Assembly: GCA_963796265.1 (NCBI GenBank)
Contig: CAWCLA010000004.1
Coordinates: 5,873 to 69,872, forward strand
Origin: an uncultured Actinomycetes bacterium
Lineage (GTDB): Bacteria > Actinomycetota > Thermoleophilia > Gaiellales > Gaiellaceae
Reading direction: 5' to 3'
DNA: 64,000 bases
The notes beneath the pieces were generated by a model, which was not told the DNA's origin, did no database searches, and worked only from the letters and a program-made list of their open reading frames with translations. This document shows, piece by piece, positions 1 to 64,000 of the stretch. Positions within the stretch are counted from its first letter, which is position 1, and the number at the start of each line of letters is the position of its first letter. The position numbers were made by a program, and so were the translations under genes.

Positions 1-338
1 AGGAACGGCGCGCGACGACGGAGGCCCTCTTCCGGAACGTCAACGAACGAATAGCCGAGAGCGCCGAGCAGTTCGAGGCGGGCCACACCGAGTTCGTCTG
101 TGAATGCTCCGATCCCAGCTGTACGCACCGCGTCGCGGCGAGCCTCGTGGAGTACGAGGAGGTGCGCGACGAGCCGACGACGTTTCTCGTCGTCCCGGGG
201 CACGAGCAGCGCGACATCGAGCGCGTGGTCTCGGACGTGGGCCGCTTCCGCATCGTGGAAAAGGTGCAGGCCGCCGTGCGCCGGACGGTCGTGCGACTCG
301 ATCCGCGGAGGCGGGGACCGGCGCCCAGCCGGCCGTAG
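1..338 (+). CDS. Conserved hypothetical protein, 5'-truncated by the window edge (reading frame 3). It contains a CxCxxxxC cluster (FVCECSDPSCTH).
   Basis: The frame of ORF 147..338 stays open back to base 3. High GC3 and a non-Arg-rich composition (..ALFRNVNERIAESAEQFEAGHTEFVCECSDPSCTHRVAASLVEYEEV..). TAG stop at 336-338. Confidence 0.45.
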   Translation, partial: ERRATTEALFRNVNERIAESAEQFEAGHTEFVCECSDPSCTHRVAASLVEYEEVRDEPTTFLVVPGHEQRDIERVVSDVGRFRIVEKVQAAVRRTVVRLDPRRRGPAPSRP

Positions 339-346
339 GGAGCCGG

Positions 347-1933
347 CTACCCGGCGACCGGGCCGAGCTCGAGCACGCGCGCGTCGTCGAAACCTTCGCC
401 GCGCAGCCGGTCGACGAGCTCCCCGGGCGGCGCGGAGTCGACGGTGAGCGCCATGAGCGCCTTGCCGCCGCGACGGCTACGCGACACGGTCATGGCGGCG
501 ATGTTGATGCCGGCCTCGCCGAACATCGTCCCCACGCGGCCGATCACGCCGGGCACGTCGTCGTAGCGGCAGAGGACGAACAGCGGGGCGAGCTCGAGCT
601 CGATGTCGAAGCCGAGGATGTTCACGATCCAGGGCCGGTCGTCGCTCCCGATCGTCGTGCCGGCGACGAGGACGAGCGAGTCGCCGCTCCGCAGCTCGAC
701 GCGGACGAGGTTCGTGTAGTCGCGGGCCGTCCGCGACCGCTCTTCTCGCACCTCGATCCCGCGCTCGGCGGCGATGAGCGGCGCGTTGACGTAGTTCACG
801 GGGCGGTCGGCGCGGCCCTGGAAGGCGCCGTTGAGCGCCGCGACGGTGAGCAGGCGTGTGTCGTACTCCGCGAGACCGCCGTCCGCCGCGATCACGATCT
901 CCTCGGCGACGCCGTCCGAGAGCTCCATCGCGATGCGCCCGAGCCGGGCCGCGAGCGGGACGTACGGCCCGAGGACCTCGAGGTCGTCGGCGCCGATCAC
1001 CGGGATGTTGACGGCGTTCGCGACGAGGCCGCCCTCGAGCGCCGCGGCGACCTGCTCCGCGACGATGACGCCCGCCCGGTCCTGCGCCTCTCCGGTCGAG
1101 GCCGCGAGGTGCGGCGTGACGACGACGTTGTCGAGCTCGAGCAGCGGCCCGGAGTACGGCTCGCTCTCGAAGACGTCGAGCGCCGCGCCCGCCACCCGCC
1201 CCGAGCGAAGCGCTTCGAGCAGCGCCTCCTCGTCGACGAGGGGCCCACGGGCGGCGTTGACGATTCGCACGCCAGGCCGCATCGCCGCGAACGCTGCGGC
1301 GCCGAGCGAGCCGCGCGTCTCCGCCGTGAGCGGCTGATGGAGGGTGACGAAGTCGGCTGCCGCGTAGAGATCCTCCGGCGTCTCGGCGCGGTCGGCGCCG
1401 AGCTCGCGGAAGCGCTCGGCGGCGACGTACGGGTCGTAGGCGACGACACGCATCCCGAGCCCGAGCGCGCGCCGGCCGACCTGCTGCCCGATCCGGCCGA
1501 AGCCGAGCACGCCGAGCGTCTTGCCGGCAAGCTCGATCCCGCCGTAAGCACTCCGCTCCCAGCGACCCTGCTTGAGCGCGGCATGCGCCTGCGGGATGTT
1601 GCGGGCGAGCGCCACGAGGAGGCCGATCGTGTGCTCCGCGGCGGAGACGACCGTGGACTCCGGCGCGTTCGCGACGATGATCCCGCGCCGGGTCGCCGCG
1701 TCGACGTCGACGTTGTCGACTCCGACGCCGGCCCGCCCGATCACCTTCAGCCGCGCGGCGCGCTCGATGAGGTCCGCGGTGAGCTTCGTCGCCGAGCGGA
1801 TGACGATCGCGTCGTAGCCGCCGATGATCTCCTCGAGCGGGCTCTCCGGGTCGACGTCCACGTCGAACCGGGAGCGAAGGAGGTCGACGCCGGCCTCCGA
1901 GATCTCTTCGCGAACGAGTACGCGCAGGGTCAC
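347..1933 (-). CDS. serA: D-3-phosphoglycerate dehydrogenase, long form with a C-terminal ACT domain
   Basis: The C-terminal 528 aa of ORF 347..2560 show the 2-hydroxyacid dehydrogenase fold, with the NAD motif GVLGFGRIGQQVG and an ACT-like tail. The GTG start at 1933 overlaps the upstream stop (GTGA). Confidence 0.93.
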   Translation of the reverse strand: MTLRVLVREEISEAGVDLLRSRFDVDVDPESPLEEIIGGYDAIVIRSATKLTADLIERAARLKVIGRAGVGVDNVDVDAATRRGIIVANAPESTVVSAAEHTIGLLVALARNIPQAHAALKQGRWERSAYGGIELAGKTLGVLGFGRIGQQVGRRALGLGMRVVAYDPYVAAERFRELGADRAETPEDLYAAADFVTLHQPLTAETRGSLGAAAFAAMRPGVRIVNAARGPLVDEEALLEALRSGRVAGAALDVFESEPYSGPLLELDNVVVTPHLAASTGEAQDRAGVIVAEQVAAALEGGLVANAVNIPVIGADDLEVLGPYVPLAARLGRIAMELSDGVAEEIVIAADGGLAEYDTRLLTVAALNGAFQGRADRPVNYVNAPLIAAERGIEVREERSRTARDYTNLVRVELRSGDSLVLVAGTTIGSDDRPWIVNILGFDIELELAPLFVLCRYDDVPGVIGRVGTMFGEAGINIAAMTVSRSRRGGKALMALTVDSAPPGELVDRLRGEGFDDARVLELGPVAG

Positions 1934-3075
1934 GTGTGGGAAGGCTCGGCGCTGAAGCCCTCGAGCGCCGCCGTCACCGCGGCGCCGCGCTCGATGTCGG
2001 CGCCGAGATCGGCGAGGACGAGCTCCACCGCGGCGATCTGCGTCGTGATGTCGAAGACGTCGAACCAGCCGATGTGCCCGAGGCGGAAGATCTTCCCCTT
2101 CAGCTCGCCCTGGCCGTTGGCGATCGTGATCCCGAAGCGGTCGCGGACACCGCGGATGACGTCGCCGGAGTCGACTCCGGCGGGGGCGCGGACGGCGGTG
2201 ACGACGGCGCTCCGGTCCTCGTCCGGGGAGAAGAGCTCGAGCCCGAGCGCCTTCACGCCCGCGCGCGCCGCCCGGCCGAGCCGGACGTGACGCTCGAACG
2301 AGGCTTCCAGCCCCTCGTCGAGCAAGAGCTCGAGGGCGACGTCGAGCCCGGCGACGAGCGAGACGGGGAGCGTGACGGGAGCGTCGAGCTTCTGCTGCCC
2401 CGTCCGCGTCCGCTCCCAGTCGAAGTAGAAGCGCGGCGAGGAGCCGGTCGCGGCCAGCGCAGCTTCGGAGACGGCGGCGAGGCCGAGCCCGGGCGGCGTC
2501 ATGAGCGCCTTCTGCGAGCCCGAGACGACGACGTCGAGCCCCCAGGCATCGGTCTCGCACGGGACGGCGCCGAGGCTCGAGACCGCGTCGACGACGACAA
2601 GCGCTCCGGCCTCACGCGCCGCCGCCGCGAGGGCGCGGACGTCGGCGATGACGCCGGTCGAGGTCTCGGACTGGACGAGCCAGACCGCCTTCGGCACGCG
2701 CTCGCCGAGGCGGGCCCTGAGGTCGTCGGGATCGGGCATCTCGCCCCACGCGTAACGGAGCACCTCCACGTCCGCGCCGTACGCCGTCGTCATTGCCACC
2801 CAGCGCTCGCCGAAGCTCCCTGCCGAGATCACGAGATGCGGCTCGCCGGGCGAGACGAGGTTCGCGACGGCCGACTCGAACGCGCCGGTGCCGGACGCCC
2901 CGAAGAGGAGGACGTCGTTCTCCGTGCGGCACACCTCGCGCAGGCGGGTGAGGACGCGCTCGTAGACGGGCAGGAACTCCGGGCTGCGATGGTGGACGAC
3001 CGGCGCCCCGACGGCGGCGAGAACCTCGGGCGGCACGGGGGTCGGTCCGGGCGTGAAGAGGTACCGCTTGCCCAC
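1930..3075 (-). CDS. Class V pyridoxal-phosphate aminotransferase (serine-glyoxylate or phosphoserine aminotransferase type)
   Basis: 381-aa ORF with FTPGPTPVP at the N-terminus and SGSQKAL (PLP lysine). It is translationally coupled to serA, which supports a role in serine biosynthesis. Confidence 0.85.
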   Translation of the reverse strand: MGKRYLFTPGPTPVPPEVLAAVGAPVVHHRSPEFLPVYERVLTRLREVCRTENDVLLFGASGTGAFESAVANLVSPGEPHLVISAGSFGERWVAMTTAYGADVEVLRYAWGEMPDPDDLRARLGERVPKAVWLVQSETSTGVIADVRALAAAAREAGALVVVDAVSSLGAVPCETDAWGLDVVVSGSQKALMTPPGLGLAAVSEAALAATGSSPRFYFDWERTRTGQQKLDAPVTLPVSLVAGLDVALELLLDEGLEASFERHVRLGRAARAGVKALGLELFSPDEDRSAVVTAVRAPAGVDSGDVIRGVRDRFGITIANGQGELKGKIFRLGHIGWFDVFDITTQIAAVELVLADLGADIERGAAVTAALEGFSAEPSHT

Positions 3076-3170
3076 GCCACGAGCCTAGAGGAAGCCCCGC
3101 CGACGCCGCTTCGGCAGCGCCTCCTCAACCTGGCGACTCGGGCCGAAAGGGCGCGGTCTACGCTGCACGC

Positions 3171-3824
3171 GTGGACGCGCTCGTCGCCTTCGCAGCCTCA
3201 TTGCTGGCGCTGCGCCTCGCGGGCCTCCTTGCGGCGCGCTACCGCGCGAGTCGGAGACCCGAGCTGCTCGCCTGGTCGGGCGGGCTCGCCGCCTACGCGG
3301 TGGCCGCGGCGGCGATCGCCTGGGGCGAGGCCGCCGGCTGGGACGGCCGCGCGTTCCGCGTCTACTACGCCGCGGGAGCCCTCCTGACGGCGCCGCTGCT
3401 CGGAGCGGGATCGCTCCTTCTCGCCGGTCGCCGCCGCGCCGCGCCGGCGGCACTCGTCTACGTCGGCCTCGCCGTCGGCATCTCGCTCGCCGTGCCTCTG
3501 CACGGCGCCTTCGCAGCGCACGGGATCCCAGCCGCGCAGGATCACCTGACCTTCCTCCCCGCGCGGCTCCTCGCGATCCTCGCAAACGCGCTCGGAACGC
3601 TTGCCGTCGTGGCGGTCGCGCTGCGCTCCTTCCGGCGTCGCCCACTCGGGAACGGGCTCATCGTCGCCGGGATCGCGGCGGCCGCGACGGGCAGCGGCCT
3701 CGCGGGCCTCGGAGCTGCCGGGAGTGCCGTGGGGATCGCGGCCGGCGCGGCGCTGCTTTACGCAGGATTCGTAGCCCCGACACACATTCCGCGGCTTTTT
3801 CCGCGCAAAATGGCCCCTCACTGA
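3171..3824 (+). CDS. Polytopic integral membrane protein, function unknown
   Basis: 217-aa ORF made of successive Ala/Leu/Gly-rich hydrophobic segments. High GC3. Confidence 0.55.
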   Translation: MDALVAFAASLLALRLAGLLAARYRASRRPELLAWSGGLAAYAVAAAAIAWGEAAGWDGRAFRVYYAAGALLTAPLLGAGSLLLAGRRRAAPAALVYVGLAVGISLAVPLHGAFAAHGIPAAQDHLTFLPARLLAILANALGTLAVVAVALRSFRRRPLGNGLIVAGIAAAATGSGLAGLGAAGSAVGIAAGAALLYAGFVAPTHIPRLFPRKMAPH

Positions 3825-3975
3825 GTCACAAGCGTTGCCTCCCCGATACACAAACGTGGCGTCTGTCGCTACCCTGGCGCGACCGATCGCATAAGCCGCG
3901 CCGAGCGGTGCTTGCCCAAGGGCATGTTCGCGCCCGCTCGGCCTCCGACTTGCAATCGACCTGGGGAGGTACGAC

Positions 3976-4590
3976 TTGCGGCGCTTCATCCTGGCCTGCG
4001 GGCTCCTGCTCGCGTTCGCAGGCATGGCCACCGCGGCGGCAGCCGCCGTAGGGGCCCGAAACACGAACGGAACTCCGGCCTCGAGCTCGAGCACGGTCGC
4101 GGCGACGACGGGCTCCGAGGACACGACCCGCTCGCACTCCGAGCTGCGCGCGGCGCGGTACTGGAGCCGCCACGTCCGGCGCTTTCGCGCGGGCACCCGC
4201 CGCTGGCTGACCGTCATCCGAGGACGGCCGCCGCGGAACACATCGCGCCGGCTCAGCGGACGATCGCCGGCCCGGCTGCGCAAGCTGGCGAATGCGTGGC
4301 GCCACCGCGAGCACGCGGCCTGGCGGCGGGCGAACCATCCGCCCGACTTCGGCGGCTGGCTCTGCATCCACCACTACGAGGGAAGCTGGACGGACTCCGG
4401 CGGCCCGTACTGGGGCGGGCTGCAGATGGATCTCTCCTTCCAGGCGAGGTACGGGGCCTGGCTGCTCCGGCACAAGGGAACTGCAGATCGCTGGAGCCCG
4501 CTCGAGCAGATCTGGACGGCCGTTCGCGCGTCACGCGTGCGCGGCTTCTCACCGTGGCCGAACACGGCCCGGTATTGCGGCCTGGCGTAA
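3976..4590 (+). CDS. Secreted transglycosylase-like (Rpf-type) domain protein
   Basis: TTG start 6 nt after the SD GGGGAGG. Signal peptide MRRFILACGLLLAFAGMATAAAAA. C-terminal WLCIHHYEGSW..GGPYWGGLQM..SPWPNTARYCG resembles the Rpf/transglycosylase-like domain, including the catalytic Glu. Confidence 0.65.
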   Translation: MRRFILACGLLLAFAGMATAAAAAVGARNTNGTPASSSSTVAATTGSEDTTRSHSELRAARYWSRHVRRFRAGTRRWLTVIRGRPPRNTSRRLSGRSPARLRKLANAWRHREHAAWRRANHPPDFGGWLCIHHYEGSWTDSGGPYWGGLQMDLSFQARYGAWLLRHKGTADRWSPLEQIWTAVRASRVRGFSPWPNTARYCGLA

Positions 4591-4618
4591 GGCCCCAACG
4601 CACCTCCTGACCGCCCGA

Positions 4619-4641
4619 GACGGCCCGCGAAGCGGGCCGTC
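4619..4641 (+). terminator. GC-rich hairpin downstream of the Rpf-like gene
   Basis: GACGGCCCGC-GAA-GCGGGCCGTC, a perfect 10-bp stem. There is no clear T tract. Confidence 0.5.
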
Positions 4642-4663
4642 GTCAGGCTGCCGTCATCGTGGC

Positions 4664-4699
4664 TTGACAGTGACATCATTGTGATGTCATACTGCAGCC
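4664..4699 (+). promoter_or_regulatory. Candidate promoter with an embedded palindromic operator, feeding a leaderless ATG
   Basis: TTGACA at 4664-4669, an 18-nt spacer, CATACT at 4688-4693, then the ATG at 4700, 6 nt later. Perfect palindrome TGACATCA-TTG-TGATGTCA at 4671-4689. Confidence 0.5.
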
Positions 4700-5155
4700 A
4701 TGCAGATCGACGGTCATATCCAGGCGCTCCGGGAGGACCTCCTCCGCGTCGCGTCCCTCGGCGACGAGACGACGTCCCGCGCGGCACAGCTCCTCTCGGT
4801 CGCCATCGAGGCGTCGCTCGGGCGGCGCCTTCAGGACGTCCTCGCCGAGGCCGCGCTCGAGCTCAACGCCCAGCTCGACGCGGCGCACGTCGAGGTCCGC
4901 ATCGCCGGCCGGGACCCCGAGCTCGTGCTCGTCCGCGAGGACGGCACCGTCCCCGAGCCGGCCGACGAGGCCTTCTCGGCCCGGATCACGCTGAGGCTCC
5001 CCGAGAGCCTCAAACAGCGGGTCGAGTCCGCCGCCGCGCGCGAGGGCGCATCCGTCAACACGTGGCTCGTCCAGGCGCTCCAGCGCGCGGTCGAGCCGCG
5101 CCGATCCACGTCCGCCGGAAGCCGCAACCGCCTCACGGGCTACGGCCGCAGTTGA
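4700..5155 (+). CDS. Ribbon-helix-helix (HicB/Arc-like) DNA-binding protein
   Basis: The C-terminal ARITLRLPESLKQRVESAAAREGASVNTWLVQAL is a typical RHH motif. The gene sits directly upstream of a DUF4097 gene, as in many actinobacterial loci. Confidence 0.7.
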   Translation: MQIDGHIQALREDLLRVASLGDETTSRAAQLLSVAIEASLGRRLQDVLAEAALELNAQLDAAHVEVRIAGRDPELVLVREDGTVPEPADEAFSARITLRLPESLKQRVESAAAREGASVNTWLVQALQRAVEPRRSTSAGSRNRLTGYGRS

Positions 5156-5166
5156 AAGGAGAAGGC

Positions 5167-5295
5167 ATGTTCCCCGACCAGCATCTCCCGTATGACAAGC
5201 CGGAGCGCTTCGTCCGCCCCGACCGGCGCCCGCTCCCACGCGCCAGCGAAATCCGCCTCCGCGTCAAGCGCATCGTGAGCTCCCGGGAGGCCTGA
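5167..5295 (+). CDS. Possible 42-aa small protein (MFPDQHLPYDKPERFVRPDRRPLPRASEIRLRVKRIVSSREA)
   Basis: ATG preceded by GAAAGGAGAAGG. The stop lies 2 nt before the next ATG. It fills the whole RHH-DUF4097 gap and is below the ORF-track cutoff. Confidence 0.35.
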   Translation: MFPDQHLPYDKPERFVRPDRRPLPRASEIRLRVKRIVSSREA

Positions 5296-5297
5296 AG

Positions 5298-6062
5298 ATG
5301 ATCGAGCACGACTTCCACACTCCTCTTCCGCTCACGCTCGAGGTCTCCATCCCGAGTGGCAACATCGAGGTCGAGACCGCCGACACCCAGGAGACCGCGC
5401 TGACCGTCGACGGAGACGAGCGCCTGCTCGAGCTCGTCGAGGTCCGCCAGGACGGCAACCGGGTGCTCGTGACCGTGCGCGGGAAGTCGAAGATCGGATT
5501 CGGCCTCTCGCTCGGCTCGTTCGTCTTCGGGAACAACGGCCTCCGCGTGCAGGCCCGCGTACCGCACGGCGCCGGGGTGAAGGTCAAGACCGCGTCTGCC
5601 GATACCGAGGTCTCCGGGCAGCTGGCCGCGCTCGACGTGAACTCCGTCTCCGGAGACGTCCGCGCCCGAGGCGACGTCGCCGGGGATGCGACGGTCAAGA
5701 CCGTCAGCGGCGACGTCGACCTCGAGCGGGTGGACGGCGACCTCTCGGCACAGACCGTCTCGGGCGACCTCCGGGCTCGCGCCGTCGCGGGCTCGGCCGA
5801 GGTCAAGTCGGTGTCGGGCGACATTCGCCTCGAGGCACTCAAGGCCGGGGACGCCCGCTTCTCGAGCGTGTCCGGCGACGTCGAGATCGGCATCGTCCAG
5901 GGATCGCACCTCGACGTCGACGCCGGCTCGACCTCCGGCGACCTCACCTCCGAGGTTCCGCTCGGGAGCGAACAGCCGCCGGGTGAGGACGGGGCCGCGC
6001 CGACGGTCGTCGTCAGGGGCCGCACGGTGAGCGGCGACGTCCGCGTCTTCCGGGCCGCGTAG
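5298..6062 (+). CDS. DUF4097-type beta-helical (putative adhesin-like) protein
   Basis: Repeated (V/T)SGD(V/I/L) units spaced roughly 17-20 aa apart through the C-terminal two thirds. Confidence 0.8.
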   Translation: MIEHDFHTPLPLTLEVSIPSGNIEVETADTQETALTVDGDERLLELVEVRQDGNRVLVTVRGKSKIGFGLSLGSFVFGNNGLRVQARVPHGAGVKVKTASADTEVSGQLAALDVNSVSGDVRARGDVAGDATVKTVSGDVDLERVDGDLSAQTVSGDLRARAVAGSAEVKSVSGDIRLEALKAGDARFSSVSGDVEIGIVQGSHLDVDAGSTSGDLTSEVPLGSEQPPGEDGAAPTVVVRGRTVSGDVRVFRAA

Positions 6063-6070
6063 GGACGGAC

Positions 6071-7279
6071 GTGCGCAAGCTCCTCGCATATCGCGACGCC
6101 CGCCTGCTCGTCGGGGGCCAGACCCTGTCCGCGTTCGGCGACTGGGCGATGTTCATCGTGATGGCCATCTGGATGAAGACGCTGACCGGCTCGAGCGCCC
6201 GGGCGGGGCTCGTCTTCTTCGTGCTCGCGCTCGGCAACCTCGCCGGCCCGCTCGGCGGCCTCGTCGCCGACCGCTTCCGGCGGCGGCCCCTGATGATCGC
6301 GTGCGACTGCGTGCTCGGGGCGTCGGTGCTCCTGCTCCTGCTCGTGCACGACCGCGGCGACGCCTGGCTCATCTACCTCGCCGCGCTCCTGTACGGCACC
6401 GTCGGCTCGGTCTTCTACCCCGCCCAGTCGGCTCTGCTGCGGGTGATGCTGCCCGAGGAGCTGCTCGCCGACGCGAACGGAGCGCTCTCGTCGATGCGGC
6501 AGGGGCTGCGGATCGTCGCGCCCCTGGCCGGCGCCGGCCTTTACGCCGCCTTCGGCGGCGGCGTCGTGGCGGTCGTCGACGCGGCGACGTTCGGCAGCTC
6601 GGCGCTGCTGATGTCGCGGATGCGGGTGGTGGAGACGAAGCCGGAGCCGTCGGAGCACCGCTTCCTGCGCGAGGTGACGGCGGGGATCGAGCACGTCTGG
6701 CACACGTTGCCGCTGCGCCAGATGACTCTTGGAGCGACCGTCGCGCTCCTCGTCATCGGCTTCGCCGAGACGCTGATCTTCACCGTCATCCAGCACCTCG
6801 GCAGGCCGCCGTCGTTCTTCGGCGTGCTCGGGACGCTCCAGGGCGTCGGCGCGATCGCCGGCGGCGTCACAGCGGCCTCCCTCATCCGCCGGATCGGCGA
6901 GATGCGCAGCGTCGGGATGGGCCTCGGGCTCTTCGGCGTCGGCGACCTCCTGCTCGTCTTCCCCTCCCTGGCCGTCGTGCTCATGGGCTTCGTGCTCGCC
7001 GGTGTCGGTATCACCTGGGCGATCGTGGGCTTCACGACCGCCCTCCAGACGCGGACGCCGCTCGCGATCCAGGGCCGTGTCTCGGCTGCCGCCGACATCT
7101 CGCTCTCGACCGCGCAAACCGTCTCGATCGCAACCGGCGCGGCGCTCTCCACGGTCGTCGACTACCGGATCCTGCTCGTCGTGATGGCCGTCGTCGTCGT
7201 CGCGAGCGCGGCCTATCTGACGACGCGAGACGAAGCCCCGGCCGCGGCAGCGGAGACCCCTGCGACCATGGAGGCGTGA
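6071..7279 (+). CDS. MFS transporter
   Basis: 402 aa with about 12 hydrophobic segments. The N-terminus YRDARLLVGGQTLSAFGDW and DRFRRRP loop are typical of the MFS_3/EntS-like group. Confidence 0.8.
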   Translation: MRKLLAYRDARLLVGGQTLSAFGDWAMFIVMAIWMKTLTGSSARAGLVFFVLALGNLAGPLGGLVADRFRRRPLMIACDCVLGASVLLLLLVHDRGDAWLIYLAALLYGTVGSVFYPAQSALLRVMLPEELLADANGALSSMRQGLRIVAPLAGAGLYAAFGGGVVAVVDAATFGSSALLMSRMRVVETKPEPSEHRFLREVTAGIEHVWHTLPLRQMTLGATVALLVIGFAETLIFTVIQHLGRPPSFFGVLGTLQGVGAIAGGVTAASLIRRIGEMRSVGMGLGLFGVGDLLLVFPSLAVVLMGFVLAGVGITWAIVGFTTALQTRTPLAIQGRVSAAADISLSTAQTVSIATGAALSTVVDYRILLVVMAVVVVASAAYLTTRDEAPAAAAETPATMEA

Positions 7280-7329
7280 CCGAGCGCCTTCCGCCGCGGT
7301 GCCCGCCTAGCCGGCACCGCTGTCGCAAC

Positions 7330-8727
7330 TCAGCCTCGAAGCTTCTCCCGTAGCAGCTGATTGACGACCTTCGGGTCGGCCTTGCCCTGGGTCTCGCGCA
7401 TCACCTGGCCGACGAAGAAGCCGAGCACGCCCTCCTTGCCGCCGCGGTAGGTCTCGACCTGCTCCGGGTGTGCCGCGAGGACGGCGTCGATCACGGGACC
7501 GAGGGCGTCCTCGTCGCCGAGTGCCGTCTGCGAGAGATAGTCGTCCGCCTCGATCGTGCGGTCGACCGCGGCGGCGAACGCCTCGTCGAGCGCCTCGCGC
7601 GTCACGTTCGCCCGCAGGATCCGGGCGAGCGCTGGGGCATTCTCGGGCCGGAACGCGCCGCGGTTCATCGCGACCGCAGCCGCCGCCTTCCAGTCGACCC
7701 CCTCGGCCGCGAGCGCTTCGGCCCTCCACTCGTTGCCGGTCGTGACGAGCTCGGCGGCCAGTGCGAAGCCCAGCTCCTGCGCGAGCCGCCGGATCCGGTC
7801 GCCCGGACGGTCGGGCACCTCGCCGCGCAGGCGCTCGACGAGCTCGGTCGGCGGCTCGACGGGGACGAGGTCGGGCTCGGGGAAGTAGCGGTAGTCGTCC
7901 GCCTCCTCCTTCGAGCGGTGCACGGTGAGCCGGTCGGTGTCGGCGTCGTAGTCGTAGGTCGACTGCACGACCTCCTCCCCCGCCTCGTGCGCCTCGACCT
8001 GCTGCCGGAACGCGGCCTCGATAGCCCGGCCGACGTAGGTGAAGGAGTTCATGTTCTTGATCTCCCAGCGCGGCCGGTACCCGTCCTCGCCGGCACGGCG
8101 TACCGAGACGTTGACGTCGGCGCGCAACGTGCCCTTCTCCATCTCCGCGTCGGAGATCCCCAGCTCGACGATCGTCTGCCGGAGCAGGCGGAGGAACCAC
8201 ATCGCCTCGTCGGCCGAGCGAAGGTCGGGAGCGCCGACGATCTCGAGCAGCGGCGTGCCGCCGCGGTTGAAGTCGACGAGGCTGTACTCGGCGCCGACCG
8301 AGCGACCGGTAGCGCCGCCCGCGTGGACGGTCTTCGCCGCGTCCTCCTCGAGGTGCGCACGGACGATTCCGATCTCGCGCTCTCCGTCGGCGGCCGGCAG
8401 GAGGAACCGGCCGGGGCCGCAGAGGGGAGCCTCGTACTGGCTGATCTGGTAGCCCTTCGGCAGGTCCGGATAGAAGTAGTTCTTGCGCGCGAAGACGGCG
8501 TTCTGGGCGATCTCGCAGTCGAGCGCGAGGCCGAGCAGGATCGTCATCTCGATCGCACGGGCGTTCGGGACGGGCAGAGCGCCCGGATGCGCGAGACAGA
8601 CCGGGCAGGTGTGCGTGTTCTCGGCGGCGCCGTACTCGAGCTCGCAGCGGCAGAACATCTTCGTCCGCGTCTTGAGGTGCGCGTGCACCTCGAGGCCGAC
8701 GACCGTCTCCCACTCACTCACCGCCAT
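7330..8727 (-). CDS. gatB: Asp-tRNA(Asn)/Glu-tRNA(Gln) amidotransferase subunit B
   Basis: VVGLEVHAHLKTRTKMFCRC..CPVCLAHPGALPV..YFYPDLPKGYQISQ, with a C-terminal GatB/YqeY tail. Confidence 0.95.
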   Translation of the reverse strand: MAVSEWETVVGLEVHAHLKTRTKMFCRCELEYGAAENTHTCPVCLAHPGALPVPNARAIEMTILLGLALDCEIAQNAVFARKNYFYPDLPKGYQISQYEAPLCGPGRFLLPAADGEREIGIVRAHLEEDAAKTVHAGGATGRSVGAEYSLVDFNRGGTPLLEIVGAPDLRSADEAMWFLRLLRQTIVELGISDAEMEKGTLRADVNVSVRRAGEDGYRPRWEIKNMNSFTYVGRAIEAAFRQQVEAHEAGEEVVQSTYDYDADTDRLTVHRSKEEADDYRYFPEPDLVPVEPPTELVERLRGEVPDRPGDRIRRLAQELGFALAAELVTTGNEWRAEALAAEGVDWKAAAAVAMNRGAFRPENAPALARILRANVTREALDEAFAAAVDRTIEADDYLSQTALGDEDALGPVIDAVLAAHPEQVETYRGGKEGVLGFFVGQVMRETQGKADPKVVNQLLREKLRG

Positions 8728-8974
8728 GAAGTTGCTCCTTGGCTTCGAGCAGCGCCGCCTCGACGTCCTCGCGCACCTCGACCATGCCGAGCCGATGCTC
8801 GAGCGGGCCGTGCGTCTCGATCAGCCACAGCTCGCGCTCGCCGGCCTCGAGCTGGAGCTTCACGTCGCCGACGAGGAGGGCGCGCGAGCCGTCGAGCACG
8901 CGGGGATGCTCCCCGAAGACGCGCTCGGTCGCGAGCACGAACTCCGCCGCCGGATCCTCGAAGCGGTAGGTCAC
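8714..8974 (-). CDS. 86-aa hypothetical protein embedded between gatA and gatB
   Basis: The GTG start overlaps the gatA stop (GTGA) and the stop lies 14 nt inside gatB. About 9 of 10 third codon positions are G/C. The composition is acidic and normal ([29 protein letters not shown]..), unlike off-frame artefacts. Confidence 0.5.
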
Positions 8975-10377
8975 CTCAGCCTCTCCGGCACCGGGTCGAA
9001 GCGGATCGTCTGCTCGAGCGCGTGCCCGACCCGAAAGAGCGCGTTCTCGGCGAACTGCGGCCCGATGAGCTGCAGGCCGACCGGCAACCCCTCCGAGAGG
9101 CCGCACGGGACGTTGAGGCCGGGAAGACCGGCCATGCAGGACGGGATCGTGAGCAGGTCGCTGAGGTACATCGCGAGCGGGTCGGCGGTGCGCGCGCCGA
9201 GCGGGAACGCGACGGTCGGCGAGGTCGGCGAGACGAGTGCGTCGAACGTCTCGAAGAGCGCGTCGTGCTCGCGCCTGATCACCGTGCGCACCTTCTGCGC
9301 CTGGCCGTAGTACGCGTCGTAGTAGCCGGCCGAGAGCGCGTACGTCCCGACCATGATCCGCCGCTTCGGCTCGTCGCCGAAGCCCTCGTCGCGCGTCCGC
9401 TCGTACATCTCGAGCCGCTCGGACGCGTCCGCCCGGTGGCCGTAGCGGACACCGTCGTAGCGGGCGAGGTTCGAGGAGGCCTCCGCCGGGGTGATGAGGT
9501 AGTAGCAGGCCATCCCGTATTCGACGGAGAGCGGCAGCGAGCACTCCCCCACCTCCGCGCCGAGCTGCTCGAGCTTCGCGATCGCCGCCTGCACGGCCGC
9601 CGAGACGCCCGGCTCGATCCCCTCCGCCTCGTTGAGCTCCTTCGGAACCCCGATCCGCAGACCGCGCAGGTCCTCGGCGTCGGGCAGCTCGACCGGGTGC
9701 GGCAATTCAACCGTGGTCGTGTCGTTCGAGTCACGGCCCGCGATGATCGAGTAGAGGTACGCGCAGTCGCGGACCGTGCGCGCGACCGGGCCGACCTGGT
9801 CGAGGCTCGAGGCGAAGGCGACGATGCCGTAGCGCGACACCGTCCCGTAGGTCGGGCGGAGGCCGACGTTGCCGCAGAGCGCGGAGGGCTGCTTGATCGA
9901 GCCGCCGGTGTCGGAGCCGAGCGCCCACGGCGCGAGCCCGGCAGTCACGGCCGCCGCCGAGCCGCCGCCCGAGCCACCGGGCACGCGCGAGGGGTCCCAC
10001 GGGTTCCGCGACGGCCCGTAGGCGGAGTTCTCGGTCGAGGAGCCCATCGCGAACTCGTCGGTGTTCGTCTTGCCGAGGATCCGCAGCCCATGCGCTTTCA
10101 GCCGCTCGACGACCGTCGAGTCGTAGACGGGGACGTAGCCCTCGAGGATCTTCGAGCCGGCGGTCGTCGGGATCCCTTTCGTCCCGATCACGTCCTTGAG
10201 CGCGATCGGGATCCCGTCTCCCCCGGGGTCCTCGCAGAGGTGGAGGTAGCAGTGGAGCTCCTCGTCGCGCTCGCCGATCGCGGCGCGGTAGGCGGCGAAG
10301 AGCTCGGCGCCGGAGACCTCCTTGCGCTCGAGCAGGCCCTTGGCTTCCTCGGCGGTGAGACGGAGCGTGTCGATCAC
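8971..10377 (-). CDS. gatA: Glutamyl-tRNA(Gln) amidotransferase subunit A
   Basis: Amidase signature GGSSGGSAAAV and [15 protein letters not shown]. The GTG start overlaps the gatC stop (GTGTGA). Confidence 0.95.
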
Positions 10378-10664
10378 ACGGCGCCTCCGGGCGGCACCTT
10401 GAAGAAGTCGCCCTCGCGCTCGGGCGCGTTCGCCAGCGCCTCGGAGACCTGCAGGCACGGCCGCGGCTCGTCCTCGGCCCAGACGTTGACGACGTCGAGC
10501 GGGTGCGAGGTCGGCGGCACGTCGGCGAGGTCGAGCTCGGAGACCTTCGAGACGGCCGCGAGGATGTCGTTGAGCTGGCCCTCGAGCCGCTCGACCTCGT
10601 CCTCGCGCAGCTCGAGTCGCGCCAGATGCGCGACGTGGAGAAGCTGCTCGCGATCGATCGCCAT
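10374..10664 (-). CDS. gatC: Glutamyl-tRNA(Gln) amidotransferase subunit C
   Basis: [35 protein letters not shown] is the classic GatC N-terminus. I chose the internal ATG rather than the longest ORF. Confidence 0.85.
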
Positions 10665-10723
10665 GGACTTCGATACTCGCAAAACCTCTCGCCGCCGCGC
10701 CTGACCAGCGCGGGCGCGAGACT

Positions 10724-10751
10724 GGAAAGGGCCCCGTCAGGGGCCCTTTCC
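10724..10751 (-). terminator. Terminator hairpin downstream of csp
   Basis: GGAAAGGGCCCC-GTCA-GGGGCCCTTTCC, a perfect 12-bp stem, 19 nt after the csp stop. Confidence 0.65.
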
Positions 10752-10769
10752 AGCGAGTATCCAGGTTCT

Positions 10770-10970
10770 CTAGATCGCTTGGACGTTCGCGGCCTGCGCG
10801 CCCTTGTCGCCCTGTACGACCTCGAACGACACGCGCTGACCCTCGGTCAGCGACTTGTAGCCGTCCATCGTGATCGCCGAGAAGTGGACGAAGACGTCGT
10901 CGCCGCCTTCGCGCTCGATGAAGCCGTAGCCCTTCTCGTTCGAGAACCACTTGACGGTGCCCTCAGCCAA
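10770..10970 (-). CDS. cspA: Cold-shock protein (CspA family)
   Basis: [26 protein letters not shown] carries the RNP1/RNP2 motifs. TTG start directly after GGAGGAAGGG. Confidence 0.9.
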
Positions 10971-11044
10971 CCCTTCCTCCTTGCAGAAAAACGACGGCCC
11001 GGGCACCGAGCCGCCGACCATTGATGAAACAGCCGGAGTCTAAC

Positions 11045-11908
11045 TCAGTTTCGGGCGTCCGCAACCGCGCCGATCCGACGCGAACGCGCTGCCGTTACCG
11101 CGTTTTGCAGCACCATTGCGATGGTCATCGGCCCCACGCCACCGGGAACCGGCGTCATGTAGGCGGCTCGCTCCATTGCGCCGGGATCGACGTCTCCGAG
11201 CACCCGGCGACTGCCCTCCTCGCGGTTCATCCCGACATCGATCACGGTCGCGCCCGCCTTCACCATGTCGGCCGAGATCAGATGCAGGCGGCCGACGGCG
11301 GCGACGAGGAGGTCGGCGTCGAGAGTGTGCCGCTCGAGGTCCCGTGTGCGGGAGTGGCAGATCGTCACGGTCGCGTTGCGCTGGAGGAGGAGATGCGCCA
11401 TCGGCTTGCCGACGATGGCGGAGCGGCCGACGACGACGGCACGCGCGCCCTCGAGCGGGATCTCGTACTCGTCGAGCATCCGCATGATCCCGAGCGGCGT
11501 GCCCGGGACGAGCGCCGGCCGGCCGAGGTAGAGGCGGCCCGCGTTGACGGGATGGATGCCGTCGACGTCCTTGGCGGGCGCGATCGCCTCGATCGCGCGG
11601 TTCTCGTCGAGATGGTCGGGGAGCGGAAGCTGGACGAGGAGGCCGTCGATGTCGGCGTCGGCGTTGAGCTCGGCGATGGTCGCGAGCAGCGCTTCCTCGC
11701 TCGTCGAGGCGGGCAGCTCGAGGTCGCGCGCCTCCATCCCCGCCTGCTCCGCGGCCTTCTGCTTCAGGCCGATGTAGATGTGCGAGGCGGGGTCGTCGCC
11801 GACGAGAACGGTGGCGAGGCCGACGTGGCCCAGCTCGGCGACGGACGCGGCCACCTCCTCTCGCACCTTCGCGGCGAGGGTCTTGCCGTCGATGAGCGTT
11901 GCGGGCAC
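11045..11908 (-). CDS. folD: Bifunctional methylenetetrahydrofolate dehydrogenase/cyclohydrolase
   Basis: LATVLVGDDPASHIYIGLKQKA..VQLPLP..DVDGIHP..GRSAIVGKPMAHLL..PVPGGVGPMTIA. Confidence 0.95.
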   Translation of the reverse strand: MPATLIDGKTLAAKVREEVAASVAELGHVGLATVLVGDDPASHIYIGLKQKAAEQAGMEARDLELPASTSEEALLATIAELNADADIDGLLVQLPLPDHLDENRAIEAIAPAKDVDGIHPVNAGRLYLGRPALVPGTPLGIMRMLDEYEIPLEGARAVVVGRSAIVGKPMAHLLLQRNATVTICHSRTRDLERHTLDADLLVAAVGRLHLISADMVKAGATVIDVGMNREEGSRRVLGDVDPGAMERAAYMTPVPGGVGPMTIAMVLQNAVTAARSRRIGAVADARN

Positions 11909-11933
11909 GAGGCGAGGTTATAGCCTCCGCTCG

Positions 11934-13115
11934 ATGCGTCTTTCGCGAAAGAACGACCCGGATTCGGTGCGAGCCCGCCAGGGGGCGCTCGGCCTGCCGG
12001 AGGTCGACCTCGCGCCGTACGCGCGCGCCGCCGAGTCGGTGACCGGCCTCGTGTCGATCCCCGTCTCCGTCGCCCAGCTCGCGGTCTCGCTCGGCGAGTA
12101 CGAGCTGTCGGAGGACGGCGACGTCGTCGAGACCGGCCGGACGGATGAGGAGGCCGTCGTCCCGCTGGCCCACACCGAGGGCGGGTTGACGGCGTCCGTC
12201 CAGCGCGGCGCCAAGGCCATCGCGGAGTCCGGCGGAGCCCGAACGTATGTAATCGCCGACAGGATCACCAGAGCATCCTGTTTCATCTGCAAAGACTCAG
12301 GCGACGCGCTCGCGCTCGCGCGCTGGATCGAGGAGCAGGTGCCGGCGATGCGCGAGTTCCTGCGCGCCGCGGACCGGCCGGAGCTCTCGAGCTACGCGGT
12401 ACTGCGCGAGGCGAAGACGCACGTCGTCGGGCCGATGTGCCACGTCCTCTGGCGCTTCACGACCGGCGACGCCTTCGGCGCGAACATGATGACCCGCAAC
12501 GCCTACGCGCTGAACATGGCCTACGTGCTGCCGCAGGCGCCGGTGCCCGTCGAGAGGACGATCCTCGAGGCGAACATGGGCGGCGACAAGAAGCCGTCGT
12601 TCGAGTACTTCCAGCAGGGTCACGGCAAGACCGTGATCGCCGAGACGACGCTGACCGAGGCGGCGATCGAGCGCGTGCTGCGGACGACGCTCCACGACCT
12701 CGAGGAGCTCGCCTGGGCGGGGACCCACGGCGCGGTCGCGTCCGGGATGCAGTCGGTCGCCTTCACTCCCGCCTCTGCGATCGCAGCTGTCTTCGCCGCG
12801 ACCGGTCAGGATCTCGGGCTCGTCGCGACGAGCTCGATGGCGCACGGGACGGAGCAACGCGTCGAGGGCGGCCTCCACGTCTCGATCCGCTTTCCCGGGC
12901 TCGAGGTGGGGACGGTCGGCGGCGGCACGACGCTCCCCGACCCGAAGCGGTGGCTCGAGCTGATGGGCTGCGCGGGGCCCGGGAAGGTCTACCGGCTCGC
13001 CCAGCTCGTGGCCGCGACGGCCCTGGCCCTCGAGATCAGCGCCTCTGCCGCGATGGCGACGGCCGGCAGCGAGAACTTCTTCCGCGCCCACTTCGAGCGC
13101 GGCGGGATGCGCTAG
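11934..13115 (+). CDS. Soluble HMG-CoA reductase-like protein (class I-like catalytic domain only)
   Basis: PLAHTEGGLTASVQRGAKAI, GDAFGANMMT, GGDKKPS, ATGQD and GTVGGGT match the conserved HMGR blocks. There is no membrane domain. The first ATG follows the divergent folD start by 25 nt. Confidence 0.8.
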   Translation: MRLSRKNDPDSVRARQGALGLPEVDLAPYARAAESVTGLVSIPVSVAQLAVSLGEYELSEDGDVVETGRTDEEAVVPLAHTEGGLTASVQRGAKAIAESGGARTYVIADRITRASCFICKDSGDALALARWIEEQVPAMREFLRAADRPELSSYAVLREAKTHVVGPMCHVLWRFTTGDAFGANMMTRNAYALNMAYVLPQAPVPVERTILEANMGGDKKPSFEYFQQGHGKTVIAETTLTEAAIERVLRTTLHDLEELAWAGTHGAVASGMQSVAFTPASAIAAVFAATGQDLGLVATSSMAHGTEQRVEGGLHVSIRFPGLEVGTVGGGTTLPDPKRWLELMGCAGPGKVYRLAQLVAATALALEISASAAMATAGSENFFRAHFERGGMR

Positions 13116-13121
13116 AGAGCC

Positions 13122-14270
13122 GTGCTCTACGACCCGGCACAGTTCGAGCCGCTGACCGAAGAACCGTGGGATCCGGCGCGCGCCGAACGCGCGATCGCCG
13201 CGATCGTCGCCGACGCCGACACGGCCTTCGACCCGGACGCGCTCTGGCCGGCGCACGAGTGGGACGGCTGGCAGGCGGCACTCCCGCTGAAGAATCTCTA
13301 CGTAGGCGCCGCCGGCGTCGTCTGGGCGCTCGCCGCGCTGCGCCCGGTCTCCCAATCGCGGCTCGATCTCGCAGCGGCCGCGCTGCGCGCTCTCGAGCGC
13401 TGGCGCGCGGAGCCGGACTTCACGGAAGGCGAGGAGATCCCGGCACTGGCCGGGGCCGCCCTCTTCTACGGCGAGACGGGGCCGCTGCTCGTCTCGCTCC
13501 TGCTCGCGCCCGACGCAGGCCGCGCCGATCGCCTGCACGAGCTCGTGCGCGCGAACCGCGACAACGAGGCGAACGACCTCTTCTACGGAGCGCCGGGCGC
13601 GCTCCTGGCCGCCGCCGCGATGCGCGATGCCACCGGAGAGCGACGGTGGGAGGAGGCGGCACGCGAGACCGCCGACGCCGTCGCGACCCGTCGCGAGGAG
13701 GACGGTCTCTGGACGCAGCGTCTCTGGGGCGGGGAGTTCAAGGCCGTCGGCGCCTCGCACGGCGCCGTCGCGAACGTCCGGGCGCTCCTCCACGTCGACC
13801 ATCCCCGCAACGACGGGCTCCGGCGCGAGACGGCCGCGCTCCTCGCCCGGCACGCGAAGCGCGAGGACGGCCTGGCGAACTGGACGGACGAGCCGAGGCT
13901 GCAGTGGTGCGTCGGCGCGCCCGGGATCCTCGTCGCAGCCTGGGACTACCTCGACGAGGATCTCGTCCTCGCCGGCGCCAACCTGATCTGGCAGGCCGGC
14001 GCCCACGGCGACGAGAAGGGCCACGGCATCTGTCACGGCACCTCGGGCAACGGCTTCGCGCTCCTCAAGACGTTTGCCCGTACCGGCGACGAGCTCTGGC
14101 TTGGCCGCGCACGCCGGTTCGCGGTCCACGCTCTCGCTCAGGCGGAGCGAGTAGCGGCGGCGAACGGCCGCCGCCGCTACTCGCTCTTCACCGGCGACCT
14201 CGGCACTGCGCTCTTCGCCTCCGCCTGCCTCGACCCCGACCCGCGGTATCCGGTGCTCGACAGGCTCTAG
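13122..14270 (+). CDS. LanC-like (lanthionine synthetase C family) protein
   Basis: SHGAVAN, WCVGAPGI and GICHGTSGNG correspond to the His and Cys/Cys-His zinc and catalytic motifs of LanC. GTG start 6 nt after the HMGR-like stop. Confidence 0.8.
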   Translation: MLYDPAQFEPLTEEPWDPARAERAIAAIVADADTAFDPDALWPAHEWDGWQAALPLKNLYVGAAGVVWALAALRPVSQSRLDLAAAALRALERWRAEPDFTEGEEIPALAGAALFYGETGPLLVSLLLAPDAGRADRLHELVRANRDNEANDLFYGAPGALLAAAAMRDATGERRWEEAARETADAVATRREEDGLWTQRLWGGEFKAVGASHGAVANVRALLHVDHPRNDGLRRETAALLARHAKREDGLANWTDEPRLQWCVGAPGILVAAWDYLDEDLVLAGANLIWQAGAHGDEKGHGICHGTSGNGFALLKTFARTGDELWLGRARRFAVHALAQAERVAAANGRRRYSLFTGDLGTALFASACLDPDPRYPVLDRL

Positions 14271-14743
14271 CCGGAGGGCGTGCTGAGGCGGTGGTGGCGG
14301 ATGAGAGCGAGTGCGGTTGCGAGGGCGAGGACGAGGAAGCCGAGGAGGCCGAGCTCCAGCAGGAGGTTCGTGAGCCCGCGCCCGGATACGGCCGGGTGCT
14401 CGAACTGGGCGGTGACGATCAGGATTCGCCGTACGACCGCGATCAGGCCGATGAAGAGGAACGGTTCGGCGACGATCTCGTGGGTTCGCAGCACGAAGCG
14501 GAGCGTGTAGACGAGCTCGGCGATGATCAGGGTGAGCAGGATGCGGTCGAGGATGGTGACCGCGGTGTTGACCGCGCCGGCACCGGTCGAGATCGCGTGC
14601 GCGAGCTCGTGCACGGTCCCTACGAGGACGAGGACGGCGGCGACCGCGAGCAGGATCGCCACCGCCGCGTAGAGCACTTCCTCGAAGCGAACGAGGCCGC
14701 CGAGCAACCTCGCACTCGGCCCGGATTGAGTCGGGGCAGTCAC
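14267..14743 (-). CDS. Small membrane protein, PsiE-like (four hydrophobic segments)
   Basis: The C-terminal part of ORF 14267..15415: FEEVLYAAVAILLAVAAVLVL..ILDRILLTLIIAELVYTL..PFLFIGLIAVVRRILI. I chose the GTG at 14743, after the upstream stop; the start is uncertain. Confidence 0.5.
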   Translation of the reverse strand: MTAPTQSGPSARLLGGLVRFEEVLYAAVAILLAVAAVLVLVGTVHELAHAISTGAGAVNTAVTILDRILLTLIIAELVYTLRFVLRTHEIVAEPFLFIGLIAVVRRILIVTAQFEHPAVSGRGLTNLLLELGLLGFLVLALATALALIRHHRLSTPSG

Positions 14744-14766
14744 GGTCGGGGGTGTCGGCTCGGTGC

Positions 14767-15405
14767 TCAGGCGGGCTCCTGCTGATCGGGTGCCACCCAA
14801 CGGTAAACGGGATCGGCCGCGAGCGAGAGCTCTGCGACATCGACGATCCGGGGGGCGGCGGCGAAGCAGCGCTGCCAGGCGAGCCCCGCGCGCCAGACAG
14901 CGGGGTGCCGAATTGCCTGGCCGACGGTCGCGCGGACATTGCTGCCGTGGAAGACGAACACCGCCTCGCTCTCGCCCAGATACACCTCGTGGGCATTGAG
15001 TCCGAGCATGGCCGGATCGAGCGGTGGCCCCTCCGCGAGCAGAGTGTGCGCCCGACCGAGACAGCCCGGCTCGAGCGGTACCGAGACGGCGAGCACGTCG
15101 CCGCCGACACGTCGGGTGAGCGACACGAGCAGGTCGGCGATCTCGGGCAGCAGCGCCATGCCGAGCGGCGCCACCTGCACCGGCGCCAGGTTCAGCCGCT
15201 CGAGCACCAGCGTCGGATAGCCGTTCAGCCGCTCGCTCGGGCGACCGCCGACCCGCACCGCGGACAGATCGGCGACGGGAATCTCCAGCTCCAGCTCGCC
15301 CGAGCGGCCACGCCCGGACAGACGCAGCCGATTCCGCTCGACCTCGAGCGCGCCCGCCGCCTCGAGCCCACCGTTCCGGAAGATCACGGCGAAGCGCTCG
15401 TGCAT
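14767..15405 (-). CDS. Hypothetical protein (212 aa)
   Basis: High GC3 and normal composition. It sits 23 nt upstream of the PsiE-like gene. I recognised no family. Confidence 0.5.
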   Translation of the reverse strand: MHERFAVIFRNGGLEAAGALEVERNRLRLSGRGRSGELELEIPVADLSAVRVGGRPSERLNGYPTLVLERLNLAPVQVAPLGMALLPEIADLLVSLTRRVGGDVLAVSVPLEPGCLGRAHTLLAEGPPLDPAMLGLNAHEVYLGESEAVFVFHGSNVRATVGQAIRHPAVWRAGLAWQRCFAAAPRIVDVAELSLAADPVYRWVAPDQQEPA

Positions 15406-15500
15406 CCAGCCACATTCGGCCCCCCGGGGGCGGCTCGCATCCGCATGCCTGCCGCGGGCGACCGCGGGAAACTACGCATCCATGGCCGCTTGACGGTACG

Positions 15501-15971
15501 TCAGCCCGCGGTGGGCCGCTCGGCGTAGGCCACGCGCTCGAACGGCCACTCGGTCTCGAGCCAGCCCGTGACGGACCGCCAGAGCTCTACGTCGAGCTCG
15601 GACCGACTCGCCCGCACCCAGGAGCGCACACGCGCATCATGCTCTTCGCTCCTGTCGGCATAGATGTACACGCACCCGATCACGTCACCGGTCGCAGGAT
15701 CGAGGACCGTGTACGTGAAGCCCACCCGGTTCTCGAAGTCGTCAGCGTGTCCTTGCAGGTCGCGCAGGTTGTCCGCCAGGTTGCGGTCGTCGGGCCAGGA
15801 GCTCGCCTGCCAGCCAGGCGTCAGGTGGATGTGCTCCACGGACGACGACCACGCCTCATAGTCGGATTCGTTGTGCTGCGGCCCGAGCGGCTCGAGCGTG
15901 AACCTCTCCGTCGCAAGAGCGAGCGGGGCGACGAATCCGGGCGGCACGAAGGGGCCTTCCACGACACCCAC
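15501..15971 (-). CDS. GNAT-family N-acetyltransferase (probable)
   Basis: 156 aa with ERFTLEPLGPQH..FTYTVLDPATGDVIGCVYIY..RVRSWV, the typical pattern of Acetyltransf_3-like proteins. Confidence 0.6.
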   Translation of the reverse strand: MGVVEGPFVPPGFVAPLALATERFTLEPLGPQHNESDYEAWSSSVEHIHLTPGWQASSWPDDRNLADNLRDLQGHADDFENRVGFTYTVLDPATGDVIGCVYIYADRSEEHDARVRSWVRASRSELDVELWRSVTGWLETEWPFERVAYAERPTAG

Positions 15972-15998
15972 ATCTTGGTCGAACCAGCGGCCGGGTGT

Positions 15999-16685
15999 CT
16001 ACTCGAGAATCGCCACGTAGTAGCCGCTGCCGCTCTCTTCGAGCAGGCGGCGGATCCGCCACTCTGTGCCTTCGAGGATGGCCGCCATCTCGTCCGGTGA
16101 GACGATCAGGTAGTCGAACCAGGGCCCGATGAGGTCGCGATAGCGAACACGCAGCCGTAACTGGCCGGCCATTCGGCCCCGCTCGAGGTTGCGCTCCTGA
16201 TAGGCGAGATGGGTCGGGTCTTTCGTCGCATATGGGTTGTTCGAGCCTGCCACGATTCTGTCGGCCAGCGGGCGGAGCCGCCGAAGCAGGCGCCGGGCCG
16301 TGCTCGGCGAGCCGAAGAGGCCGAAGTTGTTGCCGAACATGACGATCGTGTCGAACCGCCCGACCGAGTCGTCGAGGTCTTCGAACGCGAGCAGCCGCAC
16401 GTCGCGGACTCCGCGTCGACGTGCCACCTCGACCGCGCCGGCCGACACGTCGATCCCGACGACGCTTCTTCCACGCCGCTGCAGTTCCAGAGCCGCTCGC
16501 CCCGCGCCCACACCGGCGTCGAGCACCCTTCCGCGCACCCACCGGAGTGCGCGACGCTCCACCGCGGGCCACCGAGCGACGGGTGCGAAGTAGACCGTCT
16601 TCCCGGCGTCGAGGAACCCGTCGTCCCGCTCGATGATCTCCAGGCCCGTCCCGTCGAGGAGCATCTGCCCAAAGGCGTCCGCCAT
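15999..16685 (-). CDS. Class I SAM-dependent methyltransferase
   Basis: VLDAGVGAGRAALELQRRGRSVVGIDVS (motif I) followed by FDTIVMFGNNF. Confidence 0.8.
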   Translation of the reverse strand: MADAFGQMLLDGTGLEIIERDDGFLDAGKTVYFAPVARWPAVERRALRWVRGRVLDAGVGAGRAALELQRRGRSVVGIDVSAGAVEVARRRGVRDVRLLAFEDLDDSVGRFDTIVMFGNNFGLFGSPSTARRLLRRLRPLADRIVAGSNNPYATKDPTHLAYQERNLERGRMAGQLRLRVRYRDLIGPWFDYLIVSPDEMAAILEGTEWRIRRLLEESGSGYYVAILE

Positions 16686-16778
16686 GCTCCGAACCTACAC
16701 CCCGACGGCGCAGGAGACACGACGCCGCCCTGCGCCAGTGTGCGGGAATGACGCCTGACGGCTACTGCGAGCGGCAGC

Positions 16779-17324
16779 TCAGCCCCAAGGCAGGCGTGAC
16801 CAGTACGGCGGCCGCGCTCGCCGGAACCTCTCGGCAGTCGCATAGACCTGCTCGGGATCGGATGTCTCGTTCTCCACACTCGCGCCGAAGCGCGCTGCGA
16901 GGTCCGACACCGGATACCGCACTTCCGGGCTTATGTGCGCGCCAACCATCACGACCACGCACGGCGCGTCACCAGCCCCCACGAAGGCGTGCTCCGTCCA
17001 GGGCGGCGAGTGGAAGAAGTCCCAGGCTCGGAGGCGTCGCTCCTCGTCCTCGACAAGCAGTCTGCACTCACCGGCGAGAACAAGAAACGCCTCCTGATTC
17101 GCCTCGGCGTGGTAGACGCTGCTCTGGCCCGGCTCGAGGACGGTCACATTGATCCCGAGCTGCGGGAACTCGATCGGAGCTTCGCCGTACTCGTTCGCGA
17201 ACCAACACGCTGCCCCCCTCGTCTCCGAAGAGAACCACTCGGCATCGCCGACGTTGACGACAAACCAACCCTCCGTGACGGGGGCAAGGCCGGAGCCAGC
17301 GTCCTCAAGCCTCGCTTCGTTCAC
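16779..17324 (-). CDS. Cupin-domain protein
   Basis: The C-terminal 181 aa of ORF 16779..18542: GINVTVLEPGQSSVYHAEANQEAFLVLAGECRLLVEDEE..WDFFHSPPWTEHAFVG. GTG start at 17324 (uncertain). Confidence 0.65.
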   Translation of the reverse strand: MNEARLEDAGSGLAPVTEGWFVVNVGDAEWFSSETRGAACWFANEYGEAPIEFPQLGINVTVLEPGQSSVYHAEANQEAFLVLAGECRLLVEDEERRLRAWDFFHSPPWTEHAFVGAGDAPCVVVMVGAHISPEVRYPVSDLAARFGASVENETSDPEQVYATAERFRRARPPYWSRLPWG

Positions 17325-17501
17325 GCAGCAGATTCTCGCAGTCCAAGCGACGGCTGTCTCGTCCGGGCCCGGCGTCCTCTCGCCCGGCGAGAAAGCAACC
17401 ACGGGGGCCGGTCGACGTTCGCCGGGCCCGGGACGAACCGCGGCGCGTTCCGCGCGCGCCACCGCTGCCGCCGGGCCGGCCGAAGGGACTACGCTGCGCG
17501 C

Positions 17502-18602
17502 ATGGAGTCGACGATGTGGGCGGTGCGGAAGGAACGCCCGGCATCCGGCCTCGATCTCGTCGAAATTCCGGTGCCGGCGATCCGCCCCGACGAGGTGCTC
17601 GTTCGGGTCGAGGCGGCGAGCATCTGCGGCACGGACCTCCACATCTACAACTGGGACGGGTGGTCTCAGCAGCGGATCCGGCCGCCGCTGACGCTGGGCC
17701 ACGAGTTCGCAGGCACGGTCGTCGAGGCCGGCCCGCTCGTCCGGAACGCGCAGGTCGGCGACTACGTGTCGGCCGAGAGCCACGTCACCTGCGGCGTCTG
17801 CTTCAACTGCCGCACCGGGCGAGCGCACATGTGCGAGCAGACCCGGATTCTCGGCGTCGACCGCGACGGCGCGTTCGCCGAGTACGTCGCCGTTCCCGAC
17901 AGCGTGCTCTGGCAGAACGACCGGGACAAGCTGCCGCCCGAGATCGCGACGCTGCAGGAGCCCTTCGGCAACGCCGTCTTCGCGGTCGGGCACGCCGACC
18001 TCGCCGGGAAGACGGTCGGGATCCTCGGCTGCGGCCCGGTCGGCCTGTTCAGCATCGGCATCGCGCGCGCCTCCGGCGCGGGGCGCATCCTGGCCACCGA
18101 CACGAAAGCCTTCCGGCTCGAGCTCGCGCGGCAGATGGGCGCGCACGCAGCCGTCGACGTGTCCTCGACGAACAACACAGCCGCCGCGCTCCTCGAGCTG
18201 AACGAGGGCGAGCGTCTCGACGTCGTCTTCGAGATGTCGGGCGCGCCCGAGGCGATCGAGACGGCCCTCGTGGCGGCCCGGAACGGCGGCCGCGTGATCC
18301 TGTTCGGCATCCCGGCCCGCCCCGTGGAGCTCGACATCGCGGAGACGCTGATCTTCAAGAACCTCGACGTCTCGGCGGTGAGCGGCCGGCAGGTCTGGGA
18401 CAGCTGGTACCGCACACGTTGGCTCCTCGAGCACGGCGTCGTCGACCTGCGCCCGCTCGTCACGGCGGAGTGCGCCCTCGACGACTACGAGCACGCGTTC
18501 GAGCTGCTCGCGAGCGGGGCGGCCTGCAAGATCGTGCTCCACCCGCAGGCCGGCGCGCTGGCCGGAAGCGCCTCCGGCGCCGCCGGGGAGGCGGCCGCGT
18601 GA
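17502..18602 (+). CDS. tdh: L-threonine 3-dehydrogenase (Zn-dependent MDR family)
   Basis: ASICGTDLHIY..GHEFAGTVVE..CGVCFNCRTGRAHMC..GCGPVGL, coupled to kbl downstream. Confidence 0.9.
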   Translation: MESTMWAVRKERPASGLDLVEIPVPAIRPDEVLVRVEAASICGTDLHIYNWDGWSQQRIRPPLTLGHEFAGTVVEAGPLVRNAQVGDYVSAESHVTCGVCFNCRTGRAHMCEQTRILGVDRDGAFAEYVAVPDSVLWQNDRDKLPPEIATLQEPFGNAVFAVGHADLAGKTVGILGCGPVGLFSIGIARASGAGRILATDTKAFRLELARQMGAHAAVDVSSTNNTAAALLELNEGERLDVVFEMSGAPEAIETALVAARNGGRVILFGIPARPVELDIAETLIFKNLDVSAVSGRQVWDSWYRTRWLLEHGVVDLRPLVTAECALDDYEHAFELLASGAACKIVLHPQAGALAGSASGAAGEAAA

Positions 18603-19792
18603 CCGCGCTCGACACCGAGATCCGGGGCGAGCTCGACGGGCTGCGGACGGCGGGGACGTACAAGCGGTTCAACATCCTCGAGAGCCCGCAGGGGCCGGTG
18701 GTGCGGATGGAGGGCCGCGGCGAGGTGATCGTCCTCTCCTCGAACAACTACCTCGGCCTCGCCGACCACCCCGACGTCGTCGCGGCGGGAATCGAGGGGC
18801 TGCGCGCCTACGGCGCGGGAACCGCGTCGGTGCGCTTCATCTGCGGCACCTTCGCCCCGCACATCGAGCTCGAGCGGGAGCTCGCCGAGCTCTCCGAGAC
18901 GCCGGCGGCGCTCACGTACGTCTCCTGTTGGAACGCGAACGAGGCCGTGATCCCCGCGCTCACCGACGACAAGACGGTGATCATCTCGGACGAGCTCAAC
19001 CACGCCTCGGTCATCGACGGCGTGCGGCTCTCGAAGCCGGAGCGCAAGCTCGTGTACCGCCACTCGGACATGGACGAGCTCGGGGAGGCGCTGCGCTCGT
19101 GCGAGCCCGGCCGGCGCAAGCTGGTCCTCACGGACGGCGTCTTCTCGATGGAGGGCGACCTCGTGCGGCTGCCGGACATCCTCGAGCTCGCGCGCGCACA
19201 CGACGCGATCGTGCTCGTCGACGACTCCCACGGCGTGGGCGTGGTCGGGAAGACCGGGCGGGGTGTCGCCGAGCACTTCGGCGTCCTCGGCGAGGTCGAC
19301 GTGCTGACGGGCACGCTCGGCAAGGCGCTCGGCGGCGCGGCGGGCGGCTACGTGGCCTCGACCGAGGAGGTGTGCGACCTGCTCGCGCAGCGCTCCCGGC
19401 CACAGCTCTTCTCCAACGCGCTGCCGCCGACGGTCGCCTGCTCGGCCCGCGCCGCCGTCCACGTCCTCCGCACCCGTCCGGACCTCGTCGCCCGTCTGCA
19501 CGAGAACACGCGCTGGTTCCGGGGCGCGCTCCGCGAGGCGGGATTCGATCCGCTGCCCGGCGAGGCGGCCATCATCCCGATCATCGTCGGCGAGACGGCG
19601 CGCGCAATCGAGCTGTCGGAGAAGCTGCTCGAGCGCGGCGTCTTCGTGACCGGTTTCGGCTACCCGGTCGTGCCGGAGGGGGCGGCGCGGGTCCGGGTGC
19701 AGATGTCGGCGGCGCTCGAGCCCGCACACCTCGAGCGCGCACTCGCCGCCTTCGTCGAGGTCGGACGCGAGAGCGGCCTGCTCCCGGCCTGA
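18599..19792 (+). CDS. kbl: Glycine C-acetyltransferase (2-amino-3-ketobutyrate CoA ligase)
   Basis: SSNNYLGLADHP..DELNHASVIDG..DDSHGVGVVG..TGTLGKALGG (PLP Lys). The GTG overlaps the tdh stop (GTGA). Confidence 0.92.
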   Translation: MTALDTEIRGELDGLRTAGTYKRFNILESPQGPVVRMEGRGEVIVLSSNNYLGLADHPDVVAAGIEGLRAYGAGTASVRFICGTFAPHIELERELAELSETPAALTYVSCWNANEAVIPALTDDKTVIISDELNHASVIDGVRLSKPERKLVYRHSDMDELGEALRSCEPGRRKLVLTDGVFSMEGDLVRLPDILELARAHDAIVLVDDSHGVGVVGKTGRGVAEHFGVLGEVDVLTGTLGKALGGAAGGYVASTEEVCDLLAQRSRPQLFSNALPPTVACSARAAVHVLRTRPDLVARLHENTRWFRGALREAGFDPLPGEAAIIPIIVGETARAIELSEKLLERGVFVTGFGYPVVPEGAARVRVQMSAALEPAHLERALAAFVEVGRESGLLPA

Positions 19793-19902
19793 GCGAGACA
19801 TCGGGGTAAACCCGGAGGCCCAGAGCCGCATCGTCGCGGATGCGCGCGGCTGCCGGCCTCGGGATGCTGGGATTCCCGAGAGAAGTCGAGGAGGAGAGTC
19901 TG

Positions 19903-21036
19903 ATGGCATCTGCAGCGAAGGAAGCCGACCTCGCCGGTCCGGGCATCGGCAGCTACGACGAGCTCGAGCGCGTGCTCCCGGACGACTACACGCCGCTGCT
20001 CGGCCCGAGGGAGACCATGCGCGGTCTCTTCGCCGCGAAGCGACTGATCGAGGACCGGTTGAGCGAGGAGCTGAACCTCACCCAGGTGCAGGTGCCGCTG
20101 ATCGTCGACCGCGAGAGCGGCGTGAACGACTACCTCGACCGTGACGGCTCACGCACGCCCGTCTCCTTCCACATAGCGAACGACCACGAGCAGCACCCGA
20201 TCGACGCCGAGGTCGTACAGGCGGCGACGAAGTGGAAGCGGCTGGCGCTGCGCCAGTTCGGGATGCGGGCCGGCGAGGGGCTCCTCACCGACATGCGGGC
20301 GGTGCGCAAGGACTACTTCCTCGACCACGACCACAGCGCGTACGTCGACCAGTGGGACTGGGAGCGCGCGATCCGGCCGCAGGACCGCACGCTCGACTAC
20401 CTCACGGCCACGGTGCGCTCGATCTGGAAGGTGATCAAGGAGGCGGAGGGTCTTCTCCACGAGCGCTACCCCGTGCTCGGCGAGGCGTATCCGCCCCTGC
20501 CCGACGAGCTCGAGCTCCTCCACGCCGAGGACCTCCTCGAGGCCTATCCGGACCTCCCGCGGAAGCAGCGCGAGACGGCGATCCTGCAGGAGCATCCCGC
20601 GGTCTTCATCTACGGGATCGGCTGGCCGCTCGCCGACGGGCTGCCGCACGAGCTGCGGGCGGCGGACTACGACGACTGGTCGACGGAGACCCTCTCCGCC
20701 GACGGGCGCCCGATGCACGGGCTCAACGGGGACATCCTCGTCTGGAATCCCGTCACGCAACGGCGGCACGAGCTCATGTCGGGCGGCATCCGCGTCACGA
20801 AGGAGTCGCTCGTCCGCCAGCTCGAGCTGTCAAGGCAGCTCGACTTCCTCGAGCTCCCCTACCACCAGGCGATCATGCGGGACGAGATCCCACTCTCGAT
20901 CGGCGCCGGCATCGGCCAGTCGCGGACGATGATGCTCCTCCTGCGCAAGGCCCATCTCGGCGAGGTGAGCGTCACGGTCTGGCCGCAGGTGCTGAAGCGG
21001 ATGTGCGCAGAGCGGGACATCCACGTACTCGACTGA
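19903..21036 (+). CDS. asnA: Aspartate-ammonia ligase (asparagine synthetase A)
   Basis: HSAYVDQWDWERAI, APDYDDWS-like AADYDDWS, LNGDILVWNPV and SIGAGIGQSRTMMLLL match E. coli AsnA blocks. ATG at 19903 after GGAGGAG. Confidence 0.88.
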   Translation: MASAAKEADLAGPGIGSYDELERVLPDDYTPLLGPRETMRGLFAAKRLIEDRLSEELNLTQVQVPLIVDRESGVNDYLDRDGSRTPVSFHIANDHEQHPIDAEVVQAATKWKRLALRQFGMRAGEGLLTDMRAVRKDYFLDHDHSAYVDQWDWERAIRPQDRTLDYLTATVRSIWKVIKEAEGLLHERYPVLGEAYPPLPDELELLHAEDLLEAYPDLPRKQRETAILQEHPAVFIYGIGWPLADGLPHELRAADYDDWSTETLSADGRPMHGLNGDILVWNPVTQRRHELMSGGIRVTKESLVRQLELSRQLDFLELPYHQAIMRDEIPLSIGAGIGQSRTMMLLLRKAHLGEVSVTVWPQVLKRMCAERDIHVLD

Positions 21037-21081
21037 AGGAGCATGATTCCCGCTTCGGAGCTTCTCTCGTAGGATCACCGG

Positions 21082-24000
21082 ATGGCGTGCCGGTTCTGTG
21101 GCGCCGAGAATCGAGAAGAGGCCCGCTTTTGCGATGCGTGCGGCGCCGCGCTCGAGCCTCCGGCGAAGACGCCTGCCGAGGAGCGCAAGGTCGTGTCGGT
21201 GCTGTTCGGCGACCTCGTCGGCTTTACGGAGGCCTCCGAGACGGCCGACCCCGAGGATGTGCGGGCGAGGCTCCGCCCATTCCACGAGCTGCTGCGAGAG
21301 CGGATCGAGGCGTACGGGGGCACGGTGGAGAAGTTCATCGGAGATGCCGTGATGGCCGTCTTCGGCGCCCCTCAGGCACACGAGGACGATGCCGAGCGCG
21401 CCGTCCGTGCCGGGCTTGCGATCCTCGAGGCACTGGCCGCGCTGAATGCCGAAGACCCGGCGCTTTCCCTCGCCGTCCGGATCGGGATCAACACCGGGGA
21501 GGCGCTGGTCGAGCTCGAGGCGCATCCCGAGCACGGTGAGGGATTCGTGACCGGCGACGTGGTCAACACCGCCGCGCGGATCCAGTCGGCGGCCCCGGTC
21601 GGGGGAGTCGCCGTCGGCGAGGACACGTTCCGTGCGACGGAGCCCGTGTTCGAATGGGAGCGCCTGCCCGCGGCAGAGGTGAAGGGCAAGGCCGAGCCCG
21701 TCGCGCTGTGGCGGCCGCTGGCGGCGCGGGCGAGATTCGGCTCCGACCTGATCCGCCGGCTCTCGACACCTCTCGTCGGCCGCGAGCTCGACGTCCTCCA
21801 GCTACGAACGGTGTTCGAGAAGGCGGCCAGAGAGCCGGCGGTGCAGCTCGTCACGATTGTCGGCGAGCCGGGCGTCGGGAAGAGCCGGCTCGTAGCCGAG
21901 CTCGGCGCTCACGTCGACTCCCTGCCGGAACTCGTCCGCTGGCGCCAGGGGCGGTCCCTCCCCTACGGCGAGGGCGTTGCCTTCTGGGCGCTCGGGGAGA
22001 TGGTGAAGGCCCAGGCGGGCATCTACGAGTCCGATCCGCCCGACGAGGCGGAACGAAAGCTCGAGCGGGTGCTTCCCCAGGTCGACGAGGCGGCCTGGCT
22101 GAAGGCATGCCTCTTGCCGCTGCTCGGGATCGACTCGGGTAGCTCGCCCAGCAGGGAGGAGTCGTTCACAGCCTGGCGCCGCTTCCTGGAGTCGATCGCC
22201 GAGCGAACGCCCGCCGTGCTCGTGTTCGAGGATCTGCACTGGGCGGACGACCCGCTGCTCGACTTTCTCGAGTATTTCGCCGACTGGGCGCAGGGCGTTC
22301 CGCTCCTCGTCGTCTGCACGGCGCGGCCCGAGCTGTACCAACGCCGTCCGGCGTGGGGAGCGGGCCTGCGCAATGCGACGACCCTCAGCGTGTTCCCGCT
22401 GTCGGCGTCGGAGACGGCGACACTCGTCTCCGCGCTCCTCGAGCAGGCGGTGCTGCCGGCGGAGACGCAGCAGGCGATCCTCGAGCGCGCGGGCGGCAAC
22501 CCGCTGTACGCCGAGGAGTTCGTGCGCATGCTGCGCGACCGGGGCCTCGTCGACGGGCGAGGCAACCTGTACACGCCGGCCGACGTCCCGTTCCCCGACT
22601 CGCTGCAGGCGCTGATCGCCGCACGGCTCGACACGCTTCCGGGCGACGCAAAGTCGCTTCTACAGGACGCGGCGGTGCTGGGGAAGGTCTTCTGGTCGGG
22701 AGCCGTCACGGCGATCGGCGAGCGCGATCCGGTCGAGGTCGAGCGGATCCTGCACGAGCTTGCTCGCAAGGAGCTCGTTCGTCCGGCCCGGCAGTCGTCG
22801 ATGCAGCGCGAGCACGAGTTCGGCTTCTGGCACGTCCTCGTGCGTGACGTGGCGTACGGACAGATTCCCCGTGCCCAGCGCGCCGCAAAGCACCTCGCCG
22901 CGGCACGGTGGATCGAGGAGAAGGCCGGAGAGCGAGTCGAGGACCTCGCCGACGTGCTCGCCTACCACACGGGTGAGGCGCTCTCGCTCACGGAGGCCGC
23001 GGGGGCGGCCGGCGTCACCGACGCGATCGCCGAGAACGCACGCCGGTATGCACTGCTGGCAGGAGAGCGCACACTCGGCTTGGACACCACGAAGGCGGTG
23101 GAGCTCTTCGAGCGGGCACTGCAGCTCACGCCGGAGTCGGACCCAAGCTACCCGCACGTGCTCTCGCGGGTCGCCCGGGCGGGATTTCACGCAGGTCGTG
23201 TCGCCGAGGCCAATGACGCGCAGGCACGGGTTGTCGCGCTCTTCCGCGAACGCGGGGACACGCGTGCCACCGGCGCCGCGCTGACGAGCCTCAACCTGTT
23301 CAGCGCAGGCGTGGAATGGGAGACGATCGAAGAGGCGATCGCCCTGCTCGAGCAGGTCCCGCCCGGCCCCGAGCTCGTTCTCGCCTACGAGCAGGCCGCC
23401 GGGATCATGCTCGTGACCGGCAACTACGAGGGCGCGGTCGCGACCTCGACGCGTGCACTCGAGCTCGCACGAGAGCTCTCACTTCCGGTGCCGGCCCGCA
23501 CGCTCGGCTTCCGCGGCAGCGTTCGATGCAACCTCGGCGACCGAGACGGGCTGGCCGAGCTCGAGCAGGCCCGTGAGCTCCTGCTCAGGGAGGGCCATGG
23601 ACGTGATGCCGTCGTGGCGACACACAACCTCGCGATCGCCCACTGGACGCTCGAGGGCTCGGCTGCCGCGCTTCCGCTCTTCGAGGAGGCGCGCGCGCTC
23701 GCAACCACGCGCGGCTTGACCGAAACCCGGCTCTCGAACGCCGTGACCCCGCTCTACCACCTGGTGGAGACGGGCCGCCTCGAAGAGACGATCGCACTCG
23801 CGGCAGATCTGCACGACGAGGTCGACGCCTCCCAGATCCCTGTCTACGCGGCCCAGCTCAGCGCGGCGGCCGCCCGCGCGTTCTACGAGGTCGGGGACCC
23901 GGCGGCCGGGGCCGAGGCCGAGCGTGGGCTCGCAATAGCGCGCGGGCTGAACTATCCCACGGTGCTCGCCATTGCCGCGGCGCCCGCCGCACTGTGCGCA

Positions 24001-24474
24001 GCCGGCGCGGGCGACGCGGCAACGGCGCGCGCTCTGTTGGCCGAGTTGCTCGACTGGCCGGAGCGGACGGTGAACGAGGAGTACCTCGGTCGCCTGCCGG
24101 CCCTGGTCCGGTGTGCGCTCGTCGCCGGCGACGACGCACTCGCGGCCCGCCTCGTCGAGGGCGTCAGCGATGTCCAGCCGCTCTACGAGAACGCGCTCGT
24201 CGCCGCCCGGGCCCAGGTGATCGAGGCGGAAGGCGACCGCCGTGCAGCCGAGACCGCGTTCGGTGACGCGGCACGACGCTGGGAGGCGTTCGGCAGCACC
24301 CTCGAGCAGGCCTACGCGCTGCTCGGGGCAGGACGCTGCCTCGCCGGGCTCGGCGACCGTGCCGCCGAGCAGACGTTGCGCCGGTCGCGGGCGCTCTTCG
24401 ACGCCATGGGTGCACGCCCGCGCATCGCCGAGTGCGATGGACTGCTCTCCGGCACCCTGGCCGAGGGCGCGTAG
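21082..24474 (+). CDS. Zinc-ribbon / class III nucleotidyl cyclase / STAND (AAA_16) ATPase / TPR multidomain protein
   Basis: CRFCGAEN..CDACGA; cyclase motifs FGDLVGFT, KFIGDAVMAVFG and GINTGEALV; Walker A GEPGVGKSRL; Walker B LVFEDLHWAD; a long helical-repeat C-terminus. I saw no LuxR-type HTH at the end. Confidence 0.85.
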   Translation: MACRFCGAENREEARFCDACGAALEPPAKTPAEERKVVSVLFGDLVGFTEASETADPEDVRARLRPFHELLRERIEAYGGTVEKFIGDAVMAVFGAPQAHEDDAERAVRAGLAILEALAALNAEDPALSLAVRIGINTGEALVELEAHPEHGEGFVTGDVVNTAARIQSAAPVGGVAVGEDTFRATEPVFEWERLPAAEVKGKAEPVALWRPLAARARFGSDLIRRLSTPLVGRELDVLQLRTVFEKAAREPAVQLVTIVGEPGVGKSRLVAELGAHVDSLPELVRWRQGRSLPYGEGVAFWALGEMVKAQAGIYESDPPDEAERKLERVLPQVDEAAWLKACLLPLLGIDSGSSPSREESFTAWRRFLESIAERTPAVLVFEDLHWADDPLLDFLEYFADWAQGVPLLVVCTARPELYQRRPAWGAGLRNATTLSVFPLSASETATLVSALLEQAVLPAETQQAILERAGGNPLYAEEFVRMLRDRGLVDGRGNLYTPADVPFPDSLQALIAARLDTLPGDAKSLLQDAAVLGKVFWSGAVTAIGERDPVEVERILHELARKELVRPARQSSMQREHEFGFWHVLVRDVAYGQIPRAQRAAKHLAAARWIEEKAGERVEDLADVLAYHTGEALSLTEAAGAAGVTDAIAENARRYALLAGERTLGLDTTKAVELFERALQLTPESDPSYPHVLSRVARAGFHAGRVAEANDAQARVVALFRERGDTRATGAALTSLNLFSAGVEWETIEEAIALLEQVPPGPELVLAYEQAAGIMLVTGNYEGAVATSTRALELARELSLPVPARTLGFRGSVRCNLGDRDGLAELEQARELLLREGHGRDAVVATHNLAIAHWTLEGSAAALPLFEEARALATTRGLTETRLSNAVTPLYHLVETGRLEETIALAADLHDEVDASQIPVYAAQLSAAAARAFYEVGDPAAGAEAERGLAIARGLNYPTVLAIAAAPAALCAAGAGDAATARALLAELLDWPERTVNEEYLGRLPALVRCALVAGDDALAARLVEGVSDVQPLYENALVAARAQVIEAEGDRRAAETAFGDAARRWEAFGSTLEQAYALLGAGRCLAGLGDRAAEQTLRRSRALFDAMGARPRIAECDGLLSGTLAEGA

Positions 24475-24484
24475 GCTCGAAGGC

Positions 24485-25297
24485 TCAGCCGGCGGGCAGG
24501 CGGACGTCCGAGACGTCGAGGCCGAGGGAGTTCGCGAGCCGGACGCCGTGGTTCAGCTCCTCGCGAAGCCGCTCCCGGTCGCGCGCCTCCATCAGGTGCC
24601 CGATCATCTCGCGCACCTTCGGCCGCCACAGCACGTGGTTCGCGAAGATCGGGAGCATCGTGTTCGCCGCGTCGACGAGGCGGACGCGCACCTTCTGCCC
24701 CGCCGACGCGAGCAGCACCCGCTCGTACGCCATCCCGGCGCCATGGTGGATCCCGTCGTCGACGGCGAGCCGGTTGCAGAGGTCCTCGAGCACCGTCCCG
24801 CGCGACGAGCGCGCGATGAGGCGGAAGCGCGGGATGATCAGCCGCTCGAAGAAGACCTGCATGAGGAAGACCTTCTCCTCGAGCAGGTCGGCCTCGAGGA
24901 ACATGTGCGCGAGCTGGTCGAGAAACGGGTCGCGCTCCCCCTCCCCACCGACCTGGCCGATCAGCCGCAGCCACGCCTCGGTGTGGCGCGACTCGTCCTG
25001 CACCATCGTCGAGTAGTAGAGGCGCGCCTCCGGGTCGGGCGCGGCCGCGAGCAGCTGCGACGCCATCTCGCAGGCGAACACGTCCGCCTGGAGCTGCTGC
25101 ATGATCACCGAGCGCCAGATGTCCCGGCGCCGCGCCTGCCGCTGGGGCGACCCCTTCCCCTCCGGCACGAACGGGATGTCACCCCACGGCACGTCGGCCA
25201 CCTGCCATTCCTGGCGCTTCGCGAGGTGGTAGAAGCGGAGGACGCCCGCGTACTCCTCCCGGGACGCGGGTTCCGCAGGAACGGGGTCGGCGGACAT
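24485..25297 (-). CDS. Ferritin-like di-iron oxygenase family protein (AurF-like; tentative)
   Basis: 270 aa from the internal ATG. It has two carboxylate-His motifs (QDESRH and DDGIHH) in helical context. Confidence 0.6.
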   Translation of the reverse strand: MSADPVPAEPASREEYAGVLRFYHLAKRQEWQVADVPWGDIPFVPEGKGSPQRQARRRDIWRSVIMQQLQADVFACEMASQLLAAAPDPEARLYYSTMVQDESRHTEAWLRLIGQVGGEGERDPFLDQLAHMFLEADLLEEKVFLMQVFFERLIIPRFRLIARSSRGTVLEDLCNRLAVDDGIHHGAGMAYERVLLASAGQKVRVRLVDAANTMLPIFANHVLWRPKVREMIGHLMEARDRERLREELNHGVRLANSLGLDVSDVRLPAG

Positions 25298-25321
25298 CGC
25301 CCGGACCTTATCCTCAGCCGC

Positions 25322-25618
25322 GTGCTTGCACTCGTCTTCAGCTACGAGGTGCGCGACGCGGCGGAGTTCGAGCGCGTCTACGGGCGGGACGGCGAGTGGG
25401 CCGAGTTCTTCCGCCGGGGCCGCGGCTACGTCGGCACCGAGCTCCTGCGCGACGTCGAGGTGCCGGGCCGCTACCTCGTGATCGACCGCTGGGAGTCGGT
25501 CGACGCGTACAACGCCTTCGTCGCCGAGCATCGCGAGGAGTACATGGAGCGCGTCGACGCCACGCGCTTCCACTACGACAGCGAGCTCCGCTTCGGAACG
25601 TTCGACACGCTTTCGTGA
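25322..25618 (+). CDS. Antibiotic-biosynthesis-monooxygenase (ABM) domain protein
   Basis: 98 aa with FSYEVRDAAEFERVYG..GYVGTELLRD..YLVIDRWESVDAYNAF, the typical ferredoxin-like ABM pattern. GTG start (uncertain). Confidence 0.6.
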   Translation: MLALVFSYEVRDAAEFERVYGRDGEWAEFFRRGRGYVGTELLRDVEVPGRYLVIDRWESVDAYNAFVAEHREEYMERVDATRFHYDSELRFGTFDTLS

Positions 25619-25730
25619 CGGTGGCTGCCACCGGTCGCGCACTGCCGAAACAGGAGCGCCCGCCCGCCTCGCATTGCGAGGCAGCCGCCGCTTGAACCGC
25701 CGTATCGCGCAGGAGATAATCCAGGCGCCG

Positions 25731-27014
25731 ATGTCCGTCGAGGAACGCGCAAGCGCCGCCGAGAGGGTTCTCGCGGCGCGTGAACGCTATGTCGCCCGCG
25801 GCGTCTCGACGCCCGCACTCGTCGTCGCGCGCGCCGAGGGAGCGCGCGTCTGGGACGTCGACGGCCGTGAGTTCCTCGACTTCGCCGGCGGAATCGCGTG
25901 CCAGAACCTCGGCCACGGCCCGTCGGCGGTGGTGGCCGCGATCCACGAGCAGGTCGACCGCTACCTCCACCAGTGCTTCATGGTCGGGACGTACGAGCCG
26001 TACGTGGAGGTCTGCCGCCGGCTCGACGAGCTCTGGCCCGGCGACGCGGAGACGAAGTCGATCCTCGTCAACTCGGGTGCCGAGGCGGTCGAGAACGCAG
26101 TCAAGATCGCACGCGCGGCGACCGGGCGGGCCGGCGTCGTCGTCTTCGACCGCGCCTTCCACGGCCGGACGAGCCTCACGATGGCGATGACGGCGAAGCT
26201 CGTCTACAAGCAGGGATTCGGGCCTCTCGCGACGGACGTCTACCGCGCCCCGGCCCCGTATCCGTTCCGCGGCGTCTCGACGGAGGACGCGCTCGCCGGC
26301 CTCGAGCTCCTCTTCGAGCAGGACGTCGACCCGAAGTCCGTCGCCTGCATCGTGCTCGAGCCGGTGCAGGGCGAGGGCGGCTTCATCCCGATGCCGCCGG
26401 AGTTCGTGCAGGCGCTCCGCCACATCTGCGACGAGCACGGGATCCTCTACGTCGACGACGAGGTGCAGTCGGGCTGCGGACGCACGGGCACGATGTGGGC
26501 GATCGAGCAGCTGGGCGTCGAGCCGGACCTGCTCGTGTCGGGGAAGACGCTCGGCGGCGGGCTCCCGCTCGCAGGCGTGACCGGGCGCGCCGAGTTGATG
26601 GACGCCGTCCACGTCGGCGGGCTCGGCGGCACGTTCGGCGGGAACCCCGTCGCCTGCGCGGCCGCGCTCGCCGTGCTCGACGAGCTCGCGGCACCCGGCT
26701 TCGCCGAGCGGGCCGCGCACGTCGCGGCGGTTCTCCGCGGGCGGCTCGACGAGATCGCGGTCCGGCAGCCGCTCGCCGGAGAGGTGCGCGGCCTGGGCCC
26801 GATGCTCGCGCTCGAGCTGCGCGAGCCGACACCCGGCGCGGCGAAGGCGACGACCGCAGCCGCGTTCGACCAGGGGTTGCTCCTCCTCTCGTGCGGCCTG
26901 TACGGGAACGTCATCCGGCTCCTCCCGCCGCTCACCGCGTCGGACGAGGAGCTCGAGCGCGGGCTGACGCTGCTGGAGGAGGCACTTGGCGACGCTGGCG
27001 CTCACGGCGGCTGA
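25731..27014 (+). CDS. gabT: 4-aminobutyrate (omega-amino acid) aminotransferase, class III
   Basis: DFAGGIACQNLGH..NSGAEAVENAVKIAR..FHGRT..EPVQGEGGF..DEVQSGCGRTG..SGKTLGGGLP. Confidence 0.88.
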   Translation: MSVEERASAAERVLAARERYVARGVSTPALVVARAEGARVWDVDGREFLDFAGGIACQNLGHGPSAVVAAIHEQVDRYLHQCFMVGTYEPYVEVCRRLDELWPGDAETKSILVNSGAEAVENAVKIARAATGRAGVVVFDRAFHGRTSLTMAMTAKLVYKQGFGPLATDVYRAPAPYPFRGVSTEDALAGLELLFEQDVDPKSVACIVLEPVQGEGGFIPMPPEFVQALRHICDEHGILYVDDEVQSGCGRTGTMWAIEQLGVEPDLLVSGKTLGGGLPLAGVTGRAELMDAVHVGGLGGTFGGNPVACAAALAVLDELAAPGFAERAAHVAAVLRGRLDEIAVRQPLAGEVRGLGPMLALELREPTPGAAKATTAAAFDQGLLLLSCGLYGNVIRLLPPLTASDEELERGLTLLEEALGDAGAHGG

Positions 27015-28023
27015 GACCGAGCAGGCCCCCGGCACGCCGGCCGTCCGCCTCAGCGGCATCCGCCGCGTCTACGGCGACGTCGTCGCAGTCGGCGGCGTCG
27101 ACCTCGACATCGCGGCCGGCGAGTTCTTCACGCTCCTCGGGCCGTCCGGCTCGGGCAAGACGACGACGCTGCGCGTGATCGCCGGCTTCGAGCGCCCCGA
27201 CGCCGGCCGAGTCGAGCTGCAGGGAGTCGACGTGACGCGCGTCGCGCCGTCGCAGCGCGCCGTCAACACCGTCTTCCAGGACTACGCACTCTTCCCGCAT
27301 ATGACGGTGGCCGAGAACGTCGAGTACGGGCTGCGCGTCCGGGGGATCTCGCGCCGTGAGCGCCGCGAGCGCGCCGGGGCCGTGCTCGAGCGGGTGCGGC
27401 TGCCGGGACTGGGCGACCGCAAGACGGCGCAGCTCTCCGGCGGCCAGCGCCAGCGCGTCGCGCTCGCGCGCGCGATCGTGAACCGGCCGCCCGTCCTCCT
27501 GCTCGACGAGCCGCTCGGGGCACTCGACCTGAAGCTGCGCCAGGAGATGCAGACCTTCCTCAAGGCGCTCCAGCGCGACCTCGGCATCACGTTCGTCTAC
27601 GTCACGCACGACCAGGAGGAGGCGCTCACGATGAGCGACCGGCTCGCCGTCTTCCACGAGGGCCGCATCGAGCAGGTCGGCTCGCCCGCGGACGTCTACG
27701 AGCACCCGCAGAGCGAGTTCGTCGCCGGCTTCGTCGGCGTCTCGAACGTCCTCGAGCGCGGCGGCAGGCGCTTCACGATTCGCCCGGAGAAGATCCACAT
27801 GACCGACGAAGGTGGCGGCGGCGAGGTGGGCGTCGTCAGAGATGTCGTCTACGTCGGGATGATCACCCGCTACACGGTCGAGCTCGACTCGGGGGGCGAG
27901 CTCACGGTCGTCCGCCAGAACCTCGAGACGTCTTCCCAGCAAGCGCTCGAAGAGCGAGGCAAGCGCGTCTCGCTCTCGTGGCGGCCCGAGCACACCTACG
28001 AGATCGACAAGGAGGCGAAGTGA
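26986..28023 (+). CDS. Polyamine-type ABC transporter ATP-binding protein (PotA-like)
   Basis: GPSGSGKTT, LSGGQRQRVALARA and LLLDEPLGALD. The TTG start overlaps the gabT end. Confidence 0.9.
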   Translation: MATLALTAAETEQAPGTPAVRLSGIRRVYGDVVAVGGVDLDIAAGEFFTLLGPSGSGKTTTLRVIAGFERPDAGRVELQGVDVTRVAPSQRAVNTVFQDYALFPHMTVAENVEYGLRVRGISRRERRERAGAVLERVRLPGLGDRKTAQLSGGQRQRVALARAIVNRPPVLLLDEPLGALDLKLRQEMQTFLKALQRDLGITFVYVTHDQEEALTMSDRLAVFHEGRIEQVGSPADVYEHPQSEFVAGFVGVSNVLERGGRRFTIRPEKIHMTDEGGGGEVGVVRDVVYVGMITRYTVELDSGGELTVVRQNLETSSQQALEERGKRVSLSWRPEHTYEIDKEAK

Positions 28024-29168
28024 GGAAGATCAACCGCCGGTACGTCCTGCTGGCCGCGTTCGCCGCGGCCCTCTGCGTGCCGGCTTCAGGCGTCAGCGCC
28101 CGCAGCGGCCTGCCCACGAAGATCGGGAAGGGCGAGGGGCAGCTGAACCTCATCGCGTGGGAGGGCTACACCCAGAAGCAATGGGTGAAGCCGTTCCAGA
28201 AGAAGACGGGCTGCATGGTGCATGCGAAGTACGCGGGCTCGTCCGACGAGATGGTGACGCTGATGCGACAGGGCGGCGGGTCGCAGTACGACGGTGTCTC
28301 GGCCTCCGGCGACGCGAGCCTGCGGCTGATCTACGGGCACGACGTCCAGGCGGTGAACCCGAAGCTGATCCCGAACTTCAAGAACTTCATGGCGGGTCTG
28401 AAGTCACCCCCGCACAACACGATCAAGGGCGTCCACTACGGGATCTCGCTCCAGTGGGGCCCGAACACGCTGCTCTGGAACACGAAGAAGGTGAAGCCGG
28501 CACCGCAGAGCTGGTCGGCGATCTACAGCAAGAAGTACAAGGGCAAGATCACCGTCCCGGACAACCCGATCCAGATCGCCGACGCGGCGCTCTACCTGTC
28601 GAAGGCGAAGCCGTCGCTCGGGATCAAGGATCCATACGAGCTGAACCAGACGCAGTTCAACGCGGTGATCGGCCTGCTTCGCAGGCAGAAGCCGCTGATC
28701 AAGAAGTACTGGGCGCTCGCCTCGGACGAGATCGGGCTGTTCAAGAGCGGGGATGCCGTCATCGGCGCCTCCTGGCCGTATCAGACGAACACGCTGAAGG
28801 CCGACAAGGTGCCCGTGAAGGACAAGATCCCGAAGGAGGGAGCGACCGGCTGGGCGGACACGTGGATGATGTCGGCGCACGCCAAGCACCCGAACTGCAT
28901 GTACAAGTGGATGGCCTGGGTCTCGACCCCGAAGGTGCAGGCCCAGCAGGCGATCTACTTCGGCGAGACGCCTGCCAACCCGAAGGCGTGCAGCCTGATG
29001 AACAAGCTCTCGCCGGGCTCCGCGAAGCAGTACCACTGCGGCGCCTCGAAGAAGTACTTCCACTCGATCAGGTTCTGGAAGACGCCGGTCGCCGCCTGCG
29101 GCAACGGCAAGAACAACTGCATGGACTACACGAAGTGGCAGCAGGCGTGGACGGAGCTGAAGGGCTGA
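28020..29168 (+). CDS. ABC transporter periplasmic substrate-binding protein (PotD/PotF-like)
   Basis: The GTG overlaps the potA-like stop. Signal peptide RRYVLLAAFAAALCVPASGVSA, followed by an SBP_bac_8-like body. The sequence is notably Lys-rich. Confidence 0.85.
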   Translation: MRKINRRYVLLAAFAAALCVPASGVSARSGLPTKIGKGEGQLNLIAWEGYTQKQWVKPFQKKTGCMVHAKYAGSSDEMVTLMRQGGGSQYDGVSASGDASLRLIYGHDVQAVNPKLIPNFKNFMAGLKSPPHNTIKGVHYGISLQWGPNTLLWNTKKVKPAPQSWSAIYSKKYKGKITVPDNPIQIADAALYLSKAKPSLGIKDPYELNQTQFNAVIGLLRRQKPLIKKYWALASDEIGLFKSGDAVIGASWPYQTNTLKADKVPVKDKIPKEGATGWADTWMMSAHAKHPNCMYKWMAWVSTPKVQAQQAIYFGETPANPKACSLMNKLSPGSAKQYHCGASKKYFHSIRFWKTPVAACGNGKNNCMDYTKWQQAWTELKG

Positions 29169-29240
29169 GGCTGAGCCCTGTCCACCCAGGCTGTTGACCT
29201 GACCGAGCCGGGCCGTCCCCTGCGGGCGGCCCGGCTGCGG

Positions 29241-30098
29241 TTGACCGGCATCTTCTGGCGCCACCGCTGGGCGAAGGCGCTCATCCTGCTGGCGGCGCCG
29301 CTGCTCGCGTTCGTCCTCGTCTACCTCGCGTCGCTCGTCGCCCTCTTCGTGTCCTCGTTCTGGACCGTGGACCCGTTCACGTCCGAGCTCCGCCACGTCT
29401 GGAACGTCGACAACTACCGGCTGCTCTGGCACTCGAGCGCCTACCACTCGATCGCGATCCGGACGATCGGCATCGCCGCCGCCGTCACGGCCGCCGACGC
29501 GATCCTCGCCTTTCCGCTCGGCTACTTCATGGCCCGCATCGCCGGCGGCCGCTCGCGGGCGTTCGTCTTCGTCGCCGTCCTGCTGCCGCTCTGGTCGAGC
29601 TACCTGATCCGCGTCTACATCTGGCGGCTCATCCTCGACCACAACGGCGTGCTCAACTGGACGCTGCGCAAGGTCGGGCTGCCGGCCGCCAACATCGGCT
29701 ACACGAACTGGGCCGTCTGGCTGATCTTCACGTACGTGTGGCTGCCGTTCATGATCCTGCCCGTCTACGGCGCCCTCGAGCGGGTGCCCGAGTCGTTCCT
29801 CGAGGCGTCGCGCGACCTCGGGGCGGGCGGCTGGACGACCTTCCGGCGCGTCCTCCTCCCCCTCGCGCTGCCGGGGGTGATCGCAGGCTCGATCTTCACG
29901 TTCTCGCTCACCCTCGGCGACTACATCACCCCGCTCCTCGCCGGCGGCGCGTCGTCGCAGTTCATCGGCAACGTCGTCTACGACTCGATCGGCTCGCAGC
30001 AGACGCCGTTCGCAGCCGCGTTCGCGGCCGTGCCGCTCGCCGTCATGGGCGTGTACCTCCTGATCGCTCGACGGCTCGGCGCCTTCGAGGCCCTCTGA
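29241..30098 (+). CDS. ABC transporter permease (PotB-like)
   Basis: Six hydrophobic segments and the EAA loop LEASRDLGAGGWTTFRRVLLPLALPG. Confidence 0.88.
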   Translation: MTGIFWRHRWAKALILLAAPLLAFVLVYLASLVALFVSSFWTVDPFTSELRHVWNVDNYRLLWHSSAYHSIAIRTIGIAAAVTAADAILAFPLGYFMARIAGGRSRAFVFVAVLLPLWSSYLIRVYIWRLILDHNGVLNWTLRKVGLPAANIGYTNWAVWLIFTYVWLPFMILPVYGALERVPESFLEASRDLGAGGWTTFRRVLLPLALPGVIAGSIFTFSLTLGDYITPLLAGGASSQFIGNVVYDSIGSQQTPFAAAFAAVPLAVMGVYLLIARRLGAFEAL

Positions 30099-30940
30099 TG
30101 GAGAGCCGCCCGACCCGCATCGCACTCACGGTCTGGTCGACGCTCGTCGTGCTCTTCCTCTGGATCCCGCTCGCGCTCATCATCCTCTACGCGTTCAACA
30201 CGTCGACCGTCGAGAGCTGGCCGATCCCGGGCTTCACGACGCACTGGTTCCACGCCGCCTGGAACTCGGAGGTGCGCACGTCGCTGTGGCTCTCGGCCCG
30301 CGTCGGCCTGACCGCGACCGGGATCGCGCTCGTGCTCGGCTCGATGGCCGCCTTCGGCGTCGCGCGGTTCCGCTTCTTCGGGCGCGACGCGGTGTCGTTC
30401 TTGCTCGTGCTGCCGATCGCGCTGCCGGGAATCGTCACGGGCATCGCCCTCAACTCGGCGTTCGTGGCCGGTCACGTCGCGCTCTCGACGTGGACGATCG
30501 TCACGGGGCACGCGACGTTCTGCGTCGTCGTCGTCTACAACAACGTCCTCGCGCGGCTCCGGCGCTCGTCACCCTCGCTGCTGGAGGCCTCGCAGGATCT
30601 CGGCGCCGACGGCTGGCAGACGTTCCGCTTCGTCGTCTGGCCGGTCCTCTCCACCGCGCTGGTCGCCGGGGGCCTGCTCGCCTTCGCGCTCTCGTTCGAC
30701 GAGGTCATCGTCACGACCTTCACGGCGGGCGCGCAGAACACGCTCCCGCTGCTCATCCTCGGCTACATCCGGCTCGGCCAGCAGCTCCCCGTCGTCAACG
30801 TCATCGCGTTCGCAATGATCGTGCTGACGGCAATCCCCGTCCTCGTCGCCCAGCGGCTCATGCGCGACACCGGCGTCCTGCGCCGCGGGGCCGCGGAGGT
30901 GACCGAAGCCGTCGAGACTGCACAAGCCACCGCCTACTGA
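30098..30940 (+). CDS. ABC transporter permease (PotC-like)
   Basis: The ATG overlaps the upstream stop (TGATG). EAA loop [23 protein letters not shown]. Confidence 0.88.
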
Positions 30941-30953
30941 GACAGGAGGAACC

Positions 30954-32426
30954 ATGAGCACCACGACCGAGCAGTACCGGATCCTCGTCGGCGGAGAGCT
31001 CGCCGACGCGGCCTCCGGCGAGACGATGGAGGTGATCGCCCCCGCGACCGGCGAGACGATCGCCGAGGTGCCGCGTTGCGACGCCGCGGACGTCGACCGC
31101 GCCGTCGCGGCCGCGCAGGAGGCGCTGCCCGAGTGGCTCGAGAAGACGCCGAAGGAGCGATCCGAGCTCCTGCATGCGCTTGCGGACGTGATGGACGAGC
31201 ATGCCGAGGAGCTCGCGCAGCTCGAGTCCGTGAACGTCGGCAAGCCGCTCATGGCCTCGCGCGACGAGATGCCGTTCTCGGCCGACAACCTCCGCTTCTT
31301 CGCCGGCGCGGCCCGGAACCTCGAGGGGAAGTCGGCCAGCGAGTACATCACCGGCTACACGTCGATGATCCGGCGCGAGCCGATCGGGATCGTCGGCGGC
31401 ATCTGCCCCTGGAACTACCCGCTGATGATGGCGGTTTGGAAGCTGGGGCCGGCGCTCGCGGCGGGCAACCTCCAGATCCTCAAGCCGTCGGAGCAGACGC
31501 CGCTCTCGCTGCTCCGGTTCGTCCAACTCGCACAGGACGTGATCCCGCCGGGCGTGCTGCAGGTCGTGACCGGCGACGGCGTGCCGGTCGGGCAGCGGCT
31601 CGTCGAGCATCCGGCGGTCGGGATGGTCTCGCTCACCGGCGACGTCGAGACCGGCAAGACGATCGCCCGCACCGCCGCCGACACGCTCAAGCGCGTGCAC
31701 CTCGAGCTCGGCGGCAAGGCGCCGATGGTGGTCTTCGACGACGCCGACCCGAAGGCGGTCGCCGAGGGGATCAGGCTCGCCGGCTACTGGAACTCTGGCC
31801 AGGACTGCACGGCCGGCTCGCGCGTCATCGCGGGGCCGCGGATCTACGACGCCCTCCTCGAGGAGCTCGTGCCGCAGGTCGAGTCGCTCAAGGTCGGCGA
31901 CCCGCTCTCGGAGGAGACCGAGATGGGCTCGGTCATCTCGCGGGACCAGCAGGAGCGGATCCTCGGCTTCCTCGAGCGCGCGAAGGGCGCGACGATCCTC
32001 ACGGGCGGCGGAACTGAGGCTGTAAGCATCGCCGCCGGAGGCGGCGCCGGCGCGAACGGCGGCGGCTTCTTCGTCCAGCCCACCATCGTGACCGACGTGG
32101 CCCAGGACGACGAGATCGTCCAGCGCGAGGTGTTCGGGCCCGTCGTGACGGTGCAGCGCTTCGCGGACGACGACGAGGCGATCCGCTGGGCGAACGACGT
32201 GCGCTACGGGCTCGCGGCGTCGGTCTGGACGCGCGACGTCGGCCGGGCGATGAACGCGGCGCGGAAGCTCCAGTTCGGCGCCGTCTGGGTGAACGACCAC
32301 CTGCTGCCGATCTCCTCGGAGCTGCCGCACGGCGGCTACAAGCAGTCCGGCTACGGCAAGGACATGTCCATCTACTCGATGGAGGAGTACACGCAGCTCA
32401 AGCACGTCGCGTTCAAGATCGACTAG
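30954..32426 (+). CDS. NAD-dependent aminoaldehyde (gamma-aminobutyraldehyde-type) dehydrogenase
   Basis: ALDH motifs [14 protein letters not shown] (Glu) and GQDCTAGSR (Cys). The cluster context with gabT and the polyamine transporter supports the assignment. Confidence 0.9.
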
Positions 32427-32435
32427 GGACATGCG

Positions 32436-32461
32436 GAGGCGGACTCGCTGGAGTCCGCCTC
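32436..32461 (+). terminator. Terminator hairpin after the aldehyde dehydrogenase
   Basis: GAGGCGGACTC-GCTG-GAGTCCGCCTC, a perfect 11-bp stem, followed by TTCG. Confidence 0.6.
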
Positions 32462-32808
32462 TTCGCCGCAGTGGTATCGATTGGGCCGGTCGTGTTGCGC
32501 CACGCGGGCGGTGTTCACGAACTCGGTACCCGTCCAGGCGCATGGTGGACGACCCTCGCCGCCGGGGCACTGGCGGGACGGCCAGTTTCACCGGCACCGA
32601 CCGTTGTGGCTCGATCGAGGGACGAGCCCGCAGCCGACCCGTACGTACTAAGGCACTCCGGCCTTCCAGGGGACGACGGCGGCGCGCACACCGCCTATTC
32701 CCCGTCGAAGGTCAGGAAGTCGCTGCGCATCGACGTAGGGCACGTTGTCTAGCCACTGACGCCCGGCTGCGAAGGGGCGAGTACGCACCGGGGACGTGCC
32801 CTTCCTGA

Positions 32809-33069
32809 CTACGAGCCCTTCGCGTACTCCTCCGCCGCCCGCGCGTCGAACTCGAACCCGATCACCGGCTCGTCGCCGACGACCCAGGCGTCGTGGCCCG
32901 GCTCGATCACGTACGCCCGGCCGGGACCAATGTCCTGCTCCGTCCCGTCGTCGTGGACGACGTGCATCGTGCCCGACTGGATCACGCCGATGTGATGCAC
33001 CTGGCAGCGGTCGCCGCCGACGACCGGCTTGATGCACTCCGACCACCGCCAGCCCGGCTCCAGGGACAT
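32809..33069 (-). CDS. Small single-domain cupin protein
   Basis: 86 aa: HIGVIQSGTMHVVHDDGTEQDIGPGRAYVIEPGHDAWVVGDEP. Confidence 0.6.
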   Translation of the reverse strand: MSLEPGWRWSECIKPVVGGDRCQVHHIGVIQSGTMHVVHDDGTEQDIGPGRAYVIEPGHDAWVVGDEPVIGFEFDARAAEEYAKGS

Positions 33070-33255
33070 GCGAGATGGCAGGGCCAGGCAAGCCCGCGCA
33101 GTTCAAGCCTGTTGAACGGTTCTAGCCAAAGAGTGGCTCCGGACCAACCGAAAGACGGGCCTGCCACACCCTCTTCCGACCTACGACTACGTGTGACGTC
33201 AGGTTGGGCCAGGAGCGCGCTCTGGCTCAAAAGCTAAGGGGAGAAGTTGGTGGAG

Positions 33256-36200
33256 ATGAGCAAGCTGAGGAACATGGGTCACGGCCGGCGGCTGCGCCGC
33301 GTTCGCAGCATCGCAATTTTCGGCGTCTTGATCCTGGCCGGTCTGCTGTGGATCAGCGCCGCGCAGGCTGTCCATGACAACGGCATGTTCGAGTTGGACG
33401 GCAATACGGTCCATGACGCCGGGACGACGCTGCCGTACGACTGGAACAGTCTGTTCGGCGCGGGTGGCAACCGGCTGATCACGCCGGACCCGATCAACGG
33501 GCCGCTCCTCGCTGACGTATTCGTGTCCGACGCCGCGGAGCCGGATCAGACCTACTTCACGTCGAACAAGGACATCCAGCCGATCGCGAGCGGCCAGCAG
33601 CACTGGGGTTGCGCCCCGATCAACAACCCGCTGGACAAGGACAACCTCCTCAATGCCTATGCGGCCCTGATTCAGGTGCCTGCGGACGCGCCGGACAACG
33701 CCGGCGACCAGGTGCTCTACCTCGCTTCGGAACGCGGCAGCCACAACGGCACCTCCTACGCCGGCTTCTGGCTGCTCAAGGATTCGAACGTCGGCTGCTC
33801 GGGCTCGAATGACTTCTCCGGGCACCACACCGACGGCGATCTGCTGATCGTCAGTGACTACACCAACGGTGGCGGCACGCAGGACGTGACCGTCTACCGC
33901 TGGACCGGCAACGACGCCACCGGGGGACCGGTGCTGGATGCGACGTTCAACGGGGGAATCTGCAGCGACTCCCTCGGCAACGACAACGCCTGCGCGCTCG
34001 CGAACAGCGTTGCAATCACCACTCCCTGGTCGCCCACGAGCCACGACTCCAAGACCTTCGTCGAGACGGGCATCGACCTGACCGGCCTGCTCGGCTCGGA
34101 CGGCGGCTGCTTCACGACCTTCCTGGCCGAGACCCGTTCGTCCAACCAGTTGACAGCCACGCTGAAGGACTTCGCCGGCGGCCAGTTCAGCACCTGCGTG
34201 CCTCCGGACATCGCCACGACGGCGACCCCTGGCGGCAGCCAGAACCCGCTCGGTGTCGCGACCCAGCACGACGTCGCAACCATCGACGCGGTCAGCGGCC
34301 GCCCCGATCCGACCGGCACGATCTCCTTCTTCCTCTGCAACCCGTCCCAGGTGACAGCCGACGGCTGTGTGACCGGTGGGACACAGGTCGGCGGTGCGGT
34401 GCCGATCGTCGCGGGGTCTGCGACCTCGGCGAACGCCAGCGGCTCGCTGACGAACACGGCCGGCAAGTACTGCTGGCGCGCCGAATACACGCCGGACACC
34501 GCCGGCGCCAAGTTCTACACGGCGGGCAGTCACACCGACGCGACCGACGAGTGCTTCACGGTGGTCCCGAATACCACGCTGATCGGCACTGCGGCGTCCT
34601 CGCAGACGGTCGGTGCGGCTATCCACGACGTGGCGACGCTGTCCGGTGCGACGGCGGACGCCGGCGGCACGATCACCTTCAAGCTCTACGGGCCGAGCGA
34701 CACGCCGGACTGCTCGAGCACGGCCGTGTTCACCAGCACGGTGAACGTCAGCGGCAACGGCAACTACAACTCGGGCGACTTCACCCCGGACACGGCCGGC
34801 AAGTACTACTGGATCGCCTCGTACTCCGGCGACGTGAACAACCTGCCGGCGAGCGGCTCGTGCGGCGACCAGGGTGAGACGTCGACGATCGGTCCGAAGA
34901 CGACGCTGATCGCGACTGCCGCCTCGTCCGAGACGATCGGCGCGGCGGTGCACGACGTGGCGACCCTCTCCGGCGGCTTGAACCCGACCGGCACGATCAC
35001 CTTCAACCTCTACGGGCCGAGCGACACGCCGGACTGCTCCGGCGTGGCCGTCTACACCAGCACGGTGAACGTCAGCGGCAACGGTGACTACAACTCGGGC
35101 AACTTCACCCCGACCACGGCCGGTAGCTACTACTGGACCGCCTCGTACTCCGGCGACGTGAACAACCTGGCGTCGAGCGAGTCGTGTGGTTCGCAGGGCG
35201 AGACATCGGTGCTCGTCAAGCGCACCACCAGCATCGTCACCGCCGCCACCTCGACCTCGATCGGTTCCGCGGTGCACGACGTGGCGACGCTGTCCGGTGC
35301 GACGGCGAACGCGGGCGGGACGATCACGTTCAACCTCTACGGGCCGAGCGACACGCCGGACTGCTCAGGCACGGCCGTGTTCACCAGCACCGTGAACGTG
35401 AGCGGGCCGGGCAACTACGGGTCCGGCGACTTCACCCCGGCCACGGCCGGCAACTACTACTGGATCGCGTCGTACTCCGGCGACGCCAACAACCAGCCAT
35501 CGAGCGGGACGTGTGGCGACCAGGGCGAGACGTCGACGCTCGGCGAGCAGCCCACCAGCATCGTCACCGCCGCCACCTCGGCCACGATCGGTTCCGCGGT
35601 GCACGACGTGGCGACCCTGTCCGGTGCGACGGCGGACGCGGCCGGCACGATCACCTTCAACCTGTACGGGCCGAGCGACACCCCGGACTGCTCGGGCACG
35701 GCGCTGTTCACCGACACGGTGAACGTCAGCGGCAACGGCGACTACAACTCGAGCGACTTCACCCCGGCCACGGCCGGTAGCTACTACTGGATCGCGTCCT
35801 ACTCCGGTGACGTGAACAACCTGGCGTCGAGCGGGGCGTGTGGCGACGAGGGTGAGACGTCGACCATCTCCAAGGCCGCGCCGGAGATCGTCACCACGCA
35901 GGATCCTGCCTCGGGCTCGGTTGGTGACACCTACAAGGACAAGGCGACCCTGTCGGGTTCGGTGAGCCAGGACGGGCAGGGCACGATCACGTTCAACCTG
36001 TACGACAACAACACCTGCTCGGGCGAGGCGCTTCATTCCGAGACGGTGTCGGTGGATGCAGACGGCACCTTCGAGACGCCCGAAGGCGTGATGTTGAACA
36101 CGGCCGGCACGTACTACTGGGTCGCCTCGTTCAGCGGCGACTCGAACAACCTGCCGGCGACGTCGGGCTGTGCCGACGAGCCGGTGGTGGTTCAGCCCCC

Positions 36201-37278
36201 GGCGATTCACATCGTGAAGACGGCGGACGCGGCGAAGGTGAACGTTGGCAGTCCGATCGGGTTCACGATGACCGTGTACAACGACGGCAGCGGGGACGCG
36301 CACGGTGTGACGTTGTCGGACACGCTGCCGGTGAAGGCGGGTCTGTCCTGGTCGATCGCGGCGCAGGGCTCCGGCTGGGCCGGTAGCTGCGCGATCGCGG
36401 CGGGTGTCCTGTCCTGTGGCCCGGTGACGGTGCCGGCAGGCACGACGCAGGCGGCGTCGACGTTCACGGTGCACATCACCTCGCCGACCGCGGCCGCGGC
36501 CGGCGGCGATTGCCCGGGCTCGGGCACGGTCGACAACACGGGCACGGTGACGACCAGCAACGACGGCTCCGACCAGTCGAGCGCCTCGACCTGTGTGCAG
36601 GCTCTGGTCGATCTCTCGATCACCAAGGCGGGCTCGCCGGCGACCCAGACGCTGGGTGACGGCAACATCACCTGGACGATCGTGGTCACGAACAACGGCC
36701 CGGACACGGACACGGGCGTCGAGATCTCCGATCCGATGCCGGCCGGCAACACGTTCGTGTCGGCGACCACCAGCCAGGGCAGCTGCACGGGCGGCGCGAT
36801 CCTGCACTGCAACATCGGCACGATGGCCGCCGGTGCGAAGGTCACGATCACGCTGATCACGACCCCGAGCACGGTCGGCAACCAGGTGAACACGGTCAGC
36901 GTGGTCGGCAGCCGGCCGGAAACGAACACCGCCAACAACACGGCGACCGCGACCGTGCGAACGGTCGGCGTGATCACGCCACCGGTGTTCTGCGTCGCGG
37001 TCAGCAAGGTGACGCCGAAGCAGCTGTTCGTCGGCCGCAAGACGATGCTGAAGATTCACGTCACGCGGCAAGGCAAGCCGGTCAAGGGCGTCCACGTCCG
37101 GATCAAGGGCCCCAAGATCAACATCAAGACCAAGGCCTCCAGCAAGAAGGGCCTGATCAAGCGGCGGGTCAAGCTGAGGAAGAAGGGCATCCTCGTCTTC
37201 AGCCCCATCGCCAGCAAGCGCTGCAACACCAAGCGCCTCGGCATCACCAACGTCTTCACCCCACCAGTGACGGGGTGA
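33256..37278 (+). CDS. Large secreted cell-surface protein: unknown N-terminal domain, 6 tandem Ig-like repeats, 2 DUF11 repeats and a Lys-rich C-terminal domain
   Basis: Signal peptide IAIFGVLILAGLLWISAAQA. Repeats of 108-109 aa carry GTITF(N/K)LYGPSDTPDCSG..YYWIASYSGDxNN..CGDQGE. DUF11-like DLSITKAG..ITWTIVVTNNGPDTDTGV..NTATATV. I found no LPXTG motif. Confidence 0.85.
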   Translation: MSKLRNMGHGRRLRRVRSIAIFGVLILAGLLWISAAQAVHDNGMFELDGNTVHDAGTTLPYDWNSLFGAGGNRLITPDPINGPLLADVFVSDAAEPDQTYFTSNKDIQPIASGQQHWGCAPINNPLDKDNLLNAYAALIQVPADAPDNAGDQVLYLASERGSHNGTSYAGFWLLKDSNVGCSGSNDFSGHHTDGDLLIVSDYTNGGGTQDVTVYRWTGNDATGGPVLDATFNGGICSDSLGNDNACALANSVAITTPWSPTSHDSKTFVETGIDLTGLLGSDGGCFTTFLAETRSSNQLTATLKDFAGGQFSTCVPPDIATTATPGGSQNPLGVATQHDVATIDAVSGRPDPTGTISFFLCNPSQVTADGCVTGGTQVGGAVPIVAGSATSANASGSLTNTAGKYCWRAEYTPDTAGAKFYTAGSHTDATDECFTVVPNTTLIGTAASSQTVGAAIHDVATLSGATADAGGTITFKLYGPSDTPDCSSTAVFTSTVNVSGNGNYNSGDFTPDTAGKYYWIASYSGDVNNLPASGSCGDQGETSTIGPKTTLIATAASSETIGAAVHDVATLSGGLNPTGTITFNLYGPSDTPDCSGVAVYTSTVNVSGNGDYNSGNFTPTTAGSYYWTASYSGDVNNLASSESCGSQGETSVLVKRTTSIVTAATSTSIGSAVHDVATLSGATANAGGTITFNLYGPSDTPDCSGTAVFTSTVNVSGPGNYGSGDFTPATAGNYYWIASYSGDANNQPSSGTCGDQGETSTLGEQPTSIVTAATSATIGSAVHDVATLSGATADAAGTITFNLYGPSDTPDCSGTALFTDTVNVSGNGDYNSSDFTPATAGSYYWIASYSGDVNNLASSGACGDEGETSTISKAAPEIVTTQDPASGSVGDTYKDKATLSGSVSQDGQGTITFNLYDNNTCSGEALHSETVSVDADGTFETPEGVMLNTAGTYYWVASFSGDSNNLPATSGCADEPVVVQPPAIHIVKTADAAKVNVGSPIGFTMTVYNDGSGDAHGVTLSDTLPVKAGLSWSIAAQGSGWAGSCAIAAGVLSCGPVTVPAGTTQAASTFTVHITSPTAAAAGGDCPGSGTVDNTGTVTTSNDGSDQSSASTCVQALVDLSITKAGSPATQTLGDGNITWTIVVTNNGPDTDTGVEISDPMPAGNTFVSATTSQGSCTGGAILHCNIGTMAAGAKVTITLITTPSTVGNQVNTVSVVGSRPETNTANNTATATVRTVGVITPPVFCVAVSKVTPKQLFVGRKTMLKIHVTRQGKPVKGVHVRIKGPKINIKTKASSKKGLIKRRVKLRKKGILVFSPIASKRCNTKRLGITNVFTPPVTG
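34198..36195 (+). repeat. In-frame tandem array of six ~324-327-bp units inside the surface-protein gene. The four central units are near-identical at DNA level.
   Basis: The string CT(C/G)TACGGGCCGAGCGACAC(G/C)CCGGACTGCTC recurs at 34684, 35008, 35335 and 35662, with spacing 324, 327 and 327 nt. Confidence 0.85.
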
Positions 37279-37287
37279 CGAGTACAC

Positions 37288-37321
37288 GGAGGGGTGCGGG
37301 GCGGCAGCCCCGCACCCCTCC
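37288..37321. terminator. Bidirectional terminator hairpin between convergent genes
   Basis: GGAGGGGTGCGGGGC-GGCA-GCCCCGCACCCCTCC, a perfect 15-bp stem, 10 nt after the stop of the surface-protein gene. Confidence 0.7.
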
Positions 37322-37407
37322 GACGTAAGGCTCAGCCGCGGCGGCCGAACGAGCTCGAGGCGTAATGCCCGCTCGCCGGCCGCGGCGGACATGTCCGAGC
37401 TCGGCGT

Positions 37408-38298
37408 TCATCGCGACCCGGCGAGGCCCGCGACGGCACGTTCGAGCGCCGGCTCGACCGGGGACGCGCGGTAGCCGAGCTCGCGTTCCGCCTTGGCGGA
37501 GGAGAACCAGGCCGGCAATCGCGCGAGCAGCACCTCCTGCCTGTTCGCGATCCCGAGCCGCGCCAGCAGCGCCGCGGCGCCGTACGGAAGCTGGAGGCGC
37601 GGCGGGCGGCGGCCGGCGGCGCGTGCGATTAGCGCGAACGCCTCCGCGAGGGTGACGTCTGCGCCACCGAGGAGGTACCGCTCGCCGGCGCGTCCCCGTT
37701 CGAGAGCGAGGACATGGCCTAGCGCTACGTCTCGCACGTCCACCAGGTTGAGCCCGGCCCCGCGGAGCGAGGCACGGAAGCGGCCCGAGGCGACGCCTCG
37801 CACCATCGCTCCCGTCGGAGTCGGCGCGGCGTCCCCCTCGCCCACCGGCGTCGTCGGGTTGACGCAGAGCGCGTCGAGCCCCTCGGTGGCCGCCGCGAGC
37901 ACGAGCCGCTCGGCCTCGACCTTCGTCCGCTTGTACGGGACGGCGAGCTCCCACTCGGGCGGCCCGTCCTTCTCCGTAGCCTGACGCCCCGGCACGGGGC
38001 CGCACGTCGCGCACGAGCTCGTGTGGACGAGCCGTCGCACGCCCGCCGCGCGGCACGCCTCGATCACGTTCGCCGTTCCTCCGACGTTCACCGCCTCGAT
38101 CTCGGCCGCGGGTGCCGTGAAGGAGTAGAGCGCGGCGACGTGGCAGACCGCCTCCGTCCCGCGAAACGCGCGCACGAGCCCGGCGCGGTCGCGAACGTCG
38201 ACGAACTCGTGGGCGACCTCGTGCCCGGCCTCCTCGAGCTCGCGCACGACGTGACCGCCTATGAACCCCAGCCCGCCGCCGGTGACGAAGACGCGCAC
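37408..38298 (-). CDS. NAD-dependent epimerase/dehydratase family protein (SDR, HpnA/dihydroflavonol-reductase-like)
   Basis: VFVTGGGLGFIGGHV Rossmann motif, YKRTK (YxxxK) and DVRDVA. Confidence 0.85.
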   Translation of the reverse strand: MRVFVTGGGLGFIGGHVVRELEEAGHEVAHEFVDVRDRAGLVRAFRGTEAVCHVAALYSFTAPAAEIEAVNVGGTANVIEACRAAGVRRLVHTSSCATCGPVPGRQATEKDGPPEWELAVPYKRTKVEAERLVLAAATEGLDALCVNPTTPVGEGDAAPTPTGAMVRGVASGRFRASLRGAGLNLVDVRDVALGHVLALERGRAGERYLLGGADVTLAEAFALIARAAGRRPPRLQLPYGAAALLARLGIANRQEVLLARLPAWFSSAKAERELGYRASPVEPALERAVAGLAGSR

Positions 38299-38354
38299 AC
38301 GGCGATTGTCGCTCCTGCGGGTCCGACCGACCGTCCGCCTAGCCTCCCTCCCCG

Positions 38355-38699
38355 ATGCTGAGAGAGGAACTGGGGCGCCTTCTCAACTGGAGCGAGCGTC
38401 ACCGCCGACTGGTCGCGCGTGTGATGATCGCCTTCTGCCTTTCGGTGGCCGTGGACCTCGCCGGCGGGTCGGCGATGTGGGCGCTTGAAAGCGGCCGGCA
38501 AGGGAGTGACATCCACGGCTTCGCGGATGCCCTCTTCTTCTCGACCGTGCAGATCCTGACCGTCTCGTCGTCGCTGAAGAACCCGATCACAAGCGGAGGC
38601 GAGATCGTGGACGTCGCTCTCGAGCTGTGGGCGATCTTCGTCGTCACGGCGATCGCGGGCTCGTTCGCCTCCTTCTTCAGGACCGGCGACCAGCCCTAG
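38355..38699 (+). CDS. Minimal two-TM ion-channel-like protein (Ion_trans_2-like) with a non-canonical filter
   Basis: TM1 VARVMIAFCLSVAVDLAGG, pore-helix-like FADALFFSTVQILTVSSSL, TM2 VALELWAIFVVTAIAGSFASFF. Confidence 0.55.
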   Translation: MLREELGRLLNWSERHRRLVARVMIAFCLSVAVDLAGGSAMWALESGRQGSDIHGFADALFFSTVQILTVSSSLKNPITSGGEIVDVALELWAIFVVTAIAGSFASFFRTGDQP

Positions 38700-38739
38700 C
38701 ACCGAGCAAGCGCAGCATGACGACGGCCGACGACGAAGA

Positions 38740-38810
38740 AGGCGCCTACCGGAGTCGAACCGGTGTACTGGGTTTTGCAGACCCATGCCTAACCACTCGG
38801 CCAAGGCGCC
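38740..38810 (-). tRNA. tRNA-Cys (anticodon GCA)
   Basis: The reverse complement GGCGCCTTGGCCGAGTGGTTAGGCATGGGTCTGCAAAACCCAGTACACCGGTTCGACTCCGGTAGGCGCC folds as a cloverleaf. Acceptor stem GGCGCCT/AGGCGCC, anticodon loop CTGCAAA, T-loop GGTTCGACTCC. CCA is not encoded. Confidence 0.9.
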
Positions 38811-38845
38811 GCGCGCGGGCCATGGTATCCGGGGGCGCGAGGAGG

Positions 38846-39862
38846 CTAGGCGGCGGCGCCGGCAAGCTCGGGGATGATCTCGTCGCCGAACGCCTGCAAC
38901 GTCTCCTCCTGCCCGTGGGTCATGAGGTAGATGTTGAACTGGTCGACGCCGACTCCGGCGAGCTCCTGCAGCTTCGCCTTCGCCTGCTCCGGCGTCCCGA
39001 GCACGCAGAAGCGGTCGCAGATCTCGTCGGTCACGAACTCGCCGTGCTTCGCGCCTACGCGCGAGTGCTCGTCGTAGTCGTAGAACTTCCGCACCTTGAC
39101 GTAGTCGGTAAGCGCCGTCGGGACGGAGCTGCCGTCGGCGCCGTAGCGCTCGATCAGGTCCAGGACGTGGTTCGACACCATCGCCGGGAACCACCGCACC
39201 TGCTCGCGGGCGTCGGCGAGATCGCCGGAGATGTGGGCCGGCGCACCGACGATGCACTTGAGCTGCGACGGGTCGCGACCCGCCTCCTCGGCGGCGCGGC
39301 GCGCCGTGTCCATGATCCACTGGATGATCTCCGGGTCGGCGAGCTGGACGATCACGCCGTCGGCGACGCGTCCCGCGACGGCGAGTGCCTTCGGCCCGTA
39401 GCCGGCGATCCACATCGGGATGCGCGGCAGCTCCGGTCGCACCCACTTGAGCTGGAGCTGCTTGTCGTTCCACTCCACCTCGTCTCCGTTCATGAACTCG
39501 CGCACCATCGCGCACGCGCGCTCGAACTCCGCGACCTTCATCGGCTGCCGGCCGACGTAGCGGACCGCCGAGTCGCCGCGGCCGATGCCCATCGCCATCC
39601 GACCGTCCGACAGGTCGTGGAGCGTCGCGTACGCGCTCGCGAGCACGGTCGGGTCGCGGGTCGCCGGGTTCGTGACGAAGTGTCCGAGTCTGATCGTCGA
39701 CGTCTCGCGCGCCGCGACCGCGAGCATCGGCACCGACTCCTGCCAGAGCACGTGCGAGTCGTAGGTCCAGGCGTAGCCGAAGCCGTGCCGCTCGGCGAGC
39801 TGGATCAGCTCGAGCCAGCGCGAGATCGGAGGATCCGGCAGGACGGTGACGCCGAAGTCCAT
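38846..39862 (-). CDS. LLM-class F420-dependent (luciferase-like) oxidoreductase
   Basis: 338 aa from the internal ATG: MDFGVTVLPDPP..GYAWTYDSHVLW..LGHFVTNPATRDP..MAMGIGRGDSAV..MWIAGYGPKAL. Confidence 0.85.
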   Translation of the reverse strand: MDFGVTVLPDPPISRWLELIQLAERHGFGYAWTYDSHVLWQESVPMLAVAARETSTIRLGHFVTNPATRDPTVLASAYATLHDLSDGRMAMGIGRGDSAVRYVGRQPMKVAEFERACAMVREFMNGDEVEWNDKQLQLKWVRPELPRIPMWIAGYGPKALAVAGRVADGVIVQLADPEIIQWIMDTARRAAEEAGRDPSQLKCIVGAPAHISGDLADAREQVRWFPAMVSNHVLDLIERYGADGSSVPTALTDYVKVRKFYDYDEHSRVGAKHGEFVTDEICDRFCVLGTPEQAKAKLQELAGVGVDQFNIYLMTHGQEETLQAFGDEIIPELAGAAA

Positions 39863-39873
39863 CGCCCCAGACA

Positions 39874-41004
39874 CTAACGCGGCGTCGCGAGCGAGGCCAG
39901 CACGGCGAGCGCGCCGAGGACGACGAAGCCGATCCTCCCGTCGCCGGGCAGCGAGAACGTGAGGCCCACGAGTGGCGTCCCCACGACGACCGTCAGTGCC
40001 GCCCACGCGTTGACGAACCCGACGGCCGCGCCCGGAGTGTCCGGTCGCGCGACGGCCGCCCCGGTGAACGCGCGTGCGAAGGGGACGCCGGCGGCGAGGC
40101 CGAGGACGGTGGCCGCCGCGACGTAGCCGGCGAGCGGGAGCGGCAGCGCGAGCACGATCCCGGCGGCACCGCCGACGACGAGACTCCCCGCCACGAGCCG
40201 GCTCGCGTGCTCGCGCCGCAGCATCGCGCCCCCCGCGATCCGCGTGCAGAAACCGAGCAGCAGCGTGAGCGAACCCACGGCCGCCGCGGCCTCCTTCGAC
40301 TGGCCGTGGCGCTCGAGCAGGGTGACGACCCAGTTGCCCACGATCACGCTGAAGCCGAACGAGAACGAGTGGATCACCGCCAGGCGGTAGAGACGCGAGT
40401 CGCGGACGAAGCTCCAGTCGAGCCGTTCGCTCGCGTGCCGCAGCCTCCGCGGCGCGTCCGGCGCCAGCGCGAGCAGCAGCCCGGCGAGGAGGACGACCAC
40501 GATCGTCGAGAGGTACGGCGCGCGGAAGCCCGTCCATCTCGCGAAGCCGGGGATCAGGGCGACCGCGACACCGGGAGTCAGCACGGACGAGCCGCCGTAG
40601 ACGCCCTGCAGCGTCGGCGAGCCGCCGTGCGCGCGGATGTAGTCCGAGCCGCCGATGAAGGCGAGGCCCGTCCCGACACCGACGATCGCCCGGCCCAGAA
40701 AGCCGAGCGCGGGGTCCGCGGCGGGAAGCGCGACCGCGTTGCCGAGCACGAGGAACGCGAGCCCGAGCGCGGTGCTCCGGCGCGCGCCCCAGCGGTCGGC
40801 GGCGCGCCCGCCGGGGATCTGCATCACCATGTGCAACAGGAACTGGACGGTGACGAAGAGGCCGATCGTCGCGAGCCCGACCCCGTACGCGTGGCTCTCC
40901 CGCGTCGCGACCGGACCGAGCGCGGCGAGGTTCCAGCCGGCGGCCGCGCCGATCGCGAGCCCGCCCGCGGTCGCGCGGGCGCCGATCCCGTCCTCCCTGG
41001 CCAC
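39874..41004 (-). CDS. MFS transporter
   Basis: 376 aa with about 11-12 hydrophobic segments and a GGRAADRWGARR loop. Confidence 0.8.
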   Translation of the reverse strand: MAREDGIGARATAGGLAIGAAAGWNLAALGPVATRESHAYGVGLATIGLFVTVQFLLHMVMQIPGGRAADRWGARRSTALGLAFLVLGNAVALPAADPALGFLGRAIVGVGTGLAFIGGSDYIRAHGGSPTLQGVYGGSSVLTPGVAVALIPGFARWTGFRAPYLSTIVVVLLAGLLLALAPDAPRRLRHASERLDWSFVRDSRLYRLAVIHSFSFGFSVIVGNWVVTLLERHGQSKEAAAAVGSLTLLLGFCTRIAGGAMLRREHASRLVAGSLVVGGAAGIVLALPLPLAGYVAAATVLGLAAGVPFARAFTGAAVARPDTPGAAVGFVNAWAALTVVVGTPLVGLTFSLPGDGRIGFVVLGALAVLASLATPR

Positions 41005-41014
41005 TGGGGCGAGC

Positions 41015-41422
41015 CTACGGCGCGACGAGCTCGTGACTGCCGGCGACCAGCTCGCGGACGAGCTCGTCCGGCACGCCGCCGCCGCAGGTGATCGTGAGCC
41101 AGTGGCGCTTGTTCAGGTGGTAGCCGGGCTCGATCTCGTCGTACGTCCCGCGCAACTCGAGGCCGAGCTCCGGCTCGCACTTCACGCTCACCTCGAGCGG
41201 CTTCCGCTTCAGCTGGGCGAGCGCGAACATCTTCCCGCCCGCCTTGAAGACGGAGGTCTCTGGACCGAAGGGGAACTCCTCTCGCGCGCCCGGCTGCGCG
41301 AGACAGAAGCGCCGCAGCGCGGCCGCGGTCAGATCCGTTCGAGCACGACGACGGGGATCTGGCGCTCCGTCCGCGCCGCGTACTCGTCGTAGTGCGGCCA
41401 GATCTCGGCCATGTGCCGCCAC
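41015..41422 (-). CDS. MmcQ/YjbR-family protein
   Basis: LRRFCLAQPGAREEFPFGPETSVFKAGGKMFA..GYHLNKRHWLTI. The start is uncertain. The longest ORF (GTG at 41422) overlaps the upstream gene by 94 nt. A CTG at 41332 would give a 4-nt CTGA overlap. Confidence 0.6.
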   Translation of the reverse strand: MAAHGRDLAALRRVRGADGAPDPRRRARTDLTAAALRRFCLAQPGAREEFPFGPETSVFKAGGKMFALAQLKRKPLEVSVKCEPELGLELRGTYDEIEPGYHLNKRHWLTITCGGGVPDELVRELVAGSHELVAP

Positions 41423-41757
41423 AGCCGCTCCCGCTCCTCGCCCTCGGCGACGCGGGCGCGGACCTGCCAGCGGTCGCCCATGACCTGGATCTCGGCTTCG
41501 GGGCTCTGGCGCAGGTTACGGTACCAGCCGGGATGCTTCGGCGCCCCGCCCTTCGAGGCGACGAGCACGACCGCGTCGCCGTCGCGGCCGAAGATGAGCG
41601 GATTCGTCCGCTGCTCGCCGGTCGTGCGTCCTCTCGTGAAGAGGATCGCGATCGGCGCGTCTTCCTTCCAGCGGTACCCGACCTCGCCGTTCGTCTCGAG
41701 ATAGCTGCGGACGTGCTCGTCCCCGAAGAGGTGGGCGGCGGATTCCAGCGTGCTCAT
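41329..41757 (-). CDS. Deazaflavin (F420H2)-dependent nitroreductase-family protein (DDN/PNPOx-like)
   Basis: RTTGEQRTNPLIFGRDGDAVVLVASKGGAPKHPGWYRNL..ERERLW..WPHYDEYAARTERQIPVVVLE. The ATG overlaps the upstream stop (ATGA). Confidence 0.85.
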   Translation of the reverse strand: MSTLESAAHLFGDEHVRSYLETNGEVGYRWKEDAPIAILFTRGRTTGEQRTNPLIFGRDGDAVVLVASKGGAPKHPGWYRNLRQSPEAEIQVMGDRWQVRARVAEGEERERLWRHMAEIWPHYDEYAARTERQIPVVVLERI

Positions 41758-42989
41758 GCGAATGCCTCCAGTGCTTTCGACGCCAACCGGTCGAGGGCCC
41801 TCACCGAGAGCTCGACGTGCTCCTCCCTCGTGTCCTCGACCTTCGTGTGCGAGAGCCCCCGCAGGGACTGAACGAAGAGCATCACCGTCGGGACTCCGGC
41901 GCGCGCCACCTCGGCGGCGTCGTGGAGCGGCCCGGACGGCAGCCGGTGCGACGCGCCCGCGACCTCGCGCACCGCCTCGTCCGCGAGCTCGATCAGCCGC
42001 TCGTCGAACGGGATGGGCTCGATGCTCCAGAGCCGCTCCCACTCGACCTCGACGTCCTCCTCACGGGCGAACCGCTCGCTCGCCTTCCGCGCGAGCTCGA
42101 GCATGCGGGCGAGCTTCGCGGCGTCGAGGTGCCGCTGGTCGAGGAGCTGCTCGGCCGTCTCGACGACGGAGGTGACGATGCCCGGCCGGCAGACGACGCC
42201 GCCCGACGTGCAGACCGCGCCGTCCCCCACCTCCGCGGCGATCGGCCGGATCTCGAGCGCGAGCTTCGCCGCGCCGGCGAGCGCGTCGCGGCGACTGTCC
42301 ATCGGCGTCGAGCCGGAGTGCGCCGCCTGGCCGCGCCACGTGACGAGGTGGCGCTCGACACCGAAGGTGCCGAGGACGACGCCGACCGGCAGGTCGAGCG
42401 ACTCGAGCACCGGGCCCTGCTCGATGTGGAGCTCGAGGTACGCGGCCGCGGTCTCGAGCTGCGCCTGGGCATCGAGCGCGCGATCGAGGTCGACTCCGTG
42501 CTCGGCGAGCGCGTCCGGAAGCGCGATGCCCTCGGGGTCGCGGCGCTCGCGCAACTCGTCCTGGTCCGCCATCGAGCCGGCGGCGGCCGAGGAGCCGAAG
42601 AGCGACCGGCCGAAGCGCGCGCCCTCCTCGTCGGCCCAGTCGACAAGCCGCACGGTCAGCGGCGGCGTCCCCTCTGCCGCGACCCGGCGCAGCACCTCGA
42701 CGCCGGCGAGCACGTCGAGGCAGCCGTCGAGCCAGCCGCCGTTCGGCACCGAGTCCATGTGGCCGCCGATCAGGAGCGCGCGGGGCGAAGCCCCCGGCAG
42801 CGTGAACCACTGGTTGCCGGCCTCGTCGATCTCGTGCGCGGCGCCCGTCGGGGCGACCTTCTCGCGCAGCCACGCGCGCGCCTGCTCCCAGGTCTCGGTC
42901 CACGCGACGCGCTGGGCCCCGTTCTCGTCGCCGGTCAGCGCGGCGAGCTCCCTCAGCTCGGCGACGGTACGTGCGGGATCGAGCGGCAC
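41754..42989 (-). CDS. M20-family Zn amidohydrolase (N-carbamoyl-amino-acid, beta-ureidopropionase or allantoate amidohydrolase type)
   Basis: LLIGGHMDSVPNGGWLDG, WADEEGARFG, QAAHSGSTPM and GPLHDA. Confidence 0.88.
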   Translation of the reverse strand: MPLDPARTVAELRELAALTGDENGAQRVAWTETWEQARAWLREKVAPTGAAHEIDEAGNQWFTLPGASPRALLIGGHMDSVPNGGWLDGCLDVLAGVEVLRRVAAEGTPPLTVRLVDWADEEGARFGRSLFGSSAAAGSMADQDELRERRDPEGIALPDALAEHGVDLDRALDAQAQLETAAAYLELHIEQGPVLESLDLPVGVVLGTFGVERHLVTWRGQAAHSGSTPMDSRRDALAGAAKLALEIRPIAAEVGDGAVCTSGGVVCRPGIVTSVVETAEQLLDQRHLDAAKLARMLELARKASERFAREEDVEVEWERLWSIEPIPFDERLIELADEAVREVAGASHRLPSGPLHDAAEVARAGVPTVMLFVQSLRGLSHTKVEDTREEHVELSVRALDRLASKALEAFA

Positions 42990-43027
42990 GGTTCTGACTC
43001 TACAAAGCGCCGCGATACAGTCCCGCC

Positions 43028-44437
43028 ATGTCGCTGCTGATCAGGGGCGGCCGGATCGTCACCGCCGCCGACGACTACGTCGCGGACGTCCTCGTCGAGG
43101 GCGAGCGGATCTCCCTGATCGGCGCCGATCTCGACGTCGCCGCCGAGCGGACGATCGACGCGAGCGGCAGGTACGTCCTGCCGGGCTGCATCGATCCGCA
43201 CACGCATCTCGACATGCCGTTCGGCGGCACGGTCACGATCGACGACTTCGAGTCGGGCCAGGGGTCGGCGGCCTGCGGCGGCACCACGTGCCACGTCGAC
43301 TTCTGCATCCAGGGACAGGGCCAGACGTTCGCGCAGGCGCTCGAGACGTGGCACGCGAAGGCGAACGGCAAGGCTTTGATCGACTACGGGTTCCACATCG
43401 CGATCACCGACCTCGCCGACGAGGAACGCCTCGACGAGCTCGCGACGCTGCCCGAGCAGGGCATCACGTCGTACAAGCTGTTCATGGCGTACAAGAACGT
43501 CCTGCAGGTCGACGACGAGACGCTCTTCCGCGCGATGGAGACGGCCGCGGCGAGCGGCGCGCTCGTGATGGTGCATGCGGAGAACGGGGACGCCATCGAC
43601 GTCCTCGTCCGCGAGGCGCTCGCGCGCGGCGACACCGCCCCGATCAACCATGCCCTCACGCGGCCCCCGGAGCTCGAGGGCGAGGCGACGAACCGCGCCA
43701 TCCAGCTCGCCCGGATCGCGGGCAGCCCCCTCTACGTCGTCCACGTCACCTGCCGGGAGGCGGTCGAGCCGATCCGCCGCGCCCGCGAGCAGGGCTGGAG
43801 CGTCTGGGGCGAGACGTGCACGCAGTACCTCTTCCGGTCGATCGACGACCTCGGGCTGCCCGGCTTCGAGGGTGCGAAGTACGTCTACTCGCCGCCCGCG
43901 CGCGATGCCGCGAACCACGACGTCCTGTGGGACGCGGTGCGGACCGACGCGCTGTCGGCGATCTCGACCGACCACTGCTCGTTCCTCTGGGACGGGCAGA
44001 AGACGCTCGGCCGAGACGACTTCACGAAGATCCCGAACGGCGGCCCCGGCCTCGAGGACAGGCTGAAGATGGTCCACCACTTCGGCGTTCGCGAGGGACG
44101 GATCAGCCTCAACCGCATGGTCGACCTGCTCGCGACGCAACCGGCGAAGCTGTTCGGCCTCTACCCCCGCAAGGGGACGGTCACGGTCGGCGCCGACGCC
44201 GATCTCGTCGTCTTCGACCCGGAGCGGCGGGAGACGCTCTCGGCGTCGACCCACCATTCGAGATGCGACTACAACCTCTACGAGGGCACCGAGGTGGTCG
44301 GCGCGCCCGAGCACGTCCTCCTGCGCGGCTCGCTCCTCGTAGAGGACGGCGAGCTGGCGGCGACGCCCGGCAGCGGGCGGTTCGTGCGGCGGGCGCGGTT
44401 CGGCGAGCCGCTCGCCGTCGAGGCGATTCACACGTAG
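43028..44437 (+). CDS. Dihydropyrimidinase / D-hydantoinase
   Basis: PGCIDPHTHLDMPFGG, SYKLFMAYK (carboxylated Lys), VHAENGD and STDHC. Confidence 0.92.
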   Translation: MSLLIRGGRIVTAADDYVADVLVEGERISLIGADLDVAAERTIDASGRYVLPGCIDPHTHLDMPFGGTVTIDDFESGQGSAACGGTTCHVDFCIQGQGQTFAQALETWHAKANGKALIDYGFHIAITDLADEERLDELATLPEQGITSYKLFMAYKNVLQVDDETLFRAMETAAASGALVMVHAENGDAIDVLVREALARGDTAPINHALTRPPELEGEATNRAIQLARIAGSPLYVVHVTCREAVEPIRRAREQGWSVWGETCTQYLFRSIDDLGLPGFEGAKYVYSPPARDAANHDVLWDAVRTDALSAISTDHCSFLWDGQKTLGRDDFTKIPNGGPGLEDRLKMVHHFGVREGRISLNRMVDLLATQPAKLFGLYPRKGTVTVGADADLVVFDPERRETLSASTHHSRCDYNLYEGTEVVGAPEHVLLRGSLLVEDGELAATPGSGRFVRRARFGEPLAVEAIHT

Positions 44438-44476
44438 CAGGGTTTTACCCCGTTCGAACAGAAGTGGGATAGCCTC

Positions 44477-46654
44477 GTGGCAGTTGTGGGGGACCCGATC
44501 GCAGCGCGCCGCGGGCGCCTTGGGCTGCTCGTTGGCGTCGTCCTGGCGCTCCTGGCGCTCTTGTCAGCGGGCGCATCGAGCGCCGCGACCAGCCGCGCGC
44601 AGGGTCTCGACGTCTCGAACTGGAACGGGACGATCAAATGGTCGAAGGTCGCCGGCGCCGGCTACAGCTTCGCGTTCGGCAAGGCGACGGAGGGCACGAC
44701 CTTCACCGACGCGACGTACACGACGAACCGGAACGGCAGCGAGAACGCGGGGCTCGCCTTCGGCGCGTACCACTTCGCGCGACCCGGGGGCAAGAGCATT
44801 GCCGCCGCCACCCGGAGCGCGATCGCGCAGGCAAACCACTTCCTCGCCGTCGCCGCGCCGCAGCCGGGGGAGCTGCCACCGGTGCTCGACCTCGAGACGA
44901 CGGGAAAGCTCAGCAAGGCCAGGCTTCTGACCTGGACGCTCGCGTGGCTCCAGCAGATCTACGCCAGGACGGGCGTCGAGCCCTTCCTCTACACCTCGCC
45001 GAACTTCTGGAAGGAGAATCTCGGTAACTCCACGGCCGCAGCACAGGCTGGAACCGAGCTCTGGATCGCGCACTGGACGAGTGCCGCACAGCCGACCGTT
45101 CCGGCCCAGAACTGGGACGGAGACGGCTGGACGTTCTGGCAGTGGACGAACTGCCTCTCGGTCCCCGGGATCAAGCACTGTGCCGACGGCGACAGGATGA
45201 ACGGCACGAACCTCGCCCCCGTCGTCATCGAGCCGTACCCGACCGGCCCTCCCCTCCTCTCGGCGCCGCCCACGCTCGTCGGGCCGCCGGAGGCGGGCCA
45301 GCTGCTCGCCGCCGTGCCCGGCACGTGGGAAGGCGGCAAGCCGATCCAGTTCACGTACCAGTGGCGCAGCTGCGACGCGGCCGGCGCCAACTGCACGGCG
45401 ATCTCGGGCGCGACCGCCGAGTCGTACCGGCCCGCGAGCACCGACGTCGGGCACTCGCTCCAGGTCGCTGTGACCGCCGTCTCCAGTGCCGGGAGCGCGA
45501 GCACCGCCACGGCCCCGACCGTCGCGGTCACCCCTGCCGGCACTCCGCCGACCGCCCGGCCGGCCAACCTCGCGCCGCCGACGATCCTCGGTACGGCCCA
45601 GGCCGGACAGCGTCTGAGCGCGAACGCCGGGACGTGGACGGGCTCACCGCAGCAGTTCGCCTACCACTGGCGCCGCTGCGACGCCGGGGGCGCCTCCTGC
45701 GTCGCGATCCCGCACGCGAGGCAGTCGCACCACACGCTCACCCCCGACGACATCGGCGCCACGCTCTCGCTCGTCGTGACGGCCACCGGCACAGGCGGCT
45801 CCGCATCCGTGACCACCGCGGCGACCGACGTGGTCGTCGCCGCGCCTTTGCCGCCGATCTCGACCGGGACGCAGACGGTGACCCGCGGCATCGCGGGGAA
45901 CCTCCAGACCGACGACGGACGCGCCGTCGTCACCTGGCAGCCGGGCGCCGTTCCCGTGGGGAAGACCGTTTCGCTCGACGCCTTCAGCGGCACCCTCACC
46001 CTGCCGGGGAGCGAGGTGTCGCTCACCGTGCCGGGGTTGTCGTCGAAGGGGTTCAAGTGGCCTCTCGACCTCACGTACGTGCAGCCGCAGCCGAGCCGGA
46101 CGGTGCTCGGCTACTCGACCGACGGCAAGGTCTACCACCCGGTGCCGGCACTCAACCCGCCGGAGCTTCCGGCGGGGACGGCCGTCGGCTGGTACGTGGA
46201 CACGGGCAACCTCACGCATGTGCTCACGCGGACGCCGCTCCAGCTCGCCCTGTTCACGCGAGGTGCCTGGGGCGACCCGAGGTACACGTCGGCGAACGGG
46301 CCGAAGCTCAAGACCCGGAGGCCGCTCGAGGTTCTCCCCCACCCGGCCGACCACAGCCTCCTCCTGCTGACGAGGCTCTCGGTGGCCACGCAGGCTCGGC
46401 TCTCGGCGTCGGTGACCGGCCGGGGCCGAAGGGTCGTCGGGATCTTCGGGAAGGGCAGCCGGCTCGGCCCGCGCCTGCGCGCCGGGCGCGGCTACCACGT
46501 CGCGCGCACCTACCGCCCACGGCCCGGCATCCTCATCGTGCGCCTCCGCCTCAACGCGCGTGGCTGGCGGCCGGGCACCTACAGGGTTCGCTTCGTGGCG
46601 ATCGATCCGTGGGGCCGGCGCGGCCGCCTGGCCCTGCGGTTCCGCTACCCCTGA
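44477..46654 (+). CDS. Secreted GH25 muramidase with two Ig-like repeats and a large Arg-rich C-terminal region
   Basis: Signal peptide, then GLDVSNWNGTIKWSKV..FAFGKATEG..GAYHFARP (GH25). Two copies of PP(T)(L/I)xG..G..L.A..GTW.G..Q.F.Y.WR.CDA.GA.C.AI. Confidence 0.85.
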   Translation: MAVVGDPIAARRGRLGLLVGVVLALLALLSAGASSAATSRAQGLDVSNWNGTIKWSKVAGAGYSFAFGKATEGTTFTDATYTTNRNGSENAGLAFGAYHFARPGGKSIAAATRSAIAQANHFLAVAAPQPGELPPVLDLETTGKLSKARLLTWTLAWLQQIYARTGVEPFLYTSPNFWKENLGNSTAAAQAGTELWIAHWTSAAQPTVPAQNWDGDGWTFWQWTNCLSVPGIKHCADGDRMNGTNLAPVVIEPYPTGPPLLSAPPTLVGPPEAGQLLAAVPGTWEGGKPIQFTYQWRSCDAAGANCTAISGATAESYRPASTDVGHSLQVAVTAVSSAGSASTATAPTVAVTPAGTPPTARPANLAPPTILGTAQAGQRLSANAGTWTGSPQQFAYHWRRCDAGGASCVAIPHARQSHHTLTPDDIGATLSLVVTATGTGGSASVTTAATDVVVAAPLPPISTGTQTVTRGIAGNLQTDDGRAVVTWQPGAVPVGKTVSLDAFSGTLTLPGSEVSLTVPGLSSKGFKWPLDLTYVQPQPSRTVLGYSTDGKVYHPVPALNPPELPAGTAVGWYVDTGNLTHVLTRTPLQLALFTRGAWGDPRYTSANGPKLKTRRPLEVLPHPADHSLLLLTRLSVATQARLSASVTGRGRRVVGIFGKGSRLGPRLRAGRGYHVARTYRPRPGILIVRLRLNARGWRPGTYRVRFVAIDPWGRRGRLALRFRYP

Positions 46655-47604
46655 GACCGGGACAGGGCCCTCAGGCTGAGCAGCTCGTAGGCGACGTTCG
46701 CGGCCGCGAGCGCCGTCTGCTGGCCCGGCCCGTCGTACGGCGGCGAGACCTCCACGACATCCGCGCCCGCGAGCTCGATCCCCCCCAGTGCCCGCAGGAA
46801 GGAGAGCGCTTCCGCCGTCGACAGGCCGCCGACCTCCGGCGTGCCCGTGCCGGGCGCGAAGGCCGGGTCGAGCACGTCGACATCGAAGGAGATGAAGACG
46901 GGGCGTGCGCCGGCACGCTCGCGGACGAGAGAGGCGTAGCCACCCGGCCCCTGGATCCGCAGCCCGTCGCACGACAGGACCGCGAAGCCGAGAGCGCGCG
47001 CCGACTCGAGGTCCTCGGCACCGTAGAGCGAGCCGCGCAGGCCGGCCTGCACCGACGCCGCCGGCTCGATGAGCCCCTCCTCCAGCGCCCGCTTGAACGT
47101 CGTGCCGTGGAAGAAGCGCTGGCCGAAGTACTCGTCCCACGTGTCGCCGTGGGCGTCGAGCTGGACGAGGGCGAGCGGCCCGTGCCGGCGCGCCAGAACG
47201 CGCAGCTCGGGGAGCGTGACCGAGTGGTCGCCGCCGAGCGCGAGCGGGAAGACGCCGGCGTCGACGAGCGGCGCGAGCGCCTCCTCCACCTGCCCGTAGG
47301 TGCGCTCGGTGTCGCCGGGCGACACGGGAAGGTCGCCGTAGTCGACGATGGAGAGAGTCTCGACGACGTTCACGTCGAGCGCCGGGTTGTACGGCCGGAG
47401 CAGCGCCGACGCGGAGCGGATCGCCTCGGGGCCGAAGCGCGGCCCGGTGCGATAGCTCGTCGCGGTGTCGAACGGGATGCCGTAGACGGCCGCATCGACG
47501 CCGGCGAGCTCCCGCGTGTGCGGCGCGCGCATGAACGTCCGGATTCCCGCGAAGCGCGGCATGACCTGCGCATCGAGCGGCCTGTGGTGCGGCGGGGCCG
47601 GCAC
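46645..47604 (-). CDS. speB: Agmatinase / guanidino-acid hydrolase (ureohydrolase family)
   Basis: GGDHSVT, LDAHGDT, SFDVDVLDPAFAPGTGTPE and GADVVEVSP. I chose the GTG at 47604 because homology (PLDAQVMPRFAGI) extends upstream of the first ATG. Confidence 0.88.
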   Translation of the reverse strand: MPAPPHHRPLDAQVMPRFAGIRTFMRAPHTRELAGVDAAVYGIPFDTATSYRTGPRFGPEAIRSASALLRPYNPALDVNVVETLSIVDYGDLPVSPGDTERTYGQVEEALAPLVDAGVFPLALGGDHSVTLPELRVLARRHGPLALVQLDAHGDTWDEYFGQRFFHGTTFKRALEEGLIEPAASVQAGLRGSLYGAEDLESARALGFAVLSCDGLRIQGPGGYASLVRERAGARPVFISFDVDVLDPAFAPGTGTPEVGGLSTAEALSFLRALGGIELAGADVVEVSPPYDGPGQQTALAAANVAYELLSLRALSRSQG

Positions 47605-47615
47605 GCTCGCCGGCG

Positions 47616-49127
47616 CTACCGCGTCTGCGGGAAGCCGAGGTCGACCCGCGAGGTGGCCGGATCGGGCCAGCGTGACGTGACGACCTTGCCGCGTGTGTAG
47701 AAGTCGATCGCCTCCGGCCCGTACACATGGCGGTCGCCGAAGAGCGACGACTTCCAGCCGCCGAACGAGTAGTACGCCACCGGCACGGGGATCGGGACAT
47801 TGATCCCGACCATCCCCGCCTGCACGTCGAACTGGAACTGCCGCGCCGCGCCGCCGTCGCGCGTGAAGATCGCCACCCCGTTGCCGTACGGGCTCCCGTT
47901 CACGAGCCGCACGGCCTCCTCGTAGGTCGCGACGCGCGTCACGCCGAGCACCGGGCCGAAGATCTCGTCGACATATGCCTTCATCGCGGGCGTCACGCCG
48001 TCGAGGAGGCTCGGGTTGAGGAAGAAGCCCTCGCCGGGCACGCCCTCGCGGCCGTCGACGACGACCGTGGCGCCCTCGGCCGGCGCATTCTCGACGTACG
48101 AGGCGACCCGGTCGCGATGCTCGCGCGTCACGAGGGGCCCCATCTCGGAGGACGGGTCCATCCCGTCGCCGACCCTCACTTTCGGGATTCGCTCCCGGAT
48201 CGCGTCGACGAGCGGCTGCGCGACGTCGCCCACGGCGACGACGACCGAGACGGCCATGCACCGTTCGCCCGCCGAGCCGTAGCCCGCCGAGACGGCCGCG
48301 TCGGCAGCGGCGGCGACGTCGGCGTCGGGCAGGACGATCATGTGGTTCTTCGCGCCGCCGAGCGCCTGGCAGCGCTTGCCGCTCGCGGTCGCCTTCTCGT
48401 ACACGTAGCGGGCGATGGGCGTCGAGCCGACGAACGAGATCGCGGCGACGTCCGGCTGCTCGAGGAGCGCGTCGACGGCGACGCGGTCGCCCATGATCAC
48501 GTTGAAGACGCCGTCGGGCAGGCCGGCCTCGCTCAGCAGCTCGGCGACCCAGAGCGAGGGCGACGGATCCTTCTCCGACGGCTTGAGGATGAAGCAGTTG
48601 CCGCACGCGATCGCCGGCGCCCACATCCACATGGGCACCATCGCGGGGAAGTTGAACGGCGTGATTCCGGCGACGACTCCAAGTGGCTGCCGGATCGAGT
48701 AGACGTCGATCCCCGTGGACGCCTGCTCGGAGTGCTCACCCTTGAGCAGGTTCGGGATGCCGCAGCAGTGTTCGACGACCTCGAGCCCGCGCGTCACCTC
48801 GCCGAGCGCGTCCGAGAACACCTTGCCGTGCTCGCGGACGAGGATCGCGGCGACTTCCTCGCGCCGCGCATGGAGCAGCTCGCGGATGCGGAAGAAGAGC
48901 TCCGCCCGCTTCGCGAGCGAGGTCTGGCGCCAGCCGGGGAAGGCGGCCCGTGCGGCCCGGACGGCCGCGTCGACCTCCTCGACGGTGGCGAAGTCGACGG
49001 CGCCGGTCTGGCGGCCGGTCGCGGGGTTGTAGACCGGGCCGCTGCGGCCGGAGCCGCCGTCGACGCGCCGCCCGCCGATCCAGTGCGGGATGCGGGTGGC
49101 GGTGGGTGCGTCGACCGTCTCGGTCAT
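47616..49127 (-). CDS. mmsA: CoA-acylating methylmalonate-semialdehyde dehydrogenase
   Basis: 503 aa from the internal ATG: ITPFNFPAMVPMWMW, GGAKNHM, GERCMA, VNVPIPVP-like INVPIPVPVAYYSFGGWK. Confidence 0.92.
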   Translation of the reverse strand: MTETVDAPTATRIPHWIGGRRVDGGSGRSGPVYNPATGRQTGAVDFATVEEVDAAVRAARAAFPGWRQTSLAKRAELFFRIRELLHARREEVAAILVREHGKVFSDALGEVTRGLEVVEHCCGIPNLLKGEHSEQASTGIDVYSIRQPLGVVAGITPFNFPAMVPMWMWAPAIACGNCFILKPSEKDPSPSLWVAELLSEAGLPDGVFNVIMGDRVAVDALLEQPDVAAISFVGSTPIARYVYEKATASGKRCQALGGAKNHMIVLPDADVAAAADAAVSAGYGSAGERCMAVSVVVAVGDVAQPLVDAIRERIPKVRVGDGMDPSSEMGPLVTREHRDRVASYVENAPAEGATVVVDGREGVPGEGFFLNPSLLDGVTPAMKAYVDEIFGPVLGVTRVATYEEAVRLVNGSPYGNGVAIFTRDGGAARQFQFDVQAGMVGINVPIPVPVAYYSFGGWKSSLFGDRHVYGPEAIDFYTRGKVVTSRWPDPATSRVDLGFPQTR

Positions 49128-49145
49128 GCTGACTAGCCTAACCGC

Positions 49146-49913
49146 GTGTCCGATCTCGTGGACTTCGTCGAGGCGCCGGGCCGCTTCATGGCGCCGACGC
49201 CCGGCGCGCTCGTCGTGCAGACGCCCCGCTTCGTGGTCGTCGCGGGAGCGGACGGCGTGTGGGCGTCGGTGCAGGGAGTCCGCCTGCGCGACGGCGAGGC
49301 GCCCGACGCCGTGGCGGAGGTGCGCGAGCTCCTCGCCCCCGCCGGCACGCGGGTCGTCAGCTGGTGGCTGAGCGACCGGGCGACCCCGGAGGACGTCGAG
49401 CAGCAGCTGCTCGCTGCCGGGCTCGAGCTCGTTGCCGACGACTACCTGCTCGACGGGCTCCTCGCGACGTCGCCTCCGCCGGCAGGCCCTCCCGACGTCG
49501 AGGTGCGACCTGCGACGACGGCCGCGGAGTGGGCCGCCCTGCGGGAGCTCCAGGACGGCGTGTTCGACAACCCACCCGAGCGCAGGGCGACGCGCGAGCA
49601 GCTCCTCGCGGAGTTCGGGCGCACGAGCGCCGTCCTCTTCGGCGCGTGGCTCGAGGGCGAGCTCGCCGGAGCCGGCGCCGCGACCCCTAGCAGCCGCGGG
49701 ATGCTCCTCTGGGGCGGGGCGGTGCGCGAGGACGCTCGCGGGCGCGGCTGCTACCGGGCGCTCGTCCGCGCCCGCTGGGACGACGCAGTCCGGCGCGGCA
49801 CACCCGCGCTGACCGTCAGCGCGAACGACCGGTCCGGCCCGCCGCTCCGCAAGCTCGGCTTCGAGCAGGTGCTCCGGTTCCGTCGGATCGAGGACGTACG
49901 CTCCGAGACGTGA
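49146..49913 (+). CDS. GNAT-family acetyltransferase (tentative)
   Basis: C-terminal half AVLFGAWLEGELAGAGA..GGAVREDARGRGCYRALVRARW..KLGFE (the motif A region RGRG). Confidence 0.6.
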   Translation: MSDLVDFVEAPGRFMAPTPGALVVQTPRFVVVAGADGVWASVQGVRLRDGEAPDAVAEVRELLAPAGTRVVSWWLSDRATPEDVEQQLLAAGLELVADDYLLDGLLATSPPPAGPPDVEVRPATTAAEWAALRELQDGVFDNPPERRATREQLLAEFGRTSAVLFGAWLEGELAGAGAATPSSRGMLLWGGAVREDARGRGCYRALVRARWDDAVRRGTPALTVSANDRSGPPLRKLGFEQVLRFRRIEDVRSET

Positions 49914-50041
49914 CGAAGGAGATCTGCCCGCGCTGCAACGCCGAGCTGGAGTGGCGGCACGGCACGTTTCAGTGCCCACGCTGCCGGTTGAAGATCGGCT
50001 GCTGCGAGGGCGAGACGGGCGACTGCCGCGACCCCGGTTAG
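49910..50041 (+). CDS. 43-aa zinc-ribbon microprotein (VTKEICPRCNAELEWRHGTFQCPRCRLKIGCCEGETGDCRDPG)
   Basis: The GTG overlaps the GNAT stop (GTGA). It has a CxxC-N12-CxxC pattern plus three further Cys. 40 of 43 third positions are G/C. It is below the ORF-track cutoff. Confidence 0.45.
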   Translation: MTKEICPRCNAELEWRHGTFQCPRCRLKIGCCEGETGDCRDPG

Positions 50042-50050
50042 GGTCCCCGC

Positions 50051-50437
50051 ATGCGCGCGCGGCTCGAGGAGCTCGAGCAGTCGGGGCTCGACCCGCGCTC
50101 GAGCGAGCTGCTCGTCGTCCTCTGCTGGCTCGTGCAGGACGACGTGGCCGTCGAGGAAGGCGAGCTCACGGGAGCCCGTCGCCGCGCGATGTTCGTCCTC
50201 GCAGCGGGCGGCGACCCGCACCGCGACCTCGGGCTCGACTCGATCGCGGCGGAGCGCCTCGCGGACGAGCTCGACACGCCCGAGCGGCGCGGGCAGCTCG
50301 CGGCCGCGCTCGACCGGTTGCCGGCGGGAGATCTCCCGGCGGTGAGCGCCGCGGTGGAGTCGCTCCGCGCCGATCCCGAGCTCGCCTGGCGCTCGTTCGC
50401 CCTCTCGCTCCTCGCTGACGAGCTCGCAGACGAGTAG
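50051..50437 (+). CDS. Acidic hypothetical protein (128 aa)
   Basis: The ATG lies 9 nt after the microprotein stop. High GC3 and Glu/Asp/Leu-rich composition. Confidence 0.45.
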   Translation: MRARLEELEQSGLDPRSSELLVVLCWLVQDDVAVEEGELTGARRRAMFVLAAGGDPHRDLGLDSIAAERLADELDTPERRGQLAAALDRLPAGDLPAVSAAVESLRADPELAWRSFALSLLADELADE

Positions 50438-50484
50438 GCGCCTCGGAAGAACTCGTCCGAGGCCGCTACTCTGGGCCCCAGTCC

Positions 50485-52434
50485 GTGGCGATCTCGAGAC
50501 CGGATCCTCGCCGTCGGTTGAAGCTCCCTCGCACCCTGCCGGGGAAGCGACAGCTCCAGCCGTACTCGCGCGTCGACGCACCGTACTTCCGCAGCCCCGG
50601 CTTCTACGTCCGCGTGGGCGGGCTCGCGGTGATCGTCGCCGCCGGGCTCTCGCTGCTGCTCCTGCGGGCGTGGTCGATCCAGGTGCTGCACGGAAAGCAG
50701 TACGCGAAGGACGCGCACCGCCAGGCGTACCGCACGGTCGACCTGCTCGGCGCGCGCGGCGCGATCGTCGACGACCGGCGGCGGCTGCTCGCCGGCGCGA
50801 GCGGACACGACGTCGTCGACGCCGACGCAGCCTCCCTCGGCAGCCGCGGCAGGCACGGCCGGTGGCGTGCCAGCCCGGCCGGCCTTCGGTCGCTTCGCCG
50901 GCTCGCGCAGCTCACCGGCACGCCCCGCGGCGTCCTCGTCGCGCGCATCAAGAGCGCGGTCCTCCACGCTCCCTTCGCGCCCGCCGTCGTCATCCCCCAT
51001 CCGAGCGCCGCGCTCACGAGCTACCTGCAGGAGCGAACCGGGACCTACCCCGGATTCAAAGTCGGGGTCGAAGCGAGCCGGAGCTACCCGCAGGGAGCCT
51101 TCGGCAGCGAGTTCCTGGGGCTGCTCGGCCAGGTGACCCGGCCGGAGCTGAAGGCGGGCGCGTACAAGGGCGCGCAGCCCGGCCTGGTCGTGGGCCAGTT
51201 CGGCGTGGAGGCCGCGTACGACTCGCTCCTCAACACGGGCTTCGTGAAGGCGAAGGTCCCCGTCGACTCGCTCGGCCGCATCGCCGGCGACCTCCGCGTG
51301 CCGCGGCAGAAGGCGCTGCCGACGTTGCAGCTCTCGATCGACCTGCGCCTCCAGAAGGCCGCGCAGAACGCGCTCGTCTACGGGATGGAGCAGTCGCGCC
51401 ACTACGGCTACTCGCCGACCGGCGCCTCGGCAGTCGCCATCGACCCGTGGACGGGAGCGATCAAGGCGATCGCGAGCTATCCGACCTTCGACGAGAAGCG
51501 CGCGGCCGAGAGCTCCGGGTACCTGACGCGGCTCTACCAGCAGACGTTGACGGCACCGACCCTGAACCGCGCGATCGCGGGGGTCTATCCGACCGGCTCG
51601 ACGTTCAAGCCGATCATCGCCGAGGCCGCGCTGAGCGGGGGGATCATCACGCCGTCCACGTCGCTCCTCTGCTCCGGCGCCTTCGCTCTCGGCGACACCG
51701 TCTTCCACAACGTCGAGGCCGGCATCAACGAGTACATGTCGCTCCCGACGGCGCTCGAGCAGTCCTGCGACACGTGGTTCTACCGCCTCGGCGCGGCGGT
51801 CTGGGCGGCGGATCCGCAGAGGAAGGCGACCCTGATCCAGAGCTGGGCGCGCAGGCTCGGGCTCGGCGCACCGCCGCAAGTCGACCTGACCGGCGCGGCG
51901 GCCGGGTACCTGCCCATGCCCGGCTCGCACTTCGAGAAGGTCGCCGGCACGCCCTACACCGAGGGCCAGGCGATCAACCTCGCGATCGGGCAGGGAACCC
52001 TCCAGGTCAGCCCGCTCCAGCTCGCCGTCGCCTACTCGGCGCTCGTCAACGGCGGCACGGTCGTGCGCCCGCACGTCGGCGAGGCCGTGATCAAGGACGG
52101 CGTCCGGCACACGCTGCCGTTCAAGCCGGTGCGGAAGCTCAAGCTCTCCCCCTACACCCCGGCGATCAAGCAAGGGCTCTACGAGGCGGCCAACGGCCCG
52201 AGCGGAACGTCGTCCAGCGTGTTTTCGGGCTTCCAGCCCACAGTCGCCGGCAAGACGGGCACCGCGGAGGCGGGCTGGCGCGGCGTGCACTCGTGGTATG
52301 CGTCGTGGGCGCCGTACGACCACCCCAAGCTCGTCGTGGTCGTGATGATCGAGCACGGCGGCTACGGCTCCGAGGCGGCCGCGCCGGCGGCGAAGCGGAT
52401 CTACGAGGCGTACTTCCACGAGAAGAGCTCCTAG
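50485..52434 (+). CDS. Class B penicillin-binding protein (PBP2/FtsI-type transpeptidase)
   Basis: N-terminal TM segment, a dimerisation domain, GSTFKPI (SxxK) and GKTGTAE (KTG). Confidence 0.88.
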   Translation: MAISRPDPRRRLKLPRTLPGKRQLQPYSRVDAPYFRSPGFYVRVGGLAVIVAAGLSLLLLRAWSIQVLHGKQYAKDAHRQAYRTVDLLGARGAIVDDRRRLLAGASGHDVVDADAASLGSRGRHGRWRASPAGLRSLRRLAQLTGTPRGVLVARIKSAVLHAPFAPAVVIPHPSAALTSYLQERTGTYPGFKVGVEASRSYPQGAFGSEFLGLLGQVTRPELKAGAYKGAQPGLVVGQFGVEAAYDSLLNTGFVKAKVPVDSLGRIAGDLRVPRQKALPTLQLSIDLRLQKAAQNALVYGMEQSRHYGYSPTGASAVAIDPWTGAIKAIASYPTFDEKRAAESSGYLTRLYQQTLTAPTLNRAIAGVYPTGSTFKPIIAEAALSGGIITPSTSLLCSGAFALGDTVFHNVEAGINEYMSLPTALEQSCDTWFYRLGAAVWAADPQRKATLIQSWARRLGLGAPPQVDLTGAAAGYLPMPGSHFEKVAGTPYTEGQAINLAIGQGTLQVSPLQLAVAYSALVNGGTVVRPHVGEAVIKDGVRHTLPFKPVRKLKLSPYTPAIKQGLYEAANGPSGTSSSVFSGFQPTVAGKTGTAEAGWRGVHSWYASWAPYDHPKLVVVVMIEHGGYGSEAAAPAAKRIYEAYFHEKSS

Positions 52435-52476
52435 CCACTCCTCGGCGTGTCATCAGCCGGAAAGTACGGTGGCCCG

Positions 52477-53376
52477 ATGCGGGCCGTGTGTCTCGTCCTC
52501 GCTGCTCTCCTTCTCGGAGCCGTGCTCGCGGGCTGCGCGGGCGGCGGAACGACGACGACTCGAGCGCAACCCCCGCGGCCGACGCGGCTCGCCGTCTATG
52601 CAGCGGGCGAGCGGATCGAGACGCTCCACTCCGGTCAGCGCCGCATCGGCCTGCCCGACCGGGTCGAGCTGCGGCACGGACGGGCGCGGTCGAGCGTCGC
52701 CGTCCCCCGCCGGCGTGCGCTCCGCGCAGTCAGGCAGGCGCTCGCGGCGCACAAGACGCGGATCGACCTGCCGGTCGTGCCGCAATGGTCGACGATCGCG
52801 CTCCGGCCGGTCCGCCAGGTACTCCACAACGACTGCGAGGCGACGGCCCTTTCGATGCTCCTCGCCGCGGCCGGAGTGAAGGCGGGACAGCTCGAGCTGC
52901 AGGCGCGGCTGCCGCGCAGCGGCCCGCTCGACCCCGAGCCGGTTGCGGGCAGCACGCTCTTCCGCTGGGGCGACCCCGCGCGCGGCTTCGTCGGCCGCCC
53001 GGCGGGAGGCGGCAGCGAAGGAGGGTTCGGTGTCTACGAGCCGCCCGTCCGCGCGCTCGCGGCGCGCTACGGGGTCCACCTCGTCGACCTGCGCGGCCGG
53101 AGTGTGGCGGCGGTCCGCTCCGCCGTCCTTGCCGGGCACCCAGTGCTCGCCTGGGTCGGGCTCGCGCCCGGGCCGTACCTCAGCTGGCTGACACCCTCGG
53201 GGCACAGGATCACCGTGAACCTCAACGAGCACGCGGTCGTACTCGTCGGCGCCGGCAACGGGTACCTCGACGTGAACAACCCGCTCAGCGGCAGCCGCGA
53301 GCGGTGGAGCAACGCGCTCTTCAGTGCGCGCTGGAAGCTGCTCGGCCGGCGCGCTCTCGAGCTCCCTCGCCAGTGA
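52477..53376 (+). CDS. Lipoprotein with a C39-like (YvpB-type) cysteine peptidase domain
   Basis: Lipobox LLGAVLAGC after the internal ATG. QVLHNDCEATALSM (Cys) and NEHAVVLVG (His). Confidence 0.65.
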   Translation: MRAVCLVLAALLLGAVLAGCAGGGTTTTRAQPPRPTRLAVYAAGERIETLHSGQRRIGLPDRVELRHGRARSSVAVPRRRALRAVRQALAAHKTRIDLPVVPQWSTIALRPVRQVLHNDCEATALSMLLAAAGVKAGQLELQARLPRSGPLDPEPVAGSTLFRWGDPARGFVGRPAGGGSEGGFGVYEPPVRALAARYGVHLVDLRGRSVAAVRSAVLAGHPVLAWVGLAPGPYLSWLTPSGHRITVNLNEHAVVLVGAGNGYLDVNNPLSGSRERWSNALFSARWKLLGRRALELPRQ

Positions 53377-54061
53377 GGGCGGGACGCCGCGCGAGCGCGA
53401 CCGCCGCCTCGTGCTCGAGCAGCTCGATCCGCACGTCCACGAAGCCCCGCGCCACGAGCATCTCCTTCCACGTCTCGGGCGTCGCGGGTCGCTCCCAGCG
53501 GCCGACGGCCACGCGCCATGCGTTGCGGACGATCCGGACGACCCCGGCCGGCCCGCGCTTGAGCAGCGCGACGACCTTCTCCGCGACGAGGCGGCGGTCG
53601 CGGGGCTCGAGCGAGAGCGAGAACATCATGTCGCAGATCACGAGCCGCCCTCCCGGCCGGAGAATCCGCCGCGCCTCGGCGAGGGCGAGCTCCTTGCCCG
53701 CGTCGTCGAGATGGTGGAAGGCGTAGTTCGAGACGACGAGCGTCGCCGACTCGTCACCGAGGGGCAGCCGTCGGAGATCGGCGGCGAGCGTCTCGACGTT
53801 GTGGATCCCGTCGGCCACCGCGGCGTCGTCGAGCCGGTCGAGCATCCGCTCGGAGATGTCGACGGCGACGAGCTCGTCGACGCGCGGCGCGAGTGCCAGC
53901 GCGAGGAGCCCGGTTCCGGCGCCGAGATCGACGACGAGATCGTCGCGGCCCGGCTCCGAGAGCTCGACGATGCGGTCGCGGATGGCGAGGAAGGCCTCGC
54001 TCGCTGCGACCTCCTCCCACGCTTCGACGCGCTCGTCCCAGCGGTACGGGTCGTCGCTCAC
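53321..54061 (-). CDS. Class I SAM-dependent methyltransferase
   Basis: VVDLGAGTGLLALALA (motif I), VAVDIS and LRPGGRLVICD. GTG at 54061. The 3' end overlaps the convergent lipoprotein gene by 56 nt. Confidence 0.8.
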   Translation of the reverse strand: MSDDPYRWDERVEAWEEVAASEAFLAIRDRIVELSEPGRDDLVVDLGAGTGLLALALAPRVDELVAVDISERMLDRLDDAAVADGIHNVETLAADLRRLPLGDESATLVVSNYAFHHLDDAGKELALAEARRILRPGGRLVICDMMFSLSLEPRDRRLVAEKVVALLKRGPAGVVRIVRNAWRVAVGRWERPATPETWKEMLVARGFVDVRIELLEHEAAVALARRPALTGEGARERAGRAASSAH

Positions 54062-54114
54062 GGCCGCAAGCCTTCCCCCGACGAGTGAGCGAACGATGAA
54101 GAGAACGCGCGCCG

Positions 54115-54336
54115 CTACCCGCGCGACGGCGGATCGTCGAGGCGTGCCCGGAGGCCGAGCAGCCACCGCGCGACGTCGTCGTCGCGGCTGAAGTCGATGC
54201 CCTCGAAGACGCAGCGACCCTCGAGCACCGCACCGCCCGGCTCCCAGAACGGACAGCCGCGCTCGGGACAGACCGCGCCGACGCCGACCGCCTGCTCGAG
54301 GCGGCAACGTCTCGGCTCGGCCGCGGTAACCCCCAT
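54115..54336 (-). CDS. Possible 73-aa Cys-containing small protein
   Basis: MGVTAAEPRRCRLEQAVGVGAVCPERGCPFWEPGGAVLEGRCVFEGIDF.. High GC3. I recognised no family. Confidence 0.35.
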   Translation of the reverse strand: MGVTAAEPRRCRLEQAVGVGAVCPERGCPFWEPGGAVLEGRCVFEGIDFSRDDDVARWLLGLRARLDDPPSRG

Positions 54337-54344
54337 CTCCGACG

Positions 54345-54502
54345 CTAGACGGCCCGCCGGGCCCGCATCCGCCCGGTGTTCCTCCGCGCCGGCTCGAGCG
54401 TGTCGTGCGCGACCCGCTCGAGCTCGCACGCACTGGTAATGCGGCTTCCGTAGCCGACGGAGCGAACGAGCCGCTTGCGCCGCAGGAGCTCGGCTCGCGT
54501 CA
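54345..54502 (-). CDS. Possible 52-aa basic small protein
   Basis: MTRAELLRRKRLVRSVGYGSRITSACELERVAHDTLEPARRNTGRMRARRAV. High GC3. It ends 8 nt before the next small ORF. The SD is poor. Confidence 0.3.
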
Positions 54503-54692
54503 TCTCGTGGTCTGTGGCGATCGGATACCTCCTATCCCGGCGATCTTGGGGTGTGCCCCTCGGGGCCACATCGGGGACGGCGCGGAACGGGAGAGGGCTA
54601 ACTACCGAGCACGCCGACTCCGTACTCGCACGCACTCCGTTTCGGGAACCGCCCCGATGCGCCGCTCCAGCGCCGGATGCACGCTGACCGTG

Positions 54693-55700
54693 ATGAGCAA
54701 CGAGCCCGATCGCGCCGAGTTGGAATCGCTCCGGTCGGAGTGGCGGGAGGCGCTCGACGCCGCTCGCGTTGCGCTCGAGGCCGAGGAAGGAGTGCTCGAG
54801 CCGGAGGAGATCTCCTCGCACGAGCGTCACCTGCGCGCGGAGTACCGGGGTGCGGCCGACGAGCTGCGCCAGTTTGCGCTCGACGAGGGACTGCCGACCG
54901 AGCTGGCAGAGCCGTTCCTGCCACGGGGTCGCGCGCGGCAGACGCTCGGGCTGCCGTCGACCATCCGCTCGTGCATCTTCCAGCTCGACGACGTGCTCGT
55001 CGGCAGCGCCGGCCTCCATCGCGAGGCCTGGACGCGCACGCTGAACGAGCTCGTCGCAACGCGCCCCGACACGTCATACGGGCGGCTCGTCGCCCCCTTC
55101 GAGCCCCAAACGGACTATCCGAGGCACATCGCCGGCCGGACGCGGCTCGAGGGCGTGCGGGCCTTCCTCTCGAGTCGCGGGATCCGCCTGCCGGAAGGAC
55201 GGCCCGACGACCAACCCGGCGCCGAGACCGTGCACGGCCTCGCGAACCGCAAGAACGAGTGGCTGGGGCTCCTGCTCGAGCGGCGCGGCGTGACGGCGTT
55301 CGACGGCGTCCGGCACTACCTCGAGCGCGCCCGCGACGCAGGCATCAGCTGCGCGGTCGTCTCGGCGAGCGCCCATACGGACGAGCTGCTCGAGCGGAGC
55401 GGTCTCAGCGAGCTCGTGGACGGAAGCGTCGACGCCGAGACGATCGAGACCGAGCAGCTCCGCAACCGTCCCGCGCCCGACCGGCTGCTCGCCGCCTGCC
55501 GCAAGCTCCACGTGGAGCCGAAGCGAGCGGCTGCCTTCGAGACGACCGAGGCGGGCGTGGCCGCCGCACGGGCGGCCGGGTTCGCCCTGGTCGTGGCGGT
55601 CGACCCTGGCGGAGATCCGGATCGCCTGCGGCAGCTGCGACTGGCGGGAGCCGACGTCGCCGGGCGCGGTCTCGCCGACCTGCTCGAGCGCTCCGCCTGA
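54693..55700 (+). CDS. HAD-superfamily hydrolase (beta-phosphoglucomutase-like) with a ~90-aa N-terminal helical extension
   Basis: CIFQLDDVLVGS (the DxD-type motif I, here DD), VVSAS, and ETTEAGVAAARAAGF..VAVD. Confidence 0.75.
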   Translation: MSNEPDRAELESLRSEWREALDAARVALEAEEGVLEPEEISSHERHLRAEYRGAADELRQFALDEGLPTELAEPFLPRGRARQTLGLPSTIRSCIFQLDDVLVGSAGLHREAWTRTLNELVATRPDTSYGRLVAPFEPQTDYPRHIAGRTRLEGVRAFLSSRGIRLPEGRPDDQPGAETVHGLANRKNEWLGLLLERRGVTAFDGVRHYLERARDAGISCAVVSASAHTDELLERSGLSELVDGSVDAETIETEQLRNRPAPDRLLAACRKLHVEPKRAAAFETTEAGVAAARAAGFALVVAVDPGGDPDRLRQLRLAGADVAGRGLADLLERSA

Positions 55701-55783
55701 GTACCGCTGCCGCCATCTCCGTGCTTTCCACGATGCCGCGTGGGCGGCGGGGAGAGACGATGACAGCCGAAGGGAGGTGGCAA

Positions 55784-56203
55784 ATGGCCATCGTCAAGTG
55801 GACACCCTTCATGGAGCTCGACTCGATGGAGCGCCGAATGCGGCGCCTCTTCGAGGAGATCGGCTTCGTTCCCACGCTCGCCCCCGCCGCGGACGTCTAC
55901 GAGACCGACGACGAGTTCGTCGTCGAGCTCGAGACTCCCGGCTACGACGAGAAGGAGCTCTCGATCGAGGTCTCCGACCACACTCTCGCGATCAAGGGTG
56001 CGCGGGAGAAGACAACGGAGGTGAAGAGGAGGGAGTTCGCGCTCCACGAGCGCCTCGAGCGCGGATTCGAGCGCCGCTTCGTCCTGCCGAGGGAAGCCGA
56101 CACCGAGCATGTGAAGGCGGTCTTCACCAAGGGCGTGCTCGAAGTGCACGCGCAGAAGGTGCCGACCGCAAAGCCGAAGAAGGTCGAGATCGCGGAGCCG
56201 TGA
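55784..56203 (+). CDS. Hsp20/alpha-crystallin small heat-shock protein
   Basis: The ATG follows GGGAGGTGG. PAADVYETDDEFVVELETPGYDEKELSIEV..FERRFVLP..AVFTKGVLEV. Confidence 0.92.
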   Translation: MAIVKWTPFMELDSMERRMRRLFEEIGFVPTLAPAADVYETDDEFVVELETPGYDEKELSIEVSDHTLAIKGAREKTTEVKRREFALHERLERGFERRFVLPREADTEHVKAVFTKGVLEVHAQKVPTAKPKKVEIAEP

Positions 56204-56221
56204 CCTGACGGCAGCGCAGAC

Positions 56222-56245
56222 GGAGGCGCAGCCCTCCGCGCCTCC
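56222..56245 (+). terminator. Hairpin downstream of hsp20
   Basis: GGAGGCGC-(8-nt loop)-GCGCCTCC. Confidence 0.4.
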
Positions 56246-56272
56246 GCCTGCCGCACCCAAGGGAGGAAGCCC

Positions 56273-56755
56273 ATGCCACAGACGACTATCCATGCCGCTC
56301 ACCTGAAGCTTCTCGCCGAGCTCGACGCGGCCGGCATCACGTATGCGGTGATTCCCCACCGCCGCACCGAGACGGCAGCGAACGAGGCGCAGGCGCTCGG
56401 CGTGCCCGCCGGCGAGGTGGCGAAGACGATCGTCCTGACCACCCCCGAGGGGTTCGTGCGCGCCGTGCTTCCGGCATCGGAGCGGCTCGATCTCCGCAAG
56501 GTGCGCGACCTGCTCGCCACGAAGGAGGTCGAGTTCGCGACCGAGCAGCAGCTGGCCGGTGCGTTCCCCGACTACGAGCTGGGCGCCGTGCCGCCGCTCG
56601 GCGGCGGCGAGGACGGCGTGCTGCTCGACACACGGCTCGCGGCGAGTGAGACGCTGCTCGTCGAAGCCGGCGTCCATGACACCTCGCTGCGGCTGCGGAC
56701 GGTGGACCTCGTCGCGCACACGCGGGCCTCGGTCGCGGATCTCTGCGACGACTGA
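56273..56755 (+). CDS. YbaK/EbsC-type aminoacyl-tRNA editing domain protein
   Basis: GEVAKTIVLTTPEGFVRAVLPASERLDLRKV..GAVPPLGG. Confidence 0.8.
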   Translation: MPQTTIHAAHLKLLAELDAAGITYAVIPHRRTETAANEAQALGVPAGEVAKTIVLTTPEGFVRAVLPASERLDLRKVRDLLATKEVEFATEQQLAGAFPDYELGAVPPLGGGEDGVLLDTRLAASETLLVEAGVHDTSLRLRTVDLVAHTRASVADLCDD

Positions 56756-56776
56756 CTGTCGCGCCTAGTCGAGAAA

Positions 56777-56800
56777 GGGGGCCCGCTCTCGCGGGCCCCT
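56777..56800. terminator. Bidirectional terminator hairpin between convergent genes
   Basis: GGGGCCCGC-TCTC-GCGGGCCCC followed by TATT. Confidence 0.6.
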
Positions 56801-56964
56801 ATTGACCTTCGTCAGGTCGTGATCGCGTTCGTCCTCTGCTCGCGCCGAAGCTTTTGGATCGGTTCTTCCGTCGGCTTCGCACCGGGCAGATTCGCCCTAC
56901 TGGCGATCCCTATCCCAACGCAAGAACATCTTCCGGCAGGAGGCGCCGAGGCACATCCGGGGAA

Positions 56965-57897
56965 TCACGGATCCGGAGCGACGGCTGCCGGCAGGCGGCT
57001 CGCACGCACGCGCGTGCCGGCGCGTCCGGCCGCAACGTCCGCGAGATCCGACAGGGCGCCGATCATCGCCTCGCCGCCCGTGCGCTCGACGAAGCGGCAG
57101 GCGGCCTCGACCTTCGGCGCCATCGACCCCGAGGCGAACTCGAGCCGCCGCAGCTCGGCGGGTGTCGTGTGCTCGATGGGCGAAGCCTGCGGCGTCCGCC
57201 AGCCGCGCTCGACGTGCGCAACGTCGGTGAGGATGACGAGCCGGTCGGCGTGGAGCTCTTCGGCGAGGAGCGCGGCGGTCAGGTCCTTGTCGATGACCGC
57301 CTCGACGCCGCGCAGCCGGTTGCCCTCGCGCACGACCGGGATTCCTCCGCCGCCGGCACAGACGACGATCGAGCCCCGCTCGAGCAGCGTCTCGACCGCC
57401 TCGAGCTCGACGATGTCGAGCGGTTGCGGCGACGGAACGACGCGGCGGAAGTGCGGGCCGTCGGGTGCCACGTCCCAGCCGTGCTCGGTAGCGGCGAGGC
57501 GTGCCTCGGCCGCCGAGTACACGGGCCCGATCGGCTTCGTCGGCCGCGCGAACGCCGGGTCGTCCGGGTCGACGGCGACTTCGCTCAGCAGCGCGACGAC
57601 GCTCACGTCCGTCTCGGCCCGCAGCGCCTGCACGATGAGATAGCCGATCATCCCCTGGCTCTCGGCGCCGAGGACGTCGAGCGGATACGGCTTCACGGCG
57701 TGGTAGGCCTCCGCCTCGAGCGCGAGCAGCCCCACCTGGGGGCCGTTGCCGTGCGTGACGACCAACTCGTTGCCCTCTGCTAGCCGCGCGAGCGTCGCGG
57801 CGGCGGCCGCGACATTGCGCCGCTGCGTCTCGGCCTCGGCAGGCTCACCCCGCCGGAGCAGGGCATTGCCCCCGAGCGCTACGACGATTCGATCCAC
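56965..57897 (-). CDS. arcC: Carbamate kinase
   Basis: RIVVALGGNALL, VVTHGNGPQVG, VCAGGGGIPV, AVIDKDL and GSMAPKVEA. The GTG start lies 19 nt inside the OTC gene. Confidence 0.9.
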   Translation of the reverse strand: MDRIVVALGGNALLRRGEPAEAETQRRNVAAAAATLARLAEGNELVVTHGNGPQVGLLALEAEAYHAVKPYPLDVLGAESQGMIGYLIVQALRAETDVSVVALLSEVAVDPDDPAFARPTKPIGPVYSAAEARLAATEHGWDVAPDGPHFRRVVPSPQPLDIVELEAVETLLERGSIVVCAGGGGIPVVREGNRLRGVEAVIDKDLTAALLAEELHADRLVILTDVAHVERGWRTPQASPIEHTTPAELRRLEFASGSMAPKVEAACRFVERTGGEAMIGALSDLADVAAGRAGTRVRASRLPAAVAPDP

Positions 57898-58841
57898 GGC
57901 TCGAAACCGTGCGTGAGTGCGAGCAGGAGGGCGGCCTCGGTCGGCATCCGGTTCGCCGACTGCGCCCAGACCGCCGACTGCGGCCCGTCGATGACGGCCG
58001 AGTCCACCTCCTCGCCGCGCTTGGCCGGCAGGCAGTGGAGGAAGATCGCGTCCGGCCGCGCCAGCGCCATGAGCTCCTCCGTCACCTCGTACGGCGCGAG
58101 GATCCGAGCGCGCGCGTCGTGCTCGGCTTCCTCGCCCATCGACGCCCACACGTCCGCGTAGACCGCGTCCGCGCCGGCGATCGCCTCGCGTGGATCCTCG
58201 ACGACCGACAGCGTCGCCCCCGTCGAGCGGGCTAGCTCGCGCGCCTCGCCGAGGATCGCCGGGCTCGGCCCGTACTCGGGCGGGCACGCGATCGCGACGT
58301 CGAGACCGGACAGAGCGCCCGCCTCGAGCAGGGAGTGCGCGACGTTGTCGCCGCCGTCGCCGAGGAAGGCGAGCCGGCGGCCCTCCAGCGCGCCGAAGGC
58401 CTCCCGGATCGTCAGCAGGTCGGCGAGCGCCTGGCACGGATGATGCGCGTCGGAGAGGGCGTTCACGACGGGCACCGTCGCCCAGGCGGCGAGCTCGTCC
58501 ACCGTCTGCTGCGCGAACGTGCGGATGACGATCGCGGCGCAGTAGCCGGACAGCGAGCGGGCGGTGTCGGCGATCGACTCGCCACGCCCGAGTTGGAGCT
58601 CCTGCGGCGAGAGCGAGACCGGCGTCGCGCCCAGCTCCGCCGCAGCGGCCGCGAAGGAGACACGCGTGCGCGTGGAGGGCTTTTCGAAGATGCAGGCGAT
58701 CGTGCGTCCGTGCAGCGCCCCCTCGTACCGCGCGGGCTCGCCCTTCAGGACCGTCGCGAGCTGGAGCAGCCGCACGAGCTCGACCGGGCTGAGGTCCGCT
58801 ACCCGGGTGAAGTGCCGCGTCTTCGTCGCGACGCCCATCAC
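57879..58841 (-). CDS. argF: Ornithine carbamoyltransferase (the anabolic versus catabolic role is not decidable from sequence)
   Basis: KPSTRTR, HPCQALAD, DVWASMG and FLHCLPA. The GTG/ATG start overlaps the upstream stop (GTGATG). Confidence 0.92.
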   Translation of the reverse strand: MMGVATKTRHFTRVADLSPVELVRLLQLATVLKGEPARYEGALHGRTIACIFEKPSTRTRVSFAAAAAELGATPVSLSPQELQLGRGESIADTARSLSGYCAAIVIRTFAQQTVDELAAWATVPVVNALSDAHHPCQALADLLTIREAFGALEGRRLAFLGDGGDNVAHSLLEAGALSGLDVAIACPPEYGPSPAILGEARELARSTGATLSVVEDPREAIAGADAVYADVWASMGEEAEHDARARILAPYEVTEELMALARPDAIFLHCLPAKRGEEVDSAVIDGPQSAVWAQSANRMPTEAALLLALTHGFEPWIESS

Positions 58842-60172
58842 GCAACCACCGGCTCCGCCACCTTCGCCAGGACCGGCGCGAGGACGTCCGCGACGGTCGG
58901 GCGCCCGAGCTCCTCGAGCTCGTACCGGACGTGGCGGAGCGGGTGCCGCGACTCGATCAGGCGACCGAGGTCGATCGGCGTGCCGGTCACCACCACGTCG
59001 CAGTCGACGGCATTGATCGTCTCCTCGAGCTCACGGAGCTGTGCGTCGGAGTACCCCATGGCCGGCAGCACGTTCGTCAGCTGCGGCCACCGTGCGAACA
59101 CCTCCCGTAGCGAGCCGACCGCGTAAGGCCGCGGATCGACGATGCGCGCGGCTCCCGCCCGGCGGGCCGCGACCAGGCCGGCGCCGAAGGGCATCTCGCC
59201 GTGCGTGAGTGTCGGCCCGTCGTCGACGACGAGCACCGTCTTGCCGCGCAGGTCGGGGCCCTCGTCGAGCACCGGCGGCGACTTCGCGAAGACGAGCTGC
59301 GCGAGCGGATTGGCCTCCTGCACGTTCCGGACGACCGTCTCGACGTCGTCCGCGGCTGCCGAGTCGACCTTGTTGAGCACGACGACGTCGGCGAGCCGGA
59401 GGTTCGTCTCCCCCGGGTGGTAGCGGAGCTCGTGGCCCGGGCGCAGCGGGTCGACGACGACGAGCATCAGATCCGGCTTGTAGAACGGGAAGTCGTTGTT
59501 GCCGCCGTCCCAGACGATGACGTCTGCCTCGCCCTCCGCCTGGCGCAGGATCGCCTCGTAGTCGACGCCTGCGTACATGGTCATCCCGAGGCGCACGGGC
59601 TCCTCGTACTCCTCGCGTTCCTCGACCGTCGGATGCGAGGCGTCGATGTCCTCGAGGGTCGCGAACCGCTGCACGCGCATCGCCTCGAGGTCGCCGTAGG
59701 GCATCGGGTGCCGCACGAGCGCGACGCGCAGACCCGCGTCGAGCAGGGCGCGTCCGACCGCGCGGCTCGTCTGGCTCTTGCCGCACCCGGTGCGGACGGC
59801 GCAGACGGCGACGACCGGCTTCGACGAGTGGAGCATCGTGGCCCCGGGGCCGAGGAGCCGGAAGTCGGCGCCGGACGCGAGCACGAGCGACGCCTTGTGC
59901 ATGACCGTCTCGTGCTTGAGGTCCGAGTAGGCGAGGATCACCTCGTCGACGCCGTGCTCGCGGACGAGCTCGGCGAGCTCCTCCTCGGGGCGGATCGGGA
60001 TCCCGTCCGGATAGAGCGGTCCCGCGAGCGCGGGCGGGTAGACCCTGTCCGCGATGCCGGGGATCTGCGTCGCGGTGAAGGCGACGACCTGGGTGTCGGG
60101 GTCGTGGCGGAAGACGACGTTGAAGTCGTGGAAGTCGCGTCCGCCGGCTCCCATGATGACGACCTTGCGCAC
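58838..60172 (-). CDS. P-loop GTPase-like protein of the cyclic-2,3-diphosphoglycerate-synthetase-like family (COG2403-type)
   Basis: Walker A AVRTGCGKSQT and NKxD motif VVLNKVD, in a 444-aa protein. GTG start 6 nt after AAAGGAG. Confidence 0.8.
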   Translation of the reverse strand: MRKVVIMGAGGRDFHDFNVVFRHDPDTQVVAFTATQIPGIADRVYPPALAGPLYPDGIPIRPEEELAELVREHGVDEVILAYSDLKHETVMHKASLVLASGADFRLLGPGATMLHSSKPVVAVCAVRTGCGKSQTSRAVGRALLDAGLRVALVRHPMPYGDLEAMRVQRFATLEDIDASHPTVEEREEYEEPVRLGMTMYAGVDYEAILRQAEGEADVIVWDGGNNDFPFYKPDLMLVVVDPLRPGHELRYHPGETNLRLADVVVLNKVDSAAADDVETVVRNVQEANPLAQLVFAKSPPVLDEGPDLRGKTVLVVDDGPTLTHGEMPFGAGLVAARRAGAARIVDPRPYAVGSLREVFARWPQLTNVLPAMGYSDAQLRELEETINAVDCDVVVTGTPIDLGRLIESRHPLRHVRYELEELGRPTVADVLAPVLAKVAEPVVA

Positions 60173-60290
60173 GGTGAGCTCCTTTCGGCGCCGGCCAGAA
60201 CCGGTCTGGACGCAGGATCGCCCGCACCCGTGCGCACGACTTCCGCGAAAACGCCCGCGGCAGCCGCGGCGAACTACCGATCCCGCCGGA

Positions 60291-61088
60291 TCAGCTCACG
60301 CTGCTGCGGTAGAGGCGCAGCGAGGCGGCGAAGCAGACGAGCAGGATCCCGGCCGCCCAGGCGAGCGACTGCCACACCCAGTGCGCGGCCGGACCGCCCT
60401 CGAGGAGCGCGCGCGCCGCCGCCACCGTGACGCTGAGCGGCTGGTTGCGCGCGAAGCCCTGCAGCCAGCCGGGCATCGTGGCCACCGGTACGACGGCGTT
60501 GCTCGCGAACATGAGAACGAAGAACGGCAGGATCCCGGCGATCTGCGCCGTCTCCGGATCCCTCGTGCCGAGACCGATCGCCACGTACATCCACGAGAAC
60601 GCGTAGCCGAAGGCGACCACGATCGCGAGCCCGGCGAGGATCGACCCGGCGCCGGCGTGGAAGCGGAAGCCGACGGCGAGGCCGAGCCCGACCATGACGC
60701 CGAGCGAGAAGATGCTGCGGCTGAGGTCGGCGAGGGTCCGCCCGGCGAGCACGGCCGACCGGGCCATCGGCAGGCTCCGGAAGCGGTCGACGATGCCGCT
60801 CTGCAGGTCCTGCGCCAGCCCGATCGAGGTCGTCATGCCGCCGATCAGCACCGCCTCGACGAAGACTGCGGGCACGACGTAGTCGACGTAGCGTGCGCCC
60901 GGGATCACGATCGCTCCGCCGAGCACGTAGCGGAAGAGGACGAGCAGCAGCGCCGGCTGGACCGCGGTGACGATCAGCATCAACGGCGTCCGCACGATCC
61001 GCAGCAGGTTCCGCTTCGCGACGCCGAGCGTGTCCCGCACGGCCAGCCGTAGGGTCGGACGCTGCGGCGAGAGCGCGAGGTCGCTCAC
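60291..61088 (-). CDS. ABC-2 type exporter permease (DrrB-like)
   Basis: 265 aa with six hydrophobic segments. The GTG overlaps the ATPase stop (GTGA). Confidence 0.85.
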   Translation of the reverse strand: MSDLALSPQRPTLRLAVRDTLGVAKRNLLRIVRTPLMLIVTAVQPALLLVLFRYVLGGAIVIPGARYVDYVVPAVFVEAVLIGGMTTSIGLAQDLQSGIVDRFRSLPMARSAVLAGRTLADLSRSIFSLGVMVGLGLAVGFRFHAGAGSILAGLAIVVAFGYAFSWMYVAIGLGTRDPETAQIAGILPFFVLMFASNAVVPVATMPGWLQGFARNQPLSVTVAAARALLEGGPAAHWVWQSLAWAAGILLVCFAASLRLYRSSVS

Positions 61089-62053
61089 GCCGCGGCCTCC
61101 TCGGCTCCGGCGGCCGGAGCGCCGGTGAGAGCGAGGAAGACGTCGTCGAGCGAGGGCCGACGGATCCCGAGGTCGTCGAGGCGGATCTGCTCCTCCTGGA
61201 CTCGCAGACCGGCGCGGAGGAGGAACGCGGTGCCGCCGGCGGTGGGGACGCTCACCCGCTGCTGCTCGGCATCGACGTGCGGCGCCGCGCCGGCAAGCTC
61301 GCCGAGAAGCGCGGCCGCGCGGTCGAGGTCGGCGAGGTCGCTCACGCGGGCTTCGAGCCGGTCGCCGCCCAGGCGGTCCTTGAGCTGCTCCGACGTGCCG
61401 TCGGCGATCACGCGCCCGCTGTCGAGCACGACGATGCGCTGCGCGAGCCGCTCCGCCTCCTCCATGTACTGCGTCGTCAGCAGCACCGTCGTCCCCGCCG
61501 CGACGAGCTCCTCGAGGAACCGCCACAGGTCGTTGCGGGTCCGCGGGTCGAGGCCGGTCGTGGGCTCGTCGAGGAAGAGGACGGGAGGGCGGCCGATCAG
61601 GCTCGCGCCGATGTCGAGCCGGCGGCGCATCCCGCCCGAGTACGTCTTGACGAGCCGGTCGCCCGCGTCGGTGAGCGAGAAGCGCTCGAGCGTCTCCTGG
61701 GCGCGGCGGCGGTATTCCGGCTTGTCGAGGTGGTACCAGAGCCCGATCAGCTCGAGGTTCTCCCGGCCCGTCAGCAGCTCGTCGACGGCCGCGTACTGCC
61801 CCGCGAGCCCGATCACCGTTCGCAACGCGCTCGCCTGGGAGACGACGTCGAGCCCGGCGACGGTCGCACGGCCGCGGTCGGGCCGAAGGAGCGTCGTGAG
61901 GACGCGCACGAGCGTCGTCTTGCCCGCCCCGTTCGGGCCGAGCAGGGCAAGGACGCTTCCGCGCGCGCAAGAGAGGCTCACGCCGTCGAGCGCCTGCGTC
62001 GGGCCGAAGCGCTTCGCCACGTCCTCGACCTCGATCATGGCCTCGTCGGGCAC
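61085..62053 (-). CDS. ABC exporter ATP-binding protein (DrrA-like)
   Basis: GPNGAGKTT, YSGGMRRRLDIG and LFLDEPTTGLD. Confidence 0.9.
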   Translation of the reverse strand: MPDEAMIEVEDVAKRFGPTQALDGVSLSCARGSVLALLGPNGAGKTTLVRVLTTLLRPDRGRATVAGLDVVSQASALRTVIGLAGQYAAVDELLTGRENLELIGLWYHLDKPEYRRRAQETLERFSLTDAGDRLVKTYSGGMRRRLDIGASLIGRPPVLFLDEPTTGLDPRTRNDLWRFLEELVAAGTTVLLTTQYMEEAERLAQRIVVLDSGRVIADGTSEQLKDRLGGDRLEARVSDLADLDRAAALLGELAGAAPHVDAEQQRVSVPTAGGTAFLLRAGLRVQEEQIRLDDLGIRRPSLDDVFLALTGAPAAGAEEAAA

Positions 62054-62092
62054 GCGCAGCAGCCTGCCAGCAGGGCCGGAGGTCGAGCCTTT

Positions 62093-62344
62093 CTAGACGC
62101 CGCTCGAGTTGCCGACGCGCAGCCGTGTGGCGCGACGCCTCACCGGCCTGCTGCGCCGCGCGCGGGCGAGCGGTGCGTCCTCGATCTGGACGAGCTCGTC
62201 GCAGAGGGCGTCCGTCGTGCCCGCGTCCGCGGGGCCGGGAATGACGCCACGCTCCTCGAGCCTCCGGTAGAGCGCGTCGATGCGCGCCGCCTGGTGTTCG
62301 ATCCGTGCCTCGAGACGGTCGAGCGATGGGTAGATGCTGCTCAT
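62093..62344 (-). CDS. Possible 83-aa coiled-coil small protein
   Basis: MSSIYPSLDRLEARIEHQAARIDALYRRLEERGVI.. from the internal ATG. There is no clear SD. Confidence 0.3.
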   Translation of the reverse strand: MSSIYPSLDRLEARIEHQAARIDALYRRLEERGVIPGPADAGTTDALCDELVQIEDAPLARARRSRPVRRRATRLRVGNSSGV

Positions 62345-62453
62345 GGCCCATAGTCTTGGCGCCCGGCACGGCGGACACATCGGGAGATTCCGCGGTCCGC
62401 CCGCCATCTTTCCGCAGACGGTGCGGAGCCACGACTCGCGGAGGCGCTACTCG

Positions 62454-63206
62454 CTACGCGCGGACGAGACGCCCGAGCTTCTGGAGCAGCGAGTCGGCGG
62501 GAAGCAGCAGGCCGCGGCCGGCGAATCCGACCATGCGGTCGAGCACCTCCAGGAACTCGGCGCGGAGGTCCGGGAGGCCGCGAAGACCCCACAGCGTCTG
62601 TCCGTTCGTCCAGGCGGCGTCACGCGCGCGGCTCACGTCCCACATCGCGACGACGTCGTCGAGGCGATGGAACCGATGCAGCAGACGATCGAAAGTCCGC
62701 AGCCAGCCGGTGAGATAGAGATCCTTGACCCGCTCCTCGACCTGCGAGAGCAACACGTCGACCTGCTCGAAGTCCGCGTGCTCGGGTGAGGCTGCGAGGA
62801 GATCGAGGCCGAGCTCCTGGCACGTCGCCACGAGCGCGACCGGCAGATCGCGGTTGATGTGCGCATTCATGCCGGCCAGCGCGAACTGGAGCGGGGCGAC
62901 CCCGCGCCGCGATCGCTGCGAGAACAAGGGCACCCACGCCGAGGGCACGTCCGCCGCGCGCCGCTCGTGGGCCGCGAGCGCCGCGAAGAACAGGCCGGCG
63001 AAGCCCACGTCGAGCCGCTCGAGGAAGCGCGCGTCCTCGAACCTCTTCTGCTCGAGCTCGGCGCCGACCTCCTCGGTCACCTGCCGGTACAGGCGGGCGA
63101 AGCACACGACCCCGTCCGAGCGGGGAGCGGAGCCTTCGATCTCGCGCAGCCGCGCCACCACGGCCGGAACGGAATCCGGAAGCGCATCTCCCATGCCGCC
63201 CGACAC
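62454..63206 (-). CDS. DUF5995-like protein
   Basis: FARLYRQVT..FAGLFF..LQFALAGMNAHINRDLPVAL, as I recall this family; function unknown. Confidence 0.6.
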   Translation of the reverse strand: MSGGMGDALPDSVPAVVARLREIEGSAPRSDGVVCFARLYRQVTEEVGAELEQKRFEDARFLERLDVGFAGLFFAALAAHERRAADVPSAWVPLFSQRSRRGVAPLQFALAGMNAHINRDLPVALVATCQELGLDLLAASPEHADFEQVDVLLSQVEERVKDLYLTGWLRTFDRLLHRFHRLDDVVAMWDVSRARDAAWTNGQTLWGLRGLPDLRAEFLEVLDRMVGFAGRGLLLPADSLLQKLGRLVRA

Positions 63207-63293
63207 CTAAGCGAAGCGGCCGGACGCCAGGGCGACGGCCAGGCGAAAGAAGGAGTGGACGGGAGCCCGGGCCGACGGCAACCCCGGGCGGGG

Positions 63294-63392
63294 CTACTTC
63301 TTCGCCTTCTTGGCCTGCCGCTTCTCTTTCAGCGTCTTTTGAGCCGGCTTCTTCTCCATGCTCTTCTTCGCGTTCTTGTCCTTGCTCGCCAT
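63294..63392 (-). CDS. 32-aa lysine-rich microprotein (MASKDKNAKKSMEKKPAQKTLKEKRQAKKAKK)
   Basis: The ATG lies 7 nt after AAGGAGG. TAG stop, followed by a GCCCGGG..CCCGGGC hairpin. It is below the ORF-track cutoff. Confidence 0.45.
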   Translation of the reverse strand: MASKDKNAKKSMEKKPAQKTLKEKRQAKKAKK

Positions 63393-63445
63393 GTGCTGAC
63401 CTCCTTGTGCCCGCGGGTGAGACTGCTAACAACTCGGCTCTCGCT

Positions 63446-63685
63446 TCATGTGCGTCGCGGCTCTGCTGGACGCATCGTCGCGCTTCCATCTTCGTCCACC
63501 TCGACCACGTAGCGTCCGGGATCCGCGCCGCTCGTGAAGCGTCTGAGGCCTTTCGGGCGTCGCGAGACGATCGCGTGGGTGTCGGTGCGGGTCTCGATCA
63601 CGTACCCCTCTTCGACCTTCTGGTCGAGGAACGCGTCGAGGCCCTCCCTGCGTGTGCCAAGAGGATCTACATCACCCACAAGCAT
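63446..63685 (-). CDS. Hypothetical small protein (79 aa from the internal ATG; the longest ORF reaches 63775)
   Basis: ..FLDQKVEEGYVIETRTDTHAIVSRRPKG..YVVEVDEDGS.. Moderate GC3. The start is uncertain. Confidence 0.35.
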   Translation of the reverse strand: MLVGDVDPLGTRREGLDAFLDQKVEEGYVIETRTDTHAIVSRRPKGLRRFTSGADPGRYVVEVDEDGSATMRPAEPRRT

Positions 63686-63805
63686 GAGTATCGCAAGCCA
63701 GGGGTGCTGGGCTGGGCCAGTGTTCCGGAATGCCACCGGGGGCGCGAGCCGGACCCGATGCCGAGCGGAAGGCATGCGTGATCGCGAACGTGCTGTGCAT
63801 CGGCG

Positions 63806-64000
63806 CTAGGTCTCGTCCGGCTTGTGATCCGCGGCGGGCTCGGGGCTGAAGATCTCGACGATCACTCCGAGATCCTGCTCTGTCGGCAGGTACGCGACCC
63901 TGATGCCGGGGCCGAACGTGCCGCTGAGAACCGGCTCTTGGCCTTTCTCCGCGATGTCCGCAAGTGCCTGGTCGAAGTTCGTCGGAGCGACCGCGATGTG
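63806..64000 (-). CDS. VOC (glyoxalase/bleomycin-resistance fold) protein, C-terminal fragment cut by the window edge
   Basis: The reverse translation ends ..GPGIRVAYLPTEQDLGVIVEIFSPEPAADHKPDET, with the stop at 63806-63808. Confidence 0.5.
   Translation of the reverse strand, partial: HIAVAPTNFDQALADIAEKGQEPVLSGTFGPGIRVAYLPTEQDLGVIVEIFSPEPAADHKPDET

Follow-up and report, generated by a model that had tools for sequence, protein, structure and literature searches.

What function, if any, joins the two closely spaced genes of this locus, one for a soluble enzyme resembling HMG-CoA reductase (HMGR) and one for a LanC-like zinc protein? Both lie in the window, i.e. the whole 64 kb stretch of DNA from an uncultured member of the Gaiellaceae that was analysed here. 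A sequence-only reading had taken them for a coupled two-gene module with a new kind of thiol chemistry, in part on the argument that the reductase had apparently lost its catalytic His.

Organization of the locus

The genes and segments considered below are as follows:

11045..11908, minus strand: folD (open reading frame; THF_DHG_CYH domains are seen at the homologous locus L001)
11934..13115, plus strand: soluble reductase of 393 aa with the class-I HMGR fold, apparently of the FcrA type (Pfam/NCBIfam, site mapping, tree and model)
13116..24484, no strand: variable island of 11.4 kb (backbone synteny in 80 loci and domain content)
13122..14270, plus strand: LanC-like (LanCL-like) zinc protein of 382 aa, stand-alone (PF05147, fold, motifs and context)
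14267..14800 (start approximate), minus strand: PsiE-family membrane protein (PF06146, E 1.2e-10)
24485..25297, minus strand: ferritin-like di-iron protein of 270 aa, a probable distant AurF-like homologue (motifs DESRH and DDGIHH)
25674..27014, plus strand: class-III aminotransferase, the next backbone gene (PF00202, E 1e-118; synteny)

Both open reading frames of the pair are real and their junction reads TAG-agagcc-GTG, a spacer of 6 nt, as had been reported. The flanking genes are likewise those named earlier: folD and the reductase gene run away from each other, their start codons 25 nt apart, and the PsiE-family gene is convergent with the LanC-like gene, with a 4-nt overlap of the stop codons. 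Of 80 Gaiellaceae loci, 79 have folD beside the reductase gene; the PsiE-family gene is missing at all 80 other reductase loci. No terminator-like site was seen between the reductase and LanC-like genes, and scanning 11500-15500 for promoters and terminators gave no evidence either way; the two are probably co-transcribed here by positional accident.

The absences listed in the sequence-only reading were borne out. Pfam scans of 40 window ORFs detected no HMG-CoA synthase, mevalonate kinase, decarboxylase or prenyl enzyme in the 64 kb, and no LanB, LanM or LanKC dehydratase either. Gaps of 25 nt and 6 nt and an overlap of 4 nt leave no space for a precursor peptide, and among the small ORFs up to 300 nt away none is Cys/Ser/Thr-rich, i.e. 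at the 95th percentile of the window for Cys+Ser+Thr.

The reductase retains the catalytic tetrad of class I HMGR

The reductase matches the Pfam profile PF00368 (E 9e-76) over residues 27-387 of 393, leaving no space for a membrane domain, as had been stated. The motifs quoted for it earlier (TEGGLTAS, GDAFGANMM, GGDKKP, ATGQD and GTVGGGT) are all found in the translation. Its AlphaFold2 model (pLDDT 87.8) recovers in Foldseek the archaeal HMGR 6hr7/6hr8 with a TM-score of 0.79 and human HMGR with 0.75. Neither of the two window proteins, nor the 100%-identical P0121, was on record when looked up by exact sequence.

For the catalytic residues, the catalytic domain of human HMGR was used as the alignment anchor, which agrees with PDB 1DQ8 over 448 residues without indels. 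In the MAFFT alignment, human E559, K691, D767 and H866 correspond to E82, K219, D293 and H386 of the reductase; the tetrad is thus intact. The supposed replacement of the catalytic His by Ser came from aligning the wrong His: the residue after Ala-Gly is the equivalent of human H861, which is non-catalytic and is H, Q or E among homologues, whereas the catalytic H866 is the His of 'KSH' and is aligned to H386 in 'FFRAH'. The argument for new chemistry from a lost His was, accordingly, founded on a misalignment. We also considered E34 of 'AAESVTG' as the catalytic Glu and rejected it: it is the Glu of the ENVIG motif, E559 being the Glu of 'TTEG', i.e. E82.

Comparison with class I HMGRs (human 1DQ8 and M. 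thermolithotrophicus 6HR7) shows a common fold (TM 0.75-0.79), the same tetrad, the DKKP, GQD and GTVGGGT blocks and a C-terminal helix bearing the catalytic His. In contrast, Ser684, Lys735, His752, Asn755, Leu853 and Leu862 (human numbering) are all changed, mevalonate-pathway context is lacking, and the protein scores 194 bits on the NCBIfam equivalog TIGR00533, below the cut-off of 441.8. By that model it is divergent, for reasons other than the catalytic His.

The reductase resembles FcrA

A precedent for such a divergent pocket is FcrA, a long-chain acyl-CoA reductase derived from HMGR and reported in 2025 (ISME J, PMC11948995) from Natronomonas pharaonis and Ca. Promineifilum breve. Its defining features are the tetrad and three substitutions: Glu in place of Ser684, a small residue in place of Lys735 (printed Lys795) and a bulky one in place of Leu862. 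The activity expected of an FcrA is the reduction of acyl-CoA of at least C14 to the alcohol with NADPH, without HMG-CoA reduction and with statin insensitivity. Some FcrA genes adjoin a PlsC-type acyltransferase and other lipid genes, and genomes with an FcrA-type copy alone are reported to be without the mevalonate pathway (PMC11948995). The supplement of that paper contained no sequences and no Gaiellaceae entries.

The pocket signature of the window reductase is E212, G263, T278, S281, A370 and F382: the first, second and last of these occupy the positions of human Ser684, Lys735 and Leu862, and the remaining three those of His752, Asn755 and Leu853. All four canonical HMGRs have S/K/H/N at 684/735/752/755, and L occupies position 862 in the three sequences that extend so far. 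The spacings of the signature (K-7, K+44, +30 and H-4) are those of E360/K367/G411/D441/W528/H532 in the N. pharaonis protein, and the FcrA substitution pattern is common to 86 of the best representatives. In a neighbour-joining tree the canonical HMGRs (human, Arabidopsis, M. thermolithotrophicus and P0352) stand apart from the 101 others, i.e. the reductase and 100 FcrA-signature sequences, with a bootstrap of 95.5%. Thus, the reductase looks like a member of the FcrA type. This assignment comes from its signature residues, from their spacing and from its split from canonical HMGR in a tree built of sequences other than the N. pharaonis and Ca. Promineifilum breve FcrAs. Among the best matches outside its subfamily, proteins of 800-950 aa were considered as eukaryotic HMGRs and rejected as such, as they combine a catalytic core at about residues 200-515 and a C-terminal extension with the FcrA signature. 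A tblastn search of the PLSDB plasmids with a Chloroflexota homologue recovered distant Vibrio and Streptomyces matches alone (26-31% identity).

Along with the fold and tetrad, then, the protein has in common with FcrA a Glu at 684, a Gly at 735 and an aromatic residue at 862 in identical spacing, and its relatives too adjoin a PlsC-type acyltransferase and other lipid genes. It differs in lacking the N-terminal lipid-binding (Lad) domain, in carrying about 10 extra residues behind 'IPVSV' and 3 ahead of the C-terminal helix, in having Thr at 752, Ser in place of Asn755 and Ala at 853, and in a conserved di-iron neighbour, of which PMC11948995 makes no mention. The combination T752/S755/A853 is unique to the subclade with this neighbour, which takes in Gaiellaceae, Chloroflexota and Bacillota and has Ser or Thr at 755 throughout (S281 in the window). 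N755 is invariant in the 86 other FcrA-type sequences and the four canonical HMGRs, and is also kept by the sister group that is without a di-iron neighbour. Since position 755 lies within the catalytic hydrogen-bond network, the N755S change may mean that the substrate, or even the chemistry, differs from that of FcrA.

The LanC-like protein is a stand-alone relative of the eukaryotic LanCLs

The second protein matches PF05147 (E 5e-30) and contains the three motifs quoted for it earlier (SHGAVAN, WCVGAPGI and CHGTSGNG). Its key residues are H213, C263, C304, H305 and K299, comprising the zinc ligands (C263, C304 and H305) and the acid His (H213). Its model (pLDDT 90.3) and its sequence both point to LanCL2 and LanCL1 as the closest solved relatives (TM 0.66-0.69), with which it also has in common the equivalents of the acid His H219 and of Lys317 and a stand-alone occurrence without a dehydratase. 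NisC-type class I lanthipeptide cyclases have the same alpha/alpha-toroid fold and zinc site but are a weaker match (TM 0.59), and the LanB, precursor peptide, transporter and protease that would accompany such an enzyme are absent from the window. The position of the enolate-stabilising His/Tyr is Val264, in contrast to Tyr285 of NisC and to His277 of LanCL, where the family is variable; LanCL His274 is replaced by Gln.

Eukaryotic LanCL1 and LanCL2 add glutathione to dehydroamino acids, with R364, D367 and E374 binding the gamma-Glu end of glutathione (PMC9934072). In our mapping by alignment onto the residues listed in that work, Lys317 is kept (K299) but Arg364, Asp367 and Glu374 correspond to A347, R350 and T357, which makes glutathione unlikely as the thiol substrate. 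The picture is of a zinc enzyme of the LanCL kind that stands alone, without a consistent partner, and by inference it would catalyse the addition of a non-glutathione thiol to an electrophile. The view of the sequence-only reading that the locus serves neither isoprenoid nor lanthipeptide synthesis agrees with the FcrA-type pocket and non-canonical tree position of the one protein, and with the LanCL-like character of the other and the lack of a dehydratase or precursor nearby. A literature search combining LanC-like proteins with HMG-CoA reductase found no papers.

The reductase-LanC adjacency is confined to a few genomes

A conserved backbone runs across the 80 loci in the order folD, reductase, insert, di-iron protein, aminotransferase and potA, with an insert of 0-9 kb and varying content in these loci and of 11.4 kb in the window. 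The LanC-like gene is the first gene of the window island, the further cargo of which comprises the PsiE-like gene, two unknown genes, a methyltransferase, tdh, kbl, asnA and a gene for an adenylate cyclase-AAA-TPR protein. Slot contents were classified by tblastn with named window proteins. Among the 72 informative GTDB species loci (those with at least 1.3 kb downstream of the reductase), two have LanC directly 3' of the reductase gene, and one truncated locus adds a further case. Seen from the other side, the reductase precedes LanC in one of 63 informative metagenomic loci: of 80 LanC loci in all, 35 are flanked by smc or ftsY (LanC usually lies between these two), 27 lie elsewhere beside heterogeneous neighbours, 17 are too short and one is beside the reductase. 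The adjacency is thus restricted to a few soil Gaiellaceae genomes, contrary to what a conserved pair would predict.

In the five paired sequences (the window, L011, L018, L031 and L088) the spacing is 2-10 nt, and L011, L018 and L031 are mutual nearest neighbours. The slot of L031 holds a LanC of the other paralogue group. The window LanC forms its own clade (bootstrap 1.0) nested in the smc/ftsY-type group, which points to relocation. Furthermore, the nearest relative of the window by folD and reductase DNA, L010, has tdh-kbl-asnA in the slot and no LanC.

A probable di-iron protein is the conserved neighbour of the reductase subclade

The ferritin-like di-iron gene is present in 70 of the 80 Gaiellaceae loci; in 21 of these it lies less than 600 bp from the reductase gene and convergent with it, and in the window it is 11 kb away. 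Its homologues directly adjoin the reductase gene in all five non-Gaiellaceae contexts examined, and on Chloroflexota and Bacillota contigs the two reading frames overlap or nearly overlap. The conserved partner of the reductase subclade over three phyla thus appears to be the di-iron protein and not LanC.

The window protein has sub-threshold Pfam matches to MiaE (17.8 bits), the RNR small chain (16.7) and PaaA (16.4), and searches of the PDB by sequence and profile likewise gave sub-threshold matches alone (MiaE E 0.2, RNR small chain E 1.3). Its homologue in L086 passes the AurF cut-off (31.7 against 29.6 bits). Gaiellaceae members are 23-30% identical to the AurF-like neighbours, and hhalign against the AurF-like group aligns both conserved metal motifs (E 1.6e-4, probability 51%) from shallow profiles. 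Homology between the Gaiellaceae protein and these AurF-like neighbours is thus only moderately supported.

The contexts of individual reductase relatives contain a PlsC/DAGAT-type acyltransferase with MMPL and patatin; DAGK_cat and PlsC, 1.5 kb from the MEP-pathway gene ispH; FA_desaturase and DAGK_cat; an AMP-binding acyl-CoA synthetase; and, in one case, an adjacent flavoprotein reductase. Within the Gaiellaceae loci, no lipid genes were seen beside the reductase, and mevalonate-pathway genes are absent from the annotated neighbourhoods of its relatives. These associations lead to the proposal that the reductase and the di-iron protein probably cooperate in lipid or fatty-alcohol metabolism. 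An analogy is offered by the cyanobacterial acyl-ACP reductase and aldehyde-deformylating oxygenase, likewise a thioester reductase with a ferritin-like di-iron oxygenase, to which the flavoprotein reductase next to one of the relatives adds a further parallel; however, the reductase folds are unrelated, and the di-iron protein here is AurF-like, with a faint match to Ald_deCOase (E 0.086).

Should the two proteins together make a modified fatty-alcohol building block, a tentative possibility taken up below, two candidate products may be mentioned. One is long-chain alkane-1,2-diols, which take the place of glycerol in certain lipids of Chloroflexi and Thermus and the route to which was still called unclarified (PMC2615216); the other is a hydrocarbon arising from the aldehyde intermediate. 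Nothing on ether lipids, wax esters or fatty alcohols in Gaiella came up in literature searches.

Mechanistic interpretation and alternatives

The locus is probably best understood as two unrelated genes, for an FcrA-type reductase and a stand-alone LanCL-like enzyme, joined by a lineage-specific rearrangement. The reductase would be an NADPH-dependent four-electron enzyme, converting an acyl-CoA thioester via a bound aldehyde to a primary alcohol with release of CoA; the Glu/Lys/Asp/His machinery of HMGR would be reused, with the pocket rebuilt for an unbranched or other non-HMG acyl chain. The di-iron protein (24485-25297) would work with it in lipid or fatty-alcohol metabolism, and the LanC-like gene would have moved in this lineage into a variable insertion site directly 3' of the reductase gene. 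A functional link restricted to this sublineage, with the two enzymes co-transcribed and acting on a common substrate (e.g. the LanC-like enzyme adding a thiol to an unsaturated acyl or aldehyde intermediate, or handling the released thiol), appears improbable. The tight spacing in all five paired sequences, the persistence of the pair through some speciation in the three mutual nearest neighbours and the other-group paralogue in the same slot of L031 would favour it, although recombination between highly similar 5' ends can explain the last. It is opposed by the scarcity of the pair on both the reductase and the LanC side, its absence from L010, the position of LanC within an insertion hot spot of variable cargo and the otherwise heterogeneous neighbours of the LanC family. 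The original notion of a coupled module is likewise not supported: the adjacency is rare, LanC is island cargo and the recurrent partner is the di-iron protein. Of the outcomes that the sequence-only reading had said would count against its idea, an unconserved adjacency and an intact His were both observed, but grouping with bona fide class I HMGRs was not.

That the reductase is a genuine divergent HMGR, serving a mevalonate pathway encoded elsewhere in the genome or running in reverse in mevalonate or HMG catabolism, is very unlikely. The class-I fold with its intact tetrad, the public annotation as hydroxymethylglutaryl-CoA reductase and the status of the gene as a conserved core gene of Gaiellaceae are what such an enzyme would show; yet the HMG-binding residues Ser684, Lys735 and Leu862 are replaced in the FcrA manner, N755 is replaced too, the TIGR00533 score is 194 bits against a cut-off of 442 and the tree places the protein apart from the canonical enzymes. 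Neither the 64 kb nor the annotated contexts contain a mevalonate-pathway gene, the MEP-pathway gene ispH lies on the contig of one relative, and genomes with an FcrA-type copy alone are reported to be without the mevalonate pathway (PMC11948995). Literature searches for Gaiella or Thermoleophilia with mevalonate gave incidental mentions alone, those for 'orphan HMG-CoA reductase' gave nothing relevant, and isoprenoids are unmentioned in the Gaiella occulta genome paper. We regard as rather unlikely, too, a plain FcrA whose fatty alcohols would go into wax esters or ether lipids, with the di-iron gene as an unrelated syntenic neighbour. The FcrA signature would fit it, as would the convergent rather than co-oriented di-iron gene of Gaiellaceae, up to 11 kb away, and the only moderately supported homology to the AurF-like partners, but in Chloroflexota and Bacillota the two genes again occur together, their frames overlapping or nearly so, and T752/S755/A853 co-varies with the di-iron neighbour. 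We put forward as a tentative possibility that the true module consists of the FcrA-like subclade marked by these residues and a ferritin-like di-iron oxygenase, together making a modified fatty-alcohol building block.

Implications

The premise of new thiol chemistry on a crippled HMG-CoA reductase fails. Gaiellaceae rank with the most abundant Actinomycetota of soil, and their universally annotated "HMG-CoA reductase" almost certainly acts outside isoprenoid synthesis; reconstructions of metabolism that count it as a mevalonate step are consequently wrong. The stand-alone LanCL-like family, without the glutathione-binding residues, raises a separate question about the handling of dehydroamino acids or electrophiles in glutathione-free bacteria. 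The reductase itself appears to be a recognisable FcrA sub-type, with an altered residue in the catalytic network and a conserved di-iron partner in three phyla, and the two together offer a concrete and testable lead to an unassigned pathway of lipid or fatty-alcohol metabolism in soil bacteria that are poorly cultured.

The gene pair and the reductase active site

The two genes are joined by the junction TAG-agagcc-GTG, between which a scan detected no terminator-like site:

11934-13115 (+): HMGR-fold reductase, 393 aa; PF00368 (HMG-CoA_red), E 9e-76, residues 27-387
13122-14270 (+): LanC-like protein, 382 aa; PF05147 (LANC_like), E 5e-30

Upstream lies folD, divergent from the reductase gene with start codons 25 nt apart, and downstream of the LanC-like gene a convergent PsiE-family gene. 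The G+C content of the window is ~71%, and the nearest public proteins are labelled Gaiellaceae bacterium (class Thermoleophilia). Every motif quoted in the sequence-only reading was recovered in the two proteins; the reductase has no membrane domain, because the PF00368 match spans residues 27-387, and no mevalonate-pathway or lanthipeptide genes were detected among the 40 window ORFs scanned. That reading is largely right as an observation, the exception being its claim that the catalytic His of the reductase is lost.

The human HMGR catalytic domain served as numbering reference; over its 448 residues it agrees with PDB 1DQ8 except at two mismatches, without indels, which fixes the residue numbering. 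In a MAFFT alignment with 110 representatives, the human tetrad E559/K691/D767/H866 corresponds to E82/K219/D293/H386 of the reductase: H866 is the His of 'KSH' and is matched by 'RAH' in the query. The 'AGS' that had been aligned with 'AGH' occupies the position of human H861, which varies (H/Q/E) across homologues; the Ala-His is nearly invariant. By fold, the AlphaFold2 model (pLDDT 87.8) resembles archaeal and human HMGR (TM 0.75-0.79).

The reductase probably belongs to the FcrA type

FcrA is a class-I HMGR homologue that reduces fatty acyl-CoA of at least C14 to the alcohol with NADPH as cofactor, retains the catalytic tetrad, has no HMG-CoA-reducing activity and is insensitive to simvastatin (ISME J 2025, PMC11948995). 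It departs from HMGR in having Glu for Ser684, a small residue for Lys735 (which appears in print as Lys795) and a bulky residue for Leu862, and 57-77% of the proteins annotated as 'class I HMGR' in bacteria are of this kind, in genomes without the mevalonate pathway (PMC11948995). The window reductase shows E212, G263 and F382 with spacing identical to N. pharaonis FcrA, and it scores 194 bits with TIGR00533, whose cut-off is 442. Among the best representatives from the 1.84-billion library, 86 show the FcrA pattern and a single protein, P0352, is canonical. In a neighbour-joining tree, canonical HMGRs separate from all others at 95.5% bootstrap, and the query groups with proteins from Chloroflexota, Firmicutes and Thermaerobacter in a clade of 15 members (bootstrap 1.0). 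The reductase most likely represents a new sub-type among FcrA-type acyl-CoA reductases, with substrates and products predicted from sequence. At a related locus, L085, ispH (LYTB, MEP pathway; 5709-6557, -) lies 1.5 kb off the reductase homologue, consistent with the reductase there not serving isoprenoid synthesis.

Conservation of the reductase-LanC pairing

A survey of one genome per GTDB species from the reductase side gave 575 or more matching stretches, of which we used the 80 best loci, all from Gaiellaceae or Thermoleophilia genomes at 77-95% identity. The gatC-csp-folD-reductase synteny is kept in 79 of these 80, and LanC directly follows the reductase in two (L018, L031) of the 72 with at least 1.3 kb downstream; L011, an incomplete locus counted outside the 72, also has it. 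From the LanC side, among 80 metagenomic loci, 35 lie downstream of smc or upstream of ftsY, one (L088) follows a reductase, 17 are too short for judgement and 27 lie elsewhere, with mixed neighbours (helicase, sulfotransferase, HxlR, GNAT, BNR, methyltransferases, arginase).

Tracing the backbone by tblastn with named window proteins gave, across Gaiellaceae, the order folD(-), reductase(+), a variable stretch of 0-9 kb, a 270-aa protein(-), a class-III aminotransferase(+) and potA. In the window the 270-aa gene (24485-25297, -) is 11.4 kb downstream of the reductase, and the slot holds the following:

Reductase to 24485: LanC, PsiE, two unknown genes, a methyltransferase, tdh, kbl, asnA and a cyclase-AAA-TPR gene
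21082-24474 (+): the last of these, a zinc-ribbon/adenylate-guanylate cyclase/AAA_16/TPR protein, 1130 aa

A comparable cyclase-AAA_16 gene lies near a LanC-like gene at locus L002. In L010, the nearest relative by folD and reductase DNA, the slot holds tdh-kbl-asnA without LanC; in L018 it holds LanC alone. The LanC tree has two groups (split bootstrap 0.99), and the window, L018 and L088 proteins form one clade (bootstrap 1.0) inside the smc/ftsY-type group, a nesting that indicates relocation. In L031 the same slot is filled by a LanC from the other tree group.

The proposal that the two genes form a functional module is not borne out by pairing at these frequencies on either side, and most likely a reductase and a stand-alone LanCL-like gene were brought together by rearrangement. 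A local functional link limited to the few genomes with the pair is a weak alternative; in its favour, five sequences have the two genes closely spaced.

The LanC-like protein

Among proteins of solved structure, LanCL2 and LanCL1 are the best matches (sequence E 1.8e-16, fold TM 0.66-0.69), with a lower fold match to NisC (TM 0.59). Conserved residues include the zinc ligands C263 and C304/H305, the acid H213 and K299, which is equivalent to Lys317. In LanCL, His277 stabilises the enolate, and Arg364, Asp367 and Glu374 hold the gamma-Glu end of glutathione (PMC9934072); in the window protein the former (Tyr in NisC) is Val264, at a position variable in the family, and the latter three are not retained. 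We infer a putative thiol-addition enzyme that would use a non-glutathione thiol. In three of 27 close homologues (P0165, P0214, P0222) the first zinc-ligand Cys is Asp, giving LQWDVG for the usual LQWCVG, with the Cys-His pair retained.

Other features of the window and related loci

Within the window's lowest-G+C stretch (0.66-0.70 across 28-38 kb), an open frame with an odd codon-position composition (GC1 0.54, GC3 0.92) probably encodes a surface protein:

33238-37278 (+): 1346 codons stop to stop; DUF11, Big_3_5 and DUF7507 domains

Four well-coded ORFs with high GC3, 58838-60172 (-), 53324-54088 (+), 14767-15405 (-) and 15501-15971 (-), gave no Pfam match at E ≤1e-4. Locus L061 (JBLNEO010000200.1), titled Pseudomonadota bacterium, shows, at 81% identity, the gatC-csp-folD-reductase order of Gaiellaceae and is probably mis-binned. 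The folD-reductase locus occurs twice, on different contigs, in bins MFD04967.bin.2.153 (L017, L020) and MFD02416.bin.3.135 (L051, L054), which suggests mixed strains or duplication.

A probable di-iron protein as conserved neighbour

The 270-aa backbone protein bears the motifs DESRH and DDGIHH, with below-threshold Pfam matches to MiaE, RNR small chain and PaaA. Its gene was found in 70 of the 80 best Gaiellaceae reductase loci, in 21 of them convergent and <600 bp from the reductase; as this close placement is mainly in more divergent genomes, direct adjacency is suggested to be ancestral. Its distant homologues (identity 23-30%; hhalign E 1.6e-4, both motifs aligned), AurF-like by Pfam, directly adjoin the reductase gene in each of the five contexts examined outside Gaiellaceae, with gaps of at most ~110 nt or overlapping frames (L085, L086/87, L168):

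L085 7030-8004: AurF-like
L086 9341-10411: AurF-like
L168 2308-3240: AurF-like
L169 6279-7205: AurF-like
L170 4051-4887: AurF-like

Other genes frequent in these contexts encode DAGK_cat, PlsC, FA_desaturase or AMP-binding synthetase. The last 30-40 residues of the L085, L086, L168 and L169 proteins form a Cys-rich hydrophobic tail (e.g. CFGCLLTMFC, CGACAVALLC, CDTCFVALLC), absent from the L170 partner and the Gaiellaceae version. In a Firmicutes genome, a gene upstream of and translationally coupled to the reductase gene encodes a flavoprotein that could be the electron donor to the di-iron protein:

L086 6754-8004; L087 1088-2338: ferredoxin-reductase-like flavoprotein (Pyr_redox_2/AIF_C/Reductase_C)

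The combination T752/S755/A853 (T278/S281/A370 of the reductase) is exclusive to the di-iron-partnered subclade; Asn755 is kept in 86/86 remaining FcrA-type sequences and in canonical enzymes. The sister group (P0254/P0404) adjoins PlsC without a di-iron gene and keeps N752/N755/T853. The FcrA paper makes no mention of a di-iron partner (PMC11948995). Members of this reductase subclade in Gaiellaceae, Chloroflexota and Bacillota have as their conserved neighbour a probable ferritin-like di-iron (AurF-like) protein.

What the first reader, a model, noticed from the sequence alone, without database searches (positions are those of the whole stretch)
56965..60172. Arc-like operon led by a cDPG-synthetase-like NKxD GTPase instead of arginine deiminase
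Three genes are chained by overlaps. The GTPase stop and the OTC start form GTGATG. The carbamate kinase start lies 19 nt inside the OTC gene.

OTC plus carbamate kinase is the ATP-yielding half of the arginine deiminase pathway, but no arcA or arcD is present in the window. The leading gene instead has a Walker A motif (AVRTGCGKSQT) and an NKVD guanine-specificity motif. Its overall length is typical of the archaeal cyclic-2,3-diphosphoglycerate-synthetase-like or 'predicted GTPase' family, which has no established function in bacteria.

Tight coupling implies matched stoichiometry with the carbamoyl-phosphate enzymes. It could be a chaperone, a metallo-insertase or a phosphoryl-transfer partner, or it could form part of a different citrulline or carbamoyl-compound catabolic route.
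Basis: partly seen in the sequence, partly recalled or inferred. Interest (0 to 1): 0.6.

Follow-up and report, generated by a model that had tools for sequence, protein, structure and literature searches.

The report
Arginine synthetase (ArcE) pathway operon
The "mystery GTPase" in front of ornithine carbamoyltransferase and carbamate kinase is a bacterial copy of arginine synthetase (ArcE), an enzyme described in 2024 that replaces arginine deiminase and earns an extra ATP, so this is a recognisable, already published kind of arginine pathway.

Summary
Three minus-strand genes overlap by 4 (or 1) and 19 nt: a 444-aa P-loop protein, a true ornithine carbamoyltransferase (OTC) and a carbamate kinase (CK).

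The P-loop protein is 60% identical, without a gap over 430 residues, to Thermococcus kodakarensis TK2200 (BAD86389.1). That protein is ArcE, "arginine synthetase": Arg + ADP + Pi <-> Cit + NH3 + ATP (Michimori et al., PNAS 2024, PMC11032458). The operon is therefore arcE-arcB-arcC, the published arginine synthetase pathway.

The chaperone and GTPase ideas are superseded, because TkArcE prefers ADP.

- **Host genome.** It is a Gaiellaceae genome with no match to arcA, aguA, argG, argC or ArgJ, and argH only below cut-off. It has one OTC and one CK, but does have CarB.
- **Family survey.** Across 41 Gaiellaceae genera, CK accompanies ArcE in 21 of 24 genomes, against 1 of 17 without ArcE. Ten of 11 high-quality genomes without argG carry ArcE.
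- **Reading.** The pathway most likely breaks down arginine for 2 ATP and ornithine in an arginine auxotroph. Salvage synthesis is the rival.

This is a new member of a known kind, of low interest. This scan has noted ArcE on other DNA 26 times.

The parts
58838..60172 (-). arcE: arginine synthetase (ATP-forming arginine deiminase) ortholog, 444 aa; deviant Walker A AVRTGCGKS (125-133), WDGGNND (221-227), NKVD (267-270)
   Evidence: It is 60% identical to T. kodakarensis ArcE (BAD86389.1) over 430 residues with no gaps. The AF2 model has pLDDT 91.9, and its best PDB folds are cDPGS and LpxK. There is no Pfam or NCBIfam model beyond a marginal CobW hit.
57879..58841 (-). arcB/argF: ornithine carbamoyltransferase, 320 aa, short ArgF-type; the only OTC in the genome
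   Evidence: NF001986 scores 383.7 bits (cut-off 306) and TIGR00658 scores 362.7 (cut-off 280.85). The PTC, AOTC, ATC and YgeW models all fall below their cut-offs. Motifs STRTR 56, HPCQ 134, DVWASMG 230 and HCLP 269 are present. The genome has only one other OTCace-domain gene, which sits next to carB.
56965..57897 (-). arcC: carbamate kinase, 310 aa; the only CK in the genome
   Evidence: NF009008 scores 445.4 bits (cut-off 361) and TIGR00746 scores 390 (cut-off 358). The best PDB hit is CK 8crv at E 1e-103. There is a single copy in the genome.
60179..60186 (-). Shine-Dalgarno-like GAAAGGAG, 6 nt before the arcE GTG
   Evidence: Read directly from the sequence. It is conserved in relatives L002, L016 and L017.
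56778..56799 (-). Terminator-like GC hairpin (9-bp stem) followed by CUUUCUCG, 165 nt after the CK stop; shared with the convergent tRNA_edit gene
   Evidence: strand folding gives -30.7 kcal/mol, z = -3.4, and 0 of 200 shuffles fold as well. The simple terminator scan did not call it.

Best explanation
The three genes are an arcE-arcB-arcC operon, that is, the 'arginine synthetase pathway'.

- **ArcE**, the P-loop protein, converts L-arginine + ADP + Pi to L-citrulline + NH3 + ATP. The reaction is reversible.
- **OTC** phosphorolyses citrulline to ornithine + carbamoyl phosphate.
- **CK** transfers the carbamoyl-phosphate phosphoryl group to ADP.

Arginine thus gives ornithine + CO2 + 2 NH3 + 2 ATP, one ATP more than the arginine deiminase pathway. 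The overlapping stop and start codons point to translational coupling of the three enzymes.

This Gaiellaceae genome shows no acetyl-ornithine route and no argininosuccinate route. The operon therefore most likely runs in the breakdown direction on imported arginine, yielding ATP and ornithine.

What is shown: orthology of each gene, operon conservation, and gene content of the genome and its family. What is inferred: the enzyme activity of this particular protein, taken from its 60%-identical characterised ortholog, and the physiological direction. The confidence given is for the identity of the operon as an ArcE pathway; the breakdown direction alone I put at about 0.65.
For: **Identity of the P-loop protein**
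- G015 is a single contig of 2,088,737 bp. It has one strong homolog of the window protein, at 1,983,770-1,985,062.
- That exact 448-aa sequence is BAD86389.1 / WP_011251150.1 of T. kodakarensis KOD1. UniRef names it 'Arginine synthetase ArcE'.
- BLASTP of the window protein against it gives 60% identity, 77% positives and no gaps over 430 residues.
- 55 of 62 Thermococcus genomes show a near-full-length match at 58-61% identity. Five more show only fragments of it, and two show only weak matches.
- Alignment A5, 35 sequences from both domains of life, has about 100 invariant columns. They include the P-loop GxGKS, WDGGNND and the K of NKxD.
- The biochemistry and genetics of TK2200 are in PMC11032458.
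- The fold matches what that paper reports: cDPGS first and LpxK 4EHY next.

**The other two genes**
- OTC and CK pass curated cut-offs.

**Pathway context**
- The genome has no arcA and no aguA.
- OTC and/or CK lie within 6 kb of arcE in 25 of 80 loci from many phyla.
- A natural fusion of a CK-like amino-acid kinase domain with ArcE exists (P0130).
- Within Gaiellaceae, CK is present in 21 of 24 ArcE-positive genomes and 1 of 17 ArcE-negative ones.

**Direction**
- argG, argC and ArgJ gave no match in G000, and argH gave only sub-cut-off hits.
- The same four searches found nothing in 10 high-quality relatives that nonetheless keep arcE.
- CK is not needed for synthesis, because CarB is present.
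Against: - No bacterial ArcE has been assayed in the literature I could search; only three papers mention ArcE.
- The window protein sits in an Actinomycetota clade with 100/100 support. That clade is separate from the one holding the characterised enzyme, so a shift in substrate or nucleotide preference cannot be excluded.
- The NKxD motif is conserved, although TkArcE prefers ADP.
- The genome is scored only 75.8% complete, so absences are not proof. A single-contig 2.40-Mb relative that scores 80% shows the same absences.
- No arginine/ornithine transporter was identified near the operon.
- The ArcE reaction is close to equilibrium (deltaG0' -6.8 kJ/mol). Direction is therefore set by metabolite levels, not by the enzyme.
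Confidence: 0.88

Rival explanations
1. Same enzymes, opposite direction. In this lineage, which lacks the arg genes, ArcE is the arginine-forming step. Ornithine, taken up or made from proline or glutamate semialdehyde, plus carbamoyl phosphate from CarAB gives citrulline through the sole OTC. ArcE then adds free ammonia at the cost of one ATP, replacing argininosuccinate synthetase and lyase.
For: - TkArcE is reversible and supports growth on citrulline + NH4+. The authors raise a biosynthetic role for organisms that have CPS, OTC and ArcE but no ASS/ASL.
- G000 has CarB, a single OTC of the short ArgF type whose nearest solved relatives include M. tuberculosis ArgF, and no argG or argH.
- Among high-quality Gaiellaceae genomes, 10 of 11 without argG have ArcE, against 4 of 12 with argG. 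So 22 of 23 have at least one citrulline-to-arginine route.
- In G065, G082 and G096, which have both the arg genes and arcE, the only OTC found at the E <= 1e-50 threshold used lies beside arcE. That OTC would then also have to work in the synthetic direction.
- OCD-family genes and several class-III aminotransferase genes could supply ornithine.
Against: - argC and ArgJ are missing too, so there is no standard source of ornithine.
- CK is superfluous for synthesis when CarAB is present. Yet it is translationally coupled in the operon and co-inherited with ArcE in 21 of 24 genomes.
- TkArcE needs millimolar free NH3 (Ks 3.7 mM).
- The genera without arg genes may be one or a few clades, so the complementary pattern may reflect few events.
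Confidence: 0.18
2. The P-loop protein is a GTPase accessory factor for OTC/CK, acting as a chaperone, metal insertase or assembly factor, and is not an enzyme of the pathway.
For: - There is a weak CobW/HypB/UreG Pfam hit (21.3 bits against a 20.7 cut-off) and an NKxD motif.
- HypB, UreG and MinD appear among lower-ranking fold matches.
Against: - The 60%-identical ortholog is a stand-alone enzyme acting on arginine/citrulline, and it prefers ADP.
- OTC and CK are metal-independent enzymes with no known maturation factor; this rests on established knowledge of those families.
- 55 of 80 homologous loci have neither OTC nor CK nearby, as expected of an enzyme rather than a dedicated partner.
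Confidence: 0.02
3. The database label is right: the gene encodes cyclic 2,3-diphosphoglycerate synthetase.
For: - NCBI names many homologs this way.
- cDPGS is the top fold match.
Against: - Sequence similarity to solved cDPGS is marginal: E 1e-5 over about 100 residues, and about 15% identity in the structural alignment.
- The T. kodakarensis protein carrying the same NCBI label is the experimentally characterised ArcE.
- cDPG is a thermoprotectant of hyperthermophilic methanogens, which is not expected in a soil actinobacterium; this rests on established knowledge.
Confidence: 0.01

Closest known systems
Arginine synthetase pathway of Thermococcus kodakarensis: ArcE (TK2200), ArcB (TK0871), ArcC (TK2158); Michimori, Yokooji and Atomi, PNAS 2024 (PMC11032458); Michimori et al., Front Microbiol 2026 (PMC13260591)
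   Same: - ArcE is 60% identical and gapless, with the same length, motifs and predicted fold.
- The partner enzymes are the same.
- The genome likewise lacks arcA, argG and argH.
- The OTC is of the same short type as the Pyrococcus OTC.
   Different: - Here the three genes form one translationally coupled operon. In T. kodakarensis they are scattered.
- The host is a high-GC member of the family Gaiellaceae (Actinomycetota), not an anaerobic hyperthermophile.
- This genome has CarB, so the pathway is not needed as the source of carbamoyl phosphate, unlike in T. kodakarensis.
- The window ArcE belongs to a separate, Actinomycetota-dominated clade.
Arginine deiminase pathway (arcABC, with arcD)
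   Same: - The two downstream enzymes, OTC and CK, are the same, as is the overall conversion of arginine to ornithine, CO2 and 2 NH3.
- The layout is operonic.
   Different: - The first step is not the hydrolytic ADI (PF02274, not found in the genome).
- It is an unrelated P-loop enzyme that conserves the deimination energy as ATP.
- No arcD antiporter gene is adjacent.
Cyclic 2,3-diphosphoglycerate synthetase (Methanothermus fervidus, PDB 8ORK/8ORU) and LpxK (PDB 4EHY)
   Same: - These are the best solved-structure matches to the model (E 1e-17 and 1e-9).
- All are P-loop kinase/ligase folds that use ATP/ADP.
   Different: - Identity is about 13-15%.
- The substrates differ.
- The family is a distant outgroup, not the family of the window protein.

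Membership tests
ArcE arginine synthetase (TK2200 family) | Full-length sequence homology to the characterised enzyme TK2200 | tested here: met
   60% identity, 77% positives and 0 gaps over 430 of 444 residues. The T. kodakarensis sequence was identified by exact look-up as BAD86389.1, 'Arginine synthetase ArcE'.
ArcE arginine synthetase (TK2200 family) | Orthology rather than distant paralogy: one strong match per genome, clearly separate from the cDPGS-like paralog | tested here: met
   55 of 62 Thermococcus genomes give one near-full-length hit at E about 1e-175 or better. Any second hit is only E 1e-4 to 1e-9. G000 itself has a single copy.
ArcE arginine synthetase (TK2200 family) | Family-invariant residues (P-loop TGxGKS, RHPMPY, EEREEYE, WDGGNND, NKxD, DGPTxTHG) | tested here: met
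   All are present in the window protein and in TkArcE. Which of them are catalytic has not been established experimentally.
ArcE arginine synthetase (TK2200 family) | Predicted fold resembling LpxK (4EHY) and cDPGS, as reported for TK2200 | tested here: met
   The AF2 model has pLDDT 91.9 and pTM 0.89. Foldseek ranks 8ORU and 8ORK first and 4EHY third.
ArcE arginine synthetase (TK2200 family) | Genomic association with arcB/arcC, and complementarity with arcA | tested here: met
   The gene is in an operon with both. No PF02274 gene was found in the genome. 25 of 80 homologous loci have OTC and/or CK within 6 kb. CK co-occurs with ArcE in 21 of 24 Gaiellaceae genomes.
ArcE arginine synthetase (TK2200 family) | Catalysis of Arg + ADP + Pi <-> Cit + NH3 + ATP | not testable with these tools
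   This needs the purified protein. It has been shown only for TK2200 (PMC11032458).
Ornithine carbamoyltransferase | Curated model score and ornithine-specific motifs (STRTR, HPxQ, DxxxSMG, HCLP) | tested here: met
   NF001986 and TIGR00658 score above their cut-offs. The putrescine-, acetylornithine-, aspartate- and YgeW-type models score below theirs. The motifs were found.
Carbamate kinase | Curated model score | tested here: met
   NF009008 scores 445 against a cut-off of 361, and TIGR00746 scores 390 against 358. PDB CK 8crv matches at E 1e-103.
Arginine deiminase (arcABC) pathway | Presence of arcA (ADI, PF02274) | tested here: not met
   There is no match in the window's genome.
Cyclic 2,3-diphosphoglycerate synthetase | Close sequence similarity to the characterised cDPGS | tested here: not met
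   The best match is E 1e-5 over about 100 residues, with 14-15% identity in the structural alignment.
Guanine-nucleotide-specific GTPase | NKxD motif that confers GTP/GDP preference | tested here: inconclusive
   The motif is present (NKVD 267-270). However, the ortholog with NKID uses ADP best, and GDP gives 8.4% of that activity. Nucleotide preference of the window protein was not tested.

The most novel reading that the evidence does not exclude
About half of the Gaiellaceae genera, this genome included, show no argC, ArgJ, argG or argH. In these, ArcE together with the single OTC and CarAB could be the only arginine-forming route, a salvage or alternative biosynthesis from ornithine or citrulline plus free ammonia. 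That would make this the first bacterial lineage in which arginine synthetase has replaced argininosuccinate synthetase and lyase.
Probability: 0.17. Interest if true: 0.55.

Novelty: new member of a known kind. Interest (0 to 1): 0.2.

Why it matters
The finding matters chiefly as an annotation correction. Public databases still label this family 'GTPase', 'predicted GTPase' or 'cyclic 2,3-diphosphoglycerate synthase'. As a result, arginine-fermenting or arginine-salvaging capacity is invisible in genome-based metabolic models of Gaiellales, an abundant and rarely cultured group of soil actinobacteria.

Read correctly, the operon predicts that these organisms gain 2 ATP per arginine. It also predicts that many of them are arginine auxotrophs, or else depend on ArcE for arginine, which bears on designing media to cultivate them.

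It does not reveal a new kind of system.

Tried and rejected
**Searches that found nothing or failed**
- Literature searches for 'COG2403' and for cDPG synthetase together with carbamate kinase found nothing.
- NCBIfam has no model for the protein, and Pfam gives only a marginal CobW hit.
- An exact look-up of the window protein's own contigs found nothing.
- A 24-sequence alignment was too diverse for the search for related loci.
- A supplement look-up for the PNAS paper returned no files.

**Reaching T. kodakarensis**
- Two scans of genome contigs with bacterial and archaeal ArcE alignments did not return Thermococcus among the best 80 loci.
- Naming ten distant representatives did not reach Thermococcus either.
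- I got there indirectly. The P. furiosus CK sequence, read from a PDB alignment, fetched Thermococcus loci. Their genomes and genus were then searched.

**Local sequence features**
- Promoter and terminator consensus scans found nothing in this high-GC region.
- Rfam found nothing.
- An alignment of upstream regions showed no conserved operator beyond the ribosome-binding site.

**Ideas rejected**
- The arginase-family gene 9 kb away was considered as an alternative arginine route. It scores as agmatinase, not arginase.
- The chaperone/metallo-insertase and cDPG synthetase readings were rejected; the reasons are given under the rival explanations.
Full report
**1. The observation**

Three minus-strand ORFs lie at the stated coordinates.
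- The P-loop protein is 444 aa (58838-60172) and starts at GTG, 6 nt after GAAAGGAG.
- The second ORF is 320 aa (57879-58841).
- The third is 310 aa (56965-57897).

The first stop and the second start share GTGATG. That is a 4-nt overlap from GTG, or 1 nt from ATG. The third gene's GTG lies 19 nt inside the second gene.

A 9-bp GC hairpin followed by CUUUCUCG lies 165 nt after the last stop (-30.7 kcal/mol, z = -3.4).

The flanking genes are unrelated to arginine. Upstream are an ABC-2 permease and a DUF5995 gene. Downstream are a convergent YbaK-like tRNA_edit gene, then HSP20, a HAD hydrolase and a methyltransferase.

In two relatives whose ArcE is 93% and 86-87% identical, the same three genes recur with the same kind of overlaps while the flanks differ.

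**2. The two downstream genes**

The second protein passes the curated NCBIfam cut-offs for ornithine carbamoyltransferase: NF001986 at 383.7 against 306, and TIGR00658 at 362.7 against 280.85. It falls well below the cut-offs for putrescine, N-acetylornithine, aspartate and YgeW carbamoyltransferases. It carries STRTR, HPCQ, DVWASMG and HCLP.

Its nearest solved relatives are the short ArgF-type enzymes of M. tuberculosis and P. furiosus.

The third protein passes the carbamate kinase cut-offs and matches PDB CK 8crv at E 1e-103.

**3. The leading gene**

Pfam gives only a marginal CobW/HypB/UreG hit and NCBIfam gives nothing. By sequence against the PDB, the only hits are cDPG synthetases, at E 1e-5 over about 100 residues.

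Homologs are very numerous. Sources name them 'predicted GTPase' or 'cyclic 2,3-diphosphoglycerate synthase', and the closest are from Gaiellaceae.

A literature search then found Michimori, Yokooji and Atomi (PNAS 2024, PMC11032458). They started from the same puzzle: OTC and CK present but no arcA. They identified T. kodakarensis TK2200, a hypothetical protein whose homologs are annotated 'putative GTPase' and which is weakly similar to cDPG synthase. It is 'arginine synthetase' (ArcE), and it catalyses Arg + ADP + Pi <-> Cit + NH3 + ATP.
- Keq is about 10 at 80 deg C.
- ADP is preferred; GDP gives 8.4% of the ADP activity.
- The enzyme is specific for L-arginine and uses free ammonia.

They named ArcE-ArcB-ArcC the arginine synthetase pathway, and noted homologs in many bacteria, including Actinomycetota.

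**4. Testing membership directly**

I needed the T. kodakarensis sequence. I read the P. furiosus CK sequence from a PDB alignment and used it to fetch Thermococcus loci. I then searched their genomes and the whole genus with the window protein.
- All 62 Thermococcus genomes matched.
- 55 gave a near-full-length hit at 58-61% identity, E 1e-175 to 1e-182.
- Five gave only fragments.
- Two gave only weak matches.
- About 40 genomes showed in addition a weak second match, probably a paralog, at E 1e-4 to 1e-9.

One genome is a single contig of 2,088,737 bp with the hit at 1.984 Mb. An exact look-up of its 448-aa product returned BAD86389.1 / WP_011251150.1 of T. kodakarensis KOD1. UniRef names it 'Arginine synthetase ArcE', while NCBI still calls it 'cyclic 2,3-diphosphoglycerate synthase'.

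BLASTP of the window protein against it gives 60% identity, 77% positives and no gap over 430 residues.

An alignment of 35 bacterial and archaeal members has about 100 invariant columns.

An AlphaFold2 model (pLDDT 91.9) finds cDPGS (8ORU/8ORK, E 1e-17, about 15% identity) and LpxK 4EHY (E 1e-9) as best folds. SIMIBI-class NTPases follow. This is the same picture the authors report for TK2200. I therefore file the gene as an ArcE ortholog.

**5. Neighbourhood and co-occurrence**

Among 80 homologous loci from many phyla, 25 have OTC and/or CK within 6 kb, and 10 have both. These come from Actinomycetota, Acidobacteriota/Aminicenantes, Bacillota, Caldisericota, KSB1 and some Chloroflexota. Most Anaerolineae have neither.

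One metagenomic protein fuses an N-terminal amino-acid-kinase (CK-like) domain to ArcE.

Across 41 Gaiellaceae genera, ArcE is found in 24. CK is present in 21 of those 24 and in 1 of the 17 without ArcE. The genes are adjacent in nearly all of them.

**6. The host genome and the likely direction**

The 2.69-Mb genome (4 contigs, scored 75.8% complete) shows the following.
- No ADI-family gene and no agmatine deiminase.
- One OTC, plus one other carbamoyltransferase gene next to carB.
- One CK.
- A full-length CarB.
- No argG, argH only below cut-off, no argC and no ArgJ.

In the family, argG, argH, argC and ArgJ are largely present or absent together, each in roughly half of the genera. Where present they are clustered.

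A single-contig 2.40-Mb relative that scores only 80% complete shows the same absences but has arcE-arcC-arcB. The completeness score therefore underestimates in this lineage, and the absences are probably real.

Among genomes at least 90% complete, the counts are as follows.

| argG | arcE | genomes |
|---|---|---|
| absent | present | 10 |
| present | present | 4 |
| present | absent | 8 |
| absent | absent | 1 |

Related genomes are not independent, so I attach no statistic to these counts.

My reading is that these organisms are arginine auxotrophs. They would break arginine down through ArcE, OTC and CK for 2 ATP, ammonia and ornithine. Ornithine cyclodeaminase-family genes and several class-III aminotransferases could carry ornithine onward; that last step is inference.

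The tight linkage of CK favours breakdown, because CK is useless for synthesis when CarAB is present.

The rival reading is salvage synthesis of arginine from ornithine or citrulline. It is not excluded, because ArcE is reversible. In three genomes that have both the arg genes and arcE, the only OTC found at the threshold used is the one beside arcE. I put the rival at about 0.18.

**7. Comparison with the known, and novelty**

This is the published arginine synthetase pathway. It differs from the T. kodakarensis case in four ways.
- The genes form one coupled operon.
- The host is a high-GC actinobacterium.
- A canonical CPS is present.
- The ArcE belongs to an Actinomycetota-dominated clade with 100/100 support.

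No bacterial ArcE has been assayed in the literature I could search. Earlier notes of this scan record ArcE on other DNA 26 times. I reached the same reading independently and tested it here.

Verdict: a new member of a known kind, of low interest. Its practical value is in correcting a widespread mis-annotation.

Noticed in passing
L274-L281 (Gaiellaceae genomes G069, G073, G075, G078, G090, G096, G101) compared with window 56965-60172: Two distinct versions of the operon coexist in one bacterial family. Type 1 is the window's: arcE-arcB-arcC, with ArcE 71-93% identical. Type 2 is arcE-arcC-arcB, with ArcE 58-62%, OTC 47-52% and CK 46-49% identical to the window's. In the ArcE tree they fall in different 100/100-supported clades, and genome G075 carries both. 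This suggests separate acquisitions of the arcE-containing gene sets.
   Followed up: partly
P0130 (766-aa metagenomic protein): A natural fusion of an N-terminal amino-acid-kinase (carbamate-kinase-like) domain with a C-terminal ArcE domain. It is a Rosetta-stone link between the first and last enzymes of the pathway. P0133 and P0143, about 650 aa each, also have N-terminal extensions, but these show no Pfam match.
   Followed up: partly
Thermococcus genomes G003-G062: About 40 of the 62 Thermococcus genomes also carry a second, very distant homolog of about 445 aa (E 1e-4 to 1e-9, 25-32% identity over residues 205-320). It may be a separate cDPGS-like family of unknown role.
   Followed up: no
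window 46645-47580 (-) and 47616-49151 (-): A ureohydrolase that scores as agmatinase (NF002564 at 308.5 against a cut-off of 302; the arginase model falls far below its cut-off) lies next to an aldehyde dehydrogenase of the methylmalonate-semialdehyde dehydrogenase type. The same pair lies near the operon in the 93%-identical relative L002. With no agmatine deiminase and no obvious arginine decarboxylase checked, its substrate (agmatine or a guanidino acid) is open.
   Followed up: partly
G077:C6:13887-14934: In one Gaiellaceae genome the ArcE match is split and contains an in-frame TGA, so it is probably a pseudogene. That genome has the arg genes but no CK.
   Followed up: no
G065, G082, G096: In three Gaiellaceae genomes that have both the arg biosynthesis genes and arcE, the only OTC gene found at the E <= 1e-50 threshold used lies beside arcE, not with the arg genes. 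If so, one OTC must serve both synthesis and breakdown.
   Followed up: no
G069 (single contig, 2,399,073 bp): A single-contig Gaiellaceae genome is scored only 80% complete. Marker-based completeness therefore seems to underestimate in this lineage, which affects how absences in G000 (75.8%) should be read.
   Followed up: no
L256:10-465 (T. kodakarensis, about 2.5 kb from arcE): A carbamoyltransferase-like match (35% identity to the window OTC over 153 residues, cut by the end of the locus) lies near arcE in T. kodakarensis. It may be an aspartate carbamoyltransferase gene.
   Followed up: no
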